Source of the DNA: Pseudomonadota bacterium
Lineage (GTDB): Bacteria; Pseudomonadota; Alphaproteobacteria; Sphingomonadales; CAKZYD01
Direction: 5' to 3'
Length of the DNA stretch: 64,000 bases
Assembly: GCA_049324415.1 (NCBI GenBank)
Contig: JBMOOS010000030.1
Span: 205,523 to 269,522 of the forward strand
A program made the position numbers and the translations under genes. Every line of letters starts with the position of its first letter. Positions within the stretch are counted from its first letter, which is position 1. Below, one piece after another: positions 1 to 64,000 of this stretch. Below the pieces are notes generated by a model. That model saw only the letters and a program-made list of their open reading frames with translations, was not told the DNA's origin and did not search any database.

Positions 1-515
1 ACGCGGTCAAGACCCGCTATGACAGCTGGTCCGACCTCATCGCCTATTGCGACCGTTCCGCCGCCCCGGTGGGGCGCTATCTCCTTGATATCCATGGCGA
101 GGATCCCGGCCTTTACCCCTTCTCGGACGCCCTGTGCAACGCCTTGCAGGTGATCAACCATGTACAGGACTGCGGCGATGACAAGCGCGCCCTCGACCGC
201 ATCTATTTGCCGCGGGACTGGATGGCGGCGGCAGGGGCGCGGGAGGCCGATTTGGCGGGCGCCAGCCTTACCCCCGCCTTGCGCCAGGTCATCGACCACT
301 GCCTTCAACAAACGGACGCGCTGCTTGTCCAAGCGGCGCAGCTTCCCCGCCGGCTTGCAAGCTGGCGCCTGGCCAATGAATCACGGGTCATCCTGCGCAT
401 CGCAGAGCGCCTGGTAAGCCATTTGCGCCGCCGCGACCCCCTTGCCCAGCGGGTGGTGCTGGGAAAGGGAGAGGCCTTATGGTGCGCCCTCAAAGGCGTC
501 CTGGGGCCCCGTTGA
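1..515 (+). CDS. hpnC: squalene synthase HpnC, C-terminal part (5' end lies outside the window)
   Basis: The frame is open from the window edge (codons start at nt 3) and continues into ORF 69..515. Squalene/phytoene-synthase family C-terminal sequence (YCDRSAAPVGRYLL, QDCGDDKRALDRIYLPRDW). It is the first gene in the conserved order hpnC-hpnD-hpnE-shc. Confidence 0.8.
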   Translation, partial: AVKTRYDSWSDLIAYCDRSAAPVGRYLLDIHGEDPGLYPFSDALCNALQVINHVQDCGDDKRALDRIYLPRDWMAAAGAREADLAGASLTPALRQVIDHCLQQTDALLVQAAQLPRRLASWRLANESRVILRIAERLVSHLRRRDPLAQRVVLGKGEALWCALKGVLGPR

Positions 516-524
516 GCCATGCTC

Positions 525-557
525 GGGCCCGGCCTTTTCTCGCTCGCCGCCGGGCCC
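525..557 (+). terminator. GC-rich stem-loop just after the hpnC stop (possible attenuator or terminator; no T-tract)
   Basis: A perfect 9-bp inverted repeat, GGGCCCGGC (525-533) / GCCGGGCCC (549-557), with a 15-nt loop. It lies 10 nt downstream of the stop at 515. There is no following U-run, so its function is uncertain. Confidence 0.25.
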
Positions 558-685
558 CACTGGCGAAGGCGCGATGCCGGCTGGAAGGGCCGGCGCTCTC
601 ATCGCTCCAGCGACCGGCTTGGCCATTAAGGCCCAGGCTCTCGCCATGCCTTGACCTTGCCACGACCATGGGCGACTAAGGCGGC

Positions 686-1561
686 ATGACCGCAGCCAAT
701 CTTTCCCTTGAGATGGCGCCGCGCGACTATGTGCGCGCGGTGGTGGCGCGTTCGGGCACCTCCTTCTTCTGGGCCATGCGTCTGCTGGCGCGCCCCCGCC
801 GCGAGGCCAATTTCGCGGTCTACGCCTTTTGCCGGGAAGTCGACGACATCGCCGACGCGGCCAATCTTGATGCCCAAGCCAAGCGCCAGGGATTGGCTGA
901 ATGGCGCCGGGAAATCGTCCGCCTTTACGCCGGCGAAGCGCGCCATCCGGTCACCCGCGCGCTTGCCGGGCCGGTCGCCCGCTATGGCCTTAAATGCGAG
1001 GATTTCCTCGCCATCATCGAAGGCATGGAAATGGACGCCGATGGTCCCATCCGCGCCCCTTCGCTGGAGGCGCTCCTTTATTATTGCGACCGGGTGGCGT
1101 GCGCCGTCGGGCGCTTGTGCGTGCGCATCTATGGCGAGCCGGGCGAAGCGGGGACAAAGGTGGCCAACCATCTGGGGCTTGCCTTGCAGCTCACCAACAT
1201 CTTGCGCGACATCCCGGACGACGCCCGCATGGGCCGGCTTTACCTTCCCCGGGAAGTGCTGGTCGCCCATGGCGTTCCCACCGACGACGCCAACGCCGCT
1301 GCTTGCCACCCGCAGCTGCCGGCGGCATGCGCCGCCTTGGGGGCGCGAGCCGAAGCCGAATTCGCCGCGGCGAGAAAGGCGCTCGCCCATGCCGACCGGC
1401 AGCCTATGCGCCCCGCCATCGTCATGATGGAAGTCTATCATCGCGCGTTAAGGCGGCTTGCCGCGCGAAACTGGCGCGCTGAAACCCGGCACGGCCCCTT
1501 GACACGCGTGTCCGACACCCTCGCCAAGCTCGCCATCGCCGTGCGGCACGGGGTTTTTTAA
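686..1561 (+). CDS. hpnD: presqualene diphosphate synthase HpnD (squalene/phytoene synthase family)
   Basis: 291-aa ORF with an ATG start. Asp-rich motifs FCREVDDIAD and DIPDDARMGRLYLP. Located between hpnC and hpnE. Confidence 0.9.
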   Translation: MTAANLSLEMAPRDYVRAVVARSGTSFFWAMRLLARPRREANFAVYAFCREVDDIADAANLDAQAKRQGLAEWRREIVRLYAGEARHPVTRALAGPVARYGLKCEDFLAIIEGMEMDADGPIRAPSLEALLYYCDRVACAVGRLCVRIYGEPGEAGTKVANHLGLALQLTNILRDIPDDARMGRLYLPREVLVAHGVPTDDANAAACHPQLPAACAALGARAEAEFAAARKALAHADRQPMRPAIVMMEVYHRALRRLAARNWRAETRHGPLTRVSDTLAKLAIAVRHGVF

Positions 1562-1563
1562 AG

Positions 1564-2871
1564 GTGGCCCGGGTGCATGTCATCGGCGCTGGCCTCTCGG
1601 GCCTCGCCGCCGCCGTGCGGCTCAGCGAAAAGGGGGTGCCGGTCAGCCTTTACGAGCGCTCCCCGCAGGCCGGGGGGCGGGCCCGCTCCTACCATGACAA
1701 GCAGTTGGACATGGTCATCGACAATGGCAATCATCTGCTGCTGTCGGGCAATTGGGCGGCCATGTCATTGTTGGCCAGCATCGACGCCCTCGACAGCCTC
1801 ATCGGCCCCGACGAAGCGGTTTTTCCCTTCATCGACATGATGACGGGCGCCTCCTGGACCATCCGCTTCAACCAAGGCCGCTGGCCGACCTGGGTGTTCG
1901 ATGCCCGCGCCCGGGTGCCGGGAAGCCGCGCCAGCGATTATCTCCCGCTCGCCCTGATGGCCCTGGCGCGCGGCGGGGAGACGGTGGCCGACTATGTGGC
2001 CGCCGGCCACCGCCTCCAGGCCCCCTTGGTGGCGCCCTTGTGCATCGCCGTCCTCAATGCGGAGCCTAAGGTGGCGAGCGCCCGCCTGCTCGCCGCCGTG
2101 TTGCGCGAAACGGTGCTGAAGGGCGCCGACTTCTGTCTGCCGCGCATCGCCCGCGCCGGCCTTTCCGAAAGCTTTGCCCATCCCGCCTTGCGTTATCTTC
2201 ACAAGAAAGGGGTGGACATCCGCCTTGGCCAGCGGATAACCGCCTTTGAGACAAGGGCGGGGGCGCTTGCCGCCTTGCGGCTGGGCGAGGAACGGGTGGC
2301 GCTGGCGGACACCGACATGGCCATCCTCGCCGTCGCCCCCGAGGGGGCGCGGGAATTGCTGCCCGAGTTGCCGGTGCCGGAAGGCGCCGTGCCCATCGTC
2401 AACCTCCATTATCGCCTCCCGACGGCGCCCAGTCCCACTTGGGAAGCGCCCTTTCTTGGCCTTGTCGGCGGTCTTGCCCAGTGGCTTTTCCTGCGTGGGA
2501 GCGTCGCTTCTGTCACCATCTCGGCCGCCGAGGCGGTGGCGGATTGGGAGAGCGAGGCCCTGGCGATGCGGGTGTGGCGGGAAATCGCCCCGGCATTGGA
2601 CTTGCCTGCGGCTGAAATGCCGCCGGCGCGGGTGGTGAAGGAAAAGCGCGCGACCTTCCTGCAATCGCCAGCGAACGAAGCGCGCCGCCCCCATGCCCTG
2701 TCGCCGCTGGCCAACCTCATGCTGGCGGGTGATTGGACGGCGACCGGATTGCCGGCGACCATTGAGGGTTCGGTGCGTTCCGGCTACAAAGCCGCCGAGA
2801 TGTGTTTTGCAATGCTCACGCAGCGCCCCCTGCCGCCGGACTGGGCGAACGGGCGCGGAGGAAATAGCTGA
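1564..2871 (+). CDS. hpnE: hydroxysqualene dehydroxylase HpnE (FAD-dependent amine-oxidase/desaturase fold)
   Basis: 435-aa ORF with a GTG start 2 nt after the hpnD stop. N-terminal dinucleotide-binding fold VIGAGLSGLAAAVRL...GGR. The stop overlaps the shc start (TGATG). Confidence 0.85.
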   Translation: MARVHVIGAGLSGLAAAVRLSEKGVPVSLYERSPQAGGRARSYHDKQLDMVIDNGNHLLLSGNWAAMSLLASIDALDSLIGPDEAVFPFIDMMTGASWTIRFNQGRWPTWVFDARARVPGSRASDYLPLALMALARGGETVADYVAAGHRLQAPLVAPLCIAVLNAEPKVASARLLAAVLRETVLKGADFCLPRIARAGLSESFAHPALRYLHKKGVDIRLGQRITAFETRAGALAALRLGEERVALADTDMAILAVAPEGARELLPELPVPEGAVPIVNLHYRLPTAPSPTWEAPFLGLVGGLAQWLFLRGSVASVTISAAEAVADWESEALAMRVWREIAPALDLPAAEMPPARVVKEKRATFLQSPANEARRPHALSPLANLMLAGDWTATGLPATIEGSVRSGYKAAEMCFAMLTQRPLPPDWANGRGGNS

Positions 2872-4835
2872 TGGCTCACTCGGAAGGGGCGATGGCTGAC
2901 GCCCTTCACGCGGCAAACCGGGAAGAAGATTTGCTGGCGCAGGTGGAGGCGCGCATCGCGGAGGCATCCGCTGGCTTATCCCAGCGCCAGCAGGCCGACG
3001 GCCATTGGGTATTCGAATTGGAGGCCGACGCCACCATCCCGGCCGAATATATCCTCTTGATGCATTATCTTGATGAGCGCGACCCCGCCCTCGAGGCCGA
3101 CCTTGCCCGCTATTTGCGGCGCATCCAGGAAGACCATGGCGGCTGGCCGCTGTTCCATCGGGGGGAGGCCGACCTGTCGGCCAGCGTCAAGGCCTATTAT
3201 GCCTTGAAGCTTGCCGGCGATGATGAGGGCGCGTCCCACATGGCCCGGGCGCGGGAAGCGATTTTGCGCCTGGGCGGCGCGGAGAAGGCCAATGTCTTCA
3301 CCCGCTATGCCCTTGCCCTCTTTGCCCAGGTGCCCTGGCGGGCGGTGCCGGTGATGCCGGTGGAGCTGATGCTGATGCCGGGCTGGTTCCCCGTCCATAT
3401 GGGAAAATTTTCCTACTGGTCGCGCACGGTGATCGCCCCCTTGCTGGTGCTGGCGGCCTTGAAGCCGGCGGCGAGGAACCCCCGCGGCGTTCATGTAAGG
3501 GAGCTTTTCAAGACCCCGCCGGAAGCGGTCAAGACCTGGCATGTGAACCCCACGGGCAGGCTGTGGGGGCGGTTTTTTCTAGGCCTGGACAAGCTTTTAC
3601 GCATGGCCGAGCCCTATTTTCCCAAGGCCAGCCGGCAACAGGCCATCGCCCGCGCCTTCGACTTTTTTCTCGAACGCTTGAACGGCGAGGATGGCCTGGG
3701 CGCGATCTTCCCCGCGATGGTGAATGCAGTGATGGCGATGGAGGCGGCTGGCTATGCCAAAGACCACCCGCAGCTGGTGACCGCCAAGCGGGCCTTGCAA
3801 AAGCTCGTGGTTAAGCGCGCTGGCGAAAGCTATGTCCAGCCTTGCGTCTCGCCGATCTGGGACACCGGCCTTAGCGCCCATGCCATGATGGAGGCCGGCG
3901 GCGCGGCGGGCGAGAACGCGGCCCGCGCCTGCGCCTGGCTCAAGGCCAAGCAGATTTTAAACGTCAAGGGCGACTGGTCGTGGCAGGCGCCCGATGTGCC
4001 GCCGGGCGGCTGGGCCTTCCAATACGCCAACGACTATTACCCCGACGTCGATGACACCGCGGTGGTCGCCATGGCGCTGCACCGCAGCGGCGATGGGCAA
4101 TATACTGCCGCCATCGAGCGGGCCGAGGCGTGGATATTGGGCATGCAGTCATCCAATGGCGGCTGGGGCGCCTTCGACATCGACAACAACGCCGACTTCC
4201 TCAACAACATCCCCTTCGCCGACCATGGCGCGCTCCTCGACCCGCCGACCGCCGACGTTTCGGCGCGCTGCCTGTCTTTCCTAGCCCAGCTAGGCCATGG
4301 CCTGGACCATCCGGCGGTGGCGCGCGGGCTCGCTTATTTGCGCGCCGAGCAGGAAGCCGATGGCAGCTGGTTCGGCCGCTGGGGCACCAACTATGTCTAT
4401 GGCACCTGGTCGGTGCTGTGCGCCTTGAATGCCCTTGGGCTTGCCGCGGACGACCCCATGGTCCGCCGCGCGGTGGACTATCTCCTTGCCTTCCAGCAGC
4501 CGGACGGCGGCTGGGGCGAGGACGGCGCTACCTATTGGCGCGACAAGCGTGGCACGGCGAAGCAATCGACGCCCTCGCAGACCGCCTGGGCCCTGTTGGG
4601 GCTGATGGCGGCGGGCGAGGTCGACCATCCGGCGGTGGCGCGCGGCGTGCGCTACCTCATGCAAGGCAAGGTCGACAAGGGCAAGTGGGCCGAGCCCTGG
4701 TTCACCGCCGTCGGCTTCCCCCGGGTCTTTTACCTGCGCTATCACGGTTACAGCGCTTATTTCCCGCTCTGGGCGCTCGCCCGCTACCGCAATTTGAAGC
4801 GGGGCAATGCCAAGACCGTCGCTTGGGGCATGTAA
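2871..4835 (+). CDS. shc: squalene-hopene cyclase
   Basis: 654-aa ORF with repeated QW motifs (QQADGHW, QSSNGGWG, QEADGSWFGRWG, QQPDGGWGE). It carries the catalytic DxDD motif as DVDDTAVV. Confidence 0.95.
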   Translation: MAHSEGAMADALHAANREEDLLAQVEARIAEASAGLSQRQQADGHWVFELEADATIPAEYILLMHYLDERDPALEADLARYLRRIQEDHGGWPLFHRGEADLSASVKAYYALKLAGDDEGASHMARAREAILRLGGAEKANVFTRYALALFAQVPWRAVPVMPVELMLMPGWFPVHMGKFSYWSRTVIAPLLVLAALKPAARNPRGVHVRELFKTPPEAVKTWHVNPTGRLWGRFFLGLDKLLRMAEPYFPKASRQQAIARAFDFFLERLNGEDGLGAIFPAMVNAVMAMEAAGYAKDHPQLVTAKRALQKLVVKRAGESYVQPCVSPIWDTGLSAHAMMEAGGAAGENAARACAWLKAKQILNVKGDWSWQAPDVPPGGWAFQYANDYYPDVDDTAVVAMALHRSGDGQYTAAIERAEAWILGMQSSNGGWGAFDIDNNADFLNNIPFADHGALLDPPTADVSARCLSFLAQLGHGLDHPAVARGLAYLRAEQEADGSWFGRWGTNYVYGTWSVLCALNALGLAADDPMVRRAVDYLLAFQQPDGGWGEDGATYWRDKRGTAKQSTPSQTAWALLGLMAAGEVDHPAVARGVRYLMQGKVDKGKWAEPWFTAVGFPRVFYLRYHGYSAYFPLWALARYRNLKRGNAKTVAWGM

Positions 4836-4896
4836 TGCAGGTTTTTTTTCTGGCTCAGGCGCCTTTCCTGCCAGGGCATGGGGAAAGGCAGGACGC

Positions 4897-5565
4897 ATGA
4901 CCGGGCGCATCGGCATCGTCACCGGCATTGCCCAGGAGCACGCCCTCATCAAGGCCTGTAGCGAGGCGCTCGAGGAGGCCGCGCGTCCGCTTTTGCGCTG
5001 CGCCGGCATGGATGGCGAACGCGCGGCGCAGATGGCCGCCGACTTGATGGCGGAAGGGGTTGACGGGCTCTTGAGCTTCGGCGTCGCGGGGGGGCTCGAC
5101 CCTACCCTCAAGCCCGGCGACCTGGTGCTGCCCGAAGTGCTGTTAAGCCAGGGCGCGCCGCGCGCCTTGGCGGACAGACGCTGGCTCGACGCCGCGTTCG
5201 GGCTTGCCTCTCCCGCCAGCATCGGCCCCCTGGTGACGAGCGCCAGAGTGGTGACGACGGCAAGGGAAAAAGCCACCCTTTACCGCGCCAGCCACGCCGT
5301 GGCGGTGGATATGGAAAGCCACCCAATCGCCAGCTTCGCTAATTCCGCCGGCGTTCCCTTCATCGCCTTGCGCGTCATCATCGACCCCGCGCACCAGGAC
5401 CTGCCGGCGGCAGCGCTTGCCGGCAACGCGCCGCGGACCTTGGGCGCGCTTTTGCGCCGCCCACAACACTTGCCGGGCCTTATCCGCCTCGCCCGCAATA
5501 TGGCCAAGGCGAAGCGGACGCTAGGCCGCGTCGGACGTGACGGCTTGCCCCGCTTCGGCCTGTGA
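4897..5565 (+). CDS. hpnG: hopanoid-associated phosphorylase/nucleosidase HpnG
   Basis: ATG at 4897 is preceded by GGAAAGGCAGGA. PNP/UDP-phosphorylase-family sequence (MTGRIGIVTGIAQE...AVAVDMESH) in the conserved position after shc. The longer ORF from 4807 would overlap shc. Confidence 0.8.
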   Translation: MTGRIGIVTGIAQEHALIKACSEALEEAARPLLRCAGMDGERAAQMAADLMAEGVDGLLSFGVAGGLDPTLKPGDLVLPEVLLSQGAPRALADRRWLDAAFGLASPASIGPLVTSARVVTTAREKATLYRASHAVAVDMESHPIASFANSAGVPFIALRVIIDPAHQDLPAAALAGNAPRTLGALLRRPQHLPGLIRLARNMAKAKRTLGRVGRDGLPRFGL

Positions 5566-6675
5566 CGGATTGCTGGCGATGTCATCGAGCGCCTTTTTGA
5601 CATGGTCCTCGAAGTGATATTGCGCCGGGCGCTGCCGGGCGAGGGGGATTTCCGGGGCCATCGGCCCTTCGGTGCGAACCCCCTTGCGGGCGACCTTGAA
5701 AGCCTCGAGGGGGCGGTAGACCGCGTCGAGAACCGCCGTGGGCTCATAGCCGCAATGGGCCATGCAATTGGCGCATTTTTCGTAGTTTCCGGTGCCGTAG
5801 CTGTCCCAATCAGTGGTCTCCATCAGCTCCCTGAACGAGCCGACATAGCCTTCGCCGATAAGATAGCAGGGCTTTTGCCAGCCGAAGACATTGCGCGTCG
5901 GCATGCCCCAGGGGGTGCATTGGTAGCTGCGATTGCCGGCGAGGAAATCAAGGTAAAGGGCGGAATGGTTGAGCGTCCACTTCTTGCCCTTTCCTAAGCG
6001 GAAGATATCGCGGAACAATTCCTTGGTCTTGCGCCGGGTGAGGAAATGCGCCTGGTCGGGGGCGCGCTCATAGGCATAGCCCGGCGAAATGGTGACGCCG
6101 ACCCCGATTGCCTTCGCGAAATCGAGGAAGGCGGCGACGCGCTCCGGCGCCGCGCCATCGAAAATGGTGGCGTTGACATTGACCCTAAAGCCCTTGTCGT
6201 GGGCGATTTTGATGGCGCGCACCGCGCGGTCGAAGACGCCTTCCTGGCACACCGCCTTGTCATGCTCCTCGCGCAAGCCGTCGAGATGGACGGAAAAGAA
6301 GAGATAGGGCGAGGGCTGGAAGAGGTGCAGCTTTTTTTCCAAAAGCAGCGCGTTGGTGCACAGCGACACGAATTTCCTGCGGGCGATGATGCCGGCGACG
6401 ATGGCGCCGATATCCTTGTGCAACAGCGGCTCGCCCCCGGGAATGGCGACCATCGGCGCGCCGCATTCATCGACCGCCGCCAGGCAATCCGCCACCGACA
6501 AGCGCTGGTTGAGAATGGGCGCGGGGTAATCGATCTTGCCGCAGCCGGCGCAGGAGAGGTTGCAGCGGAACAGGGGCTCGAGCATCAGGACCAGGGGATA
6601 GCGCTTGTTGCCCTTCAGCCTTTGCTTGAAGACATAGGCGCCGACACGGATCTGCTGGATTAAGGGAACACCCAC
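5521..6675 (-). CDS. hpnH: adenosylhopane synthase HpnH (radical SAM)
   Basis: Radical-SAM cluster motif CNLSCAGCGKI and an HpnH-like N-terminus (VPLIQQIRVGAYVFKQRLKGNKRYPLVLMLEPLFRCN). The start is set at GTG 6675, 7 nt after GAAGAAGGA; TTG 6705 is the alternative. The 3' end overlaps hpnG convergently by 45 nt. Confidence 0.9.
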   Translation of the reverse strand: MGVPLIQQIRVGAYVFKQRLKGNKRYPLVLMLEPLFRCNLSCAGCGKIDYPAPILNQRLSVADCLAAVDECGAPMVAIPGGEPLLHKDIGAIVAGIIARRKFVSLCTNALLLEKKLHLFQPSPYLFFSVHLDGLREEHDKAVCQEGVFDRAVRAIKIAHDKGFRVNVNATIFDGAAPERVAAFLDFAKAIGVGVTISPGYAYERAPDQAHFLTRRKTKELFRDIFRLGKGKKWTLNHSALYLDFLAGNRSYQCTPWGMPTRNVFGWQKPCYLIGEGYVGSFRELMETTDWDSYGTGNYEKCANCMAHCGYEPTAVLDAVYRPLEAFKVARKGVRTEGPMAPEIPLARQRPAQYHFEDHVKKALDDIASNPSQAEAGQAVTSDAA

Positions 6676-6708
6676 CGGTTCAATCCTTCTTCGTTCAAAT
6701 CTCAAGCA

Positions 6709-7683
6709 TCAACCAGCACGCGCCGCGTCGCGCAATTGCGGCGGCAGGTTGAAACGGACGTTCTCGACAATGCCGTCGAGGGTTTCGACGGCGTTAAAGC
6801 CAAAGCCGCGCAGCCGGTCAATCAATTCCTCGACCAGCGCCTCGGGGGCGGAAGCGCCAGCGGTGATGCCGACGCTGCTCGCCCCGACAAGCCAGGCGGG
6901 GTCAAGAAGCGCGGCATCGTCCAGCAAATAGGACGGGCGCTGCATTTCCGCGCCGATCTCGCGCAAACGGTTGGAATTGGAGGAATTCTTGGCGCCGATC
7001 ACCAGGATGACATCGGCTATTTCCGCCAGCTTGCGCACCGCCGACTGGCGGTTTTGCGTAGCATAGCAGATGTCCTTGGTATCTGGGCCGGCGATGGCGG
7101 GAAAGCGCTTTTTCAAGGCCTCGATGATGTCGCGGGTGTCATCGACCGAAAGCGTCGTTTGCGTCACATAGGCAAGCTTGTCGGCATCAGTGACGCGCAG
7201 GGCGGCGACATCGTCGAGCGAGCCGACAAGATGGACGGCGCCATCGATCTGGCCGAGGGTGCCAATGACCTCCGGGTGCCCGGCATGGCCGATGAGGATG
7301 ACTTCATAGCCCTGGGCCGCGTAACGCTGGCCTTCCTTATGGACCTTGGCGACCAGTGGACAGGTGGCGTCGAGCGCGGCAAGTCCCCGCGTTGTGGCCG
7401 CGCTGACGACGCGGCGGGCCACCCCATGGGCGGAGAAAATGGCGACCGCGCCAGCCGGGATTTCGTCCACTTCCTCGACGAAAATCGCCCCCTTGCGGCG
7501 CAAATCGTCGACCACCCTTTTGTTGTGGACGATTTCATGGCGCACATAGACCGGCGCGCCATATTTATCGAGCGCCCGCTCGACGATGTCGATGGCGCGC
7601 ACGACGCCGGCGCAAAACCCCCGGGGCTGGGCGAGGAGAATGCGTTTCTCGGCGGGCATGCCGTTGAAATGCCGCTCGCTCAT
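6709..7683 (-). CDS. ispH: 4-hydroxy-3-methylbut-2-enyl diphosphate reductase (IspH/LytB)
   Basis: LytB family sequence ([28 protein letters not shown]). ATG at 7683 sits behind GGGAGGAG. The ORF extension to 7809 lacks support. Confidence 0.9.
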
Positions 7684-7789
7684 GGGCTCCTCCCTTGCCG
7701 TATTTGGCGCGACGCAGACAAACCGCAGTGCGCAGCCGCCCAAACACCCCATTTTCTCACAGATGGGCGAGATAACCCGTTGACGCAAC

Positions 7790-10417
7790 TCAACTCTTTG
7801 TGCGGGCACGCTGCTCCACCCAGGCGATCATGCCGGGCAGAACCACCAGGGTGCACACAAGCGTGAAAAATATGGCGATAAGAAGGAGTTCGCCCATGCT
7901 TGCCGTGCCCCGATGCGCGGAGACCGCCAGGGTGCCGAAAGAGGCCAGCGTCGTCAACGCCGAAAGAAGGACGGCGCGCGGCGTCGAGGTGGCGAGGAGA
8001 TCCGGGCCTTCCCCTTCATGGGCGCGGGCCACAAGGTGGATGCCGCTGTCCACCCCAAGGCCGATGAGCAGGGGCAGGACGATCACATTGGCGAAGTTGA
8101 ACGGCAGGGGAAGCAGCACGGAAGCGGCGATGGTCAAGGCTGCGGCGAGGGCGATGGGAAGAAGAATAAGTCCAACCTGGCGCACATCGCGCAGCGTCAA
8201 GTAAAGAAAGCCGGCGACGAGGAAGGCGGCGAGCGCGGTCGCCTCGAGCATGGCGGCCCGCACCACCTTGCCAGCGCCGACGATCTGCACCGGGCTGCCG
8301 GTGACCACCGGCGCGACGGCGGCGATCGTGTCGACGAAGCGTTCAAGGTCTCGTTCATCGCGCGGCGCGCCTGCGGGAAAAACCTCGATCCGATGGCTGC
8401 CATTCGCCGCGACATAGCGTTCGGCGATATCTTGGGGGACATCTTCAAGCGTCACCGGCGCCGCCGCCATGCTGTCGGCCAGCCCCGCCATCGCCTTGGG
8501 CCAATAGGCGAAGATGGCGGCGCGCAATTGGCCAAGCAGCGCTGGGGTGAGGGGGTTCTTGCTTAGGAAATGGCCAAGGGCGTGCGCCAGGCGCTCACCC
8601 GGCGCGTCGTTTCCGGCATTGACGGCATATTCGGCGATGCTGTCGGCGAGGCGGCGCAAGGCCTCGGCATCGGCGGGATTGGCTTGCGGCTCATAGGCCG
8701 TGGCGCCTTGCAAGACCGGTGTCAGGAGGAGGGCCAGCGTATCGATCCGGGCGAGCTTTTCCTCCTGGCCAGTGGGCACGAAGCTGGCCAGCCGCAGGAT
8801 GCGGTGAACCGCCGGCATGGCCTTGAGCTGGGCGGCCAGGGCATCGGCCTCCGCCGCCGAACCGGCAAGCGCCTGCACCGCGTAGGGCGAGGCATCGCGA
8901 TCCTCGACCAGCCGGTAATAGGCCTTGACCGAAGGGGCGGTAGGGTCCTTGAGGCGGATGGGATCGGCGTCGAAACGGGCGTTGGTGGCGATAAAGGCGG
9001 CGGCAAGGCCAATGACCAGCGCCGTCATGGTGATGCCCCGGCCATGGCGCTCGATGGCGCGGGCAAGGCCCTGATGGGCGGGCTCGGCGCGCCGGCTTGT
9101 CTTGCCTGGAAGGACGCGCAGGAAAGCCGGCAGCAGGGTGAGGGAGGCGATCAGGGAAATGAAGATGCCGGTGCCCGAGATGATCCCCAGTTGCGCCAGG
9201 CCCACATAGGCGGTGGGGACGAAGGCGAAGAAGGCAAGGGCGGTGGTGGGCGCGCACAGGGCAAGGGCGGCGCCAGTCCCCGAGGCGGTGCGGAAAAGCG
9301 CGTCAGGCGCGGATTTGCCGCTCGTGCGCTCCTCGCTATAGCGCAAGGCGAAATGGACGCCAAAGTCGATGCCAAGGCCAATGAAAAGGACCGCGAAGGC
9401 GACCGAGATGATGTTGAGATAGCCGATCGCCATGGTGGCGAAAGCGGCGGTCCAGACAAGGCCGATGAGGAGGGTCAAGAGAGTCGCCGCCACCAGCTTG
9501 AGGGAGCGCAGGCCAAGGCCCAGGATGAGCGCCACCAAAAGGGTCGATAAAATGCCGGCAAGGGCGGCGCCGTCGCTGACGCTCTTCAGTTCCTCGGCAT
9601 TGAGGGCGATCTTGCCGGTGAAATCGATTTCGACATGCTGCGCCATGCCTTGCAGGGCTTGCCCGGCGGCGGTCCGCGCCGCGTCGAGCGCCGCCTTGGC
9701 GGGGTGAAGGCCGGCGGCATCCAGCACCGGCTGGGCGATGATGAAGCGTTCGGCTGCGCCATCGCCGGCGTTTTCAGGGTCGAACATCGCCGTCCAGGAA
9801 AGGGGGCGGGAAGTGCCCTCGTTGAAGGCGGTGAAAACCGGAAGGAGGGCTTCGAAAGCGACGTCAAGCGTTCCTTTATTGGCGTTTCCATCGCCTTCCC
9901 GCAGTTTGTCCACGCCTTCGCGCAGCAGGTCGAAAAAGCGGGCAAGGCTGGGCTCCTCCGCCATCGCGGCAAGAACCGGCTGGGCGCTGGCCAAGCGGTC
10001 GGTGAGGCGTTCCAGTTCTTCCTCGCTGAGGAACAACAGCCCGTTCCGGGCGAAAAACGCCCCCGCCCCCGGGGTGTAGACGGACTTGAAATGGAGAGGA
10101 TCGGCGCGTAAGGCCTTGGCCAGGCGATCGCGCGCGTCATCGGCCGCTTCGGGGACGGGCGCCCGGATGACGATGACCAGGCTGTCGGCGATTTGCGGGA
10201 AATCCTCGTTGAAAGCGCGATAGACCTGGCGAAAGGGAAGCCTGGGATCGATCATCTCGTCGGTATCGGTATGCACGCTGAGGGTGCGTGCGACATAGAC
10301 GGTTAATCCTGCGCTCAGGATGAAAACGGCAATAAGCAAGGGCCAGGCATGGCGGTGACAGGCAAGGGCAAGGCGCCCCATGAGACGGGCAAAAGGGCTT
10401 AAGGGGGGCATGGGCAT
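7790..10417 (-). CDS. hpnN: hopanoid transporter HpnN (RND/MMPL superfamily)
   Basis: About 875 aa with two blocks of transmembrane helices and two large soluble loops, typical of RND/MMPL proteins. It sits between ispH and hpnM as in other hopanoid clusters. The start is taken at ATG 10417 (10411 also possible). The ORF extension to 10561 would overlap hpnM. Confidence 0.8.
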
Positions 10418-10441
10418 GGCGATCGAGGAGGCGTTATCCAC

Positions 10442-11077
10442 ATGAGGCGGCGATTTTTCCAGCGCTTGAGCGGCATCATCATGGCGTTTTTGGCATTTGC
10501 CGGCCCGCCTGTCCATGCCACGGCGGCAAATAGCCCCGAAATGGTGGTGGGGCGTTTCCACGAGGCGCTACTTGCGGCCATGAAAAACGCTGACGCCTGG
10601 TCCTATGAGCAGCGGCGGGACAGCCTTGCCCCCATCGTCGCCCAAAGCTTTGATTTTGCCTTCATGGTGCGTTTTGCTTCCGGAGTCGCCTGGAAGGCGT
10701 TCGACGAGGCCCAGCAGGCGCGCGTCAGCGCCGCCTTCGCCGATTTTACCCTCGCCAACTATGCCGCCCGCTTTCACGGCTATTCGGGGCAGCGCTTCGA
10801 AACCCTCGATACCGTGCCGCAGCGCGGCGGACGGGTGCTGGTGCGCAGCCAATTGGTGAAGGCCGACGGCGAAGCGGTGCGCCTCGATTATCTGATGAAC
10901 CCGTCAGGCGATGGCTGGGCGATCATGGACATTTTTCTCGATGGCAAATTCTCCGAGCTTGCCCGCCGCCGCGCCGAGTTCGCTCCCCTTTTACGCGATC
11001 AAGGCGCCGAGGGCCTCATCGCCGCCCTTGAAGACCGTGCCCAGCGTCTGGCCGCCGGCGACGACAGCGCGGGTTAG
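10442..11077 (+). CDS. hpnM: HpnM, periplasmic MlaC/Ttg2D (toluene-tolerance) family lipid-binding protein
   Basis: Sec signal peptide MRRRFFQRLSGIIMAFLAFAGPPVHA. MlaC/Ttg2D-like sequence. Divergent from hpnN, with only about 24 bp between the two starts. Confidence 0.7.
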   Translation: MRRRFFQRLSGIIMAFLAFAGPPVHATAANSPEMVVGRFHEALLAAMKNADAWSYEQRRDSLAPIVAQSFDFAFMVRFASGVAWKAFDEAQQARVSAAFADFTLANYAARFHGYSGQRFETLDTVPQRGGRVLVRSQLVKADGEAVRLDYLMNPSGDGWAIMDIFLDGKFSELARRRAEFAPLLRDQGAEGLIAALEDRAQRLAAGDDSAG

Positions 11078-11147
11078 CGCTTTTTTTGCATTGCGCGCGC
11101 GCCTGGGCTATGAGCCGCGCTTGCAAAAAGCCTGGAGCTGACCACCG

Positions 11148-12257
11148 ATGGCAGAGGCGCGGCGCTTGACCCATCCCCTGTGCGGGGCCGACCTTAAGAC
11201 CTTGATCACCGTGCTGGCGCGCGGCGGCGTCGGCCGCCGCGGCCTTGCCCAGGCCACCATCGCCCTCTTTTCAGCCGTGGGCCGCCTTCCCTTTACTTTA
11301 AGCGAATGGGCCTATGTGGAAGCGCGGCGGGGACGCCAGACGCCCTTCCCGCCGCCGGTTTTCATCCTCGGCCATTGGCGCTCGGGCACCACCCATCTTT
11401 ACAACCTGATGGCGCGGGACAAGCAATGGGGCACCGTTTCCCCCTTCGCCGCGGGGCTGCCCTGGGAGGTCTTGAGCCTTGGCCGGCTATGCCGCCCGCT
11501 GCTGAAAAAAAGCCTGCCCGAACACCGCTATATCGACAATGTCGCGGTCGCGGAAGACAGCCCGCAGGAAGACGAGATCGCCCTTGCCAACATGACCCCG
11601 CTGTCCTTTTACCACGCGCTTTATTTTCCCCGGCGGTTCCACGAATTCTTCGATGCTGGCGTGTTTTTCGACGGCGTGCCCCAAGCGCGCATCGAAGGCT
11701 GGCAGCGCTGCTTGAGCGACCTTTACCTGCGCCTTGCCTTGGACCAGGGCGGGCGGCGGCTCGTCATCAAAAACCCGGTCTACACCGCGCGGCCGGCTTT
11801 GCTGCGGCGGATGTGGCCGGAGGCCGGCTTCATCCACATCCACCGCAATCCCTATAAGGTCTTCGTCTCGATGCGCAATTTCTGGCGCGCCTTATTGCGG
11901 GAGTTCGCGCTGGCCGATTATGGCCATGTGGATATCGACGCCGTCGTCTTTTCCACCTACCGGCGGATGATGGACGCCTTTCTGGCCCAGACCAAGGACT
12001 GGCCAGAAAACAGGCTCGTCGAGCTGCGCTTTGAAGACCTGCAAAGCGATCCCGTGGGGCAAATGGGCAAGGTTTACGATAGGCTGGGCCTTGCCGGCTT
12101 TGATACGGCAAAACCGTCTTTCGAAGCCTATCTCGAAAAGGTCAAGGATTACCGGAAAAACACGTTCGCCCTGCCGGCGGACCTCATCGCAAGGATCGAG
12201 CGGGAATGGGCGCCCTATATCGCGCGCTGGGACTATGCGCCGCCGCAAGCAGCTTGA
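11148..12257 (+). CDS. PAPS-dependent sulfotransferase family protein
   Basis: 369-aa ORF. 5'-phosphosulfate-binding loop GHWRSGTTHLYNL and 3'-phosphate-binding region IHIHRNPYKVFVSMRN. Same strand as hpnM and hpnA. Confidence 0.75.
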   Translation: MAEARRLTHPLCGADLKTLITVLARGGVGRRGLAQATIALFSAVGRLPFTLSEWAYVEARRGRQTPFPPPVFILGHWRSGTTHLYNLMARDKQWGTVSPFAAGLPWEVLSLGRLCRPLLKKSLPEHRYIDNVAVAEDSPQEDEIALANMTPLSFYHALYFPRRFHEFFDAGVFFDGVPQARIEGWQRCLSDLYLRLALDQGGRRLVIKNPVYTARPALLRRMWPEAGFIHIHRNPYKVFVSMRNFWRALLREFALADYGHVDIDAVVFSTYRRMMDAFLAQTKDWPENRLVELRFEDLQSDPVGQMGKVYDRLGLAGFDTAKPSFEAYLEKVKDYRKNTFALPADLIARIEREWAPYIARWDYAPPQAA

Positions 12258-13216
12258 CCCTTTCGCCGGTCGAAGCGGCCTGGCAATGCCGCCATGCGCG
12301 CCTCATCGACGCGGTGCGCGGCGAAGCGGTGACGGGGGTCGAGGATATCGCCATCGATGACGCGGCGGGCCTTGCCTATCTGGCCGCCTATGACCGGCGC
12401 GCCGAGAAACTGGGGGCCATCTACCCCTTGCCGGTGACGGCGCTCGAGCAGGAGACGCTGGTCGCAACCCCGCTTGCCGCTTCGGTCCCCATCAAGCCCC
12501 ATGGCATCGCCTTGAGCCGCGACGCGATGGGCGGGCACGCCCTGCTGGTGGTCAATCGCGCAACCTCGCCCGCCGCCATCGACCGCTTTCGCATCACCGC
12601 TTCAGGGCTGGTGCGCGAGGCGCGGCTTGCCGTCCCCGAGCTGTGCCATGCCAACGACCTCGCGCTCGCCGCCGATGGCGCTGTCCTTGTCACCAATGAC
12701 CGGGCGGCCTGCGGCGGCCTAAGGCAAAAGCTGGAGGCGGTCCTTGGCCTTGCCACCGGCAGCCTGCAGCGCTGGGACGGGGCGGGTTTGCGCACACTCC
12801 GCGGCCGAATCGCCTTCGCCAACGGGATCGCCATCATGGGCGATGAGATTTTCGTCGCGGCGACCCGCGATACGGCTGTCTATCGCTTGGATAGCGAAGG
12901 CCGGCTCAAGGGACGCATCGCCTTGCCCGGAGCGCCGGACAATTTGAGCGTCGGGCCCGATGGCACGCTTTACGCTGCGGCGTTCCCCAGTTTGTTCGGC
13001 TATGCCCGCTTTCGCGCCAACCCCAAGGCGCGGGACGCGGCGAGGAGCCTGATCCTTGCCATCGACCCGGCGAGCGGCGTGGTGGAGCGATTGCCGCTGG
13101 ACGGCGCGCGCCTTCCTGCCGGCGCCACCGTGGCGGCGCGGCTTGGCGGCTGGCTGCTGGTGGGCGCCGCCTATGACTGGGGCCTTGGCCTGTGCCGGGA
13201 AGGGGAGGCGTCATGA
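12206..13216 (+). CDS. paraoxonase/arylesterase- or SMP-30-like six-bladed beta-propeller protein (possible lactonase)
   Basis: 336-aa ORF with PON-like segments (GVEDIAIDDAAGLAYLAA, FANGIAI, PDNLSVGPDGTLYAAAF). The start is uncertain: ATG 12206 overlaps the sulfotransferase by 52 nt. The stop overlaps the hpnA start (ATGA). Confidence 0.5.
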   Translation: MGALYRALGLCAAASSLTLSPVEAAWQCRHARLIDAVRGEAVTGVEDIAIDDAAGLAYLAAYDRRAEKLGAIYPLPVTALEQETLVATPLAASVPIKPHGIALSRDAMGGHALLVVNRATSPAAIDRFRITASGLVREARLAVPELCHANDLALAADGAVLVTNDRAACGGLRQKLEAVLGLATGSLQRWDGAGLRTLRGRIAFANGIAIMGDEIFVAATRDTAVYRLDSEGRLKGRIALPGAPDNLSVGPDGTLYAAAFPSLFGYARFRANPKARDAARSLILAIDPASGVVERLPLDGARLPAGATVAARLGGWLLVGAAYDWGLGLCREGEAS

Positions 13217-14196
13217 GCACAGCGCTCGTCACCGGCGGCGCCGGCTTCATCGGCCGCCATCTGGTGCGCCAGTTGCACGCCCGGGGGACGACGGTGCGGG
13301 TGCTCGATCCCGCCGCCAGCCCGCGCCTTTTTCCCGCGGGGGTTGACGCGCGGGAGGGCTCGATCCTCGATGACCGCGCGTTGGCGGCGGCGATGCAAGG
13401 GGTCGAAACGGTCTATCACCTCGCTGCCATCGCTCACTTGTGGCGCCGTAACCGCGATGATTTCGAGCGGGTCAACCATCAGGGCACCCGCCTCGTCCTC
13501 GATGCGGCGCGCCGCGCGGGGGCGGCGCGGGTCATCGTCACCTCGAGCGAAGTCATTTTGCGCGGCTGGGATGAGGCAAGCGATGTTCCCTTGCGGGAAG
13601 ACGCGCCGTCCCCGCCCCTGGCCGCCATGGCGGGGCCCTATAGCCGGTCGAAACACCGCGCGGATAAGGCGGCGCGGGACGCCGGCGCCATCAGCCTTTA
13701 TCCCACCGTGCCGGTGGGCCCCGGGGATGACGCGATGACCGCGCCCACCGCCATGCTGGCGCTGTTCGCCCGCCGCCCGCCGCCGGCTTATCTTGCCACC
13801 ACCTTGAACTTGGTGCCGGTCGAGGATGTGGCGGCGGCCCATATCCTGGCGGCGGAGAAGGCGCGCGCTGGCGAACGCTTCCTCATCGGCGGCGAGGATT
13901 GGCCGATGGCGCGGCTCCTTGACTTTCTGGCGCGCCATCTCGGGCGGCCGATGCCCCGGCGTCAAATTCCTTACTCCCTTGCCCGCTTAAGCGCGGGCGT
14001 GGCGCAAGGGATGGCGCGTTTCACCAAGCGGGCGCCCGTGGCCACGGTCGAGGGGGTGCGCCTTGCCAAGCACGGCTGGCGGGTGGAAAGCGACAAGGCG
14101 CGCGCCGCCCTGGGCTGGACGGCGGGGCCGGTCGCTGAGGCGCTGTTGCGTGCCTTAGCCTGGCTTGAGGGGGAGGGGAAGCCCCTCCAGCCGTGA
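13213..14196 (+). CDS. hpnA: hopanoid-associated NAD-dependent sugar epimerase/dehydratase (HpnA-like)
   Basis: Rossmann motif VTGGAGFIGRHLV and catalytic YxxxK (YSRSK). ATG 13213 sits behind GGGGAGG and overlaps the upstream stop. Confidence 0.75.
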   Translation: MSTALVTGGAGFIGRHLVRQLHARGTTVRVLDPAASPRLFPAGVDAREGSILDDRALAAAMQGVETVYHLAAIAHLWRRNRDDFERVNHQGTRLVLDAARRAGAARVIVTSSEVILRGWDEASDVPLREDAPSPPLAAMAGPYSRSKHRADKAARDAGAISLYPTVPVGPGDDAMTAPTAMLALFARRPPPAYLATTLNLVPVEDVAAAHILAAEKARAGERFLIGGEDWPMARLLDFLARHLGRPMPRRQIPYSLARLSAGVAQGMARFTKRAPVATVEGVRLAKHGWRVESDKARAALGWTAGPVAEALLRALAWLEGEGKPLQP

Positions 14197-14431
14197 TTGT
14201 TTGCTCATGATGGCGGCGGCGAAGGCGGCACAAACTGGAAGCGCCATGTTTCTGGATCGATCAATTGGCTGCTTCCGCAGCCGACGCGCGGTGGGGACTC
14301 CCACTTCCCCCACATCACGTCAGCGTCAGGAATTTGCGTCCTTGAGCCGACTACGGCCGGGAGATTCACCGTGTCGCGCGCGCCAGTTTCCACAATATAA
14401 TAGTCACGACCTTAACAATCAATGATCCCAT

Positions 14432-14460
14432 TGGTTCATCCCCGCGTGTGCGGGAAACGC
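14432..14460 (-). repeat. solitary, degenerate type I-E-like CRISPR repeat (no array and no cas genes in the window)
   Basis: The plus-strand sequence is TGGTTCATCCCCGCGTGTGCGGGAAACGC. It matches the reverse complement of the E. coli I-E repeat (CGGTTTATCCCCGCTGGCGCGGGGAACTC) at 22 of 29 positions, including the CCCGC/GCGGG stem. Only one copy was found. Confidence 0.35.
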
Positions 14461-14476
14461 TGGCGAATAACCAACT

Positions 14477-14532
14477 CTAATGGTGCGATTCCAACGGATG
14501 GATTTATCCGTTTGGGAAAAGTGGACCACTAG
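14477..14532. mobile_element. 56-bp palindromic MITE-like element (chimeric copy)
   Basis: Sequence CTAATGGTGCGATTCCAACGGATGGATTTATCCGTTTGGGAAAAGTGGACCACTAG. The left end matches the B-type terminus and the right end the A-type terminus of the elements at 35612-35849. It is bounded by CTAA and CTAG. Confidence 0.8.
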
Positions 14533-15892
14533 CCGTGCCTGCCTTATCCTGGATCTCGGGAGGGAGGCCGGCGCGTTCAAGCGCCTGGCTTTGGCGCGTT
14601 CGCAGGGTATCGGCGGCAAAGCCGGCGATGATCTCCTCGAACAGGCGGTGCCAGTTGACCCGCGCTTGCAGGCGCGCGAACACCCCGCCAAGGCCGATGG
14701 CGGCCCGGTCCATGAAGACGAATTCGCGCGGCGGGGTGATGGGGCCCAGCGCCTGCAGCCGGCGCCGCACCTTCATCGCCTGCTCCCGGCCGTAAAGCCC
14801 AAGCTTGTCGGTGGCGGCGATGAGGCGCGGGCGGTCTTCGAGGAGCGGCCCGTAAAGGAATGCCGCCCAGATGTTGAGGGTCTCGATCAGCGGCTTTGAC
14901 AGCTTCCTGAAGCCCCAGGTCTCGTAGGCGTGAACCGCCAGCGCCGCGTCATTGTCGCGCAAAGCGTGGTAAAGGTCGATGACGCCGCCGACGAATGCCG
15001 GGGCGAAGATGCGCACGCAGCCGAAATCGAGAAGGTTGAGGCTGAAGTCATCGGCCAGCGTGTAGTTGCCCAGATGCGGGTCGCCGTGGATGACGCCGAA
15101 ATGGTGAAAAGGCACATACCAGGCGCGAAAAAGCGTGGCGGCGATGTGGTTGCGCGTCGCTTCATCGGCGGCAGATAGGCTAAGCAAGGGCCGGCCTTCC
15201 AGCCAGGTCATGGTAAGAAGACGGTTAGTGCTTAAGGAAGGCAGCGGCTCCGGGACATGGATGTGCGGCGTCTCCGCCAGCATATGACGGTACAGCGCCA
15301 TATGCTTAGCTTCCAAGGCATAATCCAGTTCCTCGCGCAGCCGGGCGGCGATTTCGGCGGCGACCTCGCGGGTGTCGATGGACGGGTCGTGGCGCCGAAA
15401 GAGGCCGAGCACGAGGCCCAGCTGACGCAAGTCCGCCTCGATGACCGAGGCCATGTCGGGATATTGCAGCTTGACGGCAAGGTCCGCGCCTTCCAGGCTC
15501 CGCGCCCTGTGAACCTGGCCCAGCGAGGCGGCGGCGGCGGCGCTGTGCTCGAAATAAGCAAAGCGGGCTTGCCAATCGGGGCCCAATTCAGCGCCCATGC
15601 GCCGTTTGACGAAGGGCCATCCCATGGCTGGCGCCTGGGCCTGCAATTGCGTAAATTCCCGGGCATAGTCGGCGGGCAGGGCGTCGGGAATGGTGGCAAG
15701 AAGCTGCGCCACCTTCATCGCCGGGCCCTTAAGCCCCCCCAAAGCCGCCCGCAAATCGGCGGCCAGCGCCGCGTCGGAGCGGCGCCGACCCAAAAGCTGC
15801 CCGCCAGCGGCGCGCGCGGCGATGCCGCCCAGAGCGCCAGCCAGGCCGGCATAGCGGCGCATGCGGCCCGCCAAACGGTTTTCCTCGTCCAC
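14504..15892 (-). CDS. ABC1/UbiB-family atypical protein kinase
   Basis: 462-aa ORF with ABC1 motifs (GPAMKVAQLLATIPDALP, ASLGQVHRA, AVKLQYPD, HGDPHLGN, LLDFG). The last 9 codons (ASGPLFPNG) and the TAA stop lie inside the palindromic element. Confidence 0.85.
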   Translation of the reverse strand: MDEENRLAGRMRRYAGLAGALGGIAARAAGGQLLGRRRSDAALAADLRAALGGLKGPAMKVAQLLATIPDALPADYAREFTQLQAQAPAMGWPFVKRRMGAELGPDWQARFAYFEHSAAAAASLGQVHRARSLEGADLAVKLQYPDMASVIEADLRQLGLVLGLFRRHDPSIDTREVAAEIAARLREELDYALEAKHMALYRHMLAETPHIHVPEPLPSLSTNRLLTMTWLEGRPLLSLSAADEATRNHIAATLFRAWYVPFHHFGVIHGDPHLGNYTLADDFSLNLLDFGCVRIFAPAFVGGVIDLYHALRDNDAALAVHAYETWGFRKLSKPLIETLNIWAAFLYGPLLEDRPRLIAATDKLGLYGREQAMKVRRRLQALGPITPPREFVFMDRAAIGLGGVFARLQARVNWHRLFEEIIAGFAADTLRTRQSQALERAGLPPEIQDKAGTASGPLFPNG

Positions 15893-16028
15893 CTGGGACC
15901 TCTTTAATCATGCGCCCGGACCCATAATTTATGGCGCGCCTTGCTTTTGTCCAATTCTTAACAATTGTCTCGTAATGATACGTCTGCTTATCCCAAGCAC
16001 GGCACGGAATTTTCTAGCGAAGGCAGCG

Positions 16029-17555
16029 ATGACGCAGACCATATTAATCGTCGACGATGAAGCGACCCAGCTCCGCGTCATCGGCGCGGTCACCGAGCGG
16101 GAGGGCTACCAAACCCGCTATGCGGTCAATGGGCAGGAGGCGATCGATATCTTGTCCAAGCCCGATGCGTCGGGTGTTGACCTCGTCATTCTTGACCTGT
16201 CGATGCCGCGCATCAGCGGTCTTGACGTGTTGAAGCGCATCAAGCCGAAGCACCCGGACTTGCCGTGCATTGTTCTGACCGCGCATTCCAGCATTTCCAA
16301 CGTCGTCGATTCGATGCGTGCCGGGGCCAGCGATTTTCTGGTCAAGCCCGCTTCGGCCGAGCGCATCCGCACCGCCATTCGCAACGTCCTCGAGGCCCAG
16401 GAGCTGACCGGCGAATTGCGCCCGCTCACGGAAAAAATCGACGAGACGCTGCAATTTTCCGAACTGGTGGGGGCGAGCGAGGCGATGAAAGCGGCGGTCG
16501 CCGTCGCCCGCAAGGCGGCGGCGTCCAACATCCCTGTCCTGGTGGAAGGGGAATCGGGCGTCGGCAAGGAGCTGTTCGCGCGGGCGATCCAAGCGTCGAG
16601 CGCGCGCGCGCGCGGGCCCTTCATCACCGTCAATTGCGGCGCCATCCCCGCCAATCTCGTGGAAAGCATCCTTTTCGGCCATGAAAAAGGGGCCTTCACC
16701 GGCGCCAGCGAGCGTCATGTGGGTAAATTCGTCGAAGCCAATAAAGGCACCATTTTTCTCGATGAAATCGGCGAGCTGCCACTCGATACCCAGGTCAAGC
16801 TGTTGCGGGTGCTGCAGGAAAGCGAGGTCGAGGCCATCGGCGGGCGCGAGACGGTGAAGGTCGATGTGCGCGTCATCTCCGCCACCAACCGCGACCTGGC
16901 GCGGCAGGTGAGCGCCGGAGAATTCCGCGAGGATCTCTATTACCGGCTGAACGTCTTTCCGGTGCGCATCCCGCCCTTGCGGCGCCGGCGCGAGGATATC
17001 CCGTCGCTGGTCAAGCACTTCATCGCCCGCATTTCCAAGGCGGAAAACATCGCGGTCAAAGACATCGAGCCCGGCGCCATGGAGCTGCTGCAGAACTATG
17101 AATGGCCGGGCAATGTCCGGCAGTTGCAAAACGCCATCTTCCGCGCCGTGGTGCTGAGCGACCATGAAGTGCTGACGGTCGCGGATTTCCCCCAGGTGCA
17201 GTTGCAGACCGGCGGCGCCGTCTTCACCGCCGACCAGGCCGCGCCCGGCGCTGGCGCGGCCCCTGGCGAGACCCATGTCGTCGGCGGCCTCGCCCTGTTC
17301 GATAAGGACGGCCATATCCGCTCGCTGAGCGAGGTGGAAGCGGAAGTCATCCGCCGCGCCATGGCGCGCTATAAGGGGCATATGTCGGAAGTGGCCCGCC
17401 GCCTCGGCATCGGCCGCTCGACGCTCTATCGCAAGGTGGCCGAGCTCAACCTCGATGGCGACGCGGACGCCGAGAGGGATCCCGATAGGGGCTCCGGCGC
17501 CGTAATTCCGACGCATTCTCACCCCACCGGTTCGCCCCATAACGGCATCAGCTGA
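16029..17555 (+). CDS. sigma-54-dependent response regulator (REC + AAA+ + Fis-type HTH; NtrC family)
   Basis: REC domain (ILIVDDE...LVILDLSMP). Walker A GESGVGKE, the GAFTGA motif, and Walker [10 protein letters not shown]-terminal [23 protein letters not shown] at 16029. Confidence 0.9.
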
Positions 17556-17563
17556 CGGCGTCG

Positions 17564-18469
17564 ATGATTGGTGTTTTCGATTCGGGCTCTGGCGGCCTCA
17601 CGATTCTGCGCGCCGCCATGGCGGCATTGCCGGAGGAAGCCTTCCTTTATTTTGGCGATCACGCCCGCGCGCCCTACGGCCAGCGCGACAATGGCGACAT
17701 CGTCGCCTTGACGAGGGAGGCGGTGGCCTGTCTTTTCGCCCAGGGCTGCCAACTGGTGATCCTCGCCTGCAATACGGCGGCCGCCGTCGCCTTGCGCAGC
17801 ATCCAGCAAAACTGGCTTGCGAACGCGGCGCCCGATCACCGGGTATTGGGCGTCCTGGTGCCCACGGTCGAAGCGATATCGGGCCTTGCCTGGCACATGA
17901 AAGCGCGGCCTGGCAAGGCCGGTCCGGCGCGCACCGTCGCCATTTTCGCCACCCCCAAGACGGTGGAAGCGGGAGCTTATGTCGAGGAGGTGGCGAAACG
18001 CGCGCCGCGCACCCGCGTCATCCAAATAGCCGTGCCCGACCTGGTCGGCGCCATCGAAGGCCATGCGCCGCCGGCGTTGGTGGACGCCCTCATCGGCGAG
18101 GCGGCGGCAAGTCTGCTGGCCAGGCTTGCCGGCGCGCCGCTTGACGCGGTGCTTCTAGGCTGCACCCATTTCCCCCTGGTGGAAGAGGTGTTTCGCCGCC
18201 ACCTGCCGCGCGGCACGGCCATCATTTCCCAGCCGCGGATCGTCGCCGCAGCGCTCAAGGACTATCTTGCGCGCCATCAGCGCTTGCGCGCCTGCGACCG
18301 CGCCACCGGAGGGGTGCGGTTCCTCACCACCGGCGACGCCCGTCTCGCGGCCAAGGTGGCGGCAGCGCTTCTTGACTGGCCGATCGTTTTTGAAGCCGCC
18401 GGCCTGCCGCGTCACGCGGCGTCTTCATCGGCCTTGGCCGCTGCTCCTCCCTCGATCGCCCGCAAATAG
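17564..18469 (+). CDS. murI: glutamate racemase
   Basis: Motifs [16 protein letters not shown] and GCTHFP. The roughly 30-aa C-terminal tail overlaps the convergent gapR gene. Confidence 0.9.
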
Positions 18470-18687
18470 GTGTCGAGGAGATATTCCATCTCCTCCCGGT
18501 CCTGGCGGTCCAATTTGCGCAGGCGGATCACCTGGCGCATGATCTTGGGGTCAAAGCCCGCCATCTTGGCTTCCTTGTAGACGTCGCGGATGTCGTCTTG
18601 CAGGCCCTTTTTGTCTTCTTCCAGTCGCTCGATACGCTCGATGAAAGAACGCAGGATATGCCCAGCGACACCGCCGACGCTTGCCAT
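18412..18687 (-). CDS. gapR: DUF2312/UPF0335 nucleoid-associated protein (GapR family)
   Basis: 91 aa starting at ATG 18687. Characteristic sequence [47 protein letters not shown]. Confidence 0.75.
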
Positions 18688-18756
18688 GGATGGTCCTTCT
18701 TGGCTGTTTGATGACGTGGGCGGGACCCTATTGCCTGGCGCTGGCGATGGCAAGGC

Positions 18757-19059
18757 TCATCGGTTCTTGGCGATGCTCGCTTGCATGCGGGCAAGCTGTT
18801 CTGGCGTCGCCTCGCTCTGGTAACGCGCCTTATAGTCTTCGTAAGGCATGCCGTAGATGCGCTCGCGGGCGGCCTCGCGGCTGAGGTCGATGCCCGCTTG
18901 CCCCGCCGCTTCCCGATACCAGTCGGCAAGGCAGTTGCGGCAAAAACCGGCATGGCCCATGAGATCGATGTTCTGCACGTCGCCGCGTTGGCGCAAATGA
19001 CGCACCAGACGGCGGAACACCGCCGCCTCCAAGTCACGCTCGATGGATGTGTCGGTCAT
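18757..19059 (-). CDS. DUF1244 domain protein
   Basis: 100 aa starting at ATG 19059. Sequence FRRLVRHLRQRGDVQNIDLMGHAGFCRNCLADWY is typical of the DUF1244 family. Confidence 0.7.
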   Translation of the reverse strand: MTDTSIERDLEAAVFRRLVRHLRQRGDVQNIDLMGHAGFCRNCLADWYREAAGQAGIDLSREAARERIYGMPYEDYKARYQSEATPEQLARMQASIAKNR

Positions 19060-19157
19060 CGGCCCCTCGTTTTCCGCCAAGGACGATTCCCTTGGCCGCA
19101 GGATTGTGTATAAACAGGCAAAGCCCGACTCAACAACCGTTTGCAAGCGAGTCCTTC

Positions 19158-20615
19158 GTGCCCACCTTCGAACCCCGCCACCGCAAGGTCCGCATCATCG
19201 CCACCTTGGGCCCCGCCAGCGTCGCGCCGGAGATGATCCGCGCTTTATTCGAGGCCGGCGTCGATGTCTTCCGCATCAATATGAGCCATGGCGACTATGA
19301 GGACAAGGCGCGCGCCATCGCCGCGATTCGGGCGCTGGAGAAAAAGCTGGGCCGGCCGCAGACCATTTTAGCCGACCTGCAAGGCCCCAAGCTCAGGATT
19401 GGCCGCTTCGCTGATGGCCCCGTCGCCTTGAAGGAAGGGGCGCGCTTCGTCCTCGACCTTGACCCCAGCCCGGGGACGGCGAAAAGGGTCAATCTGCCAC
19501 ACCCGGAAATCTTCAGCGCGCTCAGCGACGGCGCCATATTGCTCCTTGACGATGGGCGGATCCGCCTTAAGGTTGAAAAATTGGAGGCCGGGCGCGCCAT
19601 CTCTAGGGTGGTGGTGGGGGGAACGCTCTCGGACCGCAAGGGGGTCAACGTGCCCGGCGCAGTGCTGCCCTTGGCCGCCTTGACGGAAAAGGACCGCCGC
19701 GACCTCGAATTCGCCCTCGAGCAAAAGGCCGATTGGATCGCCCTTTCCTTCGTGCAGCGGCCCGAGGATGTGGCGGAGGTGCGCAAGATCGTCGCCGGGC
19801 GGGCCGGGGTTCTCGCAAAAATCGAAAAACCGGCGGCGCTCACCCGCCTCGATGAAATCCTCGACCAGGCCGACGCCGTCATGGTGGCGCGCGGCGACCT
19901 TGGCGTCGAGCTCCCCATGCCGGAAGTGCCGCCGGTGCAAAAGGCGATCATCGCCGCCGCCCGCGCCCGCGGCAAGATGGTGGTGGTGGCGACGCAAATG
20001 CTCGAATCGATGGTTGCCAGCCCGGCGCCGACCAGGGCCGAGGTCTCGGACGTCGCCAATGCCGTCTATGAAGGGGCCGACGCGGTCATGCTGTCGGCGG
20101 AATCGGCGGTGGGCCAATACCCCGTCGAGGCAGTGCGGATGATGGACGCCATCGCCCGCCGCATCGAGAGCGACGCTGGCTATCACCGGCTGCGCGAGGA
20201 CGAGCACGCGGTGCCCGAGCGCACCGCCGAGGACGCCATCAGCGCGGCGGCGCGCCAGGTGGTCGCCACCGTCGGGGCAAAAGCGATCGTCACCTTCACC
20301 ACCTCCGGCTCGACCGCGCGGCGGGCGGCGCGGGAGCGGCCGGCGGTGCCGGTCATCGCCTTGACCCCCAAGCTGGAAACGGCGCGCCGGCTGGGCCTTG
20401 TCTGGGGCCTTCACTGCATCCACACCAAGGATGTTTCGAGTTTCGAGGAAATGGTCGGCAAGGCCAAGCGCATGGCCTTGCGCTCGCGGCTTGCTAGCGG
20501 CGGCGACCGCATCGTCATCACCGCCGGCGTGCCCTTCGGCACGCCGGGCTCGACCAATGTCCTTAAAATCACCTGGCTGCAGGGCAATGAGCTAGACCAG
20601 GCCAAAAGTGGCTAG
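19158..20615 (+). CDS. pyk: pyruvate kinase
   Basis: Motifs KVRIIATLGPAS, FRINMSHG, MVARGDLGVE and TQMLESM. The start is probably the in-frame GTG at 19158. The ORF-track start at 19047 would overlap the divergent gene. Confidence 0.9.
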   Translation: MPTFEPRHRKVRIIATLGPASVAPEMIRALFEAGVDVFRINMSHGDYEDKARAIAAIRALEKKLGRPQTILADLQGPKLRIGRFADGPVALKEGARFVLDLDPSPGTAKRVNLPHPEIFSALSDGAILLLDDGRIRLKVEKLEAGRAISRVVVGGTLSDRKGVNVPGAVLPLAALTEKDRRDLEFALEQKADWIALSFVQRPEDVAEVRKIVAGRAGVLAKIEKPAALTRLDEILDQADAVMVARGDLGVELPMPEVPPVQKAIIAAARARGKMVVVATQMLESMVASPAPTRAEVSDVANAVYEGADAVMLSAESAVGQYPVEAVRMMDAIARRIESDAGYHRLREDEHAVPERTAEDAISAAARQVVATVGAKAIVTFTTSGSTARRAARERPAVPVIALTPKLETARRLGLVWGLHCIHTKDVSSFEEMVGKAKRMALRSRLASGGDRIVITAGVPFGTPGSTNVLKITWLQGNELDQAKSG

Positions 20616-21203
20616 CGCCGCCTCCAGGGTTTCCGGGTCGGTAAACAGATGGGCATGGAAGCCCATGGCGGTAGCGGCGGCGACATTGGCTGTGCGGTCG
20701 TCGATGAAGAGCGTCTCGTGCGGCCGCGTGGCGAAGCGCGCGGCGGCGAGCGCGAAGATGCGCGGGTCCGGCTTGATCATGCCCACTTCGCCGGAGACCA
20801 GCACGTCGCGGAAAAGCGCCATGAACGGGTAGCGGCGGGCAAATTCCGGATAGGTCTCGGCGGAAAAATTGGTGAGCGCGTAAAGCGCCGTCCCTTGGGC
20901 GTGCAAGCGCTTCAGCAGCGCGACGCTGCCGTCGATGACCGGTCCGATGGTCTCGAACCAGCGGGACTGAAAAAGAGCGATGAGCGCGCCATAGTGGGGA
21001 TAAGCGGCGGTCCGCTGGCGCACCCCTTCCGCCATCGGCAGCCCGGCATCGTGCGCGCTGTGCCAGTCGAGGGTGACGACATGGGCCAGCAAATCCTCAA
21101 GGACCGCGGGATCGGCGACTACTTTTTCGTAAAGATAACGGGGATCCCAGCGGACCAGCACATTGCCGATATCGAAGATGACGGCGGTGGGCACGGCGGA
21201 CAT
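20592..21203 (-). CDS. HAD-superfamily hydrolase (subfamily IA)
   Basis: 203-aa ORF. N-terminal motif VIFDIGNVL, a distal FIDDR motif and an intervening cap region. Convergent with pyk, with a 24-nt overlap. Confidence 0.7.
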   Translation of the reverse strand: MSAVPTAVIFDIGNVLVRWDPRYLYEKVVADPAVLEDLLAHVVTLDWHSAHDAGLPMAEGVRQRTAAYPHYGALIALFQSRWFETIGPVIDGSVALLKRLHAQGTALYALTNFSAETYPEFARRYPFMALFRDVLVSGEVGMIKPDPRIFALAAARFATRPHETLFIDDRTANVAAATAMGFHAHLFTDPETLEAALATFGLV

Positions 21204-21279
21204 GGGGCAGCCTTGATAAAAAGCAATGGCCGCGCCAGTCGTTTACCAGCGCGGCCAACCTGAACCCTAAAGGCCTGCT

Positions 21280-21405
21280 TTAGCCCTGGCGGGCCTTGAA
21301 GCGCCGATTGGTCTTGTTGATCACATAGACCCGGCCTTTACGCCGGATCACGCGGCAGTCGCGATGCCGGTTCTTGAGCGATTTCAACGAGTTCTTGATC
21401 TTCAT
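21280..21405 (-). CDS. rpmJ: 50S ribosomal protein L36
   Basis: Not in the ORF track because it is under 60 aa. My own translation is [41 protein letters not shown], followed by TAA. A GGAGG motif lies upstream of the ATG at 21405. Confidence 0.9.
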
Positions 21406-21582
21406 GTCCCGCCTCCAGGCAGACCTAACATCCGCCCCAAGGCGGACGACGAATTTCACGAGCGGCGCACCCTAGGGAGCCGGCCCTACCCTGTCAATTG
21501 AAATATGCATGCGAAACGTGCAGGCGCACGTCGCGCGACGGCGGCATCGATGCAAGAAGCCGACACCGGTCGGCGGCAAGGG

Positions 21583-21954
21583 CTATTCCAGCTTCCAGGT
21601 GAGCGGCAGAACCAGGGTGATGCCTTCCGGGGTCGGCGGCGCCGGCAAGGGGTTGATCTTGGTCATCAGCTTTTCCACTTCCTGATCGAGCACGGCATGC
21701 TCGGTGGACTGGACCAGCTCGTAACTGGCGATGGTGCCGCTGCCGTCGACCACCACCTTGACTTGCGCGCTGCCTTCGATGCGGCGCACTTGCGCCGAAC
21801 GGGGGTAGCCTTGATTCTTGCCCACCAGCTGGGCCACCTTGCGTTTCCAGTCATCCATATCGTCGGCCGCCGCCGGCTTGGCGGACACCGAGGATAAAGC
21901 CAATGCGGTCGCCACCAAGGCTGCCGGCACCCAGGTACCCTTGCGAACGTTCAT
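21583..21954 (-). CDS. secreted TonB C-terminal-domain protein
   Basis: 123 aa with signal peptide MNVRKGTWVPAALVATALALSSVSA. TonB_C-like core YPRSAQVRRIEGSAQVKVVVDGSGTI. Confidence 0.65.
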   Translation of the reverse strand: MNVRKGTWVPAALVATALALSSVSAKPAAADDMDDWKRKVAQLVGKNQGYPRSAQVRRIEGSAQVKVVVDGSGTIASYELVQSTEHAVLDQEVEKLMTKINPLPAPPTPEGITLVLPLTWKLE

Positions 21955-22276
21955 GAGTTGCTCCTAATTCTTATCTCGTTCTTGTTTGTCGCCCTTAACC
22001 TTAACCGGCGCTTGATGATGAAAGCCGGCACAACGCGCCGGACGACGGCAAGGCCGGTTGTCGCAGCGCGTAGAGGCAAATGTGGCGCCGCGACTGTAAA
22101 AGGACTGCTAATATGCGGGCGGAATTTGATTTTAATTTTAGATAGGAAGGGGTCTTTTAGCCTGCGTCCGTTCCATTATGGGACAGGGGCATGCTGGAAA
22201 GCGTGGCTTTTGCGTCACGATGCGGGGAATGGCACAGTGAGGGCAAAGGTGGATTCGGCTGAGCCAGGGCAAAGAC

Positions 22277-23038
22277 GTGCGCCGTGTCATTGAAAAATTA
22301 CGGGCCAAGCGGGCGGCTGCCTTGCAGGCAGCGCCGGCTAAGGTTCCACCGGGGCTCAGGATCTACGCCATCGGCGATATCCACGGCCGGGACGATTTGC
22401 TGGCGCGCCTTTTGGCGATGATCGCCGCCGATGCCGCCGGCTGGCGGGGCGCTCTTGCCCATGTTTTCATCGGCGATTATGTGGACCGCGGGGGCCAATC
22501 GGCGGCGGTGCTCGACCGCCTCATCGCCTTGAGTAAGGCGCCCTCCTGGCAGCCGTGTTTTCTCATGGGCAATCACGAGCAGGCGATGCTCGACTTTCTC
22601 GCCGACGCGCCCGAGGCCATGGCCTGGCTCGATTATGGCGGGCGCGAGACCTTGGCGAGCTATGGCGTCGAAATGCCGGAAGGGTGGGGGCTTGCGGCGC
22701 TGCGTCAGGCCTTGCGGGCGGCCTTGCCCCCGGCGCATCTGCGCTTCCTCAAGAACCTTGTCTACAGCCATCAAGCAGGCGATTATTTCTTTTGCCATGC
22801 CGGGGTGCGGCCGGGCATCGCGCTCGCCGCCCAAGACCTTGACGACCTTCTCTGGATTCGCGAGCCCTTCCTTTCAAGTGGCGCCGACCATGGCAAGGTG
22901 GTGGTCCATGGCCACACCATCGCCGACCAGCCGGTGGTGCGCGCCAACCGCATCGGCATCGACACCGGCGCTTATATGAGCGGGCGGCTCACCGCCGTGG
23001 TGCTGGAAGGCACGCGCCAGCGCTTTTTAAGCACCTAA
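22277..23038 (+). CDS. metallophosphoesterase (PrpA/ApaH-like Ser/Thr phosphatase)
   Basis: Calcineurin-like motifs GDIHGR, GDYVDRG, GNHE and VHGHT. GTG start at 22277. Confidence 0.75.
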   Translation: MRRVIEKLRAKRAAALQAAPAKVPPGLRIYAIGDIHGRDDLLARLLAMIAADAAGWRGALAHVFIGDYVDRGGQSAAVLDRLIALSKAPSWQPCFLMGNHEQAMLDFLADAPEAMAWLDYGGRETLASYGVEMPEGWGLAALRQALRAALPPAHLRFLKNLVYSHQAGDYFFCHAGVRPGIALAAQDLDDLLWIREPFLSSGADHGKVVVHGHTIADQPVVRANRIGIDTGAYMSGRLTAVVLEGTRQRFLST

Positions 23039-23045
23039 TGGATTT

Positions 23046-24407
23046 TCAAACACTCACCATCAGATGGCGCACTTCCCAAGGGGAGAGGACGCTTGAATAG
23101 TCGAGATATTCCGCCTGCTTGATGCTGATGAAGATGTCGATGAAGGGATCTCCCAAAATCTCCCGCAAGGGGGCGCAGCGGTCCAGCAGGCGCAAGCCTT
23201 CAAGATAATGCTTGGGCAAGGCGTCGGAATTTTCCTCATAGCCCTTATTCGTCGTCTCCGGGGTCGGCTCGGCCTTTTCCATCATCCCGAGATAGCCGCA
23301 GACCAGCGAGGCGGCGATGGCGAGATAGGGGTTGACGTCGGAGCCGGCGAGGCGGTTTTCCACCCGCCGGCCGCGCGGGTCGGAACGGGGGACGCGCAAG
23401 CCGACGGTGCGGTTCTCCCGCCCCCAGCGGACATTGGTGGGGGCCGACATGCCGGAAACGAAGCGGCGATAGGAATTCACGAAGGGCGCCATCAGCGGCA
23501 TCGCTTGCGGGAGGTATTTCTGCAAGCCGCCGATATAATGCTTGAACAACGCGGAATCGGCGCCGTCTTCATCGGCGAAGATGTTGCGGCCGGTGGCGAT
23601 GTCGATGACGCTCTGGTGGATGTGCATGGCGCTGCCCACGTCCTCGGGGTAGGGCTTGGCCATGAAGGAAGCGAACATGTCGTGCTGCATCGCCACCTGG
23701 CGCACCAGGCGCTTGAACTGGAAGGACTGGTCGGCGACGGCGAGCGCCGGGCCGTGCATGATGTTGATTTCGTACTGCGCCGCGCCTTCCTCCTGGATGA
23801 TGGTGGCGATGTCGATTTCCTGCAGCTCGCAATAGGCGTAAAGCTTGTCAAACAGGGGGCCGAACTCATCGACCCCGTCGATCGAATAAGGTTCCTGGCC
23901 GAACTCCTGCCGCCCCGAACGGCCGGTGGGCGGGCGCGGGGTCTCGACCGAGCGGGAGAATTTGGCGATGAGGTAGAATTCGAATTCCGGGGCGACGATG
24001 GGGCGCCAGCCCTGGCGCTCGTAAAGGGCCACCACATGGCGCAGAAGCTGGCGCGGGGCGTAGCTCGCCGGCCTGTCGTCCTCGCCCACCACGTCGCACA
24101 ACACCGAGGCCGTGGGGTCGGCCTGCCACGGGGTCGGGCGCAAGGTGTCAAGGTCGGGAACCAGGCGCAGGTCCTTTTCCGTTTCCGCGATATGGCGGTT
24201 GAAAATAATCTCGCCATGGACGGTGACGGCAAGCACCGATTCCGGAATCCACAGCTCCCGCGAGGCGAGGGCGTCGACGAACTGGCGGCGCGGCAGGGAT
24301 TTGCCCCGGCCCAGCCCCGCCATGTCGGGGACGATGCATTCGATGTCGTCGATCTGCCGCTCGGTGAGCCAAGCGCGGATATCCTCGATGGGCGGCCTCA
24401 TGCGCAT
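23046..24407 (-). CDS. glutamine synthetase family protein (gamma-glutamylpolyamine synthetase, PuuA/PauA-like), paralog 1
   Basis: GS catalytic domain (GSAMHIHQSV, NRTVGLRVP). ATG 24407 sits behind AAGGA; GTG 24431 is the alternative start. Confidence 0.85.
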   Translation of the reverse strand: MRMRPPIEDIRAWLTERQIDDIECIVPDMAGLGRGKSLPRRQFVDALASRELWIPESVLAVTVHGEIIFNRHIAETEKDLRLVPDLDTLRPTPWQADPTASVLCDVVGEDDRPASYAPRQLLRHVVALYERQGWRPIVAPEFEFYLIAKFSRSVETPRPPTGRSGRQEFGQEPYSIDGVDEFGPLFDKLYAYCELQEIDIATIIQEEGAAQYEINIMHGPALAVADQSFQFKRLVRQVAMQHDMFASFMAKPYPEDVGSAMHIHQSVIDIATGRNIFADEDGADSALFKHYIGGLQKYLPQAMPLMAPFVNSYRRFVSGMSAPTNVRWGRENRTVGLRVPRSDPRGRRVENRLAGSDVNPYLAIAASLVCGYLGMMEKAEPTPETTNKGYEENSDALPKHYLEGLRLLDRCAPLREILGDPFIDIFISIKQAEYLDYSSVLSPWEVRHLMVSV

Positions 24408-24431
24408 GGGGGTTTTCCTTAAAGATGCCAC

Positions 24432-25784
24432 TTAAAGATACCAGCGGTGCTCCAGCGGCGGAATGGGGCGGCGCAGCTTGGCGAGCTCGCGCCGCTTGGC
24501 ATCGACATAATAGCCGACATAATCCGCCATGACGTTGGCAAGGATGTCGCCCGCCGCCATGCGGCCAAGGGCGGCGTCGAAGTCGAAGGGCAAGTCGGGG
24601 TCGAGCGCGGCGCTGGCGTTGCCGGTCATCGGCGGGCCTGGGTCGAGCGCGCCGTCAAGGCCGTGGAGCACGCCGGCGATGATGGCGGCGAGGGCAAGAT
24701 AGGGGTTGGCGTCGGCCGCGCCGAAGCGGTGCTCGATGCGCTGGGCGGCCGGGCTTCCCAGGATCGCCCGAAAAGCAACCGACCGGTTGCCGATGCCCCA
24801 GTGCCGGTTGACGGGCACGAAAAGATTGGCGCCATAGCGGCGATAGGCGTTGCGGTTGGGGGCGAAGATGGCCACCGATTCGGCCAAGGCCGCCTGCAGG
24901 CCGCCGATGGCGTGGCGCATCACGGCGCTCATCCCGTCCTTGGCGTAAAAGACATTGCCGCCATTCCGATGGCCAAGCGAGAGGTTGACGTGCATGCCGT
25001 TGCCGGCATCATCGAGATAGGGCTTGGCCATGAAGGTGGCCTTAAGCCCATGGCGCGCCGCCGCGCCCCTCACCGCGCGGCGCAACAGCAGGCACTGGTC
25101 GGCGGCGGCAAGGGCGTCGTCATGGTGTAAAAGATTGGCCTCGAACTGGCCAAGGCCATATTCGGTGGAGGCGACGGTGACCGGCAGCCCCTGGACCTCG
25201 CAGGCGGCAAGGATATCCTCGATGACCGGCTCGAAATCGGCGAGGAGGTCCATGCCATAGACCTGGTGCTGGTCGTGGCGCACGGCGCTGCGCCGTCCCT
25301 TGGGCGGCAGGGGCGTGCCGTCCCGCCCGACTCGCGCTTCCATGAGGTAGAATTCGATCTCGAAGGCGACGACGGCGCGAAGGCCGCGCCTTTGCAAGGC
25401 CGCCAGCGCCTTGCCGGCGATGACCCGGGGGTCGAGGTTGGGCAAGCCCGGAGGATCCGCCGCCATGCTGAGGAGGAATTGCGCCGCCGGCTTTTCCAGC
25501 CAGGGAATGGGGCAAAGGGTCCCCGGCACCACCTGGGCAAGGGCATCGGGGTCGCCGTCGGAAAAGCCGCGGCCGCCAGCGTCGAGCACCGCGCCGGTCA
25601 CATCCATGAGAAAGGTCGAGTTGGAGACCTGCGCGCCGTGGGCAAAGACCTGCTGGGCGGCGGCGCGAGTGTAGCGCTTGCCCCGGGCGTGCCCGGAAAG
25701 GTCGAAGACGAAGCCGTCGAAGCGTTCGATCTTAGGGTGGGCGGCGATAAAGTCGGCAAATTCCTGCGCTGTTGAGCGGGTCAT
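24432..25784 (-). CDS. glutamine synthetase family protein (PuuA/PauA-like), paralog 2
   Basis: GS catalytic domain (GNGMHVNLSL, NRSVAFR). The start overlaps the puuB stop (GTGATGA context). Confidence 0.85.
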   Translation of the reverse strand: MTRSTAQEFADFIAAHPKIERFDGFVFDLSGHARGKRYTRAAAQQVFAHGAQVSNSTFLMDVTGAVLDAGGRGFSDGDPDALAQVVPGTLCPIPWLEKPAAQFLLSMAADPPGLPNLDPRVIAGKALAALQRRGLRAVVAFEIEFYLMEARVGRDGTPLPPKGRRSAVRHDQHQVYGMDLLADFEPVIEDILAACEVQGLPVTVASTEYGLGQFEANLLHHDDALAAADQCLLLRRAVRGAAARHGLKATFMAKPYLDDAGNGMHVNLSLGHRNGGNVFYAKDGMSAVMRHAIGGLQAALAESVAIFAPNRNAYRRYGANLFVPVNRHWGIGNRSVAFRAILGSPAAQRIEHRFGAADANPYLALAAIIAGVLHGLDGALDPGPPMTGNASAALDPDLPFDFDAALGRMAAGDILANVMADYVGYYVDAKRRELAKLRRPIPPLEHRWYL

Positions 25785-27067
25785 CACAAGCGGTCCTTCA
25801 AGCCGTAATAGAGCATGCCAAGAATAAAGCCCGGGGCGCGCAACAAGGTGCCCCCGGGAAAGCGCGGCGTCGGCAACGCCGACAAGACATCGAACCGTTC
25901 CGCGGTTCCGGCCACCGCCTCGGCGATCAGCTTGCCGGCCATGGTCGCCATCGCGACGCCATGGCCGGAATAACCATGGGCGAACAGAATATGGGGGGCG
26001 AGGCGGCCGAAGTGCGGCATCCTCTTCACCGTCACCGCGAGGGTGCCGCCCCAGCCATAGTCGATGCGCGTGCCCTTAAGCTGGGGGAAAACCCGCAGCA
26101 TGACGGGGCGGACGAAGTCGATGATATCGCGGCGAAGCTGGCGGCGATAGCTTTCGCCGCCGCCGAAAAGGAGGCGCTTGTCGGCGCTGAGGCGGAAATA
26201 GTCGATGATGAACTTGGTGTCGGCGACCGCCACGTCGTTGGGGATGAGGGCATGGGCGCGGGCCTCGCCCAAGGGCTCGGTGGCGATGATGTAATTGTGG
26301 ATCGGCATGATATGGCCGGCGATCCATGGCTCGAGGCCTTCGAGATAGGCGTTGCCGGCAAGCACCACATAGTCGGCCTTGACCTGGCCGGAGAGGGTGC
26401 GCACCGTCGCCGGCGCCGCCCGGTCATAGCTATGCGCCCGGGAGCGTTCGTAAATCCGCACGCCCAGCGCTTGCGCCGCCCGGGCAAGGCCGAGGGCGAA
26501 ATTCAACGGGTGAAGATGCGCCGCGCCCTCATCCAGCCAACCGCCGTGATAGACCTCGCTGCCGATATGGTCGGCAAGCTCTTCCCGGCGCAACGGCGTC
26601 ACCGCGTCATAACCATAGTCGCGGGCAAGCTTTTCCGCCATCGCAAAGCACCAGGGGACGAGCGCGGGCTTGTGGGCGACATGCAGGATGCCCGGCTTCA
26701 AGTCGCAAGGAATTTGGTGCCGCTCAATGAGGCTTTTCACCGTCGCCTTGGCGTCCTCGGCGATGTCCCACAACTGGTGGGCGATAGTCTTGCCATAGCG
26801 CGCTTCGAGGGCCTCCTGGTCCTTGCGCTGGCCGCTTCCCACCTGGCCGCCATTGCGCCCCGAGGCGCCCCAGCCGATGCGCTTGGCCTCGAGGACGACC
26901 ACCTCATAGCCCCGCTCGGCGAGATGAAGCGCGGCGGAAAGCCCGGTATAGCCGGCGCCGATGACGCAGATATCGGCGCGCGCCTCGCCTTCTAGGCGCG
27001 GCTGGCTCTCAAGGCCGATGGCGCTCGACACATAATAGCTGTCGGGATGGCCGCCGTCGGGCTGCAT
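25784..27067 (-). CDS. puuB: FAD-dependent oxidoreductase (gamma-glutamylputrescine oxidase PuuB/PauB-like)
   Basis: DAO-family protein with dinucleotide fold ICVIGAGYTGLSAALHLAERG. Embedded in the polyamine cluster. Confidence 0.8.
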   Translation of the reverse strand: MQPDGGHPDSYYVSSAIGLESQPRLEGEARADICVIGAGYTGLSAALHLAERGYEVVVLEAKRIGWGASGRNGGQVGSGQRKDQEALEARYGKTIAHQLWDIAEDAKATVKSLIERHQIPCDLKPGILHVAHKPALVPWCFAMAEKLARDYGYDAVTPLRREELADHIGSEVYHGGWLDEGAAHLHPLNFALGLARAAQALGVRIYERSRAHSYDRAAPATVRTLSGQVKADYVVLAGNAYLEGLEPWIAGHIMPIHNYIIATEPLGEARAHALIPNDVAVADTKFIIDYFRLSADKRLLFGGGESYRRQLRRDIIDFVRPVMLRVFPQLKGTRIDYGWGGTLAVTVKRMPHFGRLAPHILFAHGYSGHGVAMATMAGKLIAEAVAGTAERFDVLSALPTPRFPGGTLLRAPGFILGMLYYGLKDRL

Positions 27068-27072
27068 GGGGC

Positions 27073-27897
27073 TTACTCCGGCGCCTGCGCGCCGGCGGCC
27101 TTGCCGCGCTGGCGGGCAATGAAAAGCGAGGCGATGACGGCGAGCGCGACGGCGGCGATGAGCAGGGTGGCGAGCGCGTTGATTTCCGGGGAAAGGCCCA
27201 GCCGGACCTTGGAGAAAATCACCATCGGCAAGGTGGAGGCGCCGGGGCCGGAGACGAAGCTCGCGATCACCAGGTCATCGAGCGACAAGGTGAAAGCAAG
27301 GAGCCAGCCGGCGACCAGCGCCGGCAGGACCATGGGCACGGTGATGGTGAGGAAGACCTTCCACGGCCGCGCCCCGAGGTCGAGCGCCGCCTCCTCGATG
27401 GAGCGGTCGATGCGCGCCAGCCGCGCCTGGACGACGACGGCGACGAAGGCCATGGCGAAGGTGATGTGGGCGATGGTCACCGTCATCGCGCCGCGCCGCG
27501 CCGGCCAGCCCAAGCTATCGCCCAGGGCGACGAACAAAAGGAGAAGGGAAAGCCCGGTGATGACCTCGGGGATGACGAGAGGCGCCGCCACCATGCCGGC
27601 AAAAAGGGTGCGGCCGCGAAAGCGGGTGAAGCGCACCAGGATGAAGGCGGCCATCAGCCCGAGGATGGTCGCGAGGGTGGCGGTCACCGTGGCGATCTTG
27701 AGGGAAAGGAAGGCGGCGTCCAGTATCTGGTCGTTGCGCAGCAGCGCCGCGTACCAGCGGGTGGAAAAGCCTTCCCATACCGTCACCCGGTCGGACGCGT
27801 TGAAGGAATAGCCGATAAGAACGGCGATCGGCAGGTAAAGAAAAGCATAGCCGAAGGCGAGCGCGGTGATGAGGACCGGGGAAAGGCGCTTGCCCAT
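27073..27897 (-). CDS. potC: polyamine ABC transporter permease (PotC/PotI-like)
   Basis: 274 aa starting at ATG 27897 (MGKRLSPVLITALAFGYAFLYLP). Binding-protein-dependent permease fold. The listed 566-aa ORF (27073..28773) is an artefactual upstream extension running out of frame over potB. Confidence 0.85.
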   Translation of the reverse strand: MGKRLSPVLITALAFGYAFLYLPIAVLIGYSFNASDRVTVWEGFSTRWYAALLRNDQILDAAFLSLKIATVTATLATILGLMAAFILVRFTRFRGRTLFAGMVAAPLVIPEVITGLSLLLLFVALGDSLGWPARRGAMTVTIAHITFAMAFVAVVVQARLARIDRSIEEAALDLGARPWKVFLTITVPMVLPALVAGWLLAFTLSLDDLVIASFVSGPGASTLPMVIFSKVRLGLSPEINALATLLIAAVALAVIASLFIARQRGKAAGAQAPE

Positions 27898-27899
27898 CT

Positions 27900-28823
27900 C
27901 TAGCCCTCCCGCGTGCGCGCTTGCGCCCATTGGAAGGCGATGATGGGGATAAGGAGAAGAATGAGAATGACCACCGCCACGGCGGAGGCCATCGGCCAGT
28001 CGCGGTTGGCGAAAAACTCGTTCCACAGGGTGCGGCCGATCATGATGCTTTCCGGGCCGCCCAAAAGCTCGGGGATGACGAACTCGCCGATCGCCGGGAT
28101 GAACACCAGCATGGCGCCGGCGATAACGCCGGGTAGGGACAGCGGCAGGGTGATCCGCAAAAAGGCCTGCCACGGCCGGGAGCCAAGGTCGAGCGCCGCC
28201 TCGATGAGAGAGAAATCGAGGCGCGCCAATTGCGCGTAAAGCGGCAGGATCATGAAGGGAAGATAGGAATAGACGATCCCCAGATAGACCGCCCAGTCGC
28301 TGTAGAGGATCGCTAAAGGCCGGTCGATGACGCCCAGCGCCATCAGGGCGGCGTTGAGGATGCCGCCGCCTTGCAGCAGCACCTTCCAGGCATAGACGCG
28401 GATGAGGAAGGAAGTCCAGAAGGGGAGGATGACGAGAGTGAGGAGCACCGCTTGCGCGTGACCCTTGGCGCGGGCGAGGCCATAGGCCATGGGATAGCCG
28501 ATGATGAGGCATAGCACGGTCGAGAGGGCGGCGATCTTGAGCGAGCGCAGGTAAGCCACGAAATAGAGCGCGTCCTCGACAATGAACTGATAGGAAAAGA
28601 AGGAAAGGCTGAGGGTGAGCGTGCCGTCCCCGGTCCAACTGGCGACCGGCGCATAGGGCGGCCGGGCGATGAGGGCCTCGGAGAGGGAAATCTTGAAGAC
28701 GAACAGAAACGGCACCAGGAAAAAGAGGGCGAGCCACAAAAAAGGGACAGCGATGAAGAAGTGCCGGCCCCAATGCGTGCTGGCAAGGGTGCGGGCAAGC
28801 CGTGCTGTAAGGGCGCGGTTCAT
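27900..28823 (-). CDS. potB: polyamine ABC transporter permease (PotB/PotH-like)
   Basis: ATG 28823 overlaps the potA stop (ATGA). Multi-transmembrane permease sequence. Confidence 0.85.
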   Translation of the reverse strand: MNRALTARLARTLASTHWGRHFFIAVPFLWLALFFLVPFLFVFKISLSEALIARPPYAPVASWTGDGTLTLSLSFFSYQFIVEDALYFVAYLRSLKIAALSTVLCLIIGYPMAYGLARAKGHAQAVLLTLVILPFWTSFLIRVYAWKVLLQGGGILNAALMALGVIDRPLAILYSDWAVYLGIVYSYLPFMILPLYAQLARLDFSLIEAALDLGSRPWQAFLRITLPLSLPGVIAGAMLVFIPAIGEFVIPELLGGPESIMIGRTLWNEFFANRDWPMASAVAVVILILLLIPIIAFQWAQARTREG

Positions 28824-30007
28824 GTCAGCAGCGCCACCGCCGAGGACGGGTGCCAGGAGACCCATACCGGCTGGTCCCAGGTGAAGCTCTGCTCTGCCTC
28901 GCGGGCGCGGATCGGGCGCGAAAGCTGGATGAGCTTGCCGCTTTTGAGCTTGATCTGGAAAAGCGAGGAAGCGCCCATATAGGCGATGTCCTCGATGACC
29001 CCTTCGGTCGCGTTATGGGCCGCCTCCGCCGGGCGCGTATGAGACAGCAGAAGCTTTTCCGGCCGCACCGCCGCCCACACTCTGGCGTGCGGCGGGCAGG
29101 TGATGCCATGATCGATCAAGATGCTGCATCCCGCTTCGTGACTGTCGATGACCACATGGTCGGCCTCGTCCTCGACAACGCGGCCCTCGAACAGATTGAC
29201 CGAGCCGACGAAATTGGCGACGAAGCGCGAGGCGGGGTATTCGTAAATTTCCTGCGGCGTTCCCACCTGGACGATTTCGCCGGCGTCCATCACCGCGATG
29301 CGGGTGGAGAGCGCGATCGCCTCCTGCTGGTCGTGGGTGACGAGGATGAAGGTGATGCCGACCTGATCCTGGATGCGGGCGAGCTCGAACTGGGTGCGCT
29401 CGCGCAGGTTTTTATCGAGCGCGGCGAGCGGCTCGTCGAGGAGTAGAAGCTTCGGGCGCTTGACGAGGCAGCGGGCGAGCGCCACCCGCTGGCGCTGACC
29501 GCCCGACAGTTGCTCCGGCCGGCGCTTGGCGAAGTCGGAAAGCTGGACCAGCGCGAGGGCTTGCGAGACGCGCTCCTTGATTTCACGCCTCCCCAGCCCT
29601 TCCTGGCGCAGGCCATAGGCGATGTTGGCGGCAACGCTCATATGGGGAAAGAGGGCATAGGACTGGAACATCATATTGACCGGCCGCGCATAGGGCGGCG
29701 TTTGCGTCATGTCCTCGCCGTCGATGATTATGCGCCCCGCGGTCGGCCGCTCGAGCCCCGCCAGCATCCTCAGCAGAGTGGACTTGCCGCAGCCCGAGCC
29801 GCCGAGCAGGGTGAAGAACTCCCCCTGGTGGATATCGAGGGAAAGGTCGCGCACCGCCATGGTGGCGCCGAAAGCCTTGCTGACCCGCTCGACGCGCACG
29901 AAGGGCCGCGCGTCCGGCTGCTCCCAAGGCTTGGTGACGAAGACGCAAGCATCGCCTTGGCGGGAGCGAAGAAGCGACGGGGTGGCGGCATCGCGCATCA
30001 CGGACAT
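28820..30007 (-). CDS. potA: polyamine ABC transporter ATP-binding protein (PotA/PotG-like)
   Basis: Walker A GGSGCGKST, ABC signature LSGGQRQR and Walker B LLLLDEP. A C-terminal TOBE-like domain is present. Confidence 0.9.
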   Translation of the reverse strand: MSVMRDAATPSLLRSRQGDACVFVTKPWEQPDARPFVRVERVSKAFGATMAVRDLSLDIHQGEFFTLLGGSGCGKSTLLRMLAGLERPTAGRIIIDGEDMTQTPPYARPVNMMFQSYALFPHMSVAANIAYGLRQEGLGRREIKERVSQALALVQLSDFAKRRPEQLSGGQRQRVALARCLVKRPKLLLLDEPLAALDKNLRERTQFELARIQDQVGITFILVTHDQQEAIALSTRIAVMDAGEIVQVGTPQEIYEYPASRFVANFVGSVNLFEGRVVEDEADHVVIDSHEAGCSILIDHGITCPPHARVWAAVRPEKLLLSHTRPAEAAHNATEGVIEDIAYMGASSLFQIKLKSGKLIQLSRPIRAREAEQSFTWDQPVWVSWHPSSAVALLT

Positions 30008-30008
30008 C

Positions 30009-31130
30009 CTAATTGTTGCCGCGGCCGGCTTTGATGTTGGTCCACGCCCGGTTGCGGATACGCACGATGCGCGGCGGGTCGGGAATATCGGTGGTAAGGC
30101 GCGCCATCACCTCGGGGCTCGGATAGATTTGCGGGTCGGACCTGATCGCCTCGTCCACATAGGCCATCGCCGCGCGGTTGGGGCTGGGATACCAGATATG
30201 GTTGGTGTTGGTCGCCGCCACCGTGGCGCCCAGCAAATAGTCCAAAAGCTTATGGGCGTTGTCGGGGTGCGGCGCGTCGATGGGAATGGCCATCAGGTCG
30301 AACCAGATGACGGTGCCTTCCCGCGGCACCGCATAGCGGATGTCGATCCCCGGGGCGGCGTCGTTCTTGGCCTGGAAAATATCGCCCGACCAACCGAGCG
30401 CCAGGCAGATCTCGCCATTGGCCAGGTCGTCGATATAGGACGAGGAGTGAAAATAACGGACATAGGGGCGGATGGCGGCGATGAGGCTCATCGCCTTCTC
30501 GATTTCCTGCTTCTTTCCCGATTCCGGGTCAAAGCCGGCATAATGCATAGTGATCCATTGCACTTCGTCGGGCGCGTCGAGGATGGCGATGCCGCAATCG
30601 GCGAAACGGGCGGCGTTCTCCGGTTTGAAGATGAGGTCCCAGCTATCGAGTGGCGCGCCGGGCAGCCGGGCGCGGATTTTGTTGAGATCATAGCCAAGCC
30701 CGGTGGTGCCGTACATGTAAGGGACGGCATAGACATTGCCGGGATCGAGCCGCGCGACGCGGGCCAGGATGGCGGGGTCGAGATTGGCGTAGTTGGCGAG
30801 TTTAGCCTTGTCGAGGGGCTGGAAAAGGCCGGCCTCCCTTTGCACGGCGAAGAAGGCGCCGGTGGGAACCACGACGTCATAGCCGGTGGCGCCGGCCAGC
30901 AGCTTGCCTTCCAGCACGTCGTTCGAATCAAAGACGTCGTAATTGACCTTGATGCCGGTCGCCGCCTCGAAACCAGGGATGGTGGCGGGCGCGATATAGT
31001 CCGACCAGTTATAAAAATTGACGATGGGCGGCTCCGCTCCGCCAGCGCCGTCGTCAGCGCCGCCATCGCAGGCGGCAAGCCCTGACGCCAGCAACGCGAG
31101 GAACGGGATGACGGCGCGGTTCATGGCCAA
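30009..31130 (-). CDS. potF: periplasmic polyamine-binding protein (PotD/PotF family)
   Basis: Signal/lipobox-like N-terminus MAMNRAVIPFLALLASGLAAC. PotD/PotF family sequence (FYNWSDYIAP...). Confidence 0.85.
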   Translation of the reverse strand: MAMNRAVIPFLALLASGLAACDGGADDGAGGAEPPIVNFYNWSDYIAPATIPGFEAATGIKVNYDVFDSNDVLEGKLLAGATGYDVVVPTGAFFAVQREAGLFQPLDKAKLANYANLDPAILARVARLDPGNVYAVPYMYGTTGLGYDLNKIRARLPGAPLDSWDLIFKPENAARFADCGIAILDAPDEVQWITMHYAGFDPESGKKQEIEKAMSLIAAIRPYVRYFHSSSYIDDLANGEICLALGWSGDIFQAKNDAAPGIDIRYAVPREGTVIWFDLMAIPIDAPHPDNAHKLLDYLLGATVAATNTNHIWYPSPNRAAMAYVDEAIRSDPQIYPSPEVMARLTTDIPDPPRIVRIRNRAWTNIKAGRGNN

Positions 31131-31132
31131 TC

Positions 31133-32518
31133 CTAGATCACCCCAAGCTGCCTTGCCGTCAGGTCGAAGGCAAGGCGCGCCTTGGCGGCAAGTTCGTCCA
31201 CTTCCGTCTCCGTGATGACAAGGGGCGGGGCCAGCACCATGGTATCGCGCACCGCGCGCATGACCAGCCCGTTCGCGATCGAATGGTCGCGGCAGATGAG
31301 GCCGGCGGCGCCCAACGGCGCGAAGCGGGCCTTTGTCGCCTTGTCCTTAATGAGCTCGCAGGCGCCGAGAAAGCCGACGCCCCGCACCTCGCCGATCAGC
31401 GGATGGTCGGCAAGGGCGCGGATCGCGTCCTGAAAATAGGCGGCGCGCTTGTCGGCCGCGGCGCCCACCAGCTCCGACTCTTCCATGACTTCCAGATTCT
31501 TCAAGGCGACGGCGCAGGCCACCGGGTGGCCGGAATAGGTGAAGCCATGGGCCATTTCCTCGCTCGCGGCGCCGATCGTCTCGCCCATGCGCGCGCCCAG
31601 GGCAACGGCGGAGATCGGCTGATAGCCCGAGGACATGCCCTTGGCCATGGTGACGATGTCGGGGGTAAAGCCCATGGTCTCGAAGCCGAACCAGCGCCCG
31701 GTGCGCCCGAAGCCGCAGATGACTTCGTCGGACCACAGGAGGACGTCATATTTGCGGCAGATCGCTTCGATCCGCGGCCAATAGTCGGGGGGCGGCGTCA
31801 TCATGCCGCCCGCGCCCATCACCGGCTCGCCGATGAAGGCGGCGACCTTGTCGGGGCCGATTTCCAGGATTTTATCCTCGAGCGCCTGGACGCAAAGATC
31901 GGAAAATTCTTCCGGCGTCCGGCCTTCGCCGAACTGATACCAATAGGGCACCGGGTCGATATGGTGAAAGCCGGGAAGCGGCAGATCGAATTGCGGGTGC
32001 AGGTGCGGCAGGCCGGAGAGCGAGGCCGCCGCCAGGGTGACGCCATGATAGGCCCAGCGCCGGGCGATGATCTGCTTTTTGTCGCGCGCGCCTTTGAGAT
32101 TCCAGAAATAGCGGATGAGCTTGACCGCGCTGTCATTGGCTTCAGAGCCCGAATTGGCATAGAAGATATGGTGCATGCCGGCAGGCAGGAGCGAGGCCAG
32201 CTTTTCCGACAAATCAACCACATAAGGGTGGGTCGTCTGGAAGAAGGTGTTGTAGAAGGGCAGGGATTGCAGCGCTTCATGGCCTGCTTGCGCCAAGGCG
32301 GCGTTGCCATAGCCCACTTGCACGCACCATAGCCCCGACATGCCATCGAGAATCTTAAGCCCTTGCGAATCCCAGATATAGACCCCATCGCCATGGGTGA
32401 TGACGCGCGGCCCCTTGGCGCGCAGCTCCTTATGGGTGGTGAAGGGGTGGAGGTGATAGCGGCTGTCGGCGGCTTGCCAGGCGCGGGTGCGGTTGGATAA
32501 GGGCAGGGCTGCGGTCAT
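31133..32518 (-). CDS. spuC: class-III aminotransferase (putrescine/omega-amino acid-pyruvate transaminase, SpuC-like)
   Basis: 461-aa ORF. Class-III PLP aminotransferase sequence with the lysine region DIVTMAKGMSSGY. Confidence 0.85.
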   Translation of the reverse strand: MTAALPLSNRTRAWQAADSRYHLHPFTTHKELRAKGPRVITHGDGVYIWDSQGLKILDGMSGLWCVQVGYGNAALAQAGHEALQSLPFYNTFFQTTHPYVVDLSEKLASLLPAGMHHIFYANSGSEANDSAVKLIRYFWNLKGARDKKQIIARRWAYHGVTLAAASLSGLPHLHPQFDLPLPGFHHIDPVPYWYQFGEGRTPEEFSDLCVQALEDKILEIGPDKVAAFIGEPVMGAGGMMTPPPDYWPRIEAICRKYDVLLWSDEVICGFGRTGRWFGFETMGFTPDIVTMAKGMSSGYQPISAVALGARMGETIGAASEEMAHGFTYSGHPVACAVALKNLEVMEESELVGAAADKRAAYFQDAIRALADHPLIGEVRGVGFLGACELIKDKATKARFAPLGAAGLICRDHSIANGLVMRAVRDTMVLAPPLVITETEVDELAAKARLAFDLTARQLGVI

Positions 32519-32529
32519 GGGCGTCTCCG

Positions 32530-33924
32530 TCAGACGTTGAGCATGAGAAACTGCGTCTCCCAGGGCGAGAGCACGCTGTAATATTCGGAATATTCGCGGC
32601 GCTTCACGTCAACGAAGGCTCTTAAAAAACCCTCGCCCAGCACCGGGATCAGCTCCTCGGTGGCTTCCAGCGCGTCGAGCGCCGCTAGGTAGTGCTGTGG
32701 CAGGGTCTTGGATTTGAGGCCATAGGCCGATTTGCGCAAGGGCCTTGAGGGGCGCAGGTCCTCCACCATCCCGAGATAGCCGCAGGCCAGCGACGCGGCG
32801 ATGGCGAGATAGGGGTTGACGTCGGAGCCGGCGACCCGGTTCTCGACCCGCCGGTTGGCGGGGGCGCTGAAGGGCACGCGCAAGCCGACGGTGCGGTTTT
32901 CCCGCCCCCAATGGGTGTTGACCGGGGCCGACATGCCGCCGCCGATGCGCCGGTAAGAGTTCATATAAGGGGCAAGGAACGGCATCACCGCCGGCAGATA
33001 GCGCTGCAGGCCGGCGATATGGGAAAGAAACACATCGGTGTCCTCGCCCTGGTCATTGGCGAAGATGTTTTTCCCGGTCTCCAGATCCTCCACCGACTGG
33101 TGGATATGCATCGCCGAGCCGAAATTATGCGGATAGGGCTTGGCCATGAAGGAGGCGAACATGTTGTGCCGGATCGCCGCCTGGCGGACGACGCGCTTGA
33201 AATAGAAGGACTGGTTGGCGACCGCCAAGGGCTCGCCATGGTTGACGTTGAATTCGAACTGGGCGGGGCCTGCCTCGTGGATGAGGGTGTCGATCTGGAT
33301 CTTCTGGGTTTCGCAGAAATCGTAGATGTCGTCGAACAACACGCCATATTCGTCGACGCCGTCGATGGAAAAGGAATCGGTGCCCATCTCGGTCTTGCCG
33401 GAGCGACCCTTGGGTGCGATCGGCGGGGCATGCACGTCGGCCTGGCGGGCGATCAGGTAGAATTCGAACTCGGGCGCCACCACTGGCTTCCAGCCGCGCT
33501 TTTCATAGAGCGATAGAACATTGCACAGCACCTGGCGCGGCGCCAGCGCGACCGGCTTGCCGGTTTCATAATAGGCGTCGCAAATGACGCAGGCGGTGGG
33601 CTCGGACTGCCAGGGCACCAGCACCAGGGTATCCAGATCGGGCAACAGGAACACATCCTGCTCGGTGACCGACATGGCCCCCGACAGCACGAACTCGCCA
33701 TTGACCGTCATCGCGAAGATCGATTCCGGCAAGCGCAGGCCCCGGGTGCGCATGCCTTCGATGAATTTCGCCCGTGGCATCGCCTTGCCGCGGCCTATGC
33801 CAGCGAAATCGGCGACCATCAATTCCACATCGTCCACCTGACGCGCTTCCAGCCAGCGGTCTAGCTCGGCCACCTTGTCGTCGCTGATGGTCGGCACGAT
33901 GGGGGTCTTTTTGGGCTTGCTCAT
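32530..33924 (-). CDS. glutamine synthetase family protein (PuuA/SpuB-like), paralog 3
   Basis: GS catalytic domain (GSAMHIHQSVED, NRTVGLRVP). ATG 33924 overlaps the puuD stop (ATGA). Confidence 0.85.
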   Translation of the reverse strand: MSKPKKTPIVPTISDDKVAELDRWLEARQVDDVELMVADFAGIGRGKAMPRAKFIEGMRTRGLRLPESIFAMTVNGEFVLSGAMSVTEQDVFLLPDLDTLVLVPWQSEPTACVICDAYYETGKPVALAPRQVLCNVLSLYEKRGWKPVVAPEFEFYLIARQADVHAPPIAPKGRSGKTEMGTDSFSIDGVDEYGVLFDDIYDFCETQKIQIDTLIHEAGPAQFEFNVNHGEPLAVANQSFYFKRVVRQAAIRHNMFASFMAKPYPHNFGSAMHIHQSVEDLETGKNIFANDQGEDTDVFLSHIAGLQRYLPAVMPFLAPYMNSYRRIGGGMSAPVNTHWGRENRTVGLRVPFSAPANRRVENRVAGSDVNPYLAIAASLACGYLGMVEDLRPSRPLRKSAYGLKSKTLPQHYLAALDALEATEELIPVLGEGFLRAFVDVKRREYSEYYSVLSPWETQFLMLNV

Positions 33925-34676
33925 GATCGTCTTTCTCGCTGCCGGCGCTGGGTGGCGGCGCCAAAGGCCTCGAACAAAAGCCGATGGTGCGCCGTTTGCG
34001 AGGGCCGCCATTCAGGATGCCATTGCACGCCAAGGGCAAAGCTGGCGGCGTCCTGAACCGCCGCCGCCTCGATGGTGCCGTCCTCGGCTTGTGCTTCGAT
34101 GCGCAGGCGCGGCGCCAGCCGGTCGATGCCTTGGCCGTGCAGCGAATTGACGGTGACCTGATCGGTGGCGAAAAGCGTCGCCAACTGTCCGCCAGGGCTT
34201 AGGGAAACGCGGTGCGCGGGGCCATATTGCGCGTCGAGTGGGGCGTCGTTCTGCTCCCGGTGGTCGAAGCGGCCGGGCACTTCCCAAAGATGGGGATGGA
34301 GGGTGCCGCCCAAGGCGACATTGAGCTCCTGAAAACCCCGGCAGATGCACAGCAGGGGAAGCCCCTGCGCCAGCGCCGCGTCGATGAGGGGCAGGGCGGT
34401 GGCGTCGCGCTGGGTGTCGAGCAGCGTTTCCGCGCGCGGCGGCGCGCCGCCATAGCGCGCCGGGTGAACGTTGGACAGGGCGCCGGTCATCATCACCCCG
34501 TCTATGCCCGCGATGAGGTCGGCAAGGTCGAGGGGCGCATCGAGGACGGGAACGAGCAGGGGCATGGCGCCCGCCGCGTCGCGCACCGCGGCGATGTATT
34601 TCTCGCCGGCGGCGTGGAACAGGTGCTTGCCGATTTTCTGGGCGTCGCAAATGACGGCGACAACAGGCCGCGACAC
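33921..34676 (-). CDS. puuD: gamma-glutamyl-gamma-aminobutyrate hydrolase (PuuD/SpuA, peptidase C26)
   Basis: Class-I glutamine-amidotransferase-like fold. Nucleophile motif LLCICRGFQELN and the QWHPE motif. Confidence 0.85.
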   Translation of the reverse strand: MSRPVVAVICDAQKIGKHLFHAAGEKYIAAVRDAAGAMPLLVPVLDAPLDLADLIAGIDGVMMTGALSNVHPARYGGAPPRAETLLDTQRDATALPLIDAALAQGLPLLCICRGFQELNVALGGTLHPHLWEVPGRFDHREQNDAPLDAQYGPAHRVSLSPGGQLATLFATDQVTVNSLHGQGIDRLAPRLRIEAQAEDGTIEAAAVQDAASFALGVQWHPEWRPSQTAHHRLLFEAFGAATQRRQRERRS

Positions 34677-34811
34677 AAGATTTCTCCGGATGCCGTCCCC
34701 TGCCGCCGCGAGGAGCGGGCAAAGGGCTTGGGCGCGTTCACTGGCTCGAAGTGTTCAAAAAAATAACCACTTGTCAAGCCACCCACCTCGCCGCCGTGCG
34801 CCGAGAGGCTC

Positions 34812-35360
34812 TTAGAAAGGCGGCGTGCAGGCGGAAACCAGGGTGCAAGGCTCATCGCCGACATTGCGGAAGCGATGAGGGGTTGTCGATTTGAAATAAT
34901 AGGCCTCGCCCGGGCCCAGGATGCGCCGCTTGTCGCCGACCAGGATTTCCACCCGCCCGGCGATGATGAAGCCGCACTCCTCGCCGTCGTGGACGAGCGG
35001 CACCGGGCCCGTTCCCGCTCCCGGCGCATAGGATTCGTAAAGGATTTGAATCAGCCGGTTATCGGCGTTGCGCCCAGGCTGCAGGAAATGAACGGGGCCG
35101 CGCCCCAGGTCCACCATGTCCTCCTTGCTGAAGAAAATCTGCTGATCTTCGTGGGGCGGGGTCGCGAAGAAATCGGCGACCGACATGCCGACCCCGTCGA
35201 GGATCTTGACGAGCAGTCCCAAGGTGGGGTCGCTGCGGCCTTGCTCGATGAGGGAAATGGTGCCGTTGGAAACCCCGGCGAGGCGGGCGAGCTCGCGCTG
35301 GGACAGGCCGCGCTCCAGGCGCAGGGCGCGCAGGCGTTGAGCGACGTCGGTCATGGTCAT
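34812..35360 (-). CDS. puuR: XRE-HTH + cupin transcriptional regulator (PuuR-like)
   Basis: 182 aa starting at ATG 35360. N-terminal HTH LRLERGLSQRELARLAGVSNGTISLIEQGR and a C-terminal cupin domain. The ORF-track start at 35642 is an unsupported extension. Confidence 0.8.
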   Translation of the reverse strand: MTMTDVAQRLRALRLERGLSQRELARLAGVSNGTISLIEQGRSDPTLGLLVKILDGVGMSVADFFATPPHEDQQIFFSKEDMVDLGRGPVHFLQPGRNADNRLIQILYESYAPGAGTGPVPLVHDGEECGFIIAGRVEILVGDKRRILGPGEAYYFKSTTPHRFRNVGDEPCTLVSACTPPF

Positions 35361-35387
35361 CTCGTTCAGGTGTTTGATATAATAAAC

Positions 35388-35401
35388 ATTGTGGCGACAA
35401 T
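35388..35401. promoter_or_regulatory. candidate operator palindrome upstream of puuR
   Basis: ATTGT-GGCG-ACAAT inverted repeat inside the AT-rich stretch GTTTGATATAATAAACATTGTGGCGACAATATCG. It lies 28 nt upstream of the puuR start, in the divergent region toward the receptor gene. Confidence 0.25.
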
Positions 35402-35557
35402 ATCGTGCAAAGTCAATGCCTTGAGCCGAAGCGCAAATCATTTGAAAAATCAGGCGGTTGCAATAGGCTAAAGGAGCTGGGGCAGCCATCTGGGGGCACA
35501 GTGAAAGGATGAAGCAGCGCCTTGGCAAAAGGCGCCGGCAACAGGGGGAGAGCGCGG

Positions 35558-38140
35558 ATGAGCCAGGGGGCCAAGGCACGATTGAAGCATGCGGCGCGGG
35601 GCATGACCGCGCTAGTGGTCCACCCCGAACGGATGGATCCATCCGTTCGGGAAAAGTGGACCACTAAGTTATTGAATCTGTGGTGCGATTTCTCCAACAG
35701 ATGGAAACCATCCGTTGGAATCGCACCACTAGTGGTCCACCCCGAACGGATGGATCCATCCGTTCGGGAAAAGTGGACCACTAAGTTATTGAATCTGTGG
35801 TGCGGTTTCTCCAACAGATGGAAACCATCCGTTGGAATCGCACCACTAGCCGTGGTGATGGCGGCGGCGCCCATGGCCGCGGCACAGGAAACGGCGTCAA
35901 TCGAGGAAATCGTGGTGACGGCGCAAAACCGGGCCCAGTCGATCCAGGACGTGCCCATCGCCATCACCGCCTATGACGAAGATTTCATCCGCCGCACCAA
36001 GCTCGATGACGTCAAGGACGTGATCGATTTCACCCCCGGCTTTTCCGGCAAGTCGAAGGACAGCTTTGTCGACCAGTTCGCGGTGCGCGGCATTTCCACC
36101 AATGATTTCGGGGTTGGCGGCGACCCTTCGATCGGCATTTTCAAGGACGGCGTCTATCAGGGGCGCACCGGCGCCGCGATCACCAGCTTTTTCGATATCG
36201 AGCGCACCGAGGCCTTGCGCGGCCCCCAGGGTTTCTTGTTCGGCCGCAACGCGATTTCCGGCGCCATCAGCGTCATCACCAACAAGCCCAACCCCGACAA
36301 GGTCGAGGGCACGGTGCATATCGGCGGCGGCGAGCGTGGCTTGATCGAGGGCGACGCCGCCGTCAACCTGCCGCTCGGCAGCCAGTGGGCGGTGCGGGCG
36401 GCGGGCTATTTCTACCGCGAGAACGGCTATGTGGACAATGCCTTCAACCTCACCGATCCCGACCTTTTGAGCGCGCGCAAATATGCCGGGCGCCTGTCCT
36501 TGGGCTATCGCGGCGACCGGCTTTCGGCGCTCTTCGTCGTAGAATATGAACGGCGCTATCAGTCGGGAAGCATCTATCGCGCGCTGCCAGACGATGAATC
36601 GCTCGCCTTTTTCGGGGCGACCATGCGGGGCGATGGGCGCGACGCCGACAGCGACCTGCGCACGGGCGACAAGGACGACGGCGATATCTTGTCCTTCACC
36701 GCGCAATTGGATTGGGATTTGGACTGGGCGACTCTCACCTCGCTCACCGGCGTGCGCACCCATGACTATAGCTACGCCGAGGATTTCGACGGCTCGCCGC
36801 TCCAGATCAACAATTATTTCCAGGACCAGAGCGGCGACTATTACAGCCAGGAATTCCGTCTCGTGTCCAATGGCGAGGGGCCCTTGAACTGGTTCGCCGG
36901 CGTCTCCGGCTATAAGGAAAATATCGACGCCTCCTTCGCCCAGCAGGGCAACGAGGACCTCATGTGCCTGGCTTTTCTCGAAGTCACCTGCGCCGAGGAA
37001 TATCCCGGCTTCACGCCGCGGCCGGAGGGTCTTTTCGAGACCAACGACGCGCGCGGCCGCTACAAGGGGTTCGCCGCCTTCGCCGACGTCACCTACGCGC
37101 TGACCGAGCGTTTCGAAATCAACGCCGGCGTGCGCTATACCTATGACGAAAAGACCTTTGGCTTGCGGATCAATGAAGTCACCAGCGAGCTCGGTCCCTT
37201 TTTCGTCTTCGGCTACATCACCGATGGCTTCGTCGAGGAAACGCGCAACTGGGACGATGTGACGCCGCGCTTCACCGCCCGCTACAAGCTGACCGACGAT
37301 TGGTCGCTTTGGGGGTCGGTCACGCGCGGCTACAAGGCGGGCGGCTTCGGCACTTTCTCCCTCGACCTGCCGACCCCCGAGCAGCTTGGCTTCACCCCGG
37401 AGGAGATCCAGGCCTGCATCGACGAGGAGCTGGGCATCTTCTGCGTCATCAACGAGGACGGCACGGTGCCCGCAGGCACGACGCCGTCCGCCTTCAACCC
37501 GGAAAAGGTGTGGTCCTATGAAGCCGGCGCCAAGGGCTATCTCGCCGACCGCCGGGTGCAGCTCGACGTCAACGCCTTTTATTACCGCTATCGCGACTTG
37601 CAGATCACCTATTTCGACGACGTCCTCCTCAACACGCTGGTGGAAAATGTCGGCAGGGTGAAGGGCTATGGCCTTGAAGGCACGTTGCGCGCCCAGCCGA
37701 CCGAAAACTGGGACTTTTTGGCCGGCGCCTCCTGGATCGACACCAAGGTCGCCAACGTGCCGGACAGGATTTGCGAGGCGTGCGACGGCAACCGCCTCAA
37801 CCGCCAGCCCAAATGGGTGCTTTCCGGCCTCATCGCCTATCATCATCCGCTGGGCGAGGGCGAGGTGACGCTGCAAGGCGAGGCGCGCTATCAAAGCCGC
37901 TTCTTCGGCAGTCTGGACAACGAGCGGCGGATCTCGGTCGCGCCTTATGCCGATGTCGGCTTTCGCGTCGGCTACCGCTCGCCCGCGGGGTGGGAGCTCG
38001 CCGGCTATGTGGATAACGCCTTCAACAAGCTTTATTACGATGGCGTCAACGACAATGACTTGCCGATCCCCGACCATGTCTTCGGGCCGTCGCGTCCGCG
38101 CACCTTCGGCCTTGACTTCATCTGGTATTTCGGCCGCTAG
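35558..38140 (+). CDS. TonB-dependent receptor whose signal-peptide region is interrupted in frame by 2 x 117-bp palindromic elements
   Basis: ATG 35558 sits behind GGGGGAGAG. Plug motifs IEEIVVTAQNRAQSIQDVPIAITAY and ALRGPQGFLFGRNAISGAI, followed by a long beta-barrel region. Codons 19-96 are element-derived, and the TAG stop lies in the CTAG of another element. Functional status is uncertain. Confidence 0.8.
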   Translation: MSQGAKARLKHAARGMTALVVHPERMDPSVREKWTTKLLNLWCDFSNRWKPSVGIAPLVVHPERMDPSVREKWTTKLLNLWCGFSNRWKPSVGIAPLAVVMAAAPMAAAQETASIEEIVVTAQNRAQSIQDVPIAITAYDEDFIRRTKLDDVKDVIDFTPGFSGKSKDSFVDQFAVRGISTNDFGVGGDPSIGIFKDGVYQGRTGAAITSFFDIERTEALRGPQGFLFGRNAISGAISVITNKPNPDKVEGTVHIGGGERGLIEGDAAVNLPLGSQWAVRAAGYFYRENGYVDNAFNLTDPDLLSARKYAGRLSLGYRGDRLSALFVVEYERRYQSGSIYRALPDDESLAFFGATMRGDGRDADSDLRTGDKDDGDILSFTAQLDWDLDWATLTSLTGVRTHDYSYAEDFDGSPLQINNYFQDQSGDYYSQEFRLVSNGEGPLNWFAGVSGYKENIDASFAQQGNEDLMCLAFLEVTCAEEYPGFTPRPEGLFETNDARGRYKGFAAFADVTYALTERFEINAGVRYTYDEKTFGLRINEVTSELGPFFVFGYITDGFVEETRNWDDVTPRFTARYKLTDDWSLWGSVTRGYKAGGFGTFSLDLPTPEQLGFTPEEIQACIDEELGIFCVINEDGTVPAGTTPSAFNPEKVWSYEAGAKGYLADRRVQLDVNAFYYRYRDLQITYFDDVLLNTLVENVGRVKGYGLEGTLRAQPTENWDFLAGASWIDTKVANVPDRICEACDGNRLNRQPKWVLSGLIAYHHPLGEGEVTLQGEARYQSRFFGSLDNERRISVAPYADVGFRVGYRSPAGWELAGYVDNAFNKLYYDGVNDNDLPIPDHVFGPSRPRTFGLDFIWYFGR
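35612..35849. mobile_element. tandem pair of 117-bp composite palindromic (MITE-like) elements
   Basis: Units 35612-35728 and 35729-35845 differ at a single base (35688 A versus 35805 G). CTAG occurs at 35612, 35729 and 35846. Each unit contains hairpin A (with a perfect 28-bp palindrome CCCGAACGGATGGATCCATCCGTTCGGG) and hairpin B (GTGGTGCGATT...AATCGCACCAC). Confidence 0.9.
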
Positions 38141-38192
38141 TGGTCCACTTTTCCCAAACGGATGGATTTATCCGTTTGGGGCGGACCACTAG
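38137..38192. mobile_element. 56-bp palindromic MITE-like element (solo hairpin-A type, inverted orientation)
   Basis: Sequence CTAGTGGTCCACTTTTCCCAAACGGATGGATTTATCCGTTTGGGGCGGACCACTAG. It is bounded by CTAG on both sides and overlaps the receptor stop codon. Confidence 0.85.
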
Positions 38193-38223
38193 GGTCAGGA
38201 CCACTTAATTTCAGGGTGTCACG

Positions 38224-39966
38224 GTGATGTTGCGCCACATGTGGCGATGCTTGCTTGGCCTTGTCGCGCTGGCCGTCATGGCCGCTTGCGCCGCTCCGCC
38301 TCGCCCTGCCGACATGGTGTTCTGGGGCGGCGCGGTCCATGCCATGGACGCGGCCCGCACCGTGGCCGAGGCGGTGGCGATAAGGGACGGCGTCATCATT
38401 TACGTCGGTGCGCGCAAGGGGGCGGCGCTTCTCGTCGGCCCGGCGACGCGCATCGTCGACATGGCGGGCGGGGCGCTGTTTCCCGGCTTCACCGACGCCC
38501 ATGTCCACATGAGCGACGGCGGCGCGCAGCTCGCGATGCTGTCGCTGGGGCAAGCGACGACGCCGCAGCAGGTGCAGGCGCTGCTCGCCGCCTACGCCAA
38601 GGCGCATCCAATGCTCGACGTCATCGTCGGCGCTGGCTGGGAGCTTTCGATCTTTCCCAACGCCCATCCGTCGAAGGACCTCATCGATGCCGTGGTTCCC
38701 GACCGGCCGGTCGTCCTTTACGCCGCCGATGGGCATAACGCCTGGGTGAACAGCACGGCCCTCGCCCGCGCGGGCATCGACAAGGCGACACCCGATCCCG
38801 CCAACGGCCGGATCGAGCGCGAGGCGACCACTGGCGCGCCCACCGGCGTCTTGCGCGAGGCCGCGCAAGCGCTTCTCGCCCCGCTCATTCCGAAGCCCAG
38901 CCTTGATGAGCAGGTGGCATATCTGCGCCAGGGCATGGCCTATGAAAACGCTTATGGCTACACCGCGGCGATCGAGGCGTCGGTTCCCGCCGGCCTTATC
39001 GAGGAAGCTTATGCCGCGGCGGCGAAGGCGGGTGTTTTAAGCTTGCGCATCGCCCTCTCGCTAACCCCGGGCGAAGCGCTTCTCGACACGGCGGTGCGCC
39101 GCGAAACGATGGCGGCGGCCGTCGCCGCCCTTGCCGCCCGGCGCCAGGCGATCGCCGCCCAGGGCTTTGCCTATCTTACAGCGCCGGCAGTCAAGATCTT
39201 CGTCGATGGCGTCATGGAGAACCACACCGCCGCCTTGCTCGCCCCTTATATCGGCAGCATGCTGGGGATGGCGCATCGCGGCGACCTCATGATGCCGGAG
39301 GCCGTGCTCAAGGATTATGTGACGGCGCTCGACGCGGCGGGCTTTCAAGTGCATTTCCACGCCATCGGCGACCGCGCGGTGCGCGTCGCCCTCGATGCCG
39401 TGGAACAGGCGCGGATGGTGAATGACGGAGGGGCGCGCCGGCATCATCTTTCCCATCTGGAGCTTATCGACCCGGCTGACCTTCCCCGCTTTGCCGCCCT
39501 TGGCGCCTACGCCAATGTGCAAGCCTTGTGGGCCTATGCCGACGGCTATATCACCGACTTGACCGAGCCTTATCTCGGCCCGGCGCGCGCCCGCTGGCTT
39601 TATCCCATCGGCTCGCTGGAAAGGGCGGGGGCACGGCTGGCCATGGGCTCCGACTGGCCGGTCTCCAGCGCCAATCCCCTGGCCGCCATCGAGGTGGCGG
39701 TCAGGCGGCAAGACTGGCGTAAGGACGGCGATGACGCCTGGCATCCAGAGGAGCGGGCGAGCCTCGATGCGATGCTCGCCGCGCTCACCATCGGCGGCGC
39801 GCGGCTGATGGGCGAGGAAGCGCTGCGCGGCACCCTCGAAGCGGGCAAGGCCGCCGATCTCACCCTCCTCGACCGCGATCCCTACAAGGTCCGTGTGGAG
39901 GCGCTTTCCGAGATTGCCGCGCGCATGACCGTGCTCGCCGGCAAGCCGGTCTACGAGAGGCCGTGA
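38224..39966 (+). CDS. amidohydrolase-family metal-dependent hydrolase (Amidohydro_3/YtcJ-like), probable lipoprotein
   Basis: Lipoprotein-type N-terminus LLGLVALAVMAAC. Metal-ligand motifs FPGFTDAHVHM, HFHAIGD and GSDWPV. The start is GTG 38224 or ATG 38227. Confidence 0.8.
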   Translation: MMLRHMWRCLLGLVALAVMAACAAPPRPADMVFWGGAVHAMDAARTVAEAVAIRDGVIIYVGARKGAALLVGPATRIVDMAGGALFPGFTDAHVHMSDGGAQLAMLSLGQATTPQQVQALLAAYAKAHPMLDVIVGAGWELSIFPNAHPSKDLIDAVVPDRPVVLYAADGHNAWVNSTALARAGIDKATPDPANGRIEREATTGAPTGVLREAAQALLAPLIPKPSLDEQVAYLRQGMAYENAYGYTAAIEASVPAGLIEEAYAAAAKAGVLSLRIALSLTPGEALLDTAVRRETMAAAVAALAARRQAIAAQGFAYLTAPAVKIFVDGVMENHTAALLAPYIGSMLGMAHRGDLMMPEAVLKDYVTALDAAGFQVHFHAIGDRAVRVALDAVEQARMVNDGGARRHHLSHLELIDPADLPRFAALGAYANVQALWAYADGYITDLTEPYLGPARARWLYPIGSLERAGARLAMGSDWPVSSANPLAAIEVAVRRQDWRKDGDDAWHPEERASLDAMLAALTIGGARLMGEEALRGTLEAGKAADLTLLDRDPYKVRVEALSEIAARMTVLAGKPVYERP

Positions 39967-40009
39967 TGGCCATCCCCCAGTGACCTCACCGCCATCCTCA
40001 AACAGGCTC

Positions 40010-40783
40010 TTAAGCCGCCGCCTCTTGCCGGGCGATGATGTCGGCGAACAGGTTCTGGAACGCCGCCAGCGAGAAAAGATGGGCGTGGATGGCGGTCAAG
40101 GCGCCATTCTTGGCGAAAGTGGCAAGGGTCGCGTCGGGGAGGGCGGCGAGCTTTTTCTCGTCGATCATGCGGAACCCGTCATATTTGACCGGCTTGCCGT
40201 TGACGTTGAGGGAGACCTCGCCGCTGCGCAACAGGTTGTTCTCGTTAAGCAGCCGGCAAAACAGCCGGGTCTGCTGCGCCGACTCCTCGAAACGGCGGCA
40301 GAACTCGAGAGCCGACTTCAGATAGTCCGAAGGCTGATCGCCGGCGAACAAGGGCTCTCCCGCCTCCTTGTTCAAGCGTTTCGCGGTGTCGTCCATGCAC
40401 AAGCCGAATTCCTGGGAATTGGCGTCGCGCCGGGCAAGGATGAAGGGATAGCGGCGCAGGTAGCCGGGCACATAGCTGGCGCGCCGCCACTCGCCCTTGT
40501 CGTCGATGAAGAGATTTTCTCCCTCGCGCAGCCCCACCAGCACCATCGGATAGGCTTCTCCCTCGGGCGCGAAGAGGATGGGGAAATAGCGTTGGGCAAG
40601 GGAAAATTCCTCGACCAGGACGGGCAGGATATGGGTTGTCCTGGCAAAGGAAAAATCGGGCTTGGCCGCCAGCTTCAAAGCGCCGTGCTGGGCGGCGTTG
40701 ACCGGCACCACATTGCCGTAAAGGGGCGGCAAGCGCGGCGGTTGCTGGTCTTGCGGGCTGGGGCTTTGCTGGTCGCTGGTCAA
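40010..40783 (-). CDS. SapC family protein
   Basis: SapC-like sequence (PLYGNVVPVNAAQHGALKL...FSFARTTHILPVLVEEFSLAQRYFPILF). No suitable ATG is present. The proposed start is TTG 40783, 6 nt after GGAGAG; the ORF-track start at 40933 is the alternative. Confidence 0.65.
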   Translation of the reverse strand: MTSDQQSPSPQDQQPPRLPPLYGNVVPVNAAQHGALKLAAKPDFSFARTTHILPVLVEEFSLAQRYFPILFAPEGEAYPMVLVGLREGENLFIDDKGEWRRASYVPGYLRRYPFILARRDANSQEFGLCMDDTAKRLNKEAGEPLFAGDQPSDYLKSALEFCRRFEESAQQTRLFCRLLNENNLLRSGEVSLNVNGKPVKYDGFRMIDEKKLAALPDATLATFAKNGALTAIHAHLFSLAAFQNLFADIIARQEAAA

Positions 40784-40985
40784 GGCGGCTCTCCACTTAA
40801 TCCAAATACGGGAATTCGAGCATTTCCTAGCGGTCCCGGAGGCAGATGGCAATGGATCAATGGCGATGCGCCGGCAAATCCCCATCGCCTCTGGCAAAAA
40901 CCAGGGGAATGGGGTTAAGTCAAGACAAAGCAAGACAAGGTCCCTCAGCGGGACATGCGAGTGGAAAGGTCAAAGGAGCCGGAGC

Positions 40986-42410
40986 ATGCGCGACTATAAG
41001 AAATTCTATATCGATGGGGCCTGGGTCGATCCGCTGACACCGCGCACGCTCGACGTCATCAATCCCGCGACGGAAGAGGTGGCGGGGGTCATCGCCATGG
41101 GAACGGGCGCCGATGTCGACCGGGCGGTCGCTGCGGCCAAGGCTGCCTTCCCCGCCTTTTCCGAGACCAGCCGCGAACAAAGACTGGCGCTTCTGGAAAA
41201 AATCCTCGCCGCCTACAAGGCGCGCTATAGCGAGATCGCCAAGGCGATCACCGAGGAAATGGGAGCGCCGGCGGCGCTGGCGGAAAAAGCGCAGGCCGGC
41301 ACCGGGGTCGCGCATCTGATGGCCAATATCGCGGTCCTTAAGGACTATCCTTTCGAGGACATGCGCGGCAAGACGCTGATTCGCCGCGAGCCGGTGGGGG
41401 TATGCGGCTTCATCACCCCGTGGAACTGGCCGATCAACCAGATCGCCTGCAAGGTGGCGCCAGCGCTGGCCGCCGGCTGCACCATGGTGCTCAAGCCTTC
41501 GGAGATCGCGCCTTTTTCCGCGCAACTGTTCGCTGAAGTCCTAGACCAGGCCGGGGTGCCCAAGGGCGTCTTCAACATGGTCTATGGCGATGGCCCGACG
41601 GTGGGCGCGGCGATCGCCAGCCATCCAGGCATCGACATGGTGTCGTTCACGGGATCGGCCCGTGCCGGCGTCGCGGTGGCGCAAGCCGCCGCGCCCACCA
41701 TCAAGCGGGTGGCCCAGGAACTGGGCGGCAAGTCGCCCAACATCATCCTTGCCGACGCCGATCTCGCCAAGGCGGTGGCGAGCGGGGTGATGAACTGCTT
41801 TTCCAATTCCGGCCAGTCGTGCAATGCGCCGACCCGGATGCTGGTGCCCGCCGATCGCCATGACGAGGCGGCGCGGATCGCCAAGGAAACGGCGGAAAGG
41901 ATGGTGGTGGGCGATCCCAACGATCCGGCGACCAAGCTTGGCCCGGTGGTGAGCGAGGCGCAGTTCAACAAGATCCAGGACCTCATCGCAAAGGGCATGA
42001 GCGAGGGCGCGAGGCTGGTCGCCGGCGGCCCCGGCCGGCCACCGGGGCTCAACAAGGGCTATTATGTGCGCCCCACGGTGTTCGCCAATGTCTCGAACGA
42101 CATGACCATCGCCCGCGAGGAAATCTTCGGCCCGGTCCTTGCCATCCTTCCCTATGGCGACGAGGAGGAAGCCATAAGCATCGCCAACGATACCCCCTAT
42201 GGCCTTTCCAGCTATGTCCAGTCCGGCAGCCTCGACCATGCGTTGGCGGTGGCCCGCCGCATCCGCGCCGGCAATGTCCATGTCAATGGCGCCGGCGCTG
42301 ATTTCGCCGCCCCCTTTGGCGGCTATAAGCAGTCGGGCAACGGCCGCGAATGGGGCGAATTCGGCTTCGAGGAGTTTCTCGAGGTCAAGGCTGTCATGGG
42401 CGCCGCCTGA
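40986..42410 (+). CDS. NAD(P)-dependent aldehyde dehydrogenase
   Basis: ATG 40986 sits behind AAGGAG. ALDH motifs FTGS, ELGGKSP and the catalytic Cys region NSGQSCNAPTR. Confidence 0.9.
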   Translation: MRDYKKFYIDGAWVDPLTPRTLDVINPATEEVAGVIAMGTGADVDRAVAAAKAAFPAFSETSREQRLALLEKILAAYKARYSEIAKAITEEMGAPAALAEKAQAGTGVAHLMANIAVLKDYPFEDMRGKTLIRREPVGVCGFITPWNWPINQIACKVAPALAAGCTMVLKPSEIAPFSAQLFAEVLDQAGVPKGVFNMVYGDGPTVGAAIASHPGIDMVSFTGSARAGVAVAQAAAPTIKRVAQELGGKSPNIILADADLAKAVASGVMNCFSNSGQSCNAPTRMLVPADRHDEAARIAKETAERMVVGDPNDPATKLGPVVSEAQFNKIQDLIAKGMSEGARLVAGGPGRPPGLNKGYYVRPTVFANVSNDMTIAREEIFGPVLAILPYGDEEEAISIANDTPYGLSSYVQSGSLDHALAVARRIRAGNVHVNGAGADFAAPFGGYKQSGNGREWGEFGFEEFLEVKAVMGAA

Positions 42411-42418
42411 CCCGGCGC

Positions 42419-43636
42419 GTGGCAAGCCGCATTTGCATCGTCGGCGCCGGCCATGCCGGCGGGCTTGTCGCCGCGCAGCTGGCAAAGCGTGCGCCGGCGG
42501 CGCGCATAACCCTTGTCGGCGCCGAGCCGCATCTTCCCTATCAGCGCCCACCCTTATCGAAGGCTTATCTTGCCGGCGATTTGGCGCGCGAGCGGCTTTA
42601 TCTGCGCCCCCCTGCCTTTTATGAAAAAGCCGGCATCGCCCTCATCCTGGGGGTTGCCGCCCGCGCCATCGACCGGTCAGCGAAAACCGTTCGTCTCGAT
42701 GACGGGCGCGACCTTGGCTATGACAAGCTCGCGCTGGCGACCGGCGGCGCGGCGCGCCGGCTTGCCGTGCCTGGGGCCGACTTGCCTGGCGTCCACTATC
42801 TGCGGGACATCGCCGATGCCGATGCCTTGCGCCGGCGTTTGTGCCAGGGCGCAAGGCTCGTCGTCATCGGCGGGGGGTATGTCGGGCTCGAGGTGGCGGC
42901 AATGGCCCGCAAGCTGGGCCTTGAGGTCACGCTTGTCGAGCTGGCCGGGCGCCTGCTGGCCCGCGTCGCCCCCCCGGTGATAAGCGATTTTCTCGCCCGG
43001 CTGCATCGCGAGGAAGGCGTTGCCGTTTACCTCGGGGCGATGGTAAGCGCGCTCGAGGGGAAGGGCCGCGTAACCGCCGTGGCGCTCGATGACGGCCGCC
43101 ATCTGCCCGCCGACCTTGTGGTCGTCGGGGTTGGGCTTAGCCCCAACACCGCCCTTGCCGAAGCGGCCGGCCTTGCCTGCGAGGATGGCATCCTGGTGGA
43201 TGAATATGCGGTGACCAGCGACCCCGCCATCGTGGCGCTGGGCGACTGCGCCAACGCCTTCAACCTTTTCCTGGGCCGCAGGGCGCGCCTTGAATCGGTG
43301 CAGAACGCCACCGACATGGCGCCGGTGGCGGCGGCCAGCCTTGCCGGCGCGCCGCAGCCCCTGGCCGCGGTGCCGTGGTTCTGGTCGGAGCAATATGACG
43401 TGAAACTGCAAAGCGTTGGCCTTGCCCAAGGCTTTGACCAGATGGTTCTGCGCGGCGACCCTTTTAAGGGCCGTGGCTTTGCCGCCTTTTACCTTAAGGA
43501 AGGGCGCGTCATCGCCGCCGACTGCGTCAATCGGATGCAGGCCTTCATGGCCGCCAAGCGATTGGCGGGCGAAGGGCGGCCCGTCGATGCGGCCTGTCTT
43601 GGCGACGACGCCTTCGACCTTAAGCAACTCTTTTAG
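42419..43636 (+). CDS. FAD-dependent ferredoxin/rubredoxin-NAD(P)+ reductase (pyridine nucleotide-disulfide oxidoreductase family)
   Basis: Motifs ICIVGAGHAGG, VVIGGGYVGLEVAA and ALGDCA. The probable GTG start at 42419 lies just after the aldehyde dehydrogenase stop. Confidence 0.8.
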   Translation: MASRICIVGAGHAGGLVAAQLAKRAPAARITLVGAEPHLPYQRPPLSKAYLAGDLARERLYLRPPAFYEKAGIALILGVAARAIDRSAKTVRLDDGRDLGYDKLALATGGAARRLAVPGADLPGVHYLRDIADADALRRRLCQGARLVVIGGGYVGLEVAAMARKLGLEVTLVELAGRLLARVAPPVISDFLARLHREEGVAVYLGAMVSALEGKGRVTAVALDDGRHLPADLVVVGVGLSPNTALAEAAGLACEDGILVDEYAVTSDPAIVALGDCANAFNLFLGRRARLESVQNATDMAPVAAASLAGAPQPLAAVPWFWSEQYDVKLQSVGLAQGFDQMVLRGDPFKGRGFAAFYLKEGRVIAADCVNRMQAFMAAKRLAGEGRPVDAACLGDDAFDLKQLF

Positions 43637-43786
43637 ATCATTCGGTTGGGACAACGGGCTTTGAGGATCGAATAAACCATCTTATGAAGGCCCGTATCCT
43701 CTATGTTGGCATATCGCCAAGAAATGGTGCTGGGAACCCACGTTCCGTTGTTGAATTCAGGCGGTGACTTCGCTATCACCGGCGGC

Positions 43787-43879
43787 GGAGAGGTGGCCGA
43801 GTGGTCGAAGGCGGCGGTTTGCTAAACCGTTATAGGGGGATAACCCCTATCGAGGGTTCGAATCCCTTCCTCTCCGCCA
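43787..43879 (+). tRNA. tRNA-Ser (anticodon GCU)
   Basis: Manually folded. Acceptor stem GGAGAGG/CCTCTCC, anticodon stem-loop GCGGT-TTGCTAA-ACCGT, long variable arm TAGGGGGATAACCCCTA, T-arm GAGGGTTCGAATCCCTT, and an encoded CCA. Confidence 0.9.
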
Positions 43880-43886
43880 CCCTCAT

Positions 43887-44470
43887 TTATTTATTCTTTT
43901 TATTCAATGAGTTACTAGCATTTTTGTCTAGCCAGCTTATCAGGTTAGACACTTCCGCCGCTGTTTCGGCGCCGCCAAGAGCTGCCATGGACTTCGCCAC
44001 CAGTAGTTCCTGACTTGCAGCGGCCGTGTAGCACGCGGCCTCCTTACTGGTCTTGTGTCCAGTCACCGACATGATTTCCTTTTCGGTATAGCCGGCTTCG
44101 GCCATGCGCCGCGCCGCGGCCTTGCGCAGGCCGTGCGCGCTACACTGCGCCAGCCCGCGGCCTCGTTGCACCGCTCGCGCATCCAGTTGCCGAAGCCGTT
44201 GCCCGTGAAGGGCATGCCGAACGCTGTAACCAGAAAGGTCATGTTCTCCTTGGGCGTTGCCGCCAACACTTCGATGAGCTTGAGATGGATCGGAATGGCA
44301 AGACGGGTCTTGGTTTTATGCTGGCGCACCTTAATCGTATTGCCAGAAATATGCTGCCAGCCGATGGTGACCATGTCGCTGCGCCGTTGGCCGGTGTAGA
44401 GCATGAGAGCAAAAGCTTGGAAACGGGCACCGTCTGCCTTATCGCATATCCTTCTGTTCATTAGTGGCAT
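43887..44470 (-). pseudogene. tyrosine recombinase/phage integrase, N-terminally truncated and frameshifted
   Basis: ORF 44063..44470 encodes the R-box region (LMLYTGQRRSD...KTKTRLAIPIH...FGNWMRERCNEA). ORF 43887..44171, in another frame, continues with HGLRKAAARRMAEAGYTEKEIMSVTGHKTSKEAACYT, which holds the H-x-x-R and catalytic Tyr boxes. The frameshift is near 44150, and no N-terminal arm-binding domain is present. Confidence 0.8.
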
Positions 44471-44595
44471 CCCGCTTAATCTCCTCTACCCTGCTTTTCG
44501 GACCAACCTCGATGTCACATCCTTATGGACTGCTTAAGGTTTATGGTCTAAAGCGGACGATAAATTGTGACGCGTCCTTGTTGCTTTGGAGAATC

Positions 44596-44937
44596 ATGGG
44601 TCGGATTGCCGCCATAGTCGCCGCCTTTGCGTTGCTGTCGATCCAGTTCGTGCATGCCGCAGTCCTGGATGGCGTGGCGACACATGCTCATGCACCCATG
44701 ATCGATCACAGTGATGACCATGATGGTCAACACCTTGACAATCTAAACGGTGATATGGGCGGTGATGACCTGGCATCGTTGCACAAGTCGCTGCACGACC
44801 AAAATAGCACCACTTTTATAATCCTTGGATTTGTGGCATCGTTTGCCAATATGGCGAGCGGCAAGAAATTGCCGTGGCACGGCGCTTTTGCGCGCGGTCT
44901 TGCCCACTCGCCACCCGTTCCCCCTCCTCTATTCTAA
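44596..44937 (+). CDS. small secreted His/Asp-rich protein upstream of czcC (possible metal-binding accessory protein, CzcI-like by position)
   Basis: ATG 44596 sits behind GGAG. Signal peptide MGRIAAIVAAFALLSIQFVHA, then THAHAPMIDHSDDHDGQHLDNLNGDMGGDD. No family was recognised. Confidence 0.45.
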   Translation: MGRIAAIVAAFALLSIQFVHAAVLDGVATHAHAPMIDHSDDHDGQHLDNLNGDMGGDDLASLHKSLHDQNSTTFIILGFVASFANMASGKKLPWHGAFARGLAHSPPVPPPLF

Positions 44938-44961
44938 TCTCTCGTAAGTCCATTGCCGTGA

Positions 44962-44985
44962 ACGGCGCGGGGTTTTCCGCGCCGT
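44962..44985 (+). terminator. stem-loop between the small ORF and czcC (possible attenuator)
   Basis: A 9-bp stem, ACGGCGCGG / CCGCGCCGT, with loop GGTTTT. There is no downstream T-tract. Confidence 0.2.
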
Positions 44986-45019
44986 CGACAGGCTCATTTC
45001 TTTAATCGAGAGACGAGGC

Positions 45020-46302
45020 ATGAATTTTATAGGTGCCGCGCAATTTATTGCGCTGACGCTGATGCTTCTGGTTCCAGAGGCGAGCGCTCAAGACGACATT
45101 CAATCCAATGCCGCTATCGTGACGATGGAGGATGCCATCGCCCGGGTTCTCAATGCCGCGCCCATGATAGAGGCAAGCAAAGAGGCGGTTCACGCCAGCG
45201 AGGGGGTGCTGCGCCAAGCGCGGGTGAGGCCCAACCCCGAGCTTTCATGGGAAGCCGCCGACATCATTGGTTCCGGTCCTTTCGAAGGCATTGACCGCGC
45301 TGAGATTACGCTGGGCATCGAGCAGCGGATAGAACGCGGCGGCAAACGCAACGCACGGATCGGTCTTGCTGCGGCCGATCGCGATCTTTCCGCGCTTTCA
45401 GCGGTGGCTACACACGCCGATGCCATTTATCTGACGCGCCAGGCTTATATTGATGCGGCAGCGGCTCTCGCCACCATGCGCAACGCCGCCCTTCGCGTTG
45501 AAGTGACGCGGGCCCTAGCGACCGAGGTCAAACAACGCGTGCAAAGCGCGCGCGATTCACTGGCGGCGGCGGAGCGCGCCGAGACCCGCGCCCTTGAAGC
45601 CGAGATGGCGCTAGCCCAGGCAGACCAGGCCTTTAGCCTTGCCAAAAAACGGCTGGCTGGCCTGTGGGGGGCAATCACCGATGATTTCGCCATCGATACA
45701 ACGCTGCTCTTTGCCGTGCATCCTGTCGATGAAGCGGGATTGACCGCTCGGCGGGAGGCGGCGCTGGATCTTACGATCGCCAAGACGAGGATGGAACGGG
45801 CGACTGCCGCGCTAACCCTTGAGCAGGCCAACGCCAAACAAGACCCTAGAATAAAACTGGGCGTACGCCGATTCCAGCTATCGGATGACATCGCTGGCGT
45901 TGTTTCCTTTTCCATGCCGCTTGCCCTGTTCAACACCAACCGGGGCAACATCGCCCGCGCCGCGGCTGAACAACGGCAAGCAGAATGGCTGGCGCGCGAA
46001 GTCAAGCAACGCTTCGACCGGGATTTTGCCAGCTATGTTACAGCCTTACGGGCCGCTTTTGATGAAGCCATGGCCTATCGCAGCAAGATCCTTCCCACGG
46101 CGCAAGCCGCGCTTCAAGAAACCCGCCATGGCTATGGGCGCGGCGCTTTTTCTTATTTGGAGGTGTTGGACGCCCAGCGCGCCCTTCAGGACATAAGCGC
46201 GCGTGAGATTCTAGCGCTCAAGCGATTTCATCTGGCCAACGCCGCCCTTGAGCGGTTGCTTGCATCATCAAGTGGCACGTTTCCAGACCAGGAGAATACC
46301 CA

Positions 46303-46306
<4 letters not shown>
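45020..46306 (+). CDS. czcC: heavy-metal efflux outer membrane factor (CzcC/TolC family)
   Basis: 428 aa with a signal peptide and two TolC-like repeats. The stop overlaps the czcB start (ATGA). Confidence 0.8.
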
Positions 46307-50762
<4,456 letters not shown>

Positions 50763-50772
50763 AAATTTCTTT

Positions 50773-50982
50773 CTAAATTTCCGCAAGGTTGTCAGGCAAA
50801 ACCTGCATAGGGTGACAAATTTCTATCTTATGAGCACTTTCACCTTCTCTCCCGTGGGCGCGATCGATGCCGATATGGGTCTTGGTGCCGAAGGCCGGGA
50901 TGGAGGTCAGCTGCGGCTTCGCCGCCGGCCCGTCGATCAAACCGGGCCCCCGGAACTTCGCACCAGTTCGCAGCAATAGCAC
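50773..50982 (-). pseudogene. IS5-family transposase fragment
   Basis: The 69-aa ORF contains AFGTKTHIGIDRAHG, resembling the FG(Y/M)K.HI.VD first-Asp region of DDE_Tnp_1 (IS5) transposases. It is truncated on both sides. Confidence 0.45.
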
Positions 50983-50992
50983 GTAACTACCC

Positions 50993-51027
50993 GGAGAGGG
51001 TTAGAACCCGGGTCTTTCCCTCCGCCA
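50993..51027 (+). repeat. degenerate copy of the tRNA-Ser acceptor/T-arm (putative island attR remnant)
   Basis: Sequence GGAGAGGGTTAGAACCCGGGTCTTTCCCTCCGCCA. Compared with the tRNA (GGAGAGG...GAGGGTTCGAATCCCTTCCTCTCCGCCA), it shares the 5' acceptor heptamer, the GAGGGTT..GAA..CCC segment and the CTCCGCCA end. Confidence 0.45.
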
Positions 51028-51205
51028 TAAATGTCATGTAATATATTGATATTATTTATGTTTTATACGTGTCTCCGAGATTGGCCCCACTTTCTATTCC
51101 ACTTTTGACCGGGTCTTGAGCGAGATTCAGCCGACGGCCAAAAAGTTTTTTCTGGCGGTTTATTGCTTGTGCAGCCCCGCATCGTTACCCCGCCGAGATA
51201 TGGGA

Positions 51206-51237
51206 CCCCGGCCCCCACCCCCACCCCCTCCCCCTCC
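51206..51237 (-). repeat. G5-tract hexanucleotide repeat / canonical G-quadruplex motif
   Basis: The minus strand reads GGAGGGGGAGGGGGTGGGGGTGGGGGCCGGGG, with four G5 runs separated by single-nt loops. It lies about 55 nt downstream of the nuclease stop codon. Confidence 0.8.
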
Positions 51238-51295
51238 GGATGCGGATATTGGCAGCTTGGTCCAATTTGAATTCATGATGCCACGCCCCCTTCGC

Positions 51296-52084
51296 TCATT
51301 CGCCATACAGGCGGTTCAGATAGGCGGCGATGCGCACGCCCGCCTGGCTTAGGCGCGTTCGCGCCGTGTCCATGTGGGTGAATGAATAGCCCCAGGCGAT
51401 GGTTTGTTCGCCAGGGTAGATGGCATCGCGAATGACAACGCTTTCCGCCACCCACGCCAATGGGTCGGAACTGGCCCATTCCGTGGCTTGCCGGGGCGTG
51501 ATTTTGGCCGCCAGCCATTGCGCCATTTCGGAATAGGACAGGCCCTCGCGCTCAATCATGCCGCTATCCCAAACCGAATGCAGGTTGGCGGGTTGATTGA
51601 AAAACAGGACCTCGAAGTCATTGCCGCCTCGGTCGGTGCCATTGCCGACGTGCAGGGGTTGATGCAGGTCGCCGATGATGTGGATGGTGAACCGCAGCGC
51701 CAGCGCCTTGTCGTCGCGCGATGCGGCGGGGTCCCTCAAGGTCCTGGCAAAGCGTTGCAGCGCCACGATGGCGTCCCCTTCGGGCGGCGCGCCAACCTCG
51801 GCATAGGTCTTGCCCGGCGGCACCGTCACATAATGAAAAGGGCCGGCCTCATGTTGCCAGAAGGGTTCGGGGCTGGACCGCATGAAGTCCGCCCAGGTGG
51901 AGGCTTCGGCCAGTGTCTCGGGTCCCAGCAGGGCGGTCATCGCCGCGCGCGCCTGAACGCTTAGATATCGCTCGGCGATGGCCCCGGTGACGCGATGGCC
52001 GGTTTGCCCCCAGGCGAGGGCTGGCGATGAAGCGGGCAGGGAAAAGACCATGGCAAGCGTGATTTTGAAAATGATGTTCTTCAT
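51296..52084 (-). CDS. S1/P1-family single-strand-specific nuclease (secreted)
   Basis: ATG 52084 lies 9 nt after AGGAG. Signal peptide MKNIIFKITLAMVFSLPASSPALA followed by the mature N-terminal WGQTGHR signature. HIIGDLHQPLH and other Zn-ligand motifs are present. Confidence 0.85.
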   Translation of the reverse strand: MKNIIFKITLAMVFSLPASSPALAWGQTGHRVTGAIAERYLSVQARAAMTALLGPETLAEASTWADFMRSSPEPFWQHEAGPFHYVTVPPGKTYAEVGAPPEGDAIVALQRFARTLRDPAASRDDKALALRFTIHIIGDLHQPLHVGNGTDRGGNDFEVLFFNQPANLHSVWDSGMIEREGLSYSEMAQWLAAKITPRQATEWASSDPLAWVAESVVIRDAIYPGEQTIAWGYSFTHMDTARTRLSQAGVRIAAYLNRLYGE

Positions 52085-52224
52085 CAATGGGTGCTCCTGC
52101 ATACATGACCCCCCGCCATTACCCCCCACCCCAGTGGTATATATTAGCGGTGGCGCGCGCGGCGATGCGTCACACGCCGCGTGCCTTGGCAAAAGATCAC
52201 GCCGCCATTTTCCCCTAATGGCAC

Positions 52225-53319
52225 TCAAGATAAAACGCGGGTGAGGAACTGGGTGCGCCGGCTGACTCCAGCCTTGGCGTAAATCGAGCGCAAGTGATTT
52301 TCCACCGTGCGGATGCTGATGAAAAGCCGCGCCGCGATCTCGGCGTTCGACAAGCCAGCGCCGAGCAGGCGGGCGATGTCCATTTCGCGGCTGGTCATGC
52401 CAAGGTCGCAGCAGCGCTTGGTGAACAAGGCTTCCGCTTCGCGTCCGCTGGTGTGGACGGAAAACAAAGGCCGCCCTTCCGGATCCTTGCGGGCGCGGAT
52501 GGTGGCGACCATGTCCTCGCTTTCGGAAAAGTCAACCTTGAGGGATTCTTGCTTCTCGCGCGCGCCATAAAGCAGGCGACAGGCCTTGGTGATGGTGGCG
52601 AGGCGTTGCTTGGCGGTGTCCGCGCCAGCCGCGCCGCGTATCCTTAAATCCTCGAGCCCCTTGGCATTGCCATAGATAAGGGTCATGCGCTCATCGAAAA
52701 AGGCGATGCCGGTTTGCGGATGGGCTTGGGCATAGGCATTAATGGCCTCGTCGCGCAGGCTCACCGCCTCATAGAGCGACAAGCCGCGCAAAGTGCAGCT
52801 CAAGGCGGTGGCAAGCCGCCAGGCGCGGGCCTTTTCGGCCTTGGAAAAGGCGGTCGCGTAATGCGGACGGTGAAAGCCGAGGATCAGCCGCTCGCCAAGC
52901 GAGCCGTCGGGCTTCAGCGCCAGGACAAGCACATGATGAATATGGTTGGGGCGGAAAAAATCATTATAGAATTCGCCGCGCACCAAAGTGGTGTAATCAC
53001 AAATCTCCGACGTGCAGAAGACATTGGTCTGTTGGCTGGCCGGCAAAAGCAATGCATCGACCGCGGGGTCGAGCTGATAATAATGCGAGGTATAAAGCGC
53101 ATGAGAACCCGCCTGCACGTGGTGGCAGGCATTGCGGCCAATGCGCAAGCTCCCTTGCCCCTCGGGCAGGAATTGTAGAAAACACGCGGTTTCCGCTTGA
53201 AGAAAATCCGCGGTGGGCTGCAAAACTTTGCGTTCAAGCTCGCTATAGCTGCGGCACGATAACAGCGCCTCTTGCAAGGCGAGCGTTGTCTCCAACTCCC
53301 GAAGGCGATCCCCAACCAT
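52225..53319 (-). CDS. LuxR-family transcriptional regulator with a large N-terminal sensory region
   Basis: C-terminal [48 protein letters not shown]. About 290 aa of N-terminal GAF/PAS-like sequence could not be assigned to a family. Confidence 0.8.
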
Positions 53320-53470
53320 GGTAACCCCTGCCGATAACCCATCTCCTTTGTGCGTAGGTTTTAGGTTCGACCCTCCTCCCCCGAAGAAAGCCCCTTATAC
53401 GCAACATAAAGTATCATAGCCTATCTCGGCCGCGTTGGCGACTGCTTCCCTGACATCGTGTTTCCCGCCT

Positions 53471-53947
53471 TCAAGACGGGTCGAAGGCGGCATGAAGATG
53501 GCGGTGCGCGTCATTGGCCTTGGCAAGTTCATACATGGCGCGGCCATCGACCACCCCGGCGATGCTGCCGTCCGGGTTATAGCCGACGAGCGGACCGTGG
53601 GCGATGGCGAACATGATTGTGCCTTTGGGCGATGTCGGCTCGTGCCGGGCGCCGGCGGGCTCATAGCCATAAAAGCCAGCGCTTCCCCGGTCATCGTCAT
53701 AGCCGAATTCGCCTTCCACCACATAGACTTCCACCGCGCCCACATGGCCGTGAACGGGCGCTTCGTTGCCTGCGTCGACCTTCAGCATCATGCTAAAGCC
53801 ACCGCTTTCCTCGTGAACGTGAAGCAGCTTGAAATAGGTGCCCTCGATCACCCAATCGGTCCAGGGAAGCGTGTCAGGATCGATGAAGACCGGATATTTG
53901 GGCTTGATCGCGGTGATCGCCATGTCGCTCGTGCGGTGCAATTTCAT
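53471..53947 (-). CDS. cupin-fold protein (ChrR-cupin / 2,4'-dihydroxyacetophenone dioxygenase-like)
   Basis: Cupin metal motif PVHGHVGAVEVYVVEGEF...GARHEP. The start is set at ATG 53947, 6 nt after GAAGGA. Upstream in-frame alternatives are ATG 53968 and GTG 54001. Confidence 0.65.
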   Translation of the reverse strand: MKLHRTSDMAITAIKPKYPVFIDPDTLPWTDWVIEGTYFKLLHVHEESGGFSMMLKVDAGNEAPVHGHVGAVEVYVVEGEFGYDDDRGSAGFYGYEPAGARHEPTSPKGTIMFAIAHGPLVGYNPDGSIAGVVDGRAMYELAKANDAHRHLHAAFDPS

Positions 53948-54180
53948 GATCGTTCCTTCCCCTGCCATCAGCGTTGCATCCCGTGGCGAGAATAGCCGCA
54001 CGCGACTGGCTTGCCATGACGTAAAACCCCTATGCGCGTGCGCTACGTGTAAAATGAGTGGTTTCCGCTATTGCGCGGCTTGTCTTGCTGTGTCTCCCTC
54101 GTCAAGGCGCGCGGACCTGGCCGTTCTGCTGGTTCGCCAAGAATGGCGCGAATATAGAAAAAGCGTTGGGGAGGGCTTTT

Positions 54181-56628
54181 ATGTCGGCTGGAGCAAGGGG
54201 TGCCAGCGCGTTCGGCGTAGGCATGAGGGGAGCGGAAAGAAACTTTGTGCAGAGGCGCGCCGCGGGATGGTTGAAAACGGGCCTATTGGCGACCTCGGCC
54301 ATGGCCGCCATGGTGGCGAGCACGCATTTCACTACTCCCGCTCAAGCACAAGGGACGGGCGATGCCATGCAGGCGCCAGGCGATTCTGTCGGCCCCAGGG
54401 ATTTTGTCGGTATCGAGGAAATCACCGTCACCGCTCGCCGCCGCGAGGAGCGCCTTCAGGAAACGCCGATCGCCATTTCCGCCTTTTCCGGCTCTGAGCT
54501 GGAAGCGCGCAATCTCACTAATTTAGCGGAAGTGGGCGCTTTCATTCCCAATGTGGTGATGTCCACCGCACCCGGCGGCAGCGGCGGCGGCAGCAACCTG
54601 CAGGTCTATATTCGCGGCATCGGCCAGACCGATTTTCTGTTCACCACAGATCCCGGCGTCGGCGTTTATATCGACGGGGTTTACCATCCCCGCACCTTGG
54701 GCGGCGTTCTCGACCTTTTAGACTTGGCGCGGATCGAGGTGCTGCGCGGCCCCCAAGGGACGCTCTTTGGCAAGAATACCATTGGCGGGGCGATCAGCGT
54801 GGTCTCCGCCAAGCCAAAAGGCGACGGCAGCGGCTCTTTCCAAGCGACCACCGGGCGCTTTGATCGCATCGACATTCGCGGCGGTTTCGACTTCGCCATC
54901 ACCGATACCCTCTTCGCCAAGGTCGCCGCTTCGTCCAAGGACCGGGACGGCTATGGCAAGCGCCTCGAATTCGGGACCGATAAACTGTTGGATAGGACGG
55001 GCGATGAAAATAAAAGCGCGGCCCGTATTGCCTTGAGGTGGCTTGCCTCCGAAAGGGTGACGGTGGACCTTGCCGCCGACTATTCCCGCACCCGCGAAAA
55101 ATCGGTGCCGACCGCGCTGATGGCGTTCGACCTTGCCGCCAGCCCGGTCGCCCAACTGTGGAACGCGCTGGTCGCCGATCCCTTTCCCATGAGCACCGCC
55201 TTTATCACCGGCGATCCCTTCATCAGCTATGGCACCGGGCCCAACAGAAACCTTCTCGATGCCTATGGGTTTGGCCTCACCATCGACTGGGATCTCGGGA
55301 ACGATTTGGCGCTGAAATCGATCACCGCCTATCGGGAAATGGATGCCGGCTTTGGCCGCGACGGCGATGGCTCGCCCAATTCCTTTGTTCATACCAATCA
55401 GAATCAGAATCAACGCCAGATCAGCGAGGAAATACAGCTTTCCGGAAGGGGGCTGGATAACCGGCTGAATTGGCTCATGGGCGCCTTTTTCTTCAGCGAG
55501 TTCGGGCGCGACCAGAACGCCGTGCGCCTGGCCTCGGGCCTGTTCGACGCCCTGGAAGGGCTGCCGGGACCGCTCGACGGGTCGCCGCTCAACGCGCCCA
55601 CCGCACCCGGTGGGCCAGGCAATCCCATTAACACAGCGCTTGACTTGGATTTCAGTATTTTCAACGAGATCAAGATCAAAAGCTATGCCGCCTTTGCCCA
55701 GGCCACCTTCGATATGACGGACCGCCTCGGCCTCACCGCTGGAATACGCTACAGCTACGAGACCAAGGACTACACGCTCGATCACCAGAAAATCAATTCC
55801 GGCGTTCCCATCTTTACCGGCGAAGAGCGCGACAGTTGGGGCTCGTTCACCCCCATGGGCACGCTCGACTATCAATGGCGCGACGATGTCCTCACTTATT
55901 TTACCGTGTCGCGCGGCTTTAAATCGGGCGGTTTCAATGGCCGGCCGATCAACGAGGGGTCGGTGTCGTCATTCCGCCCGGAATATGTGACGTCGTTCGA
56001 ATTGGGCGCCAAGACCCAGTGGCTGGACCGCCGCGTCCAGCTCAATCTCGCGGCCTTTTACAACAATTACACCGATATTCAATTGAGCAGCGTCAGCGCC
56101 GATGAAAATGGTATTCTTCAGCTTCTGGTGCAAAATGCCGGCAAGGCCCGGGTCAAGGGCTTTGAGGCGGAGCTCACCGCCCGCCCGACGCAGCGGCTTA
56201 CCCTCACCGCCGCGCTGGGCTATACCGACTTCAACATCGTCAAGCTGGCGCCCAATGTGGTCGACGTGACCTTGGACACGCGCTGGCCGAAAACGCCGGC
56301 ATGGACGGCGGCCGCCAGCGCCGAATATACCATTCCCATGGCAACTTACGGCTTTCTGGCGTTGCGCGGCGATTGGACCTATCAGTCGAAGACGTATCAG
56401 GAGCCGAGCAACGAGGAAGCCATCGCCCAGGATGGCTATAGCCTTTTTGGCGCGCGCCTTGTCTTTGCCCATGAGGAGGGCGGCTGGGAGCTTGCGGTGT
56501 TCGGCACCAATTTGACCGACAAGCGCTATATCGTGAATGGATTGTCGGCGATTTCCAGCTTCGGCACCGCGGAAGCCTTTTTCGCCCGCCCGCGCGAATG
56601 GGGGCTGAGCCTTAAAAAGACATTCTAA
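54181..56628 (+). CDS. TonB-dependent receptor
   Basis: ATG 54181 sits behind GGGGAGGG. Signal region ...LLATSAMAAMVASTHFTTPAQA. Plug motifs IEEITVTARRREERLQETPIAISAF and VLRGPQGTLFGKNTIGGAI. Aromatic C-terminus ...LSLKKTF. Confidence 0.9.
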   Translation: MSAGARGASAFGVGMRGAERNFVQRRAAGWLKTGLLATSAMAAMVASTHFTTPAQAQGTGDAMQAPGDSVGPRDFVGIEEITVTARRREERLQETPIAISAFSGSELEARNLTNLAEVGAFIPNVVMSTAPGGSGGGSNLQVYIRGIGQTDFLFTTDPGVGVYIDGVYHPRTLGGVLDLLDLARIEVLRGPQGTLFGKNTIGGAISVVSAKPKGDGSGSFQATTGRFDRIDIRGGFDFAITDTLFAKVAASSKDRDGYGKRLEFGTDKLLDRTGDENKSAARIALRWLASERVTVDLAADYSRTREKSVPTALMAFDLAASPVAQLWNALVADPFPMSTAFITGDPFISYGTGPNRNLLDAYGFGLTIDWDLGNDLALKSITAYREMDAGFGRDGDGSPNSFVHTNQNQNQRQISEEIQLSGRGLDNRLNWLMGAFFFSEFGRDQNAVRLASGLFDALEGLPGPLDGSPLNAPTAPGGPGNPINTALDLDFSIFNEIKIKSYAAFAQATFDMTDRLGLTAGIRYSYETKDYTLDHQKINSGVPIFTGEERDSWGSFTPMGTLDYQWRDDVLTYFTVSRGFKSGGFNGRPINEGSVSSFRPEYVTSFELGAKTQWLDRRVQLNLAAFYNNYTDIQLSSVSADENGILQLLVQNAGKARVKGFEAELTARPTQRLTLTAALGYTDFNIVKLAPNVVDVTLDTRWPKTPAWTAAASAEYTIPMATYGFLALRGDWTYQSKTYQEPSNEEAIAQDGYSLFGARLVFAHEEGGWELAVFGTNLTDKRYIVNGLSAISSFGTAEAFFARPREWGLSLKKTF

Positions 56629-56676
56629 CCTCGTTAAAATAACAGGGAAATAAACGTGCGTGGGCGACCATAAACC

Positions 56677-57465
56677 ATGGTGAAGCGGCTCGATGGCAAA
56701 GTGGCCATTGTCACCGGCGGCGGGTCGGGGATAGGCCGCGCCACCTGTCAGGCTTTCGCCCGCGAGGGCGCTGAGGTCATCGTCGCCGATATCAACCTTG
56801 CGGGTGCTGAGCAAACGGCGGAAGGCATTGGCGCGGCGGCCGCGGCGCACCCGCTCGATGTCGCCGACGAAGCCGCGTGGCGGACGCTCATCGAGCAGTG
56901 CCAGGCGCGCCGCCAGCGCCTGGATATCCTGGTCAATTGCGCCGGCGTTGGCGCCGCGGGCAATTTTGAGGAACTTTCGCTCCACGACTGGAACCACATG
57001 CTCGCCGTCAACCTCACCGGGGTCTTTCTGGGATGTAAGCACGCGATTAGCGCCATGCGCGCCGCCGGCCATGGGGGGTCTATTGTCAACATCTCCTCCA
57101 TCGCCGGCCTGGTCGGGGGCGAGGACATCGCCGGCTATGCGGCAAGCAAGGGAGGCGTCACCCTGCTCACTAAATCGGTGGCCTTGCATTGCGCCAGGCA
57201 TGCGCCCGGCGTGCGCTGCAACTCGGTCCATCCCACCTATGTGGACACCGCGATGCTGGATCCCGTGGCGGCGCGGTTTCCCAGCCGCGAGACCCTGCTT
57301 GCCGGCATGGCTGAACTCATTCCCCTTGGCCGGGTCGCCACGCCCCAGGATATCGCCGATACCATCCTCTTCCTGGCAAGCGACGAGGCGCGGATGATGA
57401 CGGGAGCACAGCTTGTGGTAGACGGCGGGCAGCTTGCTGGCCTGCCCAGCCGCCATAGCACCTGA
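56677..57465 (+). CDS. short-chain dehydrogenase/reductase (SDR)
   Basis: Motif TGGGSGIGRA, catalytic YAASKGG, and the NISS Ser region. Confidence 0.85.
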   Translation: MVKRLDGKVAIVTGGGSGIGRATCQAFAREGAEVIVADINLAGAEQTAEGIGAAAAAHPLDVADEAAWRTLIEQCQARRQRLDILVNCAGVGAAGNFEELSLHDWNHMLAVNLTGVFLGCKHAISAMRAAGHGGSIVNISSIAGLVGGEDIAGYAASKGGVTLLTKSVALHCARHAPGVRCNSVHPTYVDTAMLDPVAARFPSRETLLAGMAELIPLGRVATPQDIADTILFLASDEARMMTGAQLVVDGGQLAGLPSRHST

Positions 57466-57476
57466 AGGAGACATCC

Positions 57477-58256
57477 ATGGGCCGGGTGAGCGGCAAGATC
57501 GCGATCGTCACTGGCGCGGCATCCGGCATTGGCAAGGCCATCGCCGGACTGTTGGCGCGGGAAGGCGCCGATGTCGTGATGACGGACTTGGACGCGCGTG
57601 CTGGTCGTGCCGCCGCCGAGACAATGGGCGCCATCTTCATGCCCCAGGACGTGACCGATGAAGCCCGCTGGCAAGAGGTGGTGGCCAAGGTGGAGCGGCG
57701 CTTCGGCGCGCTTCATATCCTTGTCAACAACGCCGGCATCGGCGATGCCCAGGGCGGCGTGTCGCCGGAAGACACCAGCCTTGCCGATTGGCGGCGGGTC
57801 CAGGAAGTCAATGTCGAAGGCGTGTTCCTCGGCTGCAAGGCGGCGATCCCCGCCATGCGCCGCGCGAGCGGCGGGTCCATCGTCAACATGTCCTCCATCG
57901 CCGCGCTTGTCGCCACCCCCTTCATCACCGCCTATGGCGCCAGCAAGGCCGCGGTGCGCCAGCTCACCATGTCGGTGGCGCTCCACTGCGCGCAGACTGG
58001 CAGCCGCATTCGCTGCAATTCGGTCCATCCCGGGCAGGTGCTGACCCCGATGCTGGAAGGGCTGTTCCACGCCCATGGCGAAAGCGAGGGGATCGGCTTT
58101 GAGGCAGCGAAGGCGGCGTTCCGTGCCCGCATCCCGCTGGGCGAATTCGCCGTCCCGGAGGATATCGCCCATGGCGTGCTTTATCTTGCCAGCGATGAGG
58201 CAAGGCACGTGACCGGCGCTCAATTGGTGATCGATGGCGGCATGCGGATCGCATGA
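57477..58256 (+). CDS. short-chain dehydrogenase/reductase (SDR)
   Basis: Motif TGAASGIGKA and catalytic YGASKAA. It starts 12 nt after the preceding SDR gene. Confidence 0.85.
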   Translation: MGRVSGKIAIVTGAASGIGKAIAGLLAREGADVVMTDLDARAGRAAAETMGAIFMPQDVTDEARWQEVVAKVERRFGALHILVNNAGIGDAQGGVSPEDTSLADWRRVQEVNVEGVFLGCKAAIPAMRRASGGSIVNMSSIAALVATPFITAYGASKAAVRQLTMSVALHCAQTGSRIRCNSVHPGQVLTPMLEGLFHAHGESEGIGFEAAKAAFRARIPLGEFAVPEDIAHGVLYLASDEARHVTGAQLVIDGGMRIA

Positions 58257-58287
58257 GAAAAAGGCGCGTTTAACAAGGAGAAAAGCG

Positions 58288-58824
58288 ATGGACATGCTTC
58301 CCTTCGGTCAGCCGCTTGGCGGCGTGATGCAGGTCGCCTATGTGGTGGAGGACATTCATCAGGCCATGCGCCATTGGAGCGGGGCGCTGGGCATTGGCCC
58401 TTTCTTCCTGTTCGAGCATTTCCCGCTTCTTGACGCGCGCTATCGCGGCGCTCCCACCGAATTCGATGTGACCTTAGGGCTTGCCTATAGCGGCACCATG
58501 TGCTTCGAGCTCATCCAGCAAAACAATGACGTTCCATCGGTCTACCGCGATATCGTCGATAAGCATGGCTATGGCTTTCATCACTGGGCGCGGTCGACCC
58601 GCGATTTCGATGGCGATGTGAAGCGCTATCAGGCGATGGGGGCGGCGCTTGCGCTTTACGGCGTTGCCGCGGTGGGCGCGCGCGCCGCTTATATGGATAC
58701 CAGCGACACCCTTGGCGGCATGGTGGAGCTCATCGAAATCACCCCGCAAGTGGAAGCGCTTTTCGCAACCCTCCGCCAGGCGGCGGTCGATTGGGACGGC
58801 GAAAACCCAGTTCGCACCCTGTAG
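58288..58824 (+). CDS. VOC (glyoxalase/bleomycin-resistance/extradiol dioxygenase) family protein
   Basis: ATG 58288 sits behind AAGGAG. 178 aa with two beta-alpha-beta-beta-beta-like halves (VMQVAYVVEDIHQAMRHW..., GYGFHHWA...). Confidence 0.6.
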   Translation: MDMLPFGQPLGGVMQVAYVVEDIHQAMRHWSGALGIGPFFLFEHFPLLDARYRGAPTEFDVTLGLAYSGTMCFELIQQNNDVPSVYRDIVDKHGYGFHHWARSTRDFDGDVKRYQAMGAALALYGVAAVGARAAYMDTSDTLGGMVELIEITPQVEALFATLRQAAVDWDGENPVRTL

Positions 58825-58936
58825 CGACCGTGCGGGGCCAAAATGTAGAGCCAAGCAAAAATGCGTGGTTTCCGCTATGGGCTTTTGGACGGCCTTGTGC
58901 CTCAATGCGGGCTGGGGATGAAAAGGATGGGTCGCC

Positions 58937-59890
58937 ATGCCGCTGGATGCGCAGACCAAGGCAATTCTTGACAATGCGCGCCAAAGCGGCGCGCCAGCGC
59001 TTTACGAGCTGCCGGTGGCTGAGGCCCGCGCCGCCTTGAAGGAGATGACGCGCGCCCTCGATATCGAAAAGACCGCGGTCCATCGGCGCGAAGAGCGGAT
59101 GATTCCCGACCCGGCGGGGGACATTCCGGTGCGCATTTATTGGCCGCGCGCGGCGGAGCCTGATGCGCTCCTTGGTGTTCTTGTCAACATTCACGGCGGC
59201 GGTTTCGCCTTGGGCGACTTGGATAGCCATGAAAACACATCGCGTTATTACTGCACCCATGGCGGTGTCATCGTCGTCAGTGTCGGTTACCGCTTATCGC
59301 CGGAATTCAAGTTTCCCACCGGTTTGAAGGATTGCGAGGCGGCCTTATGCTGGGTCGCGGACCATGCCACCGAATTCGGCGGCGACCCCCAGCGCATCGC
59401 CATCATGGGCGATAGCGCCGGCGGCAACCTCAGCGCCGTCTTGTGTCAGATCGCCAAGGCCCGCGGAGGTCCGGCAATCAAATATCAAATCCTGGTCTAT
59501 CCGGTCGTCGATCTTGATCCCAATGCCGACTATCGCTCGCGTAAAGCCTTTGGCGGCGGCGATTATTTTCTGTCCCTGCAAGATATGATTTGGCTCAACA
59601 GCATGTATTTCGAGACGCCGGAGGAGGGCATGAAAGACCCGCGCGCATCGCCGATCCTGACACAGGACCTTGCCGGACTGCCGCCGGCGCTCATCATCAC
59701 CGCCGGTTACGACCCCTTGGCCGATGAAGGCGCGGATTATGCGGCGCGGCTGCGCGCTGCTGGCGTTGCCTGCGAGCATGTGTGCTTCGAGAGCACGATC
59801 CACGGCTTCATGGCCTTTGCCGGGGCGATCGATGCCGGCGCCAGGGGTCTTGCCTTGGTCGCGCAGCGACTGAAGGAAAAACTTGGGTAG
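58937..59890 (+). CDS. alpha/beta-hydrolase esterase (hormone-sensitive-lipase/Aes family)
   Basis: Oxyanion motif HGGGF, nucleophile elbow GDSAGG, and a distal DPL...H region. Confidence 0.85.
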   Translation: MPLDAQTKAILDNARQSGAPALYELPVAEARAALKEMTRALDIEKTAVHRREERMIPDPAGDIPVRIYWPRAAEPDALLGVLVNIHGGGFALGDLDSHENTSRYYCTHGGVIVVSVGYRLSPEFKFPTGLKDCEAALCWVADHATEFGGDPQRIAIMGDSAGGNLSAVLCQIAKARGGPAIKYQILVYPVVDLDPNADYRSRKAFGGGDYFLSLQDMIWLNSMYFETPEEGMKDPRASPILTQDLAGLPPALIITAGYDPLADEGADYAARLRAAGVACEHVCFESTIHGFMAFAGAIDAGARGLALVAQRLKEKLG

Positions 59891-59918
59891 GGTTAAAGGA
59901 CGGGGGACAGGGCGCGGC

Positions 59919-60890
59919 ATGCAACAAAGCCGGGACGAACTTTTGGTCGCCTACCGCCGGATGCGCACCATGCGCGACTTCGAGGAGCGCATGCATGTCG
60001 AATTCGCTGCCGGCGGGGTGCCGGGCTTTGTGCACCTTTACGCCGGCCAGGAAGCCTCGGCGGCTGGAGTATGCGCCAATTTGGACGCCCGCGATGTCCT
60101 GTGCAGCACCCATCGCGCCCATGGCCCAGCGATTGCCCGCGGCGCCGATGTCGCTGCCGTCGCCAAGGAAATCTACTGCCGGGGCGATGGCTTGTGCCGG
60201 GGTCGCGGCGGCTCGGCGCATCTGCACGACAGCGGCAAGGGCCTATGGGGCGCCAATAGCGGCGTTGGCAGCGGCATCGCGCTCGCCTGCGGCGCGGCGA
60301 TCGCGGCGCGCCATAAGGAGACAGGGGGCATCGCGGTCGCCCTGGTCGGCGACGGCGGCGCCAACCAAGGGGTGGCGTTCGAAGCGATGAACCTGGCCGC
60401 GATCTGGCGTCTGCCGGTCGTCATCGTCTTTGAAAACAACGGTTATGCTGAATCGACCAGCGCCGATTACGCCATCGCTGGCAAGGATTTGGTGAAACGC
60501 GCCGCCGGCTTTGCCATTCCCGGCGTTGCCGTCGACGGGCATGACTATTTCGCCGTTTATGCCGCCGTGCGCGAAGCCGTGGCCCGCGCCCGCGCCGGCG
60601 AGGGCCCCAGCGTCATCGAGGCCAAGCAACGCCGCTATTACGGCCATTTCGAAGGCGACGCGCAGACCTATCGGCCCCAGGGCGAGGTGGAAGAATACCG
60701 CGCCAACCGCGATTGCCTCACCCGTTTCCGCGCGCAGGTTACCGCCAGCAAGCTTCTCGACGCCGCGCAGCTCGACGCCATCGACAGCGAGGTCGCGGCC
60801 CTTATCGACGCCGCTTATGCTAAGGCCAAGGCAGCGCCTTACCCCGCCGCGGACGAGCTGATGCGCGATATTTACGCGATGCCCCTTTAG
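59919..60890 (+). CDS. acoA: TPP-dependent acetoin:acceptor oxidoreductase E1 alpha subunit (AcoA-like)
   Basis: E1-alpha sequence (GFVHLYAGQEA, GDGGANQG TPP motif). ATG at 59919. Confidence 0.8.
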   Translation: MQQSRDELLVAYRRMRTMRDFEERMHVEFAAGGVPGFVHLYAGQEASAAGVCANLDARDVLCSTHRAHGPAIARGADVAAVAKEIYCRGDGLCRGRGGSAHLHDSGKGLWGANSGVGSGIALACGAAIAARHKETGGIAVALVGDGGANQGVAFEAMNLAAIWRLPVVIVFENNGYAESTSADYAIAGKDLVKRAAGFAIPGVAVDGHDYFAVYAAVREAVARARAGEGPSVIEAKQRRYYGHFEGDAQTYRPQGEVEEYRANRDCLTRFRAQVTASKLLDAAQLDAIDSEVAALIDAAYAKAKAAPYPAADELMRDIYAMPL

Positions 60891-60899
60891 GACGCTGAC

Positions 60900-61913
60900 A
60901 TGGCGCGCAAAACCTATCGTCAAGCCATCAATGAAGCCATCAGGCAGGAAATGCGCCGCGACCCCACCATCATTTTGCTGGGGGAAGACGTGGCGGGCGG
61001 CGCTGGCACCGGCGGCGCGCCAGACGCTTGGGGCGGACCGCTTGGCGTCACCAAGGGGCTCATTGGCGAGTTTGGCGCCACCCGGGTGATCGACACACCG
61101 ATCAGCGAGGCGGGCTATATGGGCGCGGCAATCGGCGCCGCGGCGGCGGGGTTGCGTCCCCTCGTCGATCTCATGTTCAACGACTTCATCGGTGTGTGCT
61201 TTGATCAGCTTTGCAATCAAGCGGCGAAATACCGCTATATGTATGGCGGCCAGGACTGCATTCCCCTGACCGTGCGCACCATGATCGGTGCCGGGCTCGG
61301 CATCGCCGCCCAGCATTCGCAGACGCTCTATCCCCTGTTCAGCTCCTTCGCCGGGCTGAAGGTTGTGGTGCCTTCCGGCCCTTATGACGCCAAGGGCCTT
61401 CTCATCACCGCCTTGCGCGACGATGACCCGGTGGTTTTCTGCGAGCACAAGCTGCTCTACGAGATGAGCGAGGAAGTGCCCGACGCGGCCTATGGCATTC
61501 CCTTTGGCGAAGCGCAGGTGTTGCGCGACGGCGGCGACGTGACGATCGTCGCCCTTTCACGCATGGTGCATATCGCCATGGAGGCGGCGCGGACATTGGC
61601 GGGAGAGGGCATCGAGGCAACCCTCATCGATCCGCGCACCACGGCTCCGCTCGATGAAGAGAGTATTCTTGAAAGCGTTGGGGAAACCGGACGGTTGGTG
61701 ATCGTCGATGAAGCGGGTCCGCGCTGCGGCATGGCCGCCGACATCGCGGCGATGGTCGCCGAACGTGCTTTTGCCAGCCTCAAGGCCCCGATCCTCAAGG
61801 TGACGCCGCCCCATGTGCCGATCCCGGCGGCGCCCAATCTTGAGCAGGCCTATATCCCCGACCCCGCACGCGTCGTCGCCGCGGTGAGAAGGGTGATGGA
61901 CTTCGCGCCATGA
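60900..61913 (+). CDS. acoB: acetoin dehydrogenase E1 beta subunit (AcoB-like)
   Basis: Transketolase-like pyrimidine-binding and C-terminal domains (RVIDTPISEAGYMGAAIGAA). Confidence 0.85.
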   Translation: MARKTYRQAINEAIRQEMRRDPTIILLGEDVAGGAGTGGAPDAWGGPLGVTKGLIGEFGATRVIDTPISEAGYMGAAIGAAAAGLRPLVDLMFNDFIGVCFDQLCNQAAKYRYMYGGQDCIPLTVRTMIGAGLGIAAQHSQTLYPLFSSFAGLKVVVPSGPYDAKGLLITALRDDDPVVFCEHKLLYEMSEEVPDAAYGIPFGEAQVLRDGGDVTIVALSRMVHIAMEAARTLAGEGIEATLIDPRTTAPLDEESILESVGETGRLVIVDEAGPRCGMAADIAAMVAERAFASLKAPILKVTPPHVPIPAAPNLEQAYIPDPARVVAAVRRVMDFAP

Positions 61914-63040
61914 GCCCGCCGCCAATTCACGCCCTTACCATGCCCAAATGGGGGATGGCGATGGCCACCGGCAAAATCGCCGCTTGGCTGGTGAGGGAAG
62001 GCCAGGCGGTCGCGCCGGGCGATGAGATGGTCGAAGTGGAGAGCGAGAAAATCGTCAATGCGGTGGAAGCCAGTGACGGCGGCATCGTGCGCCGTATCAT
62101 CGCGGGCGAGGGGGAAACGCTGCCGGTTGGCGCATTGCTTGCCGTCATCGCCGATGGCACTGTCAAGGCGGCGGCCATCGATGCCTTCGTCGCGCAATTT
62201 CAAAAGGGCTTCGTGCCGCCGCCAGCGGGCGAAACGCCTGAAGGGGCGGCGAAGACGGTGGTGGTCGATGGCGTTGCCCTTGCCTATGAAAAGACCGGCG
62301 CGGCGCGGCAAGGCGCAGCGCCGGCGCTTCTCATCCATGGCTTTGGCGGCGACCGGACAGGCTGGACGCTCATCGGCGGCGCCCTTGCCGCCACGCGCGC
62401 GGTTTACGCCCTCGACCTTCCCGGCCATGGGGCCTCGGACAGGGATGTGGGCGATGGCGGACTCTGCACCCTTGCCGGTTACGTCGTCGGTGCCATGGAC
62501 GCGCTCGGCATCGACAAAGCCCATCTCGTGGGCCATTCCCTGGGGGCGGCGATCGCGCTCCACATCGCCGCAACCCAACCGGCGCGTGCGGTGTCCTTGT
62601 CCCTTATCGGCGCCGTGGGCCTGGGCGGGTGCGTTGATGCCGCCTATCTTGCCGATTTTATCGCCGCGACGCGGCGTAAAGAGTTGAAGCCGGTGCTTGA
62701 GAAGCTTTTCAGCGACCCTCGCCTGGTGACGCGGCAGATGGTGGAGGCGACGCTGAAATACAAGCGCCTCGATGGGGCGGTGCCCGCCTTGCAAAGAATC
62801 GCCGCCGCTGTGTTCCCGGGCGGGCGGCAAGCCCATAATTTTCGGGACCGTCTCGCCGATTTGCCGATGCCCATCCTCGCCCTATGGGGGGACGATGACC
62901 GGCTTGCCAACCCCGAGGATGCCGCAGGGTTGCCTGACAATGTCGCGGTGCGGCACGTCAAGGCGGGCCACATGGCGCAGGTGGAGGCGGCGGGCGCGGT
63001 GGCTAAGCTCTTGACAGCGCATTTCGCTGCGGCAGGCTAG
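61910..63040 (+). CDS. acoC: AcoC-type E2-like component: lipoyl domain fused to an alpha/beta-hydrolase fold
   Basis: N-terminal lipoyl domain (MPKWGMAMATGKIAAW...VEVESEKIVNAVEA) followed by HGFGGD...GHSLGAA. The start overlaps the acoB stop (ATGA). Confidence 0.8.
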   Translation: MSPPPIHALTMPKWGMAMATGKIAAWLVREGQAVAPGDEMVEVESEKIVNAVEASDGGIVRRIIAGEGETLPVGALLAVIADGTVKAAAIDAFVAQFQKGFVPPPAGETPEGAAKTVVVDGVALAYEKTGAARQGAAPALLIHGFGGDRTGWTLIGGALAATRAVYALDLPGHGASDRDVGDGGLCTLAGYVVGAMDALGIDKAHLVGHSLGAAIALHIAATQPARAVSLSLIGAVGLGGCVDAAYLADFIAATRRKELKPVLEKLFSDPRLVTRQMVEATLKYKRLDGAVPALQRIAAAVFPGGRQAHNFRDRLADLPMPILALWGDDDRLANPEDAAGLPDNVAVRHVKAGHMAQVEAAGAVAKLLTAHFAAAG

Positions 63041-63096
63041 TGTGGTGGACTTAACGACCAGGGACACGAGCGGCGGAAAAGCTAAGGAGGAAAAGC

Positions 63097-64000
63097 ATGG
63101 CCAAAGCCTTCGCCAGCCAAGCGGACATGGCAGAAAAAGCGGTCAGCTTCACCGAGCTCGCGCCGGGGCGGGCCTATGCCTATACGGCGCAAGGGGACCC
63201 CAATTCCGGGGTCATCGTCGGCGATGACGCGGTCATGGTGATCGATACCCAGGCAACGCCGATGATGGCGCGGGATGTGGTGGCACGCATTCGCGGCGTT
63301 ACCGACAAGCCAATCCGCTATGTCTGCCTGACCCATTATCATGCGGTCCGCGTCCTTGGCGCGGCGGCCTATGGGGCAATCCATGTCATCGCCAGCGAGG
63401 ACACCCGCGACCTTATCGCCGAGCGTGGGGAGGCGGACATGGCCTCGGAAATCGGGCGTTTTCCACGCCTCTTTCAAGGCGTTGACAGCATCCCTGGCCT
63501 GACCTGGCCAAGCATTACCTTTCGCGGCAAGATGACGCTCTATTTGGGCAGCCTTGAAGTGCAGATCCTCCAGCTCGGCCGCGGCCACACCAAGGGCGAC
63601 ACCGTGGTCTGGCTGCCACGGGAGCGGGTGCTGTTTTCCGGCGACCTCGTCGAATATGGCGCCACCCCCTATGCCGGAGATGCGTATTTGAGCGATTGGC
63701 CGCGAACGCTTGACAATCTTGCTTCCCTACGGCCATTGGCGGTGGTGCCGGGGCGCGGCGATGCGCTTACCACGCCGGAGGCCATCCATGCCGGCATTGA
63801 AGGCACCCGCGCCTTTGTCCGCGCCATGTTCGAAAGCGTGAAACAGGGCATCGAGGAGGGCAAGGACTTAAAGGCCATCTATCGGGCGACCTATGACGCG
63901 CTCAAACCCGAATATGGCGACTGGGTGATTTTCGACCATTGCCTGCCCTTCGACGTCACCCGCGCCTATGACGAAGCGCGGGGCCTGCGCGATCCGCAAA
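63097..64000 (+). CDS. MBL-fold metallo-hydrolase family protein (3' end lies outside the window)
   Basis: Not in the ORF track because there is no stop in the window. ATG 63097 sits behind AAGGAGG. My own translation shows VMVIDTQ, LTHYHAVRV, RGHTKGD and FSGDLV, matching the MBL fold. The usual HxHxDH motif reads HYHAVR here. Confidence 0.7.
   Translation, partial: MAKAFASQADMAEKAVSFTELAPGRAYAYTAQGDPNSGVIVGDDAVMVIDTQATPMMARDVVARIRGVTDKPIRYVCLTHYHAVRVLGAAAYGAIHVIASEDTRDLIAERGEADMASEIGRFPRLFQGVDSIPGLTWPSITFRGKMTLYLGSLEVQILQLGRGHTKGDTVVWLPRERVLFSGDLVEYGATPYAGDAYLSDWPRTLDNLASLRPLAVVPGRGDALTTPEAIHAGIEGTRAFVRAMFESVKQGIEEGKDLKAIYRATYDALKPEYGDWVIFDHCLPFDVTRAYDEARGLRDPQ

Follow-up and report, generated by a model that had tools for sequence, protein, structure and literature searches.

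A conserved sulfotransferase, PON-like propeller, and HpnA-like SDR gene cassette as a probable tailoring module of the hopanoid pathway

Results and Discussion

We found that a sulfotransferase (ST), a paraoxonase (PON)-family propeller, and an HpnA-like SDR are encoded by a conserved three-gene cassette that is recurrently linked to hopanoid (hpn) genes. The cassette probably represents, at moderate confidence, a new tailoring and export-linked module of the hopanoid pathway. We somewhat favor the reading that the three genes, as one translationally coupled ST-PON-SDR cassette, modify the extended (C35) hopanoid produced by HpnH and HpnG in its polar side chain. Hopanoids belong to the major membrane lipids of bacteria and serve as important molecular fossils, and several genes of their clusters, including hpnA, lack an assigned function. 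The cassette is widespread, and two of the three enzyme types that it encodes are without precedent in hopanoid biology; it predicts sulfation as a new head-group chemistry, together with a processing step in the periplasm that is linked to lipid export.

Gene organization of the window

The window is a stretch of 64,000 nucleotides from a Sphingomonadales genome (contig JBMOOS010000030.1), and Pfam and NCBIfam profile scans bore out the hopanoid-cluster setting that the original prediction had given to the ST and propeller genes. The following genes were matched upstream of the ST gene: an SQS_PSY (hpnC/D-type) synthase gene (686–1561, + strand), hpnE (1564–2871, +), shc (2871–4835, +), hpnG (4807–5565, +), hpnH (5521–6705, −), ispH (6709–7809, −), hpnN, encoding the RND-type hopanoid transporter (7790–10561, −; TIGR03480, 910 bits), and the divergent hpnM, encoding an MlaC-like periplasmic lipid-binding protein (10442–11077, +; TIGR03481, 181 bits, exceeding the cutoff). 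The hpnM gene lies directly 5′ of the ST gene (11148–12257, +; 369 aa) on the same strand with a gap of 70 nt. The ST gene is followed by the PON-like gene (12206–13216, +; 336 aa) and the HpnA-like SDR gene (13213–14196, +; 327 aa). Re-reading of the open reading frames gave the same coordinates as the original prediction, with an overlap of 52 nt between the ST and PON-like frames and an ATGA junction at which the SDR ATG at 13213 overlaps the PON-like TGA (13214–13216).

A weak, terminator-like hairpin with a stem of only 5 bp follows hpnM (11066–11081). Its fold was no better than that of shuffled sequences (z = −0.94), and we therefore rejected it as a terminator or regulatory element ahead of the ST gene. 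No genes for PAPS synthesis or sulfate uptake were present among the annotated open reading frames of the window. A UbiB/ABC1 kinase gene (14504–15892) and a sigma-54 regulator gene lie downstream of the cassette. They were not counted as cassette members, since this adjacency is not kept at other loci, except at one verrucomicrobial locus and, as NtrX, in Rhodothalassium.

Sulfotransferase

The ST matched Sulfotransfer_3 (PF13469) at 115.4 bits (cutoff 27, E = 5.9e-33), and both predicted PAPS-binding motifs, GHWRSGTTHLYNL and IHIHRNPYKVFVS, were found in its translation. The 5′-PSB loop GHWRSGTTHLYN (G75–N86) and the 3′-PB residues R233 and S241 were invariant in an alignment with 23 homologs of 51–69% identity; more than 2167 homologs were found. 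An N-terminal extension of approximately 65 residues, comprising three helices, is also conserved. The AlphaFold model (pLDDT 91.8) gave Stf9 and Stf1 as the best PDB folds (TM ~0.65, E ~1e-10 to 1e-11), followed by the ST domains of CurM and olefin synthase as the next structural neighbors (TM 0.39–0.42), and retinol dehydratase and LGS1 were also among the fold matches. The family match, the motifs, and the fold indicate that the first gene was correctly assigned and that it is, as judged from its sequence, a PAPS-type sulfotransferase. No signal peptide was found in the ST or the SDR, and both enzymes look cytoplasmic and catalytically intact.

PON-like propeller

The PON-like protein alone gave no match to Pfam (E ≤ 0.001) or NCBIfam and did not reach the threshold of PF01731, which several of its homologs do match. 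PON1 was found at 1e-6 by phmmer and at E = 5e-41 by a profile built from 24 homologs, and hhalign against human PON1 gave a probability of 99.7%. In the Foldseek search with the AlphaFold model (pLDDT 91.6), the ten best PDB matches were all PON1 (TM 0.76); the next family followed at 1e-10. The xylonolactonase 7plc was among the fold matches. The original prediction had described a likeness to paraoxonase/SMP-30 lactonases; the profile and the fold uphold the PON part, and the SMP-30/gluconolactonase identity was rejected because SMP-30-type structures rank far below PON1. The homolog profile and the model thus indicate that the second gene encodes a true PON-family six-bladed propeller, a putative lactonase or esterase that would depend on Ca2+. 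PON1 itself hydrolyzes lipophilic lactones and acts at a lipid surface.

We compared the residues of 66 PON-like sequences with those of PON1. The catalytic Ca ligands E46, N150, N206, D245, and N246 (PON1 E53, N168, N224, D269, and N270) and the structural-Ca residue D47 (PON1 D54) are each present in 65–66 of the 66 sequences, D151 (PON1 D169) in 51, and H99 (PON1 H115) in 59. The position of PON1 His134 is occupied by Arg in 62/66 sequences, including the window protein (R118), which leaves the His115–His134 dyad incomplete; the mechanism may therefore differ from that of the PON1 lactonase. Four cysteines are conserved in the family, of which C28 and C330 (PON1 C42–C353; 64–66 of 66) are predicted to form the disulfide bond that closes the propeller.

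The window protein has a signal peptide of approximately 24 residues, and a lipobox occurs in at least 40 of the 66 sequences. These features, together with the four conserved cysteines, place the PON-like protein in the periplasm and, in other lineages, often mark it as a lipoprotein. The predicted ATG start at 12206 is backed by the N-terminal signal peptide of the homologs and by the alignment of the window N-terminus MGALYRALGLCAA with MAALFRSLGLCAG of locus L012. The TTG at 12254, which would give a TTGA overlap, was rejected because this start would drop the signal peptide that is common to all homologs and aligned with L010 and L012.

HpnA-like SDR

The gene name hpnA dates from 1998, and the function of hpnA is described as unknown (PMC12583986, PMC5462960). 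HpnA co-occurs phyletically with shc, hpnH, and hpnG in cyanobacteria (PMC5862535). The original prediction had named an HpnA-like epimerase downstream of the propeller gene. TIGR03466 (HpnA) was indeed the best model for the SDR, and the score of 271.6 bits fell below the equivalog cutoff of 367.65. Ten other ST-linked SDRs scored 225–357 bits against the same cutoff, again with HpnA as the best model each time, and we therefore use the label HpnA-like only. No variation was seen across 78 sequences in the GxxGxxG motif or in residues D32, S111, Y143, and K147, and the invariant Asp after β-2 predicts the use of NAD rather than NADP. The best PDB sequence match was 3wj7 (8.5e-40).

Conservation of the cassette and linkage to hopanoid genes

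The locus set was gathered by a genome scan seeded with the ST alignment, and the ST family was found in at least 575 species-level genomes. The SDR gene adjoins the ST gene in 73/80 species-level loci, and the PON gene immediately follows the ST gene on the same strand in 63/80 loci (61 of the 73 assessable loci). The order ST, PON, SDR is identical in L001 and L003, and the 4-nt overlap of the PON stop with the SDR start recurs in many loci (e.g., L045, L059, and L015). These results indicate that the conserved unit is the three-gene cassette ST-PON-SDR and not a two-gene insert between hpnM and hpnA: the placement originally described is right, and synteny assigns the "hpnA" gene to the unit itself. 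The ST+SDR pair forms the core of the unit, to which the PON gene has been added in Alphaproteobacteria.

The proposed link between the orthologs and hopanoid genes in other genomes held, as at least one core hpn gene lies within 10 kb in 32 of the 39 fully flanked species-level loci and at least three in 28. The loci are phylogenetically related, and these counts therefore overstate the number of independent events. The cassette and hpn genes occur in at least four arrangements, represented by the window, Parvularculaceae, Azospirillum, Caulobacterales-MAG, and head-to-head SDR<ST> types. The order hpnN< hpnM> ST> of the window recurs in L013, L016, L067, and L082, and 23 loci have an HpnN-like gene beside the cassette. 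In L005–L008 the cassette is abutted by ispH and hpnH, and in the Parvularculaceae-type loci it abuts hpnB, hpnC, hpnD, hpnE, hpnG, and hpnH. In the Rhodospirillales-type loci, hpnN and hpnM, which serve transport, lie nearest to the cassette, rather than biosynthetic genes. TamA and TamB genes are neighbors of the cassette in 27 and 23 loci, respectively, and an Fe/2OG dioxygenase gene adjoins it at some loci.

In L001, L024, L039, L046, and L087, the 10 kb on either side of the cassette contain no hpn gene. The neighbors in L001 are arginase and FemAB-like genes, and L087 of Rhodothalassium salexigens has the arrangement LpxR> ST> PON> 2OG-oxygenase> SDR> TamA> TamB with overlapping gene boundaries. 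The shc gene was present in the flanks of only 13/88 loci. A 2025 survey lists shc as absent from Hyphococcus, Amphiplicatus metriothermophilus, Marinicaulis, Litorimonas, and Rhodothalassium, and all five genus names label cassette-bearing loci, which derive from isolate/RefSeq genomes for Hyphococcus, Amphiplicatus, and Rhodothalassium and from MAGs only for Marinicaulis and Litorimonas. No shc was found within approximately 37 kb around the cluster in Hyphococcus and Amphiplicatus. If the list is right, the substrate of the cassette in those genera cannot be a hopanoid. The HpnH proteins of these "shc-less" genera share 66–76% identity with the window HpnH, and hpnG, hpnN, and hpnM also adjoin the cassette; because these genes are kept, a product of the hpn pathway stays the simplest substrate.

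Proposed function

From the gene identities, the intact catalytic motifs, the predicted topology, and the conservation and hpn linkage of the cassette, we infer a substrate, an order of steps, and a product as follows. The NAD-type SDR would oxidize or epimerize a side-chain carbinol on the cytoplasmic side of the inner membrane, and the most economical guess is conversion of the ribosylhopane lactol to the ribonolactone ("ribonylhopane"). With PAPS as the donor, the ST would then O-sulfate a hydroxyl of the side chain and so yield an anionic hopanoid; in some lineages the neighboring Fe/2OG dioxygenase may make this hydroxyl beforehand. HpnN/HpnM, or in other lineages TamAB-linked routes, would carry out the export, after which the periplasmic Ca2+-dependent PON-like protein would act on an ester-type bond of the lipid at the membrane surface; it might open a lipophilic lactone, or hydrolyze or transfer another ester. 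Since the ST and SDR are without signal peptides and the PON-like protein is predicted to be periplasmic, any lactone opening would follow export, and a simple dehydrogenase-lactonase couple would need an intervening export step. HpnM, HpnS, and HpnT are predicted to be periplasmic (PMC12324291). Ribonylhopane lactone has been detected in R. palustris mutants, for which the enzymes of oxidation and ring opening are not known (PMC4263297).

We extend this tentatively to a wider scenario, which we regard as possible but speculative: many Alphaproteobacteria may make unseen anionic, sulfated extended hopanoids or other lipids of the hpn pathway, as may some cyanobacteria and Verrucomicrobiota by means of the ST+HpnA-like pair. 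In this scenario the ST/HpnA-like pair would build the lipids in the cytoplasm, which would give hpnA a function, a PON-family lipoprotein would remodel them in the periplasm, and Parvularculaceae-type genomes may even dispense with a canonical squalene-hopene cyclase in this pathway. A published survey found adenosylhopane only and no Rohmer products in Azospirillum brasilense Sp7, which carries SDR< hpnM< ST> PON> hpnN< shc>, and likewise no Rohmer products in Skermanella aerolata (PMC12583986); the cassette is present in Skermanella sp. TT6, of the same genus. These data lend circumstantial support to hopanoid tailoring by the cassette. Sulfates could go undetected by positive-ion LC-MS and would resist periodate (Rohmer) cleavage and, if the scenario holds, would account for the "missing" bacteriohopanepolyols of these bacteria. 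Our literature search returned no report of sulfated hopanoids or of the ST-PON-SDR cassette, and the papers that pair hopanoids with sulfotransferase or paraoxonase appear, from their titles and abstracts, to be unrelated. ST and PON-family genes are not mentioned in the 2025 microsynteny survey or the 2025 alphaproteobacterial hopanoid survey, and the supplements of the 2025 hopanoid genomics papers gave no match. If the predicted sulfation and periplasmic processing are right, present hopanoid inventories and biomarker calibrations systematically miss a lipid class, hpnA gains a biochemical context, and a natural bacterial role is defined for the paraoxonase family. A. brasilense Sp7 is a tractable organism with the cassette inside its hpn cluster.

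Alternative explanations

The hpn-free loci, the Rhodothalassium operon with TamA and TamB, and the "shc-less" genera lend some probability to the envelope-modification alternative that the original prediction had raised. The cassette would then be a general module for outer-membrane lipid modification, acting on a non-hopanoid envelope lipid (for example, a lipid A/LPS component, an ornithine or glyco-lipid, or a non-cyclized isoprenoid), and would lie beside hopanoid genes only through a shared role in outer-membrane lipid homeostasis and transport. The LpxR gene in R. salexigens, the frequent TamA and TamB flanks, the proximity of Rhodospirillales-type loci to hpnN/hpnM, and the arginase and FemAB-like neighbors of L001 fit such a module. 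However, the cassette abuts biosynthetic hpn genes in many loci (L005–L008 and the Parvularculaceae types), all lineages tested have an HpnA-like SDR, the "shc-less" genera keep HpnH, hpnG, hpnN, and hpnM beside the cassette, and the TamAB adjacency may be synteny inherited in two related basal orders. We consider this explanation rather unlikely.

It is less likely still that sulfate serves as a transient activating group, in which case the ST would turn a side-chain hydroxyl into a leaving group and no stable sulfated hopanoid would accumulate. The next step would be elimination, cyclization (an anhydro or ether side chain, for example), or transfer to an acceptor without ATP, perhaps catalyzed by the PON-like protein in the periplasm, where a pre-activated substrate would suit an ATP-free enzyme. 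The CurM and olefin-synthase ST domains, which rank next after Stf9 and Stf1, activate a hydroxyl for elimination, and retinol dehydratase and LGS1 in the fold list represent sulfation-assisted terpenoid reactions. The closest folds, however, are the mycobacterial Stf enzymes, which produce stable sulfolipids. The matches to CurM-type domains are weak, a thioesterase-like partner is missing, and no PON-family enzyme is known to displace sulfate. The fact that decades of hopanoid analysis have reported no sulfated hopanoid fits a transient sulfate, but positive-ion MS and periodate cleavage, the standard methods, could miss sulfates. It is very improbable that unrelated metabolic genes lie by chance between hpnM and the epimerase gene in this genome. 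The hairpin after hpnM would suggest that the cassette may be its own transcription unit, but this hairpin is not significant, dozens of genomes keep the gene order, strand, and overlaps, and the cassette is repeatedly linked to hpn genes in different arrangements.

Comparison with known systems

The mycobacterial Stf1 (2zq5) and Stf9 (2z6v) share the ST fold, the Sulfotransfer_3 family, and the PAPS-binding loops, whereas the ST has only 17–18% identity with the solved Stf structures, has its own conserved N-terminal helical extension, and belongs to another phylum and another gene context. The mycobacterial Stf3 sulfates ω-hydroxy-dihydromenaquinone-9, a hydroxylated isoprenoid lipid; several close ST homologs bear Stf3-type names assigned automatically by JGI. 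The "hydroxylate, then sulfate" logic of Cyp128-Stf3 is paralleled by the dioxygenase neighbor at some cassette loci.

In regard to PON1 (1v04, 3srg, etc.), the PON-like protein shares the six-bladed propeller at approximately 22% identity, counterparts of the five catalytic Ca ligands, D54/D169, His115, Asp183, and Cys42–Cys353, and an N-terminal hydrophobic secretion or anchor segment. It differs in the Arg at the His134 position, in an additional conserved Cys pair (C147 and C169), and in being bacterial, predicted to be periplasmic, often a lipoprotein, and encoded in an operon with ST and SDR. HpnA (TIGR03466) and the ST-linked SDRs are all extended SDRs with GxxGxxG and S/Y/K in hopanoid gene neighborhoods; 3wj7 has Val-Arg where the ST-linked SDR has the invariant Asp.

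Caulobacter XylB/XylC likewise combines a sugar 1-dehydrogenase gene with the gene of a Ca/metal propeller lactonase, and this logic would fit a route from ribosylhopane lactol through lactone to acid. XylC is SMP-30-type and cytoplasmic, whereas the cassette propeller is PON-type and predicted to be periplasmic; the cassette also adds a sulfotransferase, and its SDR is of the extended type. Like the cassette, the accessory genes hpnI/J/K, hpnO, hpnP, hpnR, and hpnM/N/S/T are clustered with shc, hpnH, and hpnN in some producers, but none of them encodes a sulfotransferase or a PON-family protein.

Organization of the hopanoid locus

Profile scans indicated that the hopanoid locus is complete at 686–14196 of the window. 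It contains an SQS_PSY gene of the hpnC/D type (686–1561), hpnE (1564–2871), shc (2871–4835) and hpnG (4807–5565), followed on the minus strand by hpnH (5521–6705), ispH (6709–7809) and hpnN (7790–10561; TIGR03480, 910 bits). On the plus strand are hpnM (10442–11077; TIGR03481, 181 bits, above the cutoff), a sulfotransferase (ST) gene matching Sulfotransfer_3 (11148–12257), a paraoxonase (PON)-like gene assigned by its family profile and by comparison of its model with PON1 (12206–13216), and a gene for an HpnA-like SDR with TIGR03466 as the best model (13213–14196). The last three genes are referred to as the cassette. The 52-nt overlap of the ST and PON-like ORFs, the ATGA junction between the PON-like and SDR genes, and both peptide motifs quoted in the original prediction were found exactly as described there.

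The 5′ ends of the longest hpnN and hpnM ORFs overlap by 120 nt (10442–10561), so at least one of the true start codons must be internal to these ORFs, leaving a shorter shared promoter region than the listed ORFs suggest. Within the 70-nt spacer that separates hpnM from the ST gene, at 11083–11129, TTTTTGCA ... TGCAAAAA form an 8-nt inverted repeat without mismatches, the arms being 31 nt apart. The fold of the spacer was no more stable than those of shuffled sequences (z = −0.94), so any function of the repeat would more probably be in protein binding than in termination.

Directly after the cassette are a UbiB/ABC1 atypical kinase gene (14504–15892, minus strand), which is not kept next to the cassette in the comparison loci, and a sigma-54 response regulator gene (15861–17555, plus strand). 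Sigma-54 regulators also occur near the cassette in L081 (Verrucomicrobiota) and L087 (Rhodothalassium), a recurrence that is probably coincidental. A region of the polyamine catabolism type (23046–43636) contains three glutamine-synthetase-like paralogs (23046–24431, 24432–25787 and 32530–34011), a DAO oxidoreductase, an ABC transporter with a solute-binding protein, a class III aminotransferase, an amidohydrolase, and an aldehyde dehydrogenase. At 44000–56000 the G+C content falls from approximately 0.64 to 0.59; this stretch, which may be acquired DNA, encodes an RND efflux system (OEP, HlyD and AcrB; 45020–50762), an S1/P1 nuclease, a LuxR-type regulator, and a TonB-dependent receptor.

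Sequence and structural features of the three proteins

The ST matched Sulfotransfer_3 in Pfam with E = 5.9e-33, and its 5′-phosphosulfate loop (G75–N86) and 3′-phosphate residues (R233 and S241) were invariant among 23 homologs with 51–69% identity. The folds closest to its AlphaFold model (pLDDT 91.8) were those of mycobacterial Stf9 and Stf1 (TM ~0.65), followed by the ST domains of CurM and olefin synthase and by tyrosylprotein sulfotransferases. The profile match, the invariant PAPS-site residues and the Stf-type fold bear out the original assignment of this protein as a predicted sulfotransferase. A word-seeded search returned more than 2167 family members, more than 100 of them with an identity of at least 51%, and a genome scan found at least 575 ST loci in contigs from one genome per species.

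The PON-like protein alone matched no Pfam or NCBIfam model and gave only 1e-6 against PON1 by phmmer. A profile built from 24 homologs reached 5e-41 against PON1, and hhalign gave a probability of 99.7% against human PON1. The ten best PDB matches of the model (pLDDT 91.6, pTM 0.88) were all PON1 (TM 0.76, E ~1e-18). The predicted resemblance to paraoxonase/SMP-30 lactonases thus held for PON1 by both profile and fold, whereas SMP-30-type lactonases, like strictosidine synthase, ranked far behind (E of 1e-10 or weaker). In the alignments with PON1, the window residues C28, E46, D47, H99, R118, N150, D151, D165, N206, D245, N246, and C330 corresponded to C42, E53, D54, H115, H134, N168, D169, D183, N224, D269, N270, and C353 of PON1, respectively. 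Among 66 cassette-linked PON-like sequences, four cysteines and all five ligands of the catalytic Ca were essentially invariant, the equivalent of H115 was retained in 59, and the second histidine of the dyad (H134) was replaced by Arg in 62. The His115 position (window residue 99) was Ala in six sequences of this alignment and the Asp183 position (residue 165) was Ser in six, the overlap between the two sets not being established; these variants keep all Ca ligands and may form a sub-group with altered catalysis. A lipobox precedes the first conserved Cys in at least 40 of the 66 sequences, and the others carry Sec-type signal peptides. An alignment places the window N-terminus, MGALYRALGLCAA..., over the signal peptides found in two homologs (L010 and L012), in keeping with a start at the ATG at 12206. 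Judged from sequence and model, the protein is a putative exported propeller of the paraoxonase type; its family comprises 1210 clusters at 50% identity (E ≤ 1e-30).

In regards to the SDR, TIGR03466 was the best model with 271.6 bits, below the cutoff of 367.65, followed by SdmB and OleD. Ten further ST-linked SDRs showed the same pattern (225–357 bits), and those from cyanobacterial, verrucomicrobial and gammaproteobacterial loci without a PON gene scored nearest the cutoff. GxxGxxG, an Asp after β-2 (NAD-type), S111, Y143, and K147 were invariant in 78 sequences. The third gene is predicted to encode an HpnA-like extended SDR.

Distribution of the cassette

The three genes were first seen travelling together in the contexts of two PON homologs, L001, without hpn neighbours, and L003, where an HpnN-like transporter adjoins. 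A scan of species-level genomes, seeded with the ST alignment, gave 80 loci, in whose flanks we looked for matches to the window proteins and to family HMMs. The SDR gene was present in 73 of these and the PON gene in 63 (61 of the 73 loci with sufficient downstream sequence), always immediately 3′ of the ST gene on the same strand. Where both flanks extended for at least 9 kb (39 loci), the full trio occurred in 33, at least one core hpn gene in 32, and at least three in 28. The gene-neighbourhood comparison proposed with the original prediction therefore supports hpn linkage, in differing gene orders: hpnN< hpnM> ST PON SDR (the window, L013, L016, L067 and L082); TamB< TamA< ST PON SDR [PhyH] hpnB< hpnC hpnD hpnE hpnG hpnH< ispH< (Hyphococcus, Amphiplicatus and Parvularculaceae); SDR< hpnM< ST> PON> hpnN< shc> hpnG> hpnH< (Azospirillum); hpnD hpnE shc hpnG hpnH< ispH< ST PON SDR hpnN< (Caulobacterales MAGs); and a head-to-head SDR< ST> pair without PON (cyanobacteria, Caenispirillum and an Ectothiorhodospiraceae MAG), with a tandem variant, ST> SDR>, in L081. 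These orders, including the PON-less pairs, indicate that the core is ST plus the HpnA-like SDR and that the PON gene is a common alphaproteobacterial addition. The 4-nt PON–SDR overlap is repeated in distant loci. Chance placement would not account for so frequent an association with hpn genes, although many of the loci share descent. The two genes, their overlaps and their position among hpn genes are thus as originally described. The original interpretation is supported in part, with the refinement that the unit comprises three genes and that its PON-like protein is predicted to be periplasmic.

Fe(II)/2-oxoglutarate dioxygenases of three Pfam families recur beside or inside the trio in different lineages (PhyH, L045:13219–14085; 2OG-FeII_Oxy_5, L011:8236–8841; 2OG-FeII_Oxy_3, L087:12434–13108), which suggests optional hydroxylation before sulfation.

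Proposed role of the cassette

The most likely role of the cassette, in our view, is in tailoring the side chain of C35 hopanoids. The SDR would act first, in the cytoplasm and with NAD, the most economical guess being that it oxidises the lactol form of ribosylhopane to a lactone; PAPS-dependent O-sulfation by the ST would follow. After export of the lipid through HpnN/HpnM, the periplasmic PON-like enzyme would attack a lactone or other ester bond at the membrane surface, with Ca2+. Sulfate, carboxylate or another anionic group might be bound by the Arg that occupies the place of His134 in PON1. Of this scheme, the analysis shows the identities of the genes, their motifs, the predicted topology and the synteny, and we infer the substrate, step order and product.

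TamA and TamB, which function in outer-membrane assembly and lipid transport, neighbour the cassette in 27 and 23 loci, respectively. They are divergent from it in Parvularculaceae-type loci (e.g., L045:3918–9559), and in Rhodothalassium salexigens (L087:8781–20710) the cassette is co-operonic and co-directional with TamA–TamB, with overlapping boundaries (SDR end 14115, TamA start 14112) and LpxR upstream. These arrangements, and the genomes in which the cassette lacks hpn neighbours, speak for a general role in outer-membrane lipid modification, as does a 2025 alphaproteobacterial survey (PMC12583986) in which shc is listed as missing from Hyphococcus, Amphiplicatus metriothermophilus, Marinicaulis, Litorimonas, and Rhodothalassium. 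We consider such a role unlikely; Amphiplicatus, although on that list, carries the cassette amid nine hpn-pathway genes (hpnN, hpnM, ispH, hpnH, hpnG, hpnE, hpnD, hpnC and hpnB) within one 37-kb stretch, in which no shc was found.

Hopanoid-type clusters with hpnC, hpnD, hpnE, hpnG, hpnH, and ispH occur in L015, L045, L059, L067, L085, and L086 (Hyphococcus, Amphiplicatus and Parvularculaceae MAGs; e.g., L085:2464–19808), and shc was not found in them at the locus level. In 17 fully flanked loci, hpnE and hpnG are both present with shc absent from the flanks, and hpnE abuts hpnG, at the place of shc in the window, in every shc-less cluster mapped. The HpnH proteins of these clusters are well conserved (66–76% identity to that of the window) and, if shc is lacking altogether from these genera as the survey lists, would be left without their known substrate. 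These genomes may have a divergent shc or one at another site; otherwise their pathway would use a different substrate. Given the hpn-less and TamAB-linked cassettes and the shc-less clusters, the general lipid role keeps a low but real probability, and the reading of the sulfate as a transient leaving group a still lower one.

Comparison with known systems

In support of hopanoid side-chain tailoring, mutants of R. palustris have been found to contain the lactone ribonylhopane, and no enzymes are known for the oxidation or for the opening of the ring (PMC4263297). The functions of hpnA, hpnB, and hpnL are stated as not established (PMC12583986); hpnA was suggested in an acidobacterial study to act between ribosylhopane and BHT, with the reservations that Burkholderia makes BHT without it and that Rhodopseudomonas lacks the gene (PMC5462960). 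An analysis of microsynteny around shc and hpnN, published in 2025, reported hpnL, hpnM, hpnS, and hpnT and no sulfotransferase or PON-like gene (PMC12324291), and no mention of sulfated hopanoids was found in the literature searched. Three hpnH-positive species, including Azospirillum brasilense Sp7 and Skermanella aerolata, gave no products of periodate (Rohmer) cleavage, and adenosylhopane was the only hopanoid detected in Sp7 (PMC12583986). In Sp7 the entire hpn cluster and the cassette are on the 1.75-Mb secondary replicon ABSP7_p1 (L089, NZ_CP012915.1 171664–196725, with the ST gene at 183664–184725), a region without gene annotation in the PLSDB record, and in a Skermanella genome the cassette adjoins hpnM and hpnN. 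The cassette and the absent Rohmer products circumstantially fit an end product missed by standard methods, and Sp7 is an organism in which the role of the cassette is directly testable.

The cassette would thus represent hopanoid tailoring, apparently unreported, by enzymes of known families. The best solved relative of its SDR is 3wj7 (8.5e-40), which we take to be Gox2253 of Gluconobacter oxydans, consistent with the cited title; 3wj7 has Val-Arg at the position where the cassette SDR family has Asp-Pro.

Follow-up and report, generated by a model that had tools for sequence, protein, structure and literature searches.

A TonB-dependent receptor gene with Plug and beta-barrel domains (35558-38140, + strand) in a 64,000-nt stretch of a metagenome-assembled alphaproteobacterial genome (the window hereafter, i.e. 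the whole stretch analysed) carries 234 additional base pairs in frame within its signal-peptide codons, which raises the question of what this insert is, how it arrived there and whether the receptor can still be made. We consider it probable that the insert consists of two adjacent copies of a 115-bp non-autonomous, TA-duplicating mobile element (MITE), which would be mobilised in trans; the receptor may still be translated. The case is a genuine and fairly ordinary transposon insertion at an unusual place, and the family to which it belongs is widespread in alphaproteobacteria, where its usual landing in TAG stop codons is harmless.

A tandem pair of 115-bp elements within the signal-peptide codons

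The initial annotation described two direct 117-bp repeats at 35612-35728 and 35729-35845, differing solely at one position (A35688 versus G35805) and delimited by CTAG at 35612, 35729 and 35846, and all of its statements on the sequence of this region hold, including the hairpin stems and the 28-bp palindrome of the unit, which match exactly. The same is true for the reading frames, as the receptor frame (+0) and one frame of the opposite strand (-2) are free of stop codons and the other four are closed. What had been missed is that the 117-bp period is made up of a 115-bp element, composed of a 50-bp hairpin, a 15-bp linker and a second 50-bp hairpin, plus the dinucleotide TA, so that the two elements are surrounded by single TA dinucleotides at 35613-14, 35730-31 and 35847-48. 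The first of these, within the CTAG at 35612-35615, is the left of the two TAs that result from target duplication (original codons GCG CTA GCC). Copy 1 follows at 35615-35729 (+ strand; covariance model score 109 bits, E = 3e-24), with hairpin A at 35615-35664, the linker at 35665-35679 and hairpin B at 35680-35729. The TA common to both copies (35730-35731) lies in the junction CCAC-TA-GTGG, in which CTAG is regenerated, copy 2 occupies 35732-35846 (+ strand; 94 bits) with the G at 35805 as the only change relative to copy 1, and the right TA of the duplicated target (35847-35848) is part of the CTAG at 35846-35849.

One unit folds into two hairpins, with a calculated RNA folding energy of -70.2 kcal/mol compared to -30.8 ± 3.6 for shuffled sequences (z = -11) and a DNA folding energy of -43.8 kcal/mol (z = -11.6). 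The linker of copy 1 contains a GANTC (CcrM-type) site, GAATC, at 35674-35678, and more such sites are present at 35718, 35791 and 35835. Besides the in-frame TTG in the linker of copy 2 (35789-35791, + strand; copy 1 equivalent at 35672), there is an in-frame ATG in hairpin A (35633-35635, + strand; copy 2 equivalent at 35750-35752) that the initial annotation had overlooked.

The receptor gene and its translation start

Deletion of the 234 bp restores MSQGAKARLKHAARGMTALAVVMAAAPMAAAQETAS, a canonical signal peptide as originally stated, whose codons are split by the insert after MSQGAKARLKHAARGMTAL and whose predicted cleavage site AAA-QE is located at 35882-35887. The proposal that a palindromic mobile element had inserted here is substantiated by seven orthologues without the 78 residues and by further copies of the same element in this genome and many other genomes. 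In the alignment, these seven orthologous receptors have a gap of ~78 columns that coincides exactly with the insert, with 53-62% identity over the aligned N-terminal ~110-180 residues and 55-65% over the full-length proteins. The insert is absent from all orthologous proteins compared, in a comparison at the protein level in which the nearest is 65% identical; relatives of the receptor were found in Rhodothalassiaceae, Emcibacter and Kordiimonas.

The native expression signals are upstream of the insert, which leaves the promoter-like site of the gene (TGGTCA-18-TATAAT with TG; 35354-35383, + strand) untouched. The ATG at 35558 is intact, is preceded by the Shine-Dalgarno (SD) sequence GGGGGAGAG, and has the best SD and the best accessibility among all in-frame starts. 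The suggestion that the element donates a new start at TTG 35789 is right as to the reading frame, but this codon is a poor candidate, since its context is half-accessible and its SD-like motif (AAGTGG, 13 nt upstream) is weak and badly spaced. The ATGs at 35633 and 35750 are fully base-paired (unpaired probability 0.00) and lack an SD. Among the gene calls for family copies, P0125 begins at the TTG equivalent to that at 35789.

The element would have entered at the codons CTA-GCC, at the boundary between n-region and h-region of the signal peptide, and translation would proceed from the native start through both copies, resulting in a presequence of 109 residues. The end of the insert (...NRWK-PSVGIAPL) would again place a basic stretch and a hydrophobic run before the h-region and the AxA cleavage site, both of which are untouched; therefore export is possibly reduced and not abolished. 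Judged purely from these sequence features, the 109-residue presequence may be competent for export.

These considerations also matter for genome annotation. The NCBI receptor model P0001 (755 aa) begins at M106, downstream of the insert, and consequently has been cut to a start without signal peptide, a point that had likewise gone unnoticed. Further gene calls start within the element or extend across it, and annotation pipelines could mask such copies with a covariance model of the family.

Further copies in the window and on a contig probably of the same genome

In total the window contains four family copies, two of which are solo single-hairpin copies (38140-38189 and 14480-14529) that are missing from the initial annotation. 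The one at 38140-38189 is 50 bp long and of the hairpin-A type (38 bits, E = 2e-7; flanks TA 38138-39 and TA 38190-91), and its left CTAG includes the TAG stop codon of the receptor itself (38138-38140), regenerated by the first G of the element. The other one (29 bits, E = 4e-5; flanks TA 14478-79 and TA 14530-31) is chimeric, with a left arm of B-type (ATGGTGCGATT) and a right arm of A-type (GTGGACCAC). It harbours the last eight codons and the stop (...KAGTA/SGPLFPNG-stop) of an ABC1 atypical-kinase gene (14504-15892, - strand), for which the reconstructed empty site gives the end ...KAGTA/RVGYSPAFPAHAGMNQWDH-stop. A diverged in-frame copy was found in a ZapE gene on another contig, which appears to derive from the same MAG, with the two accessions ~1,750 apart in one NCBI series.

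A family with TA flanks, conserved hairpins and a preference for CTAG

Searching metagenomes with a pattern of 24 specified bases identified 46 matching loci, and 37 distinct full copies, most often 115 bp long, were obtained from metagenomes. Nitratireductor soli represents a cultured host, carrying a 4-unit array with the same 117-bp period. TA is present on both sides of most copies, the tandem pair having one TA in common, and the left flank reads CTA in 30 out of 37 copies, the right flank TAG in 27. The copies L015/L043, with flanks T-TA-G...C-TA-A, and L023/L042, with C-TA-G...C-TA-A, are informative, because they indicate duplication of TA at TTAA or CTAA targets and argue against a 4-bp duplication of CTAG. 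The termini are inverted repeats (GTGGT.../...ACCAC), left and right ends align over ~24 nt as TAGTGGT-N-C-N6-AACGGATGG, and the covariance model scores nearly equally on both strands, reflecting quasi-symmetric ends.

The consensus structure shows covariation in both arms and is kept across subfamilies. Compensatory changes affect 16 of the 34 pairs, 95.4% of the cells are paired (82.5% in shuffles), and the covariation score of 0.354 exceeds that of shuffled alignments (0.129; 0 out of 500 reached the observed score) as well as slid controls (at most 0.074). Rfam mraW RNA (RF01746), which would be expected in an actinobacterial mraW context, was rejected as an identity: the L010 subtype alone matches, at 39.7 bits and thus below the gathering score of 50, unrelated miRNA hairpin models score as well or better on it (MIR8565, 45 bits), and the copies in the window gave no RF01746 match. 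GANTC occurs at least once in 33 out of 37 copies, with a mean of 1.46 per copy compared to 0.45 in shuffles, and is ~12-fold denser in copies than in the window as a whole (1.0 per kb). The sites recur at alignment column 78 (21 out of 34 copies) and column 43 (15 out of 34), in most copies within 3-nt stem bulges or the linker and not in the loop, and at the loop apex in the L017/L024 subtype.

With respect to genomic context, copies are typically found at a C-TAG stop codon or in intergenic DNA and not in the interior of an ORF. At 22 of 52 element ends the TAG terminates an ORF of 100 codons or more, compared to 24% at other CTAG sites (p = 0.0025), and Pfam-confirmed ORFs stopping at an element encode TrkA, ribosomal protein L18, the RNR small chain, a beta-lactamase-family protein, a cyclase and a thioesterase. 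One copy is located within a ribosomal-protein operon between L18 and S5. Furthermore, three different IS630-family elements were found exactly at the terminal TA of the element (L035, L036 and L009).

Insertion mechanism and alternative explanations

In the mechanism that we propose, the element would enter TA with a strong preference for C-TA-G and duplicate the TA, and CTAG would be regenerated on both sides at every insertion, because the element starts with G and ends with C. A C-TAG stop codon would survive such an insertion and constitute the usual, harmless home of the family, and restoration of the hit stop codon by the combination of C-TAG landing and G...C ends provides a clean example of how a mobile element can be tolerated. 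The regenerated ends would offer a fresh target, allowing insertion of a second copy or of an IS630-type insertion sequence directly beside the first; this recreation of its own target explains both the tandem arrays and the accumulation of IS630 elements at the ends. Arrays may also grow by unequal exchange: the junctions of the N. soli array all read CCAC-TG-GTGG, indicating that it grew by duplication, so that tandem copies need not correspond to two insertions. Where the site is CTA-G (Leu-Ala/Val) in frame +0 of an ORF, the gene would gain 39 stop-free codons per copy. The enzyme acting in trans would be a DDE transposase specific for TA, of the IS630/Tc1-mariner type. An autonomous element with matching termini was not found in the window, ~210 kb of fetched loci, 72,556 plasmids and viral contigs, and the adjacent IS630 copies were dismissed as parents, having ends (GAGC...) without convincing similarity to those of the element (best z ~4 at one end in 25 tests).

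A MITE moved by a DDE transposase does not require the strong covariation seen in each hairpin, which would fit an enzyme that recognises hairpins in single-stranded form or a function of the RNA. We regard it as unlikely that the family moves as single-stranded DNA by means of a hairpin-recognising HUH/Y1 enzyme, of REP/REPIN-RAYT or IS200/IS605-derived (PATE-like) origin, inserting 3' of a CTAG-like tetranucleotide without TA duplication. Each half does form a stable hairpin with strong compensatory covariation, solo hairpins occur, the placement, directly behind stop codons and between convergent genes, resembles that of REPs, and the searches above recovered no DDE transposase with matching inverted repeats. 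However, at non-CTAG targets the outer bases vary independently while TA is constant on both sides (T-TA...TA-A and C-TA...TA-A), as predicted by TA duplication. Moreover, the ends of IS200/IS605 are asymmetric, unlike those of this quasi-symmetric element, the conserved GTAG head is absent, and no Y1 transposase was noticed, without profile search, beside any of the copies.

An explanation at the RNA or regulatory level would be a cis-element kept by the host, either an mRNA 3'-end stabiliser or terminator or a regulatory module linked to CcrM methylation (GANTC) as proposed for CIR, that spreads mostly by recombination and reached the receptor as a by-product. The enrichment of GANTC at conserved alignment columns, the copies at gene 3' ends including that between L18 and S5, the conservation of the structure across subfamilies and the duplication-built N. 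soli array are in line with this, but a scan of the element revealed neither a T-run terminator nor a promoter, interruption of conserved domains and of a signal peptide is selfish behaviour, and the TA flanks together with the IS-like target choice point to transposition. We therefore hold this explanation to be improbable, and it would in any case be compatible with the MITE. Mis-assembly, finally, has to be considered for the tandem duplication or the entire insert, given that the source is a MAG, that repeats are a classic cause of such errors and that the copies differ at one base. This is very improbable, as short-read assemblers usually collapse tandem repeats and seldom create them, the two copies are not identical, the junctions show the exact TA/CTAG structure of the family, the receptor frame is kept, and the isolate genome of N. 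soli contains the array with the same period.

Relation to known repeat families

Judged by their described architecture, the closest known relatives of the TA-duplicating element are the CIR and Bru-RS repeats. CIR (CcrM-associated intergenic repeats, CIR1-4 of Caulobacter crescentus and other alphaproteobacteria) and the related palindromic Bru-RS1/Bru-RS2 of Brucella share alphaproteobacterial hosts with the family described here, as well as a length of ~100-116 bp with two stem-loop arms and a linker in place of an end-to-end hairpin, TA termini and a conserved GANTC, which one subtype here has at the hairpin apex (PMC2229807). IS711, which creates TA duplications at YTAR, has hot spots in Bru-RS (PMC2229807, PMC2266754, PMC3163539), a behaviour analogous to that of the IS630-family elements at the terminal TA here, where IS711 itself is not involved. 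CIR reportedly are never intragenic and have stops in all six frames (PMC2229807), in contrast to the present family, in which about half of the copies have two open frames and six or more in-frame insertions into genes were observed, and GANTC is here mostly in stem bulges or the linker instead of the loop. If the family is indeed CIR/Bru-RS, this would provide these long-unexplained repeats with a transposition signature, a stop-codon niche and, with Nitratireductor soli, a cultured and tractable host.

The initial annotation had compared the insert to the Rickettsia RPEs, palindromic repeats of ~100-150 bp that are fused in frame into genes of conserved proteins and can leave the gene products functional (PMC2229807). 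The RPE-like in-frame behaviour was corroborated, with domains broken in ZapE, an FGGY kinase and an IS5-type transposase and further hosts among signal peptides, but RPEs are not the best comparison, as the architecture is that of CIR/Bru-RS. RPEs are Rickettsia-specific and modelled as one long stem-loop, with TA ends in some and target-site duplication listed as undetermined (PMC2229807), whereas the family here has two hairpins, a clear TA duplication, a CTAG preference, a stop-codon niche and hosts other than Rickettsia. RUP of Streptococcus pneumoniae and Correia/NEMIS of Neisseria are similar in length (~107-155 bp), TA target duplication and inverted ends (PMC2229807); RUP inserts next to or inside IS elements (PMC2229807), as does one copy here inside an IS5-type transposase gene, and the 107-bp Correia form has open reading frames fused to genes (PMC2229807), which is also seen here. 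However, RUP ends match IS630-Spn1, while no IS with matching ends was found here, and RUP and Correia/NEMIS fold end to end, in contrast to two separate hairpins. The REP/BIME/REPIN-RAYT systems resemble the family in their hairpins just after stops and between convergent genes and in linker-separated hairpin pairs. REPs are shorter and are not known to duplicate their target, whereas the TA flanks here behave as a duplication.

In-frame insertions within genes

Among the at least six in-frame gene insertions, which include the receptor, ZapE, FGGY kinase, IS5-type transposase and DUF2066 genes, the Pfam domain matches interrupted at the unit are ZapE, FGGY_C and DUF772, and further in-frame cases concern N-terminal leaders (P0124, P0131 and P0133/L055). 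Selection for in-frame tolerance, as considered initially, is weakly supported, since the length plus TA is divisible by three in just 22 out of 37 copies; frame +0 is open in 51% of the copies and frame -2 in 43%. As the signal-peptide cases suggest, cleavable leaders may be permissive for in-frame insertion.

A rather unlikely extension would be that the family has been shaped for coding neutrality, with leader insertions being silent or donating new leaders or starts. Points that touch on coding neutrality are the G...C termini, which regenerate both C-TAG stops and CTA-G leucine codons, the open frame +0 with its rebuilt n/h boundary of the split signal peptide (...NRWK-PSVGIAPL), and the internal ATG and TTG. 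Leaders account for about half of the in-gene cases, namely those of the receptor, DUF2066, an M23 peptidase and a small membrane protein.

An in-frame mobile element splits the signal peptide of a TonB-dependent receptor

Our analysis confirmed the two direct 117-bp repeats at 35612-35728 and 35729-35845, which differ solely at one position (A35688 versus G35805) and are delimited by CTAG at 35612, 35729 and 35846, as the initial annotation had described. Its two separate hairpins per unit were recovered by folding, with an RNA fold of -70.2 kcal/mol for one unit compared with -30.8 ± 3.6 kcal/mol for dinucleotide shuffles (z = -11) and a DNA fold at z = -11.6. Of the six frames, the receptor frame and one on the opposite strand contain no stops, the other four being closed. 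The arrangement is better described as a 115-bp element in two copies (35615-35729 and 35732-35846) with single TA dinucleotides around them (35613-35614, 35730-35731 and 35847-35848) than as a 117-bp unit. Each element comprises a 50-bp hairpin (A), a 15-bp linker and a second 50-bp hairpin (B), this 50/15/50 geometry being all that two noisy brute-force hairpin scans were usable for. The ends, GTGGTNCGAT… and …ATCGNACCAC, are mutually inverted over ~24 nt (TAGTGGT-N-C-N6-AACGGATGG), and since the first base is G and the last C, C/TA/G is rebuilt at either end.

The affected gene encodes a TonB-dependent receptor with Plug and beta-barrel domains (Pfam). The 78 residues contributed by the two copies are absent from all listed orthologues from Rhodothalassiaceae, Emcibacter, Paremcibacter and Luteithermobacter, which are 55-65% identical to the receptor and carry ordinary leaders of ~25-45 residues; the alignment shows a gap of ~78 columns exactly at the insert and rejoins at the h-region and the plug. 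Deleting the insert restores the signal peptide MSQGAKARLKHAARGMTALAVVMAAAPMAAA/QETAS. The in-frame mobile-element insertion proposed from the sequence proved to be real and correctly read. The NCBI receptor model (MFZ5609826.1, 755 aa) begins at M106, downstream of the insert, and thus has no signal peptide; the insert seems to have misled the annotation of this region (35558-35875). On the minus strand, an ORF at 34812-35642 that begins inside the element was rejected in part, as its genuine portion is an XRE-cupin regulator starting near 35370 and the extension into the element is spurious. The surrounding cluster (32530-39966) also contains a glutamine-synthetase-like gene, a peptidase C26 of the gamma-glutamyl hydrolase type and a large amidohydrolase, with the XRE-cupin regulator divergently oriented, and may be an uptake locus for amine or polyamine catabolism.

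Consequences for receptor expression

A promoter-like site at 35354-35383 and the Shine-Dalgarno (SD) sequence before ATG 35558 are unaffected by the insert, and our scan found no promoter or terminator within it. Among the in-frame starts, ATG 35558 combines the best SD with the best accessibility (0.59), and the ATGs inside the two copies (35633 and 35750) lack an SD and are completely base-paired (0.00). TTG 35789, suggested as a new start, is a weak candidate, half-accessible and preceded only by AAGTGG, 13 nt upstream. The product predicted as likeliest is a receptor that carries a presequence of 109 residues. The insert terminates in …NRWKPSVGIAPL, immediately upstream of AVVMAAAPMAAA/QE, so that a basic stretch, a long hydrophobic run and the AxA site stay contiguous; judged from this arrangement, export of the receptor could either continue less efficiently or be lost. 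With four strong hairpins in its 5' coding region, the mRNA may also be altered in stability or translation.

The element belongs to a dispersed family

Sensitive BLAST together with a covariance model of the family identified two additional copies within the window, both solo single-hairpin forms of 50 bp. One (38140-38189) holds the receptor's own TAG stop inside its left CTAG, and family copies are accordingly found at both the 5' and 3' ends of a single gene (38137-38192 for the latter). The other (14480-14529, site 14478-14531) has a B-type left arm and an A-type right arm, a chimeric form that suggests recombination between hairpins A and B at the common AACGGATGG core; an ABC1 atypical-kinase gene takes its final eight codons and its stop from this copy, in place of a tail reconstructed at 19 residues. 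On another contig, a ZapE protein carries an in-frame 38-codon copy that is ~80% identical, and the accessions, ~1,750 apart in one NCBI series, suggest that this contig derives from the same metagenome-assembled genome as the receptor.

A metagenome scan using a pattern with 24 specified bases returned 46 loci, which after curation yielded 37 distinct full copies of 115 bp (19 copies), 116 bp (7), 117 bp (6), 112 bp (2), 114 bp (2) and 118 bp (1), and further translated copies came from a word-index search and from peptide queries against 1.84 billion proteins. One of these, in an isolate of Nitratireductor soli (Hyphomicrobiales), is an array with the same 117-bp period as in the window, consisting of four full units and a truncated fifth (locus L054, 2985-3460; LFVY01000009.1); it lies between hprK and the EIIA/HPr genes in the chvI-chvG-hprK cluster and is annotated as a hypothetical protein of 232 aa (WP_048647201.1). 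The window-specific 20-mer AACGGATGGATCCATCCGTT matched only two unrelated short palindromes in 185,579 species genomes, a scan that was too narrow because most family members carry GGATGGTTCCCATCC instead. No match came from BLASTN searches of 72,556 plasmids using the window unit, the subtype from locus L008 or 16 concatenated subtypes, nor from a scan of viral contigs.

At locus L040, copies at 543-661 and 1465-1571 lie on either side of a gene considered as a transposase, a candidate we rejected as ORF translation (not Pfam) identified a MucR/Ros-type regulator; the gene call, which starts inside the first copy and continues into mucR, adds an N-terminal extension that is spurious. For loci including L017, L024 and L028 we considered a larger parent element with the hairpin at its end and likewise dismissed it, these being ordinary two-hairpin copies and several of them one locus resampled.

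Target site and usual niche

The left flank is CTA in 30 of the 37 copies and the right flank TAG in 27. At non-CTAG targets the outer bases vary and TA is kept on both sides (T/TA…TA/A at loci L015 and L043, C/TA…TA/A at L023 and L042), which rules out a 4-bp CTAG duplication of the IS5 type; as read from these flanks, the pattern agrees with duplication of TA at a YTAR-like target. The window has few CTAG sites (36), six of which are of element origin.

An ORF of at least 100 codons is closed exactly at the flanking TAG at 22 of 52 testable element ends, compared with 24% of other CTAG sites and 13% of other TAG sites in the same loci (p = 0.0025). Pfam-confirmed genes ending at an element encode TrkA, ribosomal protein L18, the ribonucleotide reductase (RNR) small chain, a beta-lactamase-family protein, a cyclase, a rubrerythrin-like protein and a thioesterase, and for L18 the Pfam profile ends at the last residue of the ORF. 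Because the element's first base is G, a stop is restored upon insertion into the TA of C-TAG. The copy at the receptor's stop codon is thus the rule and the one in its signal peptide the exception. The copy following L18 (locus L011, 366-484) is a full one that lies directly after the stop codon within a ribosomal-protein operon, and must therefore be co-transcribed at a high level.

In-frame copies within genes

Only two frames are often open, +0 (51% of copies) and -2 (43%), and the length plus TA is a multiple of three in 22 of 37 copies, showing that the family is not uniformly frame-neutral; the survivors within genes are the copies that happen to be so. Pfam matches break at the unit in ZapE (AFG1_ATPase, resuming at residue 102, profile position 52), in an FGGY kinase (FGGY_C, stopping at residue 61, profile position 193/198) and in an IS5-type transposase, where a full in-frame copy (locus L053, 3293-3411) splits DUF772 at profile position 43/74. 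This last case recalls the RUP elements, which target IS elements. N-terminal leaders host four of the approximately eight in-gene cases, namely the receptor, a DUF2066 protein, an M23 peptidase and a small membrane protein, and removal of the unit from the DUF2066 gene restores MGLPFSRG-L-VLLALALPLLAPAPRPASA/AE, as read directly from locus L055. This pattern may reflect both target supply, leaders being rich in Leu-Ala and Leu-Val pairs that CTA-G can encode, and tolerance, as leaders are cleaved off.

Hairpin covariation and GANTC sites

Across 34 aligned copies, both hairpins are supported by covariation, with compensatory changes in 16 of 34 pairs, 95.4% paired cells compared with 82.5% in shuffles, and a covariation score of 0.354, which none of 500 shuffles reached (0.129 in shuffles, ≤0.074 with slid partners). 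GANTC, the CcrM site, is depleted approximately 3-fold in the window (64 sites, 1.0 per kb versus 3.35 expected from base composition), and copies carry 1.46 sites on average versus 0.45 in shuffles, located in conserved bulges and, in one subtype, at the hairpin apex. An Rfam search with the window copies gave a best E-value of only 0.39, and the family has no Rfam entry; a match of one subtype to mraW was sub-threshold and was set aside as generic long-hairpin mimicry. In the subtype of loci L010 (2820-2939) and L046 (766-885), complementarity also exists between the two hairpins, so that the whole element could form one long hairpin, which explains the sub-threshold matches to mraW and miRNA precursor models.

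Mobilization and origin of the tandem arrangement

Most economically, the element would be moved in trans by a TA-specific DDE transposase of the IS630/Tc1-mariner type. An autonomous partner element was not found among plasmids, viral contigs and adjacent IS630 elements. At three loci (L035, 73-125; L036, 1110-1240; L009, 287-430), a different IS630-family IS has in each case inserted precisely at a family copy's terminal TA. Two of these ISs are complete at 1,048 bp and the one in L035 ends at the contig edge, and their transposases are 48-59% identical. They have GAGC… ends of their own, as in a plasmid relative, and we rejected them as the parent given these complete ends, their own TA and a similarity to the element that was not robust; they therefore share its target without being its parent. 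The element ends are apparently a hot spot for ISs with TA/CTAG specificity, mirroring the published behaviour of IS711, which duplicates TA at YTAR and prefers the Bru-RS repeats of Brucella (PMC2266754, PMC3163539). Alternatively, a hairpin-recognising (HUH) enzyme might move the element, or the hairpins might serve a function at the RNA level, and the strong hairpin covariation keeps both explanations viable beside a DDE transposase.

The tandem pair in the window is explained either by a second insertion into the regenerated CTAG or by duplication, each of which accounts for it. In the N. soli array, every junction reads CCAC/TG/GTGG, with TG and not TA, indicating that the array expanded by duplication after a TA-to-TG change, via unequal exchange or slippage.

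Comparison with known repeat families

As judged from published descriptions, the closest match in architecture is to the CIR repeats of Caulobacter and other alphaproteobacteria and to Bru-RS, which are ~110 bp long with two arms and a linker, TA termini and a conserved GANTC (PMC2229807), all features that our family shares. However, CIR repeats are reported to be absent from genes and to have stops in all six frames, neither of which fits our family; its in-frame behaviour resembles that of the Rickettsia palindromic elements (RPE), and its TA duplication that of RUP and Correia elements. We assign the element to a widespread alphaproteobacterial family of MITEs with two hairpins and TA duplication, which is probably CIR/Bru-RS-like. 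While its insertion site and stop-codon-restoring design are neat, nothing about it lies outside the known kinds of elements.

Other repeats came to light in the searches. A weak match in the protein-representative search, P0126 (193 aa), contains four repeats of ~50 residues (…RHFCALRCDGSVHW…GISVLSD…) and may represent another family of tandem DNA repeats in translated form. The window itself holds two short tandem repeats unrelated to the element, at 5526-5573 (25-bp period, 2 copies) and 54372-54410 (18-bp period, 2.1 copies).

What the first reader, a model, noticed from the sequence alone, without database searches (positions are those of the whole stretch)
38137..38192. CTAG-bounded 56-bp hairpin element on the receptor stop codon; the TA/CTAG signature suggests a MITE family mobilised by an IS630/Tc1-mariner-type transposase
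Seen in sequence: the element is CTAGTGGTCCAC-TTTT-CCCAAACGGAT-GGATTT-ATCCGTTTGGG-GCGGACCACTAG. It belongs to the same family as hairpin A at 35612 but is in the opposite orientation. The receptor TAG stop (38138-38140) is the TAG of the left CTAG. At every locus in the window (14477/14532, 35612/35729/35846, 38137/38192), removing the GTGG...CCAC core plus one TA rebuilds a CTAG. The pattern is therefore C-TA-[element]-TA-G, with one left junction mutated to CTAA. Established knowledge: IS630-family transposases insert at 5'-CTAG-3' and duplicate the central TA. Inference: these are non-autonomous elements mobilised in trans; no candidate transposase is present in this window. All three loci found in 64 kb abut or enter coding sequence. 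A perfect hairpin right after a stop codon could also act as a terminator or an mRNA stabiliser. Side note: this receptor ends ...IWYFGR rather than on the aromatic residue usual for the barrel C-terminal signal, whereas the second receptor ends ...KKTF.
Basis: partly seen in the sequence, partly recalled or inferred. Interest (0 to 1): 0.6.

Follow-up and report, generated by a model that had tools for sequence, protein, structure and literature searches.

The report
CTAG-flanked palindromic mobile repeat family
The 56-base hairpin on the receptor's stop codon is a real copy of a small, non-coding mobile repeat family that always sits at CTAG sites and whose 117-base two-hairpin form is found inserted in frame inside several ordinary protein genes; which transposase moves it is still unknown.

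Summary
Window 38137-38192 is a CTAG-to-CTAG hairpin (-35.6 kcal/mol, z -8), and its left TAG is the stop codon of a TonB-dependent receptor. It belongs with five other hairpins at 14477 and 35612-35849.

The tools added several things:
- The 35612 locus is two tandem 117-nt units (hairpin A, 13-nt spacer, inverted hairpin B). They lie in frame inside the receptor's signal-peptide codons.
- Four more units sit on other contigs of the same MAG. Three are in-frame 38-39-aa insertions in a VOC protein, ZapE and a bacteriohemerythrin.
- Diverged units of the same length occur in an unrelated metagenome organism and, as a 4.1-copy array, in Nitratireductor soli. Compensatory changes keep both hairpins.
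- CTAG is depleted in the window, and about one site in five is a C+TAG stop codon. This explains the position without invoking function.

The IS630 attribution is not established. IS5-family elements also use CTAG/YTAR, a palindromic CTAG cannot separate a TA from a CTAG duplication, and no transposase lies in the window. The hairpin has no U-tract, so it is not a canonical terminator. The ...FGR tail is normal for this receptor subfamily.

Verdict: a new family of a known kind (MITE/RPE-like), of moderate interest.

The parts
38137..38192 (-). The finding: a solo A-type hairpin element (50-nt core 38140-38189, GTGG...CCAC) between two CTAGs. By the position of its 4-nt bulge it is in minus orientation relative to the A hairpins at 35612.
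   Evidence: I1/I2, 91% complementary; MFE -35.6/-38.1, z -8/-12; nhmmer 60.9 bits on the minus strand
38138..38140 (+). TAG stop codon of the TonB-dependent receptor. It is the TA+G of the left CTAG junction and lies inside the hairpin stem.
   Evidence: homologue C-termini place the native stop here (FGR* against FGK*/FGG*/FGD*)
35558..38140 (+). TonB-dependent receptor gene (Plug + beta-barrel). The original start is ATG 35558, preceded by GGGGGAGAG. The gene carries the 234-nt element insertion in its signal-peptide codons and the solo hairpin on its stop codon.
   Evidence: (P0001 100% identical, annotated from MAAAQE)
35612..35732 (+). Composite unit 1 (121 nt CTAG-to-CTAG, period 117). 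It consists of hairpin A (35615-35664), TA plus an 11-nt linker (35665-35679; the 13-nt unpaired spacer of the fold is 35667-35679), and inverted hairpin B (35680-35729).
   Evidence: (D3)
35729..35849 (+). Composite unit 2. It shares its left CTAG with unit 1 and is 99% identical to it (one A/G difference). The two units together add 234 nt (78 codons) in frame.
   Evidence: (D3)
14477..14532 (+). Solo chimeric element with a B-type left arm (ATGGTGCGATT...) and an A-type right arm (...GGGAAAAGTGGACCAC). Junctions are CTAA and CTAG. It lies between convergent genes and supplies the last 8 codons and the TAA stop of the ABC1-kinase ORF.
   Evidence: D4, I3, I5; MFE -19.7, z -4.2
14504..15892 (-). 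ABC1/UbiB-type kinase gene. Its 3' end (...TASGPLFPNG*) runs into the 14477 element.
38224..39966 (+). Amidohydrolase gene 32-35 nt downstream of the hairpin on the same strand. It is the likely downstream cistron affected by the stem-loop.
   Evidence: synteny in L019

Best explanation
The hairpin at 38137-38192 is a solo copy of a non-autonomous palindromic mobile-repeat family (MITE-like).

Family anatomy (shown):
- The basic module is a 50-nt hairpin, GTGGTCC/GTGGTGCGA ... ACCAC, with one 3-6-nt bulge that gives it polarity.
- The conserved unit is a 115-nt doublet: hairpin A, a 13-nt spacer, and hairpin B in inverted polarity.
- Every copy lies between C-TA and TA-G.

Placement (shown to be consistent, inferred as the cause): the copy landed in the C+TAG formed by the last Arg codon and the TAG stop of the receptor. 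Such stop-codon CTAGs make up about a fifth of the few CTAG sites this genome retains. Its position is therefore a consequence of target choice, not of selection for a terminator.

Junction logic (shown): the element starts with G and ends with C, so each insertion turns one CTAG into two. This offers a simple route to the tandem arrays that share a CTAG.

Frame (shown): doublet plus duplication is 117 nt (39 codons), with two of the four possible in-gene registers free of stops. Doublets survive as in-frame peptide insertions in genes. Solo hairpins add 52 nt and, in this small sample, are seen only at gene ends.

Inferred steps:
- Mobilisation is in trans by a transposase that cuts next to TA in CTAG. 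The family of that enzyme is unresolved: IS630/Tc1-mariner, an IS5-family element, or less likely an HUH enzyme.
- In the receptor mRNA the hairpin acts, at most, as a 3' stem-loop. It could slow 3' exonucleases or hinder termination and read-through into the amidohydrolase gene. It is not an intrinsic terminator.
For: Repeat family and hairpins:
- Repeats and folds.
- Dispersed copies in the same MAG on four other contigs: P0121, P0122, P0123 and P0127. Their accessions MFZ5608010-5609826 fall in one block.

Secondary insertion:
- Removing 234 nt restores a canonical signal peptide, MSQGAKARLKHAARGMTALAVVMAAAPMAAA|QE, in frame.
- Pfam domains span the inserts.
- P0121 aligns to PDB 3rri on both sides of the insert, and QLVCHL is conserved.
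- The syntenic locus of a relative has no element at the receptor start or stop.

Family beyond this genome:
- An exhaustive phmmer search found diverged 39-aa units.
- The DNA shows units of exactly 121 nt in L020 and L022 (ENA ERZ27249683) and 4.1 tandem units in Nitratireductor soli.
- Two-hairpin folds are kept by compensatory changes: 6 pairs changed on both sides, z -7 to -13.

Target availability: CTAG occurs 36 times against 80.5 expected. Seven of about 33 original sites are stop codons and only 4 are intergenic.

Other points:
- No U-tract follows the hairpin.
- No Rfam family matches.
- No transposase lies in the window.
Against: - No empty-site allele from a close relative was available, so mobility is inferred from dispersion and frame logic rather than from polymorphism.
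- The total copy number in the source genome is unknown. The genome is not in genome contigs or in the contig index.
- Three of the four protein-level copies (P0121-P0123) were found by searching proteins, so the high share of in-frame copies is biased by how they were found.
- CTAG is its own reverse complement and forms the base of the stem. It could be part of the element rather than the target.
- The N. soli array has CTGG at every junction.
- The left side of hairpin B inside the doublet is TCT, not TA.
Confidence: 0.8

Rival explanations
1. One reading: the elements are MITEs mobilised specifically by an IS630/Tc1-mariner-type DDE transposase. It inserts at the TA of CTAG and duplicates that TA.
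For: - All junctions can be read as C-TA-[G...C]-TA-G.
- IS630 prefers TA in CTAG, and IS630/ISY100 duplicate TA (PMC2170065 and the Tenzen & Ohtsubo references cited there).
- Inside the doublet, hairpin A is followed by TA and then A or C, not G, in two lineages. This fits a 2-bp rather than a 4-bp repeat.
Against: - No IS630-family gene or matching full-length IS was seen, and the rest of the genome could not be searched.
- The same junctions are produced by IS5-family elements (PMC2266754, PMC3189936).
- The termini show no tested similarity to any IS630-family inverted repeat.
Confidence: 0.3
2. The elements are MITEs derived from an IS5-family element. Either the IS427/IS711 type, which duplicates the TA of YTAR, or the IS5 type, which duplicates the 4-nt CTAG/YTAR, would fit.
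For: - The observed junction tetranucleotides CTAG and CTAA both fit YTAR.
- IS711 of alphaproteobacterial Brucella duplicates TA in YTAR and prefers the palindromic Bru-RS repeats (PMC2266754).
- MITEPsy1 (IS5?) duplicates CTAG/YTAA (PMC3189936).
- The B-type arm GTGGTGCGATT shares the heptamer GGTGCGA with the IS5 inverted repeat GGAAGGTGCGAATAAG at a 2-nt offset from the end (IR sequence verified).
Against: - The heptamer match is weak: my rough estimate, not computed with a tool, is a chance probability of about 0.01-0.05 after allowing for offsets.
- No IS5-family gene lies in the window.
- A 4-nt duplication would require a mutation at the CTAA junctions.
Confidence: 0.25
3. The elements are REP/BIME- or REPIN-like. 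In this reading they are hairpins recognised as single-stranded DNA by an HUH (RAYT or IS200/IS605-type) enzyme and inserted next to CTAG without a true duplication. Doublets of inversely oriented hairpins would be amplified in tandem, as in BIME-2.
For: - Each end of the doublet is its own hairpin, maintained by compensatory change across lineages.
- A and B have inverted polarity.
- Tandem arrays of the two-hairpin unit occur: 2 copies here and 4.1 copies in N. soli.
- An element that carries one CTAG and inserts 3' of a CTAG gives the same junctions and the same 117-nt net insertion.
Against: - The tag is CTAG at both ends and is part of the stem. It is not the one-sided GTAG/CGTC tag of REP super-families (PMC3733652).
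- The copies lie inside coding sequences, whereas REPs are extragenic by definition.
- The hairpins are flush with the ends, leaving no room for IS200/IS605-type guide sequences.
- No Y1 transposase gene lies in the window.
Confidence: 0.15
4. The hairpin is kept at this place because it works for the host, as a transcription terminator or mRNA stabiliser between the receptor and amidohydrolase genes.
For: - The stem-loop is very stable and starts 1 nt before the stop codon.
- It lies between two co-oriented genes that are neighbours in a conserved cluster.
- From my own knowledge, REP-type hairpins can stabilise upstream mRNA and, when close to a stop codon, reduce translation.
Against: - No T-run follows the hairpin on either strand, and the scan finds no terminator there.
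- The relative's locus has no hairpin after the receptor.
- The same sequence occurs inside coding regions, where it cannot be a terminator.
- Stop-codon CTAGs are simply common targets.
Confidence: 0.1

Closest known systems
Rickettsia palindromic elements (RPEs)
   Same: Both are small palindromic repeats found inserted in frame in unrelated protein-coding genes, where they add a conserved peptide. The general point is in PMC10969869 and PMC3184786. Here the inserts are 38-39 aa in VOC, ZapE, bacteriohemerythrin, FGGY kinase and a receptor signal peptide.
   Different: - The hosts are free-living, GC-rich alphaproteobacteria, not Rickettsia.
- The unit is 117 nt rather than about 150 nt.
- The CTAG/TA junctions are sharp.
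- The architecture is a two-hairpin doublet.
- Sequence relatedness to RPE families was not tested.
TA-duplicating bacterial MITEs (Correia/NEMIS of Neisseria, RUP of pneumococcus, ERIC-type elements)
   Same: They are about 100-150 nt, have terminal inverted repeats and TA at both ends, and form hairpins in RNA. They occur at gene ends, and occasionally inside genes (PMC3184786).
   Different: - Here the minimal mobile-looking module is only 50 nt.
- The flanks are the full CTAG.
- Each terminus is itself a complete hairpin.
- No IHF site, promoter or RNase III site was shown.
IS630 and IS5-family (IS711, MITEPsy1) target behaviour
   Same: The target tetranucleotide is CTAG/YTAR, with duplication of TA or of all four bases (PMC2170065, PMC2266754, PMC3189936).
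   Different: No cognate IS was identified. The similarity of the inverted repeats is limited to a GGTGCGA heptamer shared with IS5.
REP/BIME-2 of E. coli and REPINs; RIME1/RIME2 of Rhizobium
   Same: These are mosaic units made of two inversely oriented palindromes, sometimes amplified in tandem. RIMEs were first described in the chvI-chvG region (Osteras et al. 1995, cited in PMC2573895). From my recollection of that paper, which I could not read, a RIME consists of two large palindromes. The N. soli array lies in the same gene cluster, between hprK and manX.
   Different: - The elements have no GTAG/CGTC tag and are not extragenic.
- A sequence comparison with RIMEs could not be made: the paper is not held, and three unit variants gave no blastn match in 72,556 plasmids.

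Membership tests
Bacterial MITE (non-autonomous transposon derivative) | Terminal inverted repeats | tested here: met
   Each 50-nt module is an inverted-repeat pair. By global alignment over the 25-nt halves, bulge included, arm identity is 0.72-0.84, and 0.64 for the chimeric copy. The outer arms of the doublet are 0.64-0.76 identical.
Bacterial MITE (non-autonomous transposon derivative) | Small size with no transposase gene | tested here: met
   The cores are 50 nt and 115 nt. The only reading frames are read-through peptides.
Bacterial MITE (non-autonomous transposon derivative) | Multiple dispersed copies in one genome | tested here: met
   There are three loci in the window and four more on other contigs of the same MAG. 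The total number is unknown.
Bacterial MITE (non-autonomous transposon derivative) | Target-site duplication flanking each copy | tested here: inconclusive
   CTAG (or a one-base variant) is present at both ends of every copy. Frame reconstruction shows that one CTAG is native. Because CTAG is palindromic, a TA duplication, a CTAG duplication and an element-borne CTAG cannot be told apart.
Bacterial MITE (non-autonomous transposon derivative) | Presence/absence polymorphism between close relatives | tested here: inconclusive
   The elements are absent from the syntenic locus of a relative with 65% receptor identity, which is too distant to be decisive. They are present in a second sample of the same organism (L001 starts in the hairpin loop). 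No empty-site allele is in the protein database.
Bacterial MITE (non-autonomous transposon derivative) | Cognate autonomous IS with the same termini | not testable with these tools
   There is none in the window. The source MAG is absent from genome contigs and from the contig index, and the plasmid search gave no match.
IS630/Tc1-mariner-mobilised MITE | Duplication of exactly TA at a TA (CTAG) target | tested here: inconclusive
   The data are compatible. Hairpin A inside the doublet is followed by TA+A or TA+C. The junctions are equally compatible with IS5-family behaviour (PMC2266754, PMC3189936).
IS630/Tc1-mariner-mobilised MITE | IS630-family transposase whose inverted repeats match the MITE ends | not testable with these tools
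REP / BIME / REPIN (RAYT-associated) | Conserved one-sided GTAG or CGTC tag next to a 20-40-nt imperfect palindrome | tested here: not met
   The tag is CTAG at both ends and is paired within the stem. The hairpins are 50 nt. The definition is from PMC3733652.
REP / BIME / REPIN (RAYT-associated) | Extragenic location | tested here: not met
   Copies lie inside the receptor signal-peptide codons and inside the VOC, ZapE, hemerythrin and FGGY genes.
REP / BIME / REPIN (RAYT-associated) | Pairs of inversely oriented units, amplifiable in tandem | tested here: met
   A and B have opposite bulge polarity. The arrays have 2 and 4.1 copies.
Rickettsia palindromic elements | In-frame insertion into protein-coding genes that adds a conserved peptide | tested here: met
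   Frames +0 and -2 are open in all four lineages.
Rickettsia palindromic elements | Sequence homology to RPE-1 to RPE-10 and occurrence in Rickettsia | not tested
   No RPE sequences were compared. The hosts here are a Rhodothalassiaceae/Emcibacter-like MAG, an unidentified metagenome organism and Nitratireductor soli.
Intrinsic (Rho-independent) terminator | GC-rich hairpin immediately followed by a U-tract | tested here: not met
   The hairpin is present. It is followed by GGTCAGGACCAC on the plus strand and by GCGGCCGAAATA on the minus strand. The scan of 35300-38400 reports no site there.
RIME (Rhizobium-specific intergenic mosaic elements) | Sequence match to the RIME1/RIME2 consensus | not tested
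   The original paper is not held. Only the two-palindrome architecture, which I recall from that paper, and the chvG-hprK neighbourhood in N. soli resemble it.

The most novel reading that the evidence does not exclude
The 117-nt doublet is a distinct, widely spread alphaproteobacterial class of frame-preserving selfish DNA. Its length of 39 codons, its two stop-free registers and its self-regenerating CTAG ends would have been shaped so that it can live inside protein-coding genes of free-living bacteria, as RPEs do in Rickettsia. It might sometimes donate start codons or signal-peptide n-regions, as suggested by P0127 and by the in-frame starts at 35750 and 35789. It would be moved by an enzyme that is neither IS630 nor IS5: either a hairpin-recognising HUH enzyme or an unknown one.
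Probability: 0.2. Interest if true: 0.65.

Novelty: new member of a known kind. Interest (0 to 1): 0.4.

Why it matters
- Annotation. Pipelines mishandle these elements. The receptor is annotated without its signal peptide, two database 'hypothetical proteins' (P0124, and P0127 up to its fusion with flanking sequence) are read from element sequence, and short-read assemblies break in the hairpin.
- Biology. The family offers a tractable, free-living counterpart to the Rickettsia RPE puzzle: how palindromic selfish DNA enters conserved proteins in frame and is tolerated. It has a precise target (CTAG), a fixed unit length and diverged copies in a cultivable species, Nitratireductor soli.
- Placement. 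It shows how depletion of a target tetranucleotide funnels insertions onto stop codons and into coding sequence.
- Open question. Identifying the mobilising transposase would settle whether CTAG-flanked mini-hairpins are moved by IS630-type, IS5-type or HUH-type enzymes.

Tried and rejected
Searches that found nothing useful:
- Genome-contig scan with the palindromic core AACGGATGGATNNATCCGTT gave 15 hits, about the number expected by chance. None of the seven I inspected has GTGG...CCAC flanks, and nhmmer gives only core-length partial matches in the rest. The window itself is not in that collection.
- Metagenome-contig scan with the right arm gave 2 unrelated low-GC contigs.
- Viral contigs gave 0 hits and 1 chance hit.
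- blastn of three unit variants against 72,556 plasmids gave no match.
- Rfam at gathering and at E<=1 gave nothing but a meaningless miRNA hit.

Contig look-ups:
- P0121, P0122, P0123 and P0127 are not on record, so the MAG's DNA outside the window is unreachable.
- The profile search with alignment A2 returned only P0127.

Ideas rejected:
- The hairpin as an intrinsic terminator: no T-run.
- The ...FGR tail as a defect of the barrel C-terminal signal: the subfamily normally ends W-x-F-G-x(0-3).
- A relic of another element in GGTCAGGACCACTTAA just after the hairpin: nhmmer gives nothing there.
- A strict REP/RAYT reading: the tag and the location tests are not met.

Comparison that could not be made: the sequences of RIME1/RIME2, because the paper is not held.


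Full report
1. THE OBSERVATION

- As RNA it folds at -35.6 kcal/mol on the plus strand and -38.1 on the minus strand. Shuffles give about -12 to -13 (z -8 and -12).
- The receptor ORF (35522/35558..38140) ends with the TAG at 38138-38140, which is the TAG of the left CTAG.
- Repeat finding links the element to 35612-35666 and 35729-35783 (55 nt, 91% complementary) and to 14474-14533.
- GTGGWCCAC occurs 6 times against 0.13 expected, only in these elements.
- A family HMM finds exactly six hairpins at three loci in the 64 kb. It scores the 38137 copy better on the minus strand (60.9 against 49.3 bits), which confirms the opposite orientation. What differs is the arm that carries the 4-nt bulge.

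2. ANATOMY OF THE FAMILY

The 35612 locus is more than 'hairpin A'. It is two tandem copies, 99% identical, of a 117-nt unit (D3). Each unit contains:
- hairpin A, GTGGTCCAC-CCCGAACGGATGG..CCATCCGTTCGGG-AAAA-GTGGACCAC;
- TA;
- an 11-nt linker, AGTTATTGAATCT (with the TA, the region between the hairpin cores is 15 nt; the fold leaves 13 nt unpaired);
- hairpin B, GTGGTGCGATT-TCT-CCAACAGATGG..CCATCCGTTGG-AATCGCACCAC.

A and B are homologous. A carries its bulge on the 3' arm and B on the 5' arm, so they are inverted relative to each other.

The copy at 14477 is a chimera with a B-type arm on the left and an A-type arm on the right. It folds less well (-19.7 kcal/mol, z -4.2). The copy at 38137 is a solo A-type hairpin.

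3. THE ELEMENTS ARE SECONDARY INSERTIONS

a) The receptor signal peptide.
- The two tandem units (234 nt, 78 codons) lie in frame inside the receptor ORF.
- Deleting them leaves one CTAG and gives MSQGAKARLKHAARGMTALAVVMAAAPMAAA|QETASIEEIVVTAQ. This has a textbook n-region, h-region and AxA cleavage site, like the N-termini of homologues.
- ATG 35558 has a GGGGGAGAG box upstream.
- NCBI's annotation (P0001, MFZ5609826.1, 755 aa) starts at MAAAQE and so has no signal peptide.

b) Other proteins of the same MAG.
- I searched 5.8 billion proteins with the element's translations and found three proteins of the same MAG on other contigs.
- The VOC protein P0121 reads ...QLVCH-L[VVRPKRINPSVWEKRTTKLLNLWCDFSNRWEPSVGIAP]L-APS...
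- ZapE P0122 carries a 38-aa version, shortened by an in-frame 3-nt deletion.
- Bacteriohemerythrin P0123 carries the unit in the other orientation (SGAIPTDG...ERTT).
- Pfam domains span the inserts.
- P0121 aligns to PDB 3rri_A on both sides of the insert, and the junction motif QLVCHL is conserved. The CTA (Leu) is therefore host sequence.
- The junction residues of all three proteins back-translate to CTAG at both ends.
- A fourth protein, P0127 (MFZ5608010.1), begins MNLWCDFSNRWEPSVGIAPL..., that is, at the TTG of the spacer.

c) A relative.
- The syntenic locus of a relative (Logan SRR23403438; receptor 65% identical) has no element at the receptor start or stop, and none in 14 kb.
- This relative is too distant to count as an empty-site allele.

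d) A second sample of the same organism.
- A contig from SRR32167790 starts exactly in the loop of the 38137 hairpin.
- The copy is therefore present in that sample as well, and assemblies break at it.

4. THE FAMILY OUTSIDE THIS GENOME

Exact-pattern scans of species-representative genomes, JGI metagenomes and viral contigs, and blastn against plasmids, found no member. Rfam has no such family.

An exhaustive phmmer search with the 39-aa unit against 1.84 billion representative proteins found four proteins. The DNA behind three of them could be read (the fourth, P0127, is not on record):
- L020, ENA ERZ27249683: an in-frame insertion in an FGGY_C kinase, with CTAG at both ends.
- L022, same metagenome: junctions CGAG and CTAG.
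- L021, Nitratireductor soli GCA_001050155.1: 4.1 tandem units of period 117 between hprK and manX, with CTGG at all junctions.

All units are exactly 121 nt from junction to junction and align without gaps. They are 50-90% identical, yet each folds into the same two hairpins with a bulge and an unpaired spacer (z -7 to -13). Six base pairs changed on both sides while staying paired. Frames +0 and -2 are free of stops in all four lineages.

The doublet is therefore an old, length-conserved unit. Its hairpins are maintained either by selection or by concerted evolution of the arms.

5. WHY IT SITS ON A STOP CODON

- CTAG is depleted in the window: 36 against 80.5 +/- 8.8 expected.
- Of about 33 pre-insertion CTAG sites, 7 are C+TAG stop codons of called genes, 4 are intergenic and the rest lie inside CDS.
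- An element that needs CTAG will therefore usually land in a gene or on its end.
- The element begins with G and ends with C, so every insertion converts one CTAG into two. This is a simple route to arrays that share a CTAG.
- Doublet plus duplication is 117 nt, which preserves the frame. A solo hairpin plus duplication is 52 nt, which does not. In the small sample available, solo copies are seen at gene ends and doublets inside genes.
- This last contrast rests partly on copies found through a protein search, which biases the sample.

6. MECHANISM AND THE MOBILISING ENZYME

What is shown:
- inverted-repeat modules;
- dispersed copies;
- a net insertion that leaves one CTAG;
- no coding capacity;
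- no transposase among about 50 window ORFs.

What is inferred: mobilisation in trans.

That signature is not unique:
- IS711, an IS5-family element of alphaproteobacteria, duplicates the TA of YTAR and favours the palindromic Bru-RS repeats (PMC2266754).
- MITEPsy1, linked to an IS5-family IS, duplicates the 4-nt CTAG/YTAA (PMC3189936).
- CTAG is palindromic. A 2-nt duplication, a 4-nt duplication and an element that carries one CTAG and inserts next to another (HUH-type) all give identical junctions, the same 117-nt period and the same frame arithmetic.

Small hints point in different directions:
- Inside the doublet, hairpin A is followed by TA+A (window) or TA+C (L020). This favours a 2-nt repeat.
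- The left flank of hairpin B is TCT in all lineages, so the doublet is not simply two independent TA insertions.
- The B arm shares GGTGCGA with the IS5 inverted repeat. This is weak evidence.
- The two-hairpin, inverted, tandem-amplifiable design recalls BIME-2 and REPINs. However, the REP tag and the extragenic location are not met (PMC3733652).

I therefore commit to a 'MITE-like element targeting CTAG' (confidence 0.8). I leave the enzyme open: IS630 about 0.3, IS5 family about 0.25, HUH about 0.15.

7. EFFECT AT THIS LOCUS

- No T-run follows the hairpin on either strand, and the scan reports no terminator there.
- The amidohydrolase gene starts 32-35 nt downstream on the same strand, and the two genes belong to a conserved cluster.
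- The likeliest consequence, which is inferred, is a stable 3' stem-loop that begins 1 nt before the stop codon. It could protect the receptor mRNA from 3' exonucleases, impede the terminating ribosome, or dampen read-through.
- For the receptor itself, the 78-aa insert separates the n-region from the h-region.
- Translation from ATG 35558 would give a long N-terminal extension. In-frame starts inside unit 2 (ATG 35750, TTG 35789) would give K/R-containing N-termini ahead of the intact h-region and cleavage site.
- Whether the receptor is still exported is untested.

Homologues of this receptor end ...WRFGGQ...WRFGGER...WRFGGG...WKFGK...KFGG...KFGD and ...RFGK. IWYFGR is therefore the normal form: an aromatic terminal strand plus a short Gly-containing tail. 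It also confirms that the stop codon is in its native place.

9. COMPARISON AND NOVELTY

The family behaves like a bacterial MITE with TA/CTAG junctions (Correia, RUP and ERIC types; PMC3184786). Like RPEs, it is able to persist in frame inside genes (PMC10969869). Its doublet architecture resembles BIME/REPIN and, from my recollection of an unread paper, RIME elements.

I found no sequence-level match to anything described, but RIME, Bru-RS and RPE consensus sequences could not be compared. I file it as a new family of a known kind, of moderate interest.

Noticed in passing
window 43787-43876, 44063-44470, 45020-50762 (GC dip over about 44000-56000): A tRNA gene is followed by a phage-integrase fragment and a lower-GC stretch (0.59 against 0.64). 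The stretch carries czcC/czcB/czcA-like RND efflux genes. It looks like the remnant of a genomic island integrated at the tRNA.
   Followed up: partly
window, all 36 CTAG sites: CTAG is about 2.2-fold depleted (36 against 80.5 expected). A fifth of the sites are C+TAG stop codons and only four are intergenic.
   Followed up: yes
window 35558-35875; protein P0001 (MFZ5609826.1): The public annotation starts the receptor at MAAAQE, downstream of the element insertion, so the annotated protein has no signal peptide. In-frame starts inside the element (ATG 35750, TTG 35789) could rebuild one.
   Followed up: partly
L021:9980-10453 (Nitratireductor soli LFVY01000009.1): There are 4.1 tandem copies of a diverged 117-nt unit between hprK and manX in the chvI-chvG-hprK-manX-ptsH cluster. 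Every junction reads CTGG instead of CTAG. The array is annotated as hypothetical protein WP_048647201.1.
   Followed up: partly
L001:1-26 (Logan SRR32167790), equivalent to window 38167-38192: A short-read contig of the same organism begins exactly in the loop of the hairpin. Assemblies break at these palindromes, which will hide copies in MAGs.
   Followed up: no
window 69-10561: A hopanoid biosynthesis cluster: two squalene/phytoene synthase-like genes, an amine-oxidase-like gene, squalene-hopene cyclase, a radical SAM protein with DUF3463, LytB/IspH and an MMPL transporter.
   Followed up: no
window 23046-24431, 24432-25787, 32530-34011: Three glutamine-synthetase-like paralogues (repeat families D1/D2, 76-86% DNA identity in patches). 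They lie in a cluster with an aminotransferase, an ABC transporter, an XRE-cupin regulator, the receptor, the amidohydrolase, SapC and an aldehyde dehydrogenase. The cluster is syntenic with L019 and is probably a polyamine-type catabolic locus.
   Followed up: no
IS5 inverted repeat against B-type arm (window 35680-35690, 14480-14490): The IS5 terminal repeat GGAAGGTGCGAATAAG and the arm GTGGTGCGATT share the heptamer GGTGCGA at a 2-nt offset from the end. This is a weak lead to an IS5-family parent.
   Followed up: partly
window 54058-56628: A second TonB-dependent receptor lies in the lower-GC part of the window, next to a ChrR-cupin anti-sigma-like gene and a LuxR-type regulator. It carries no element.
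   Followed up: no
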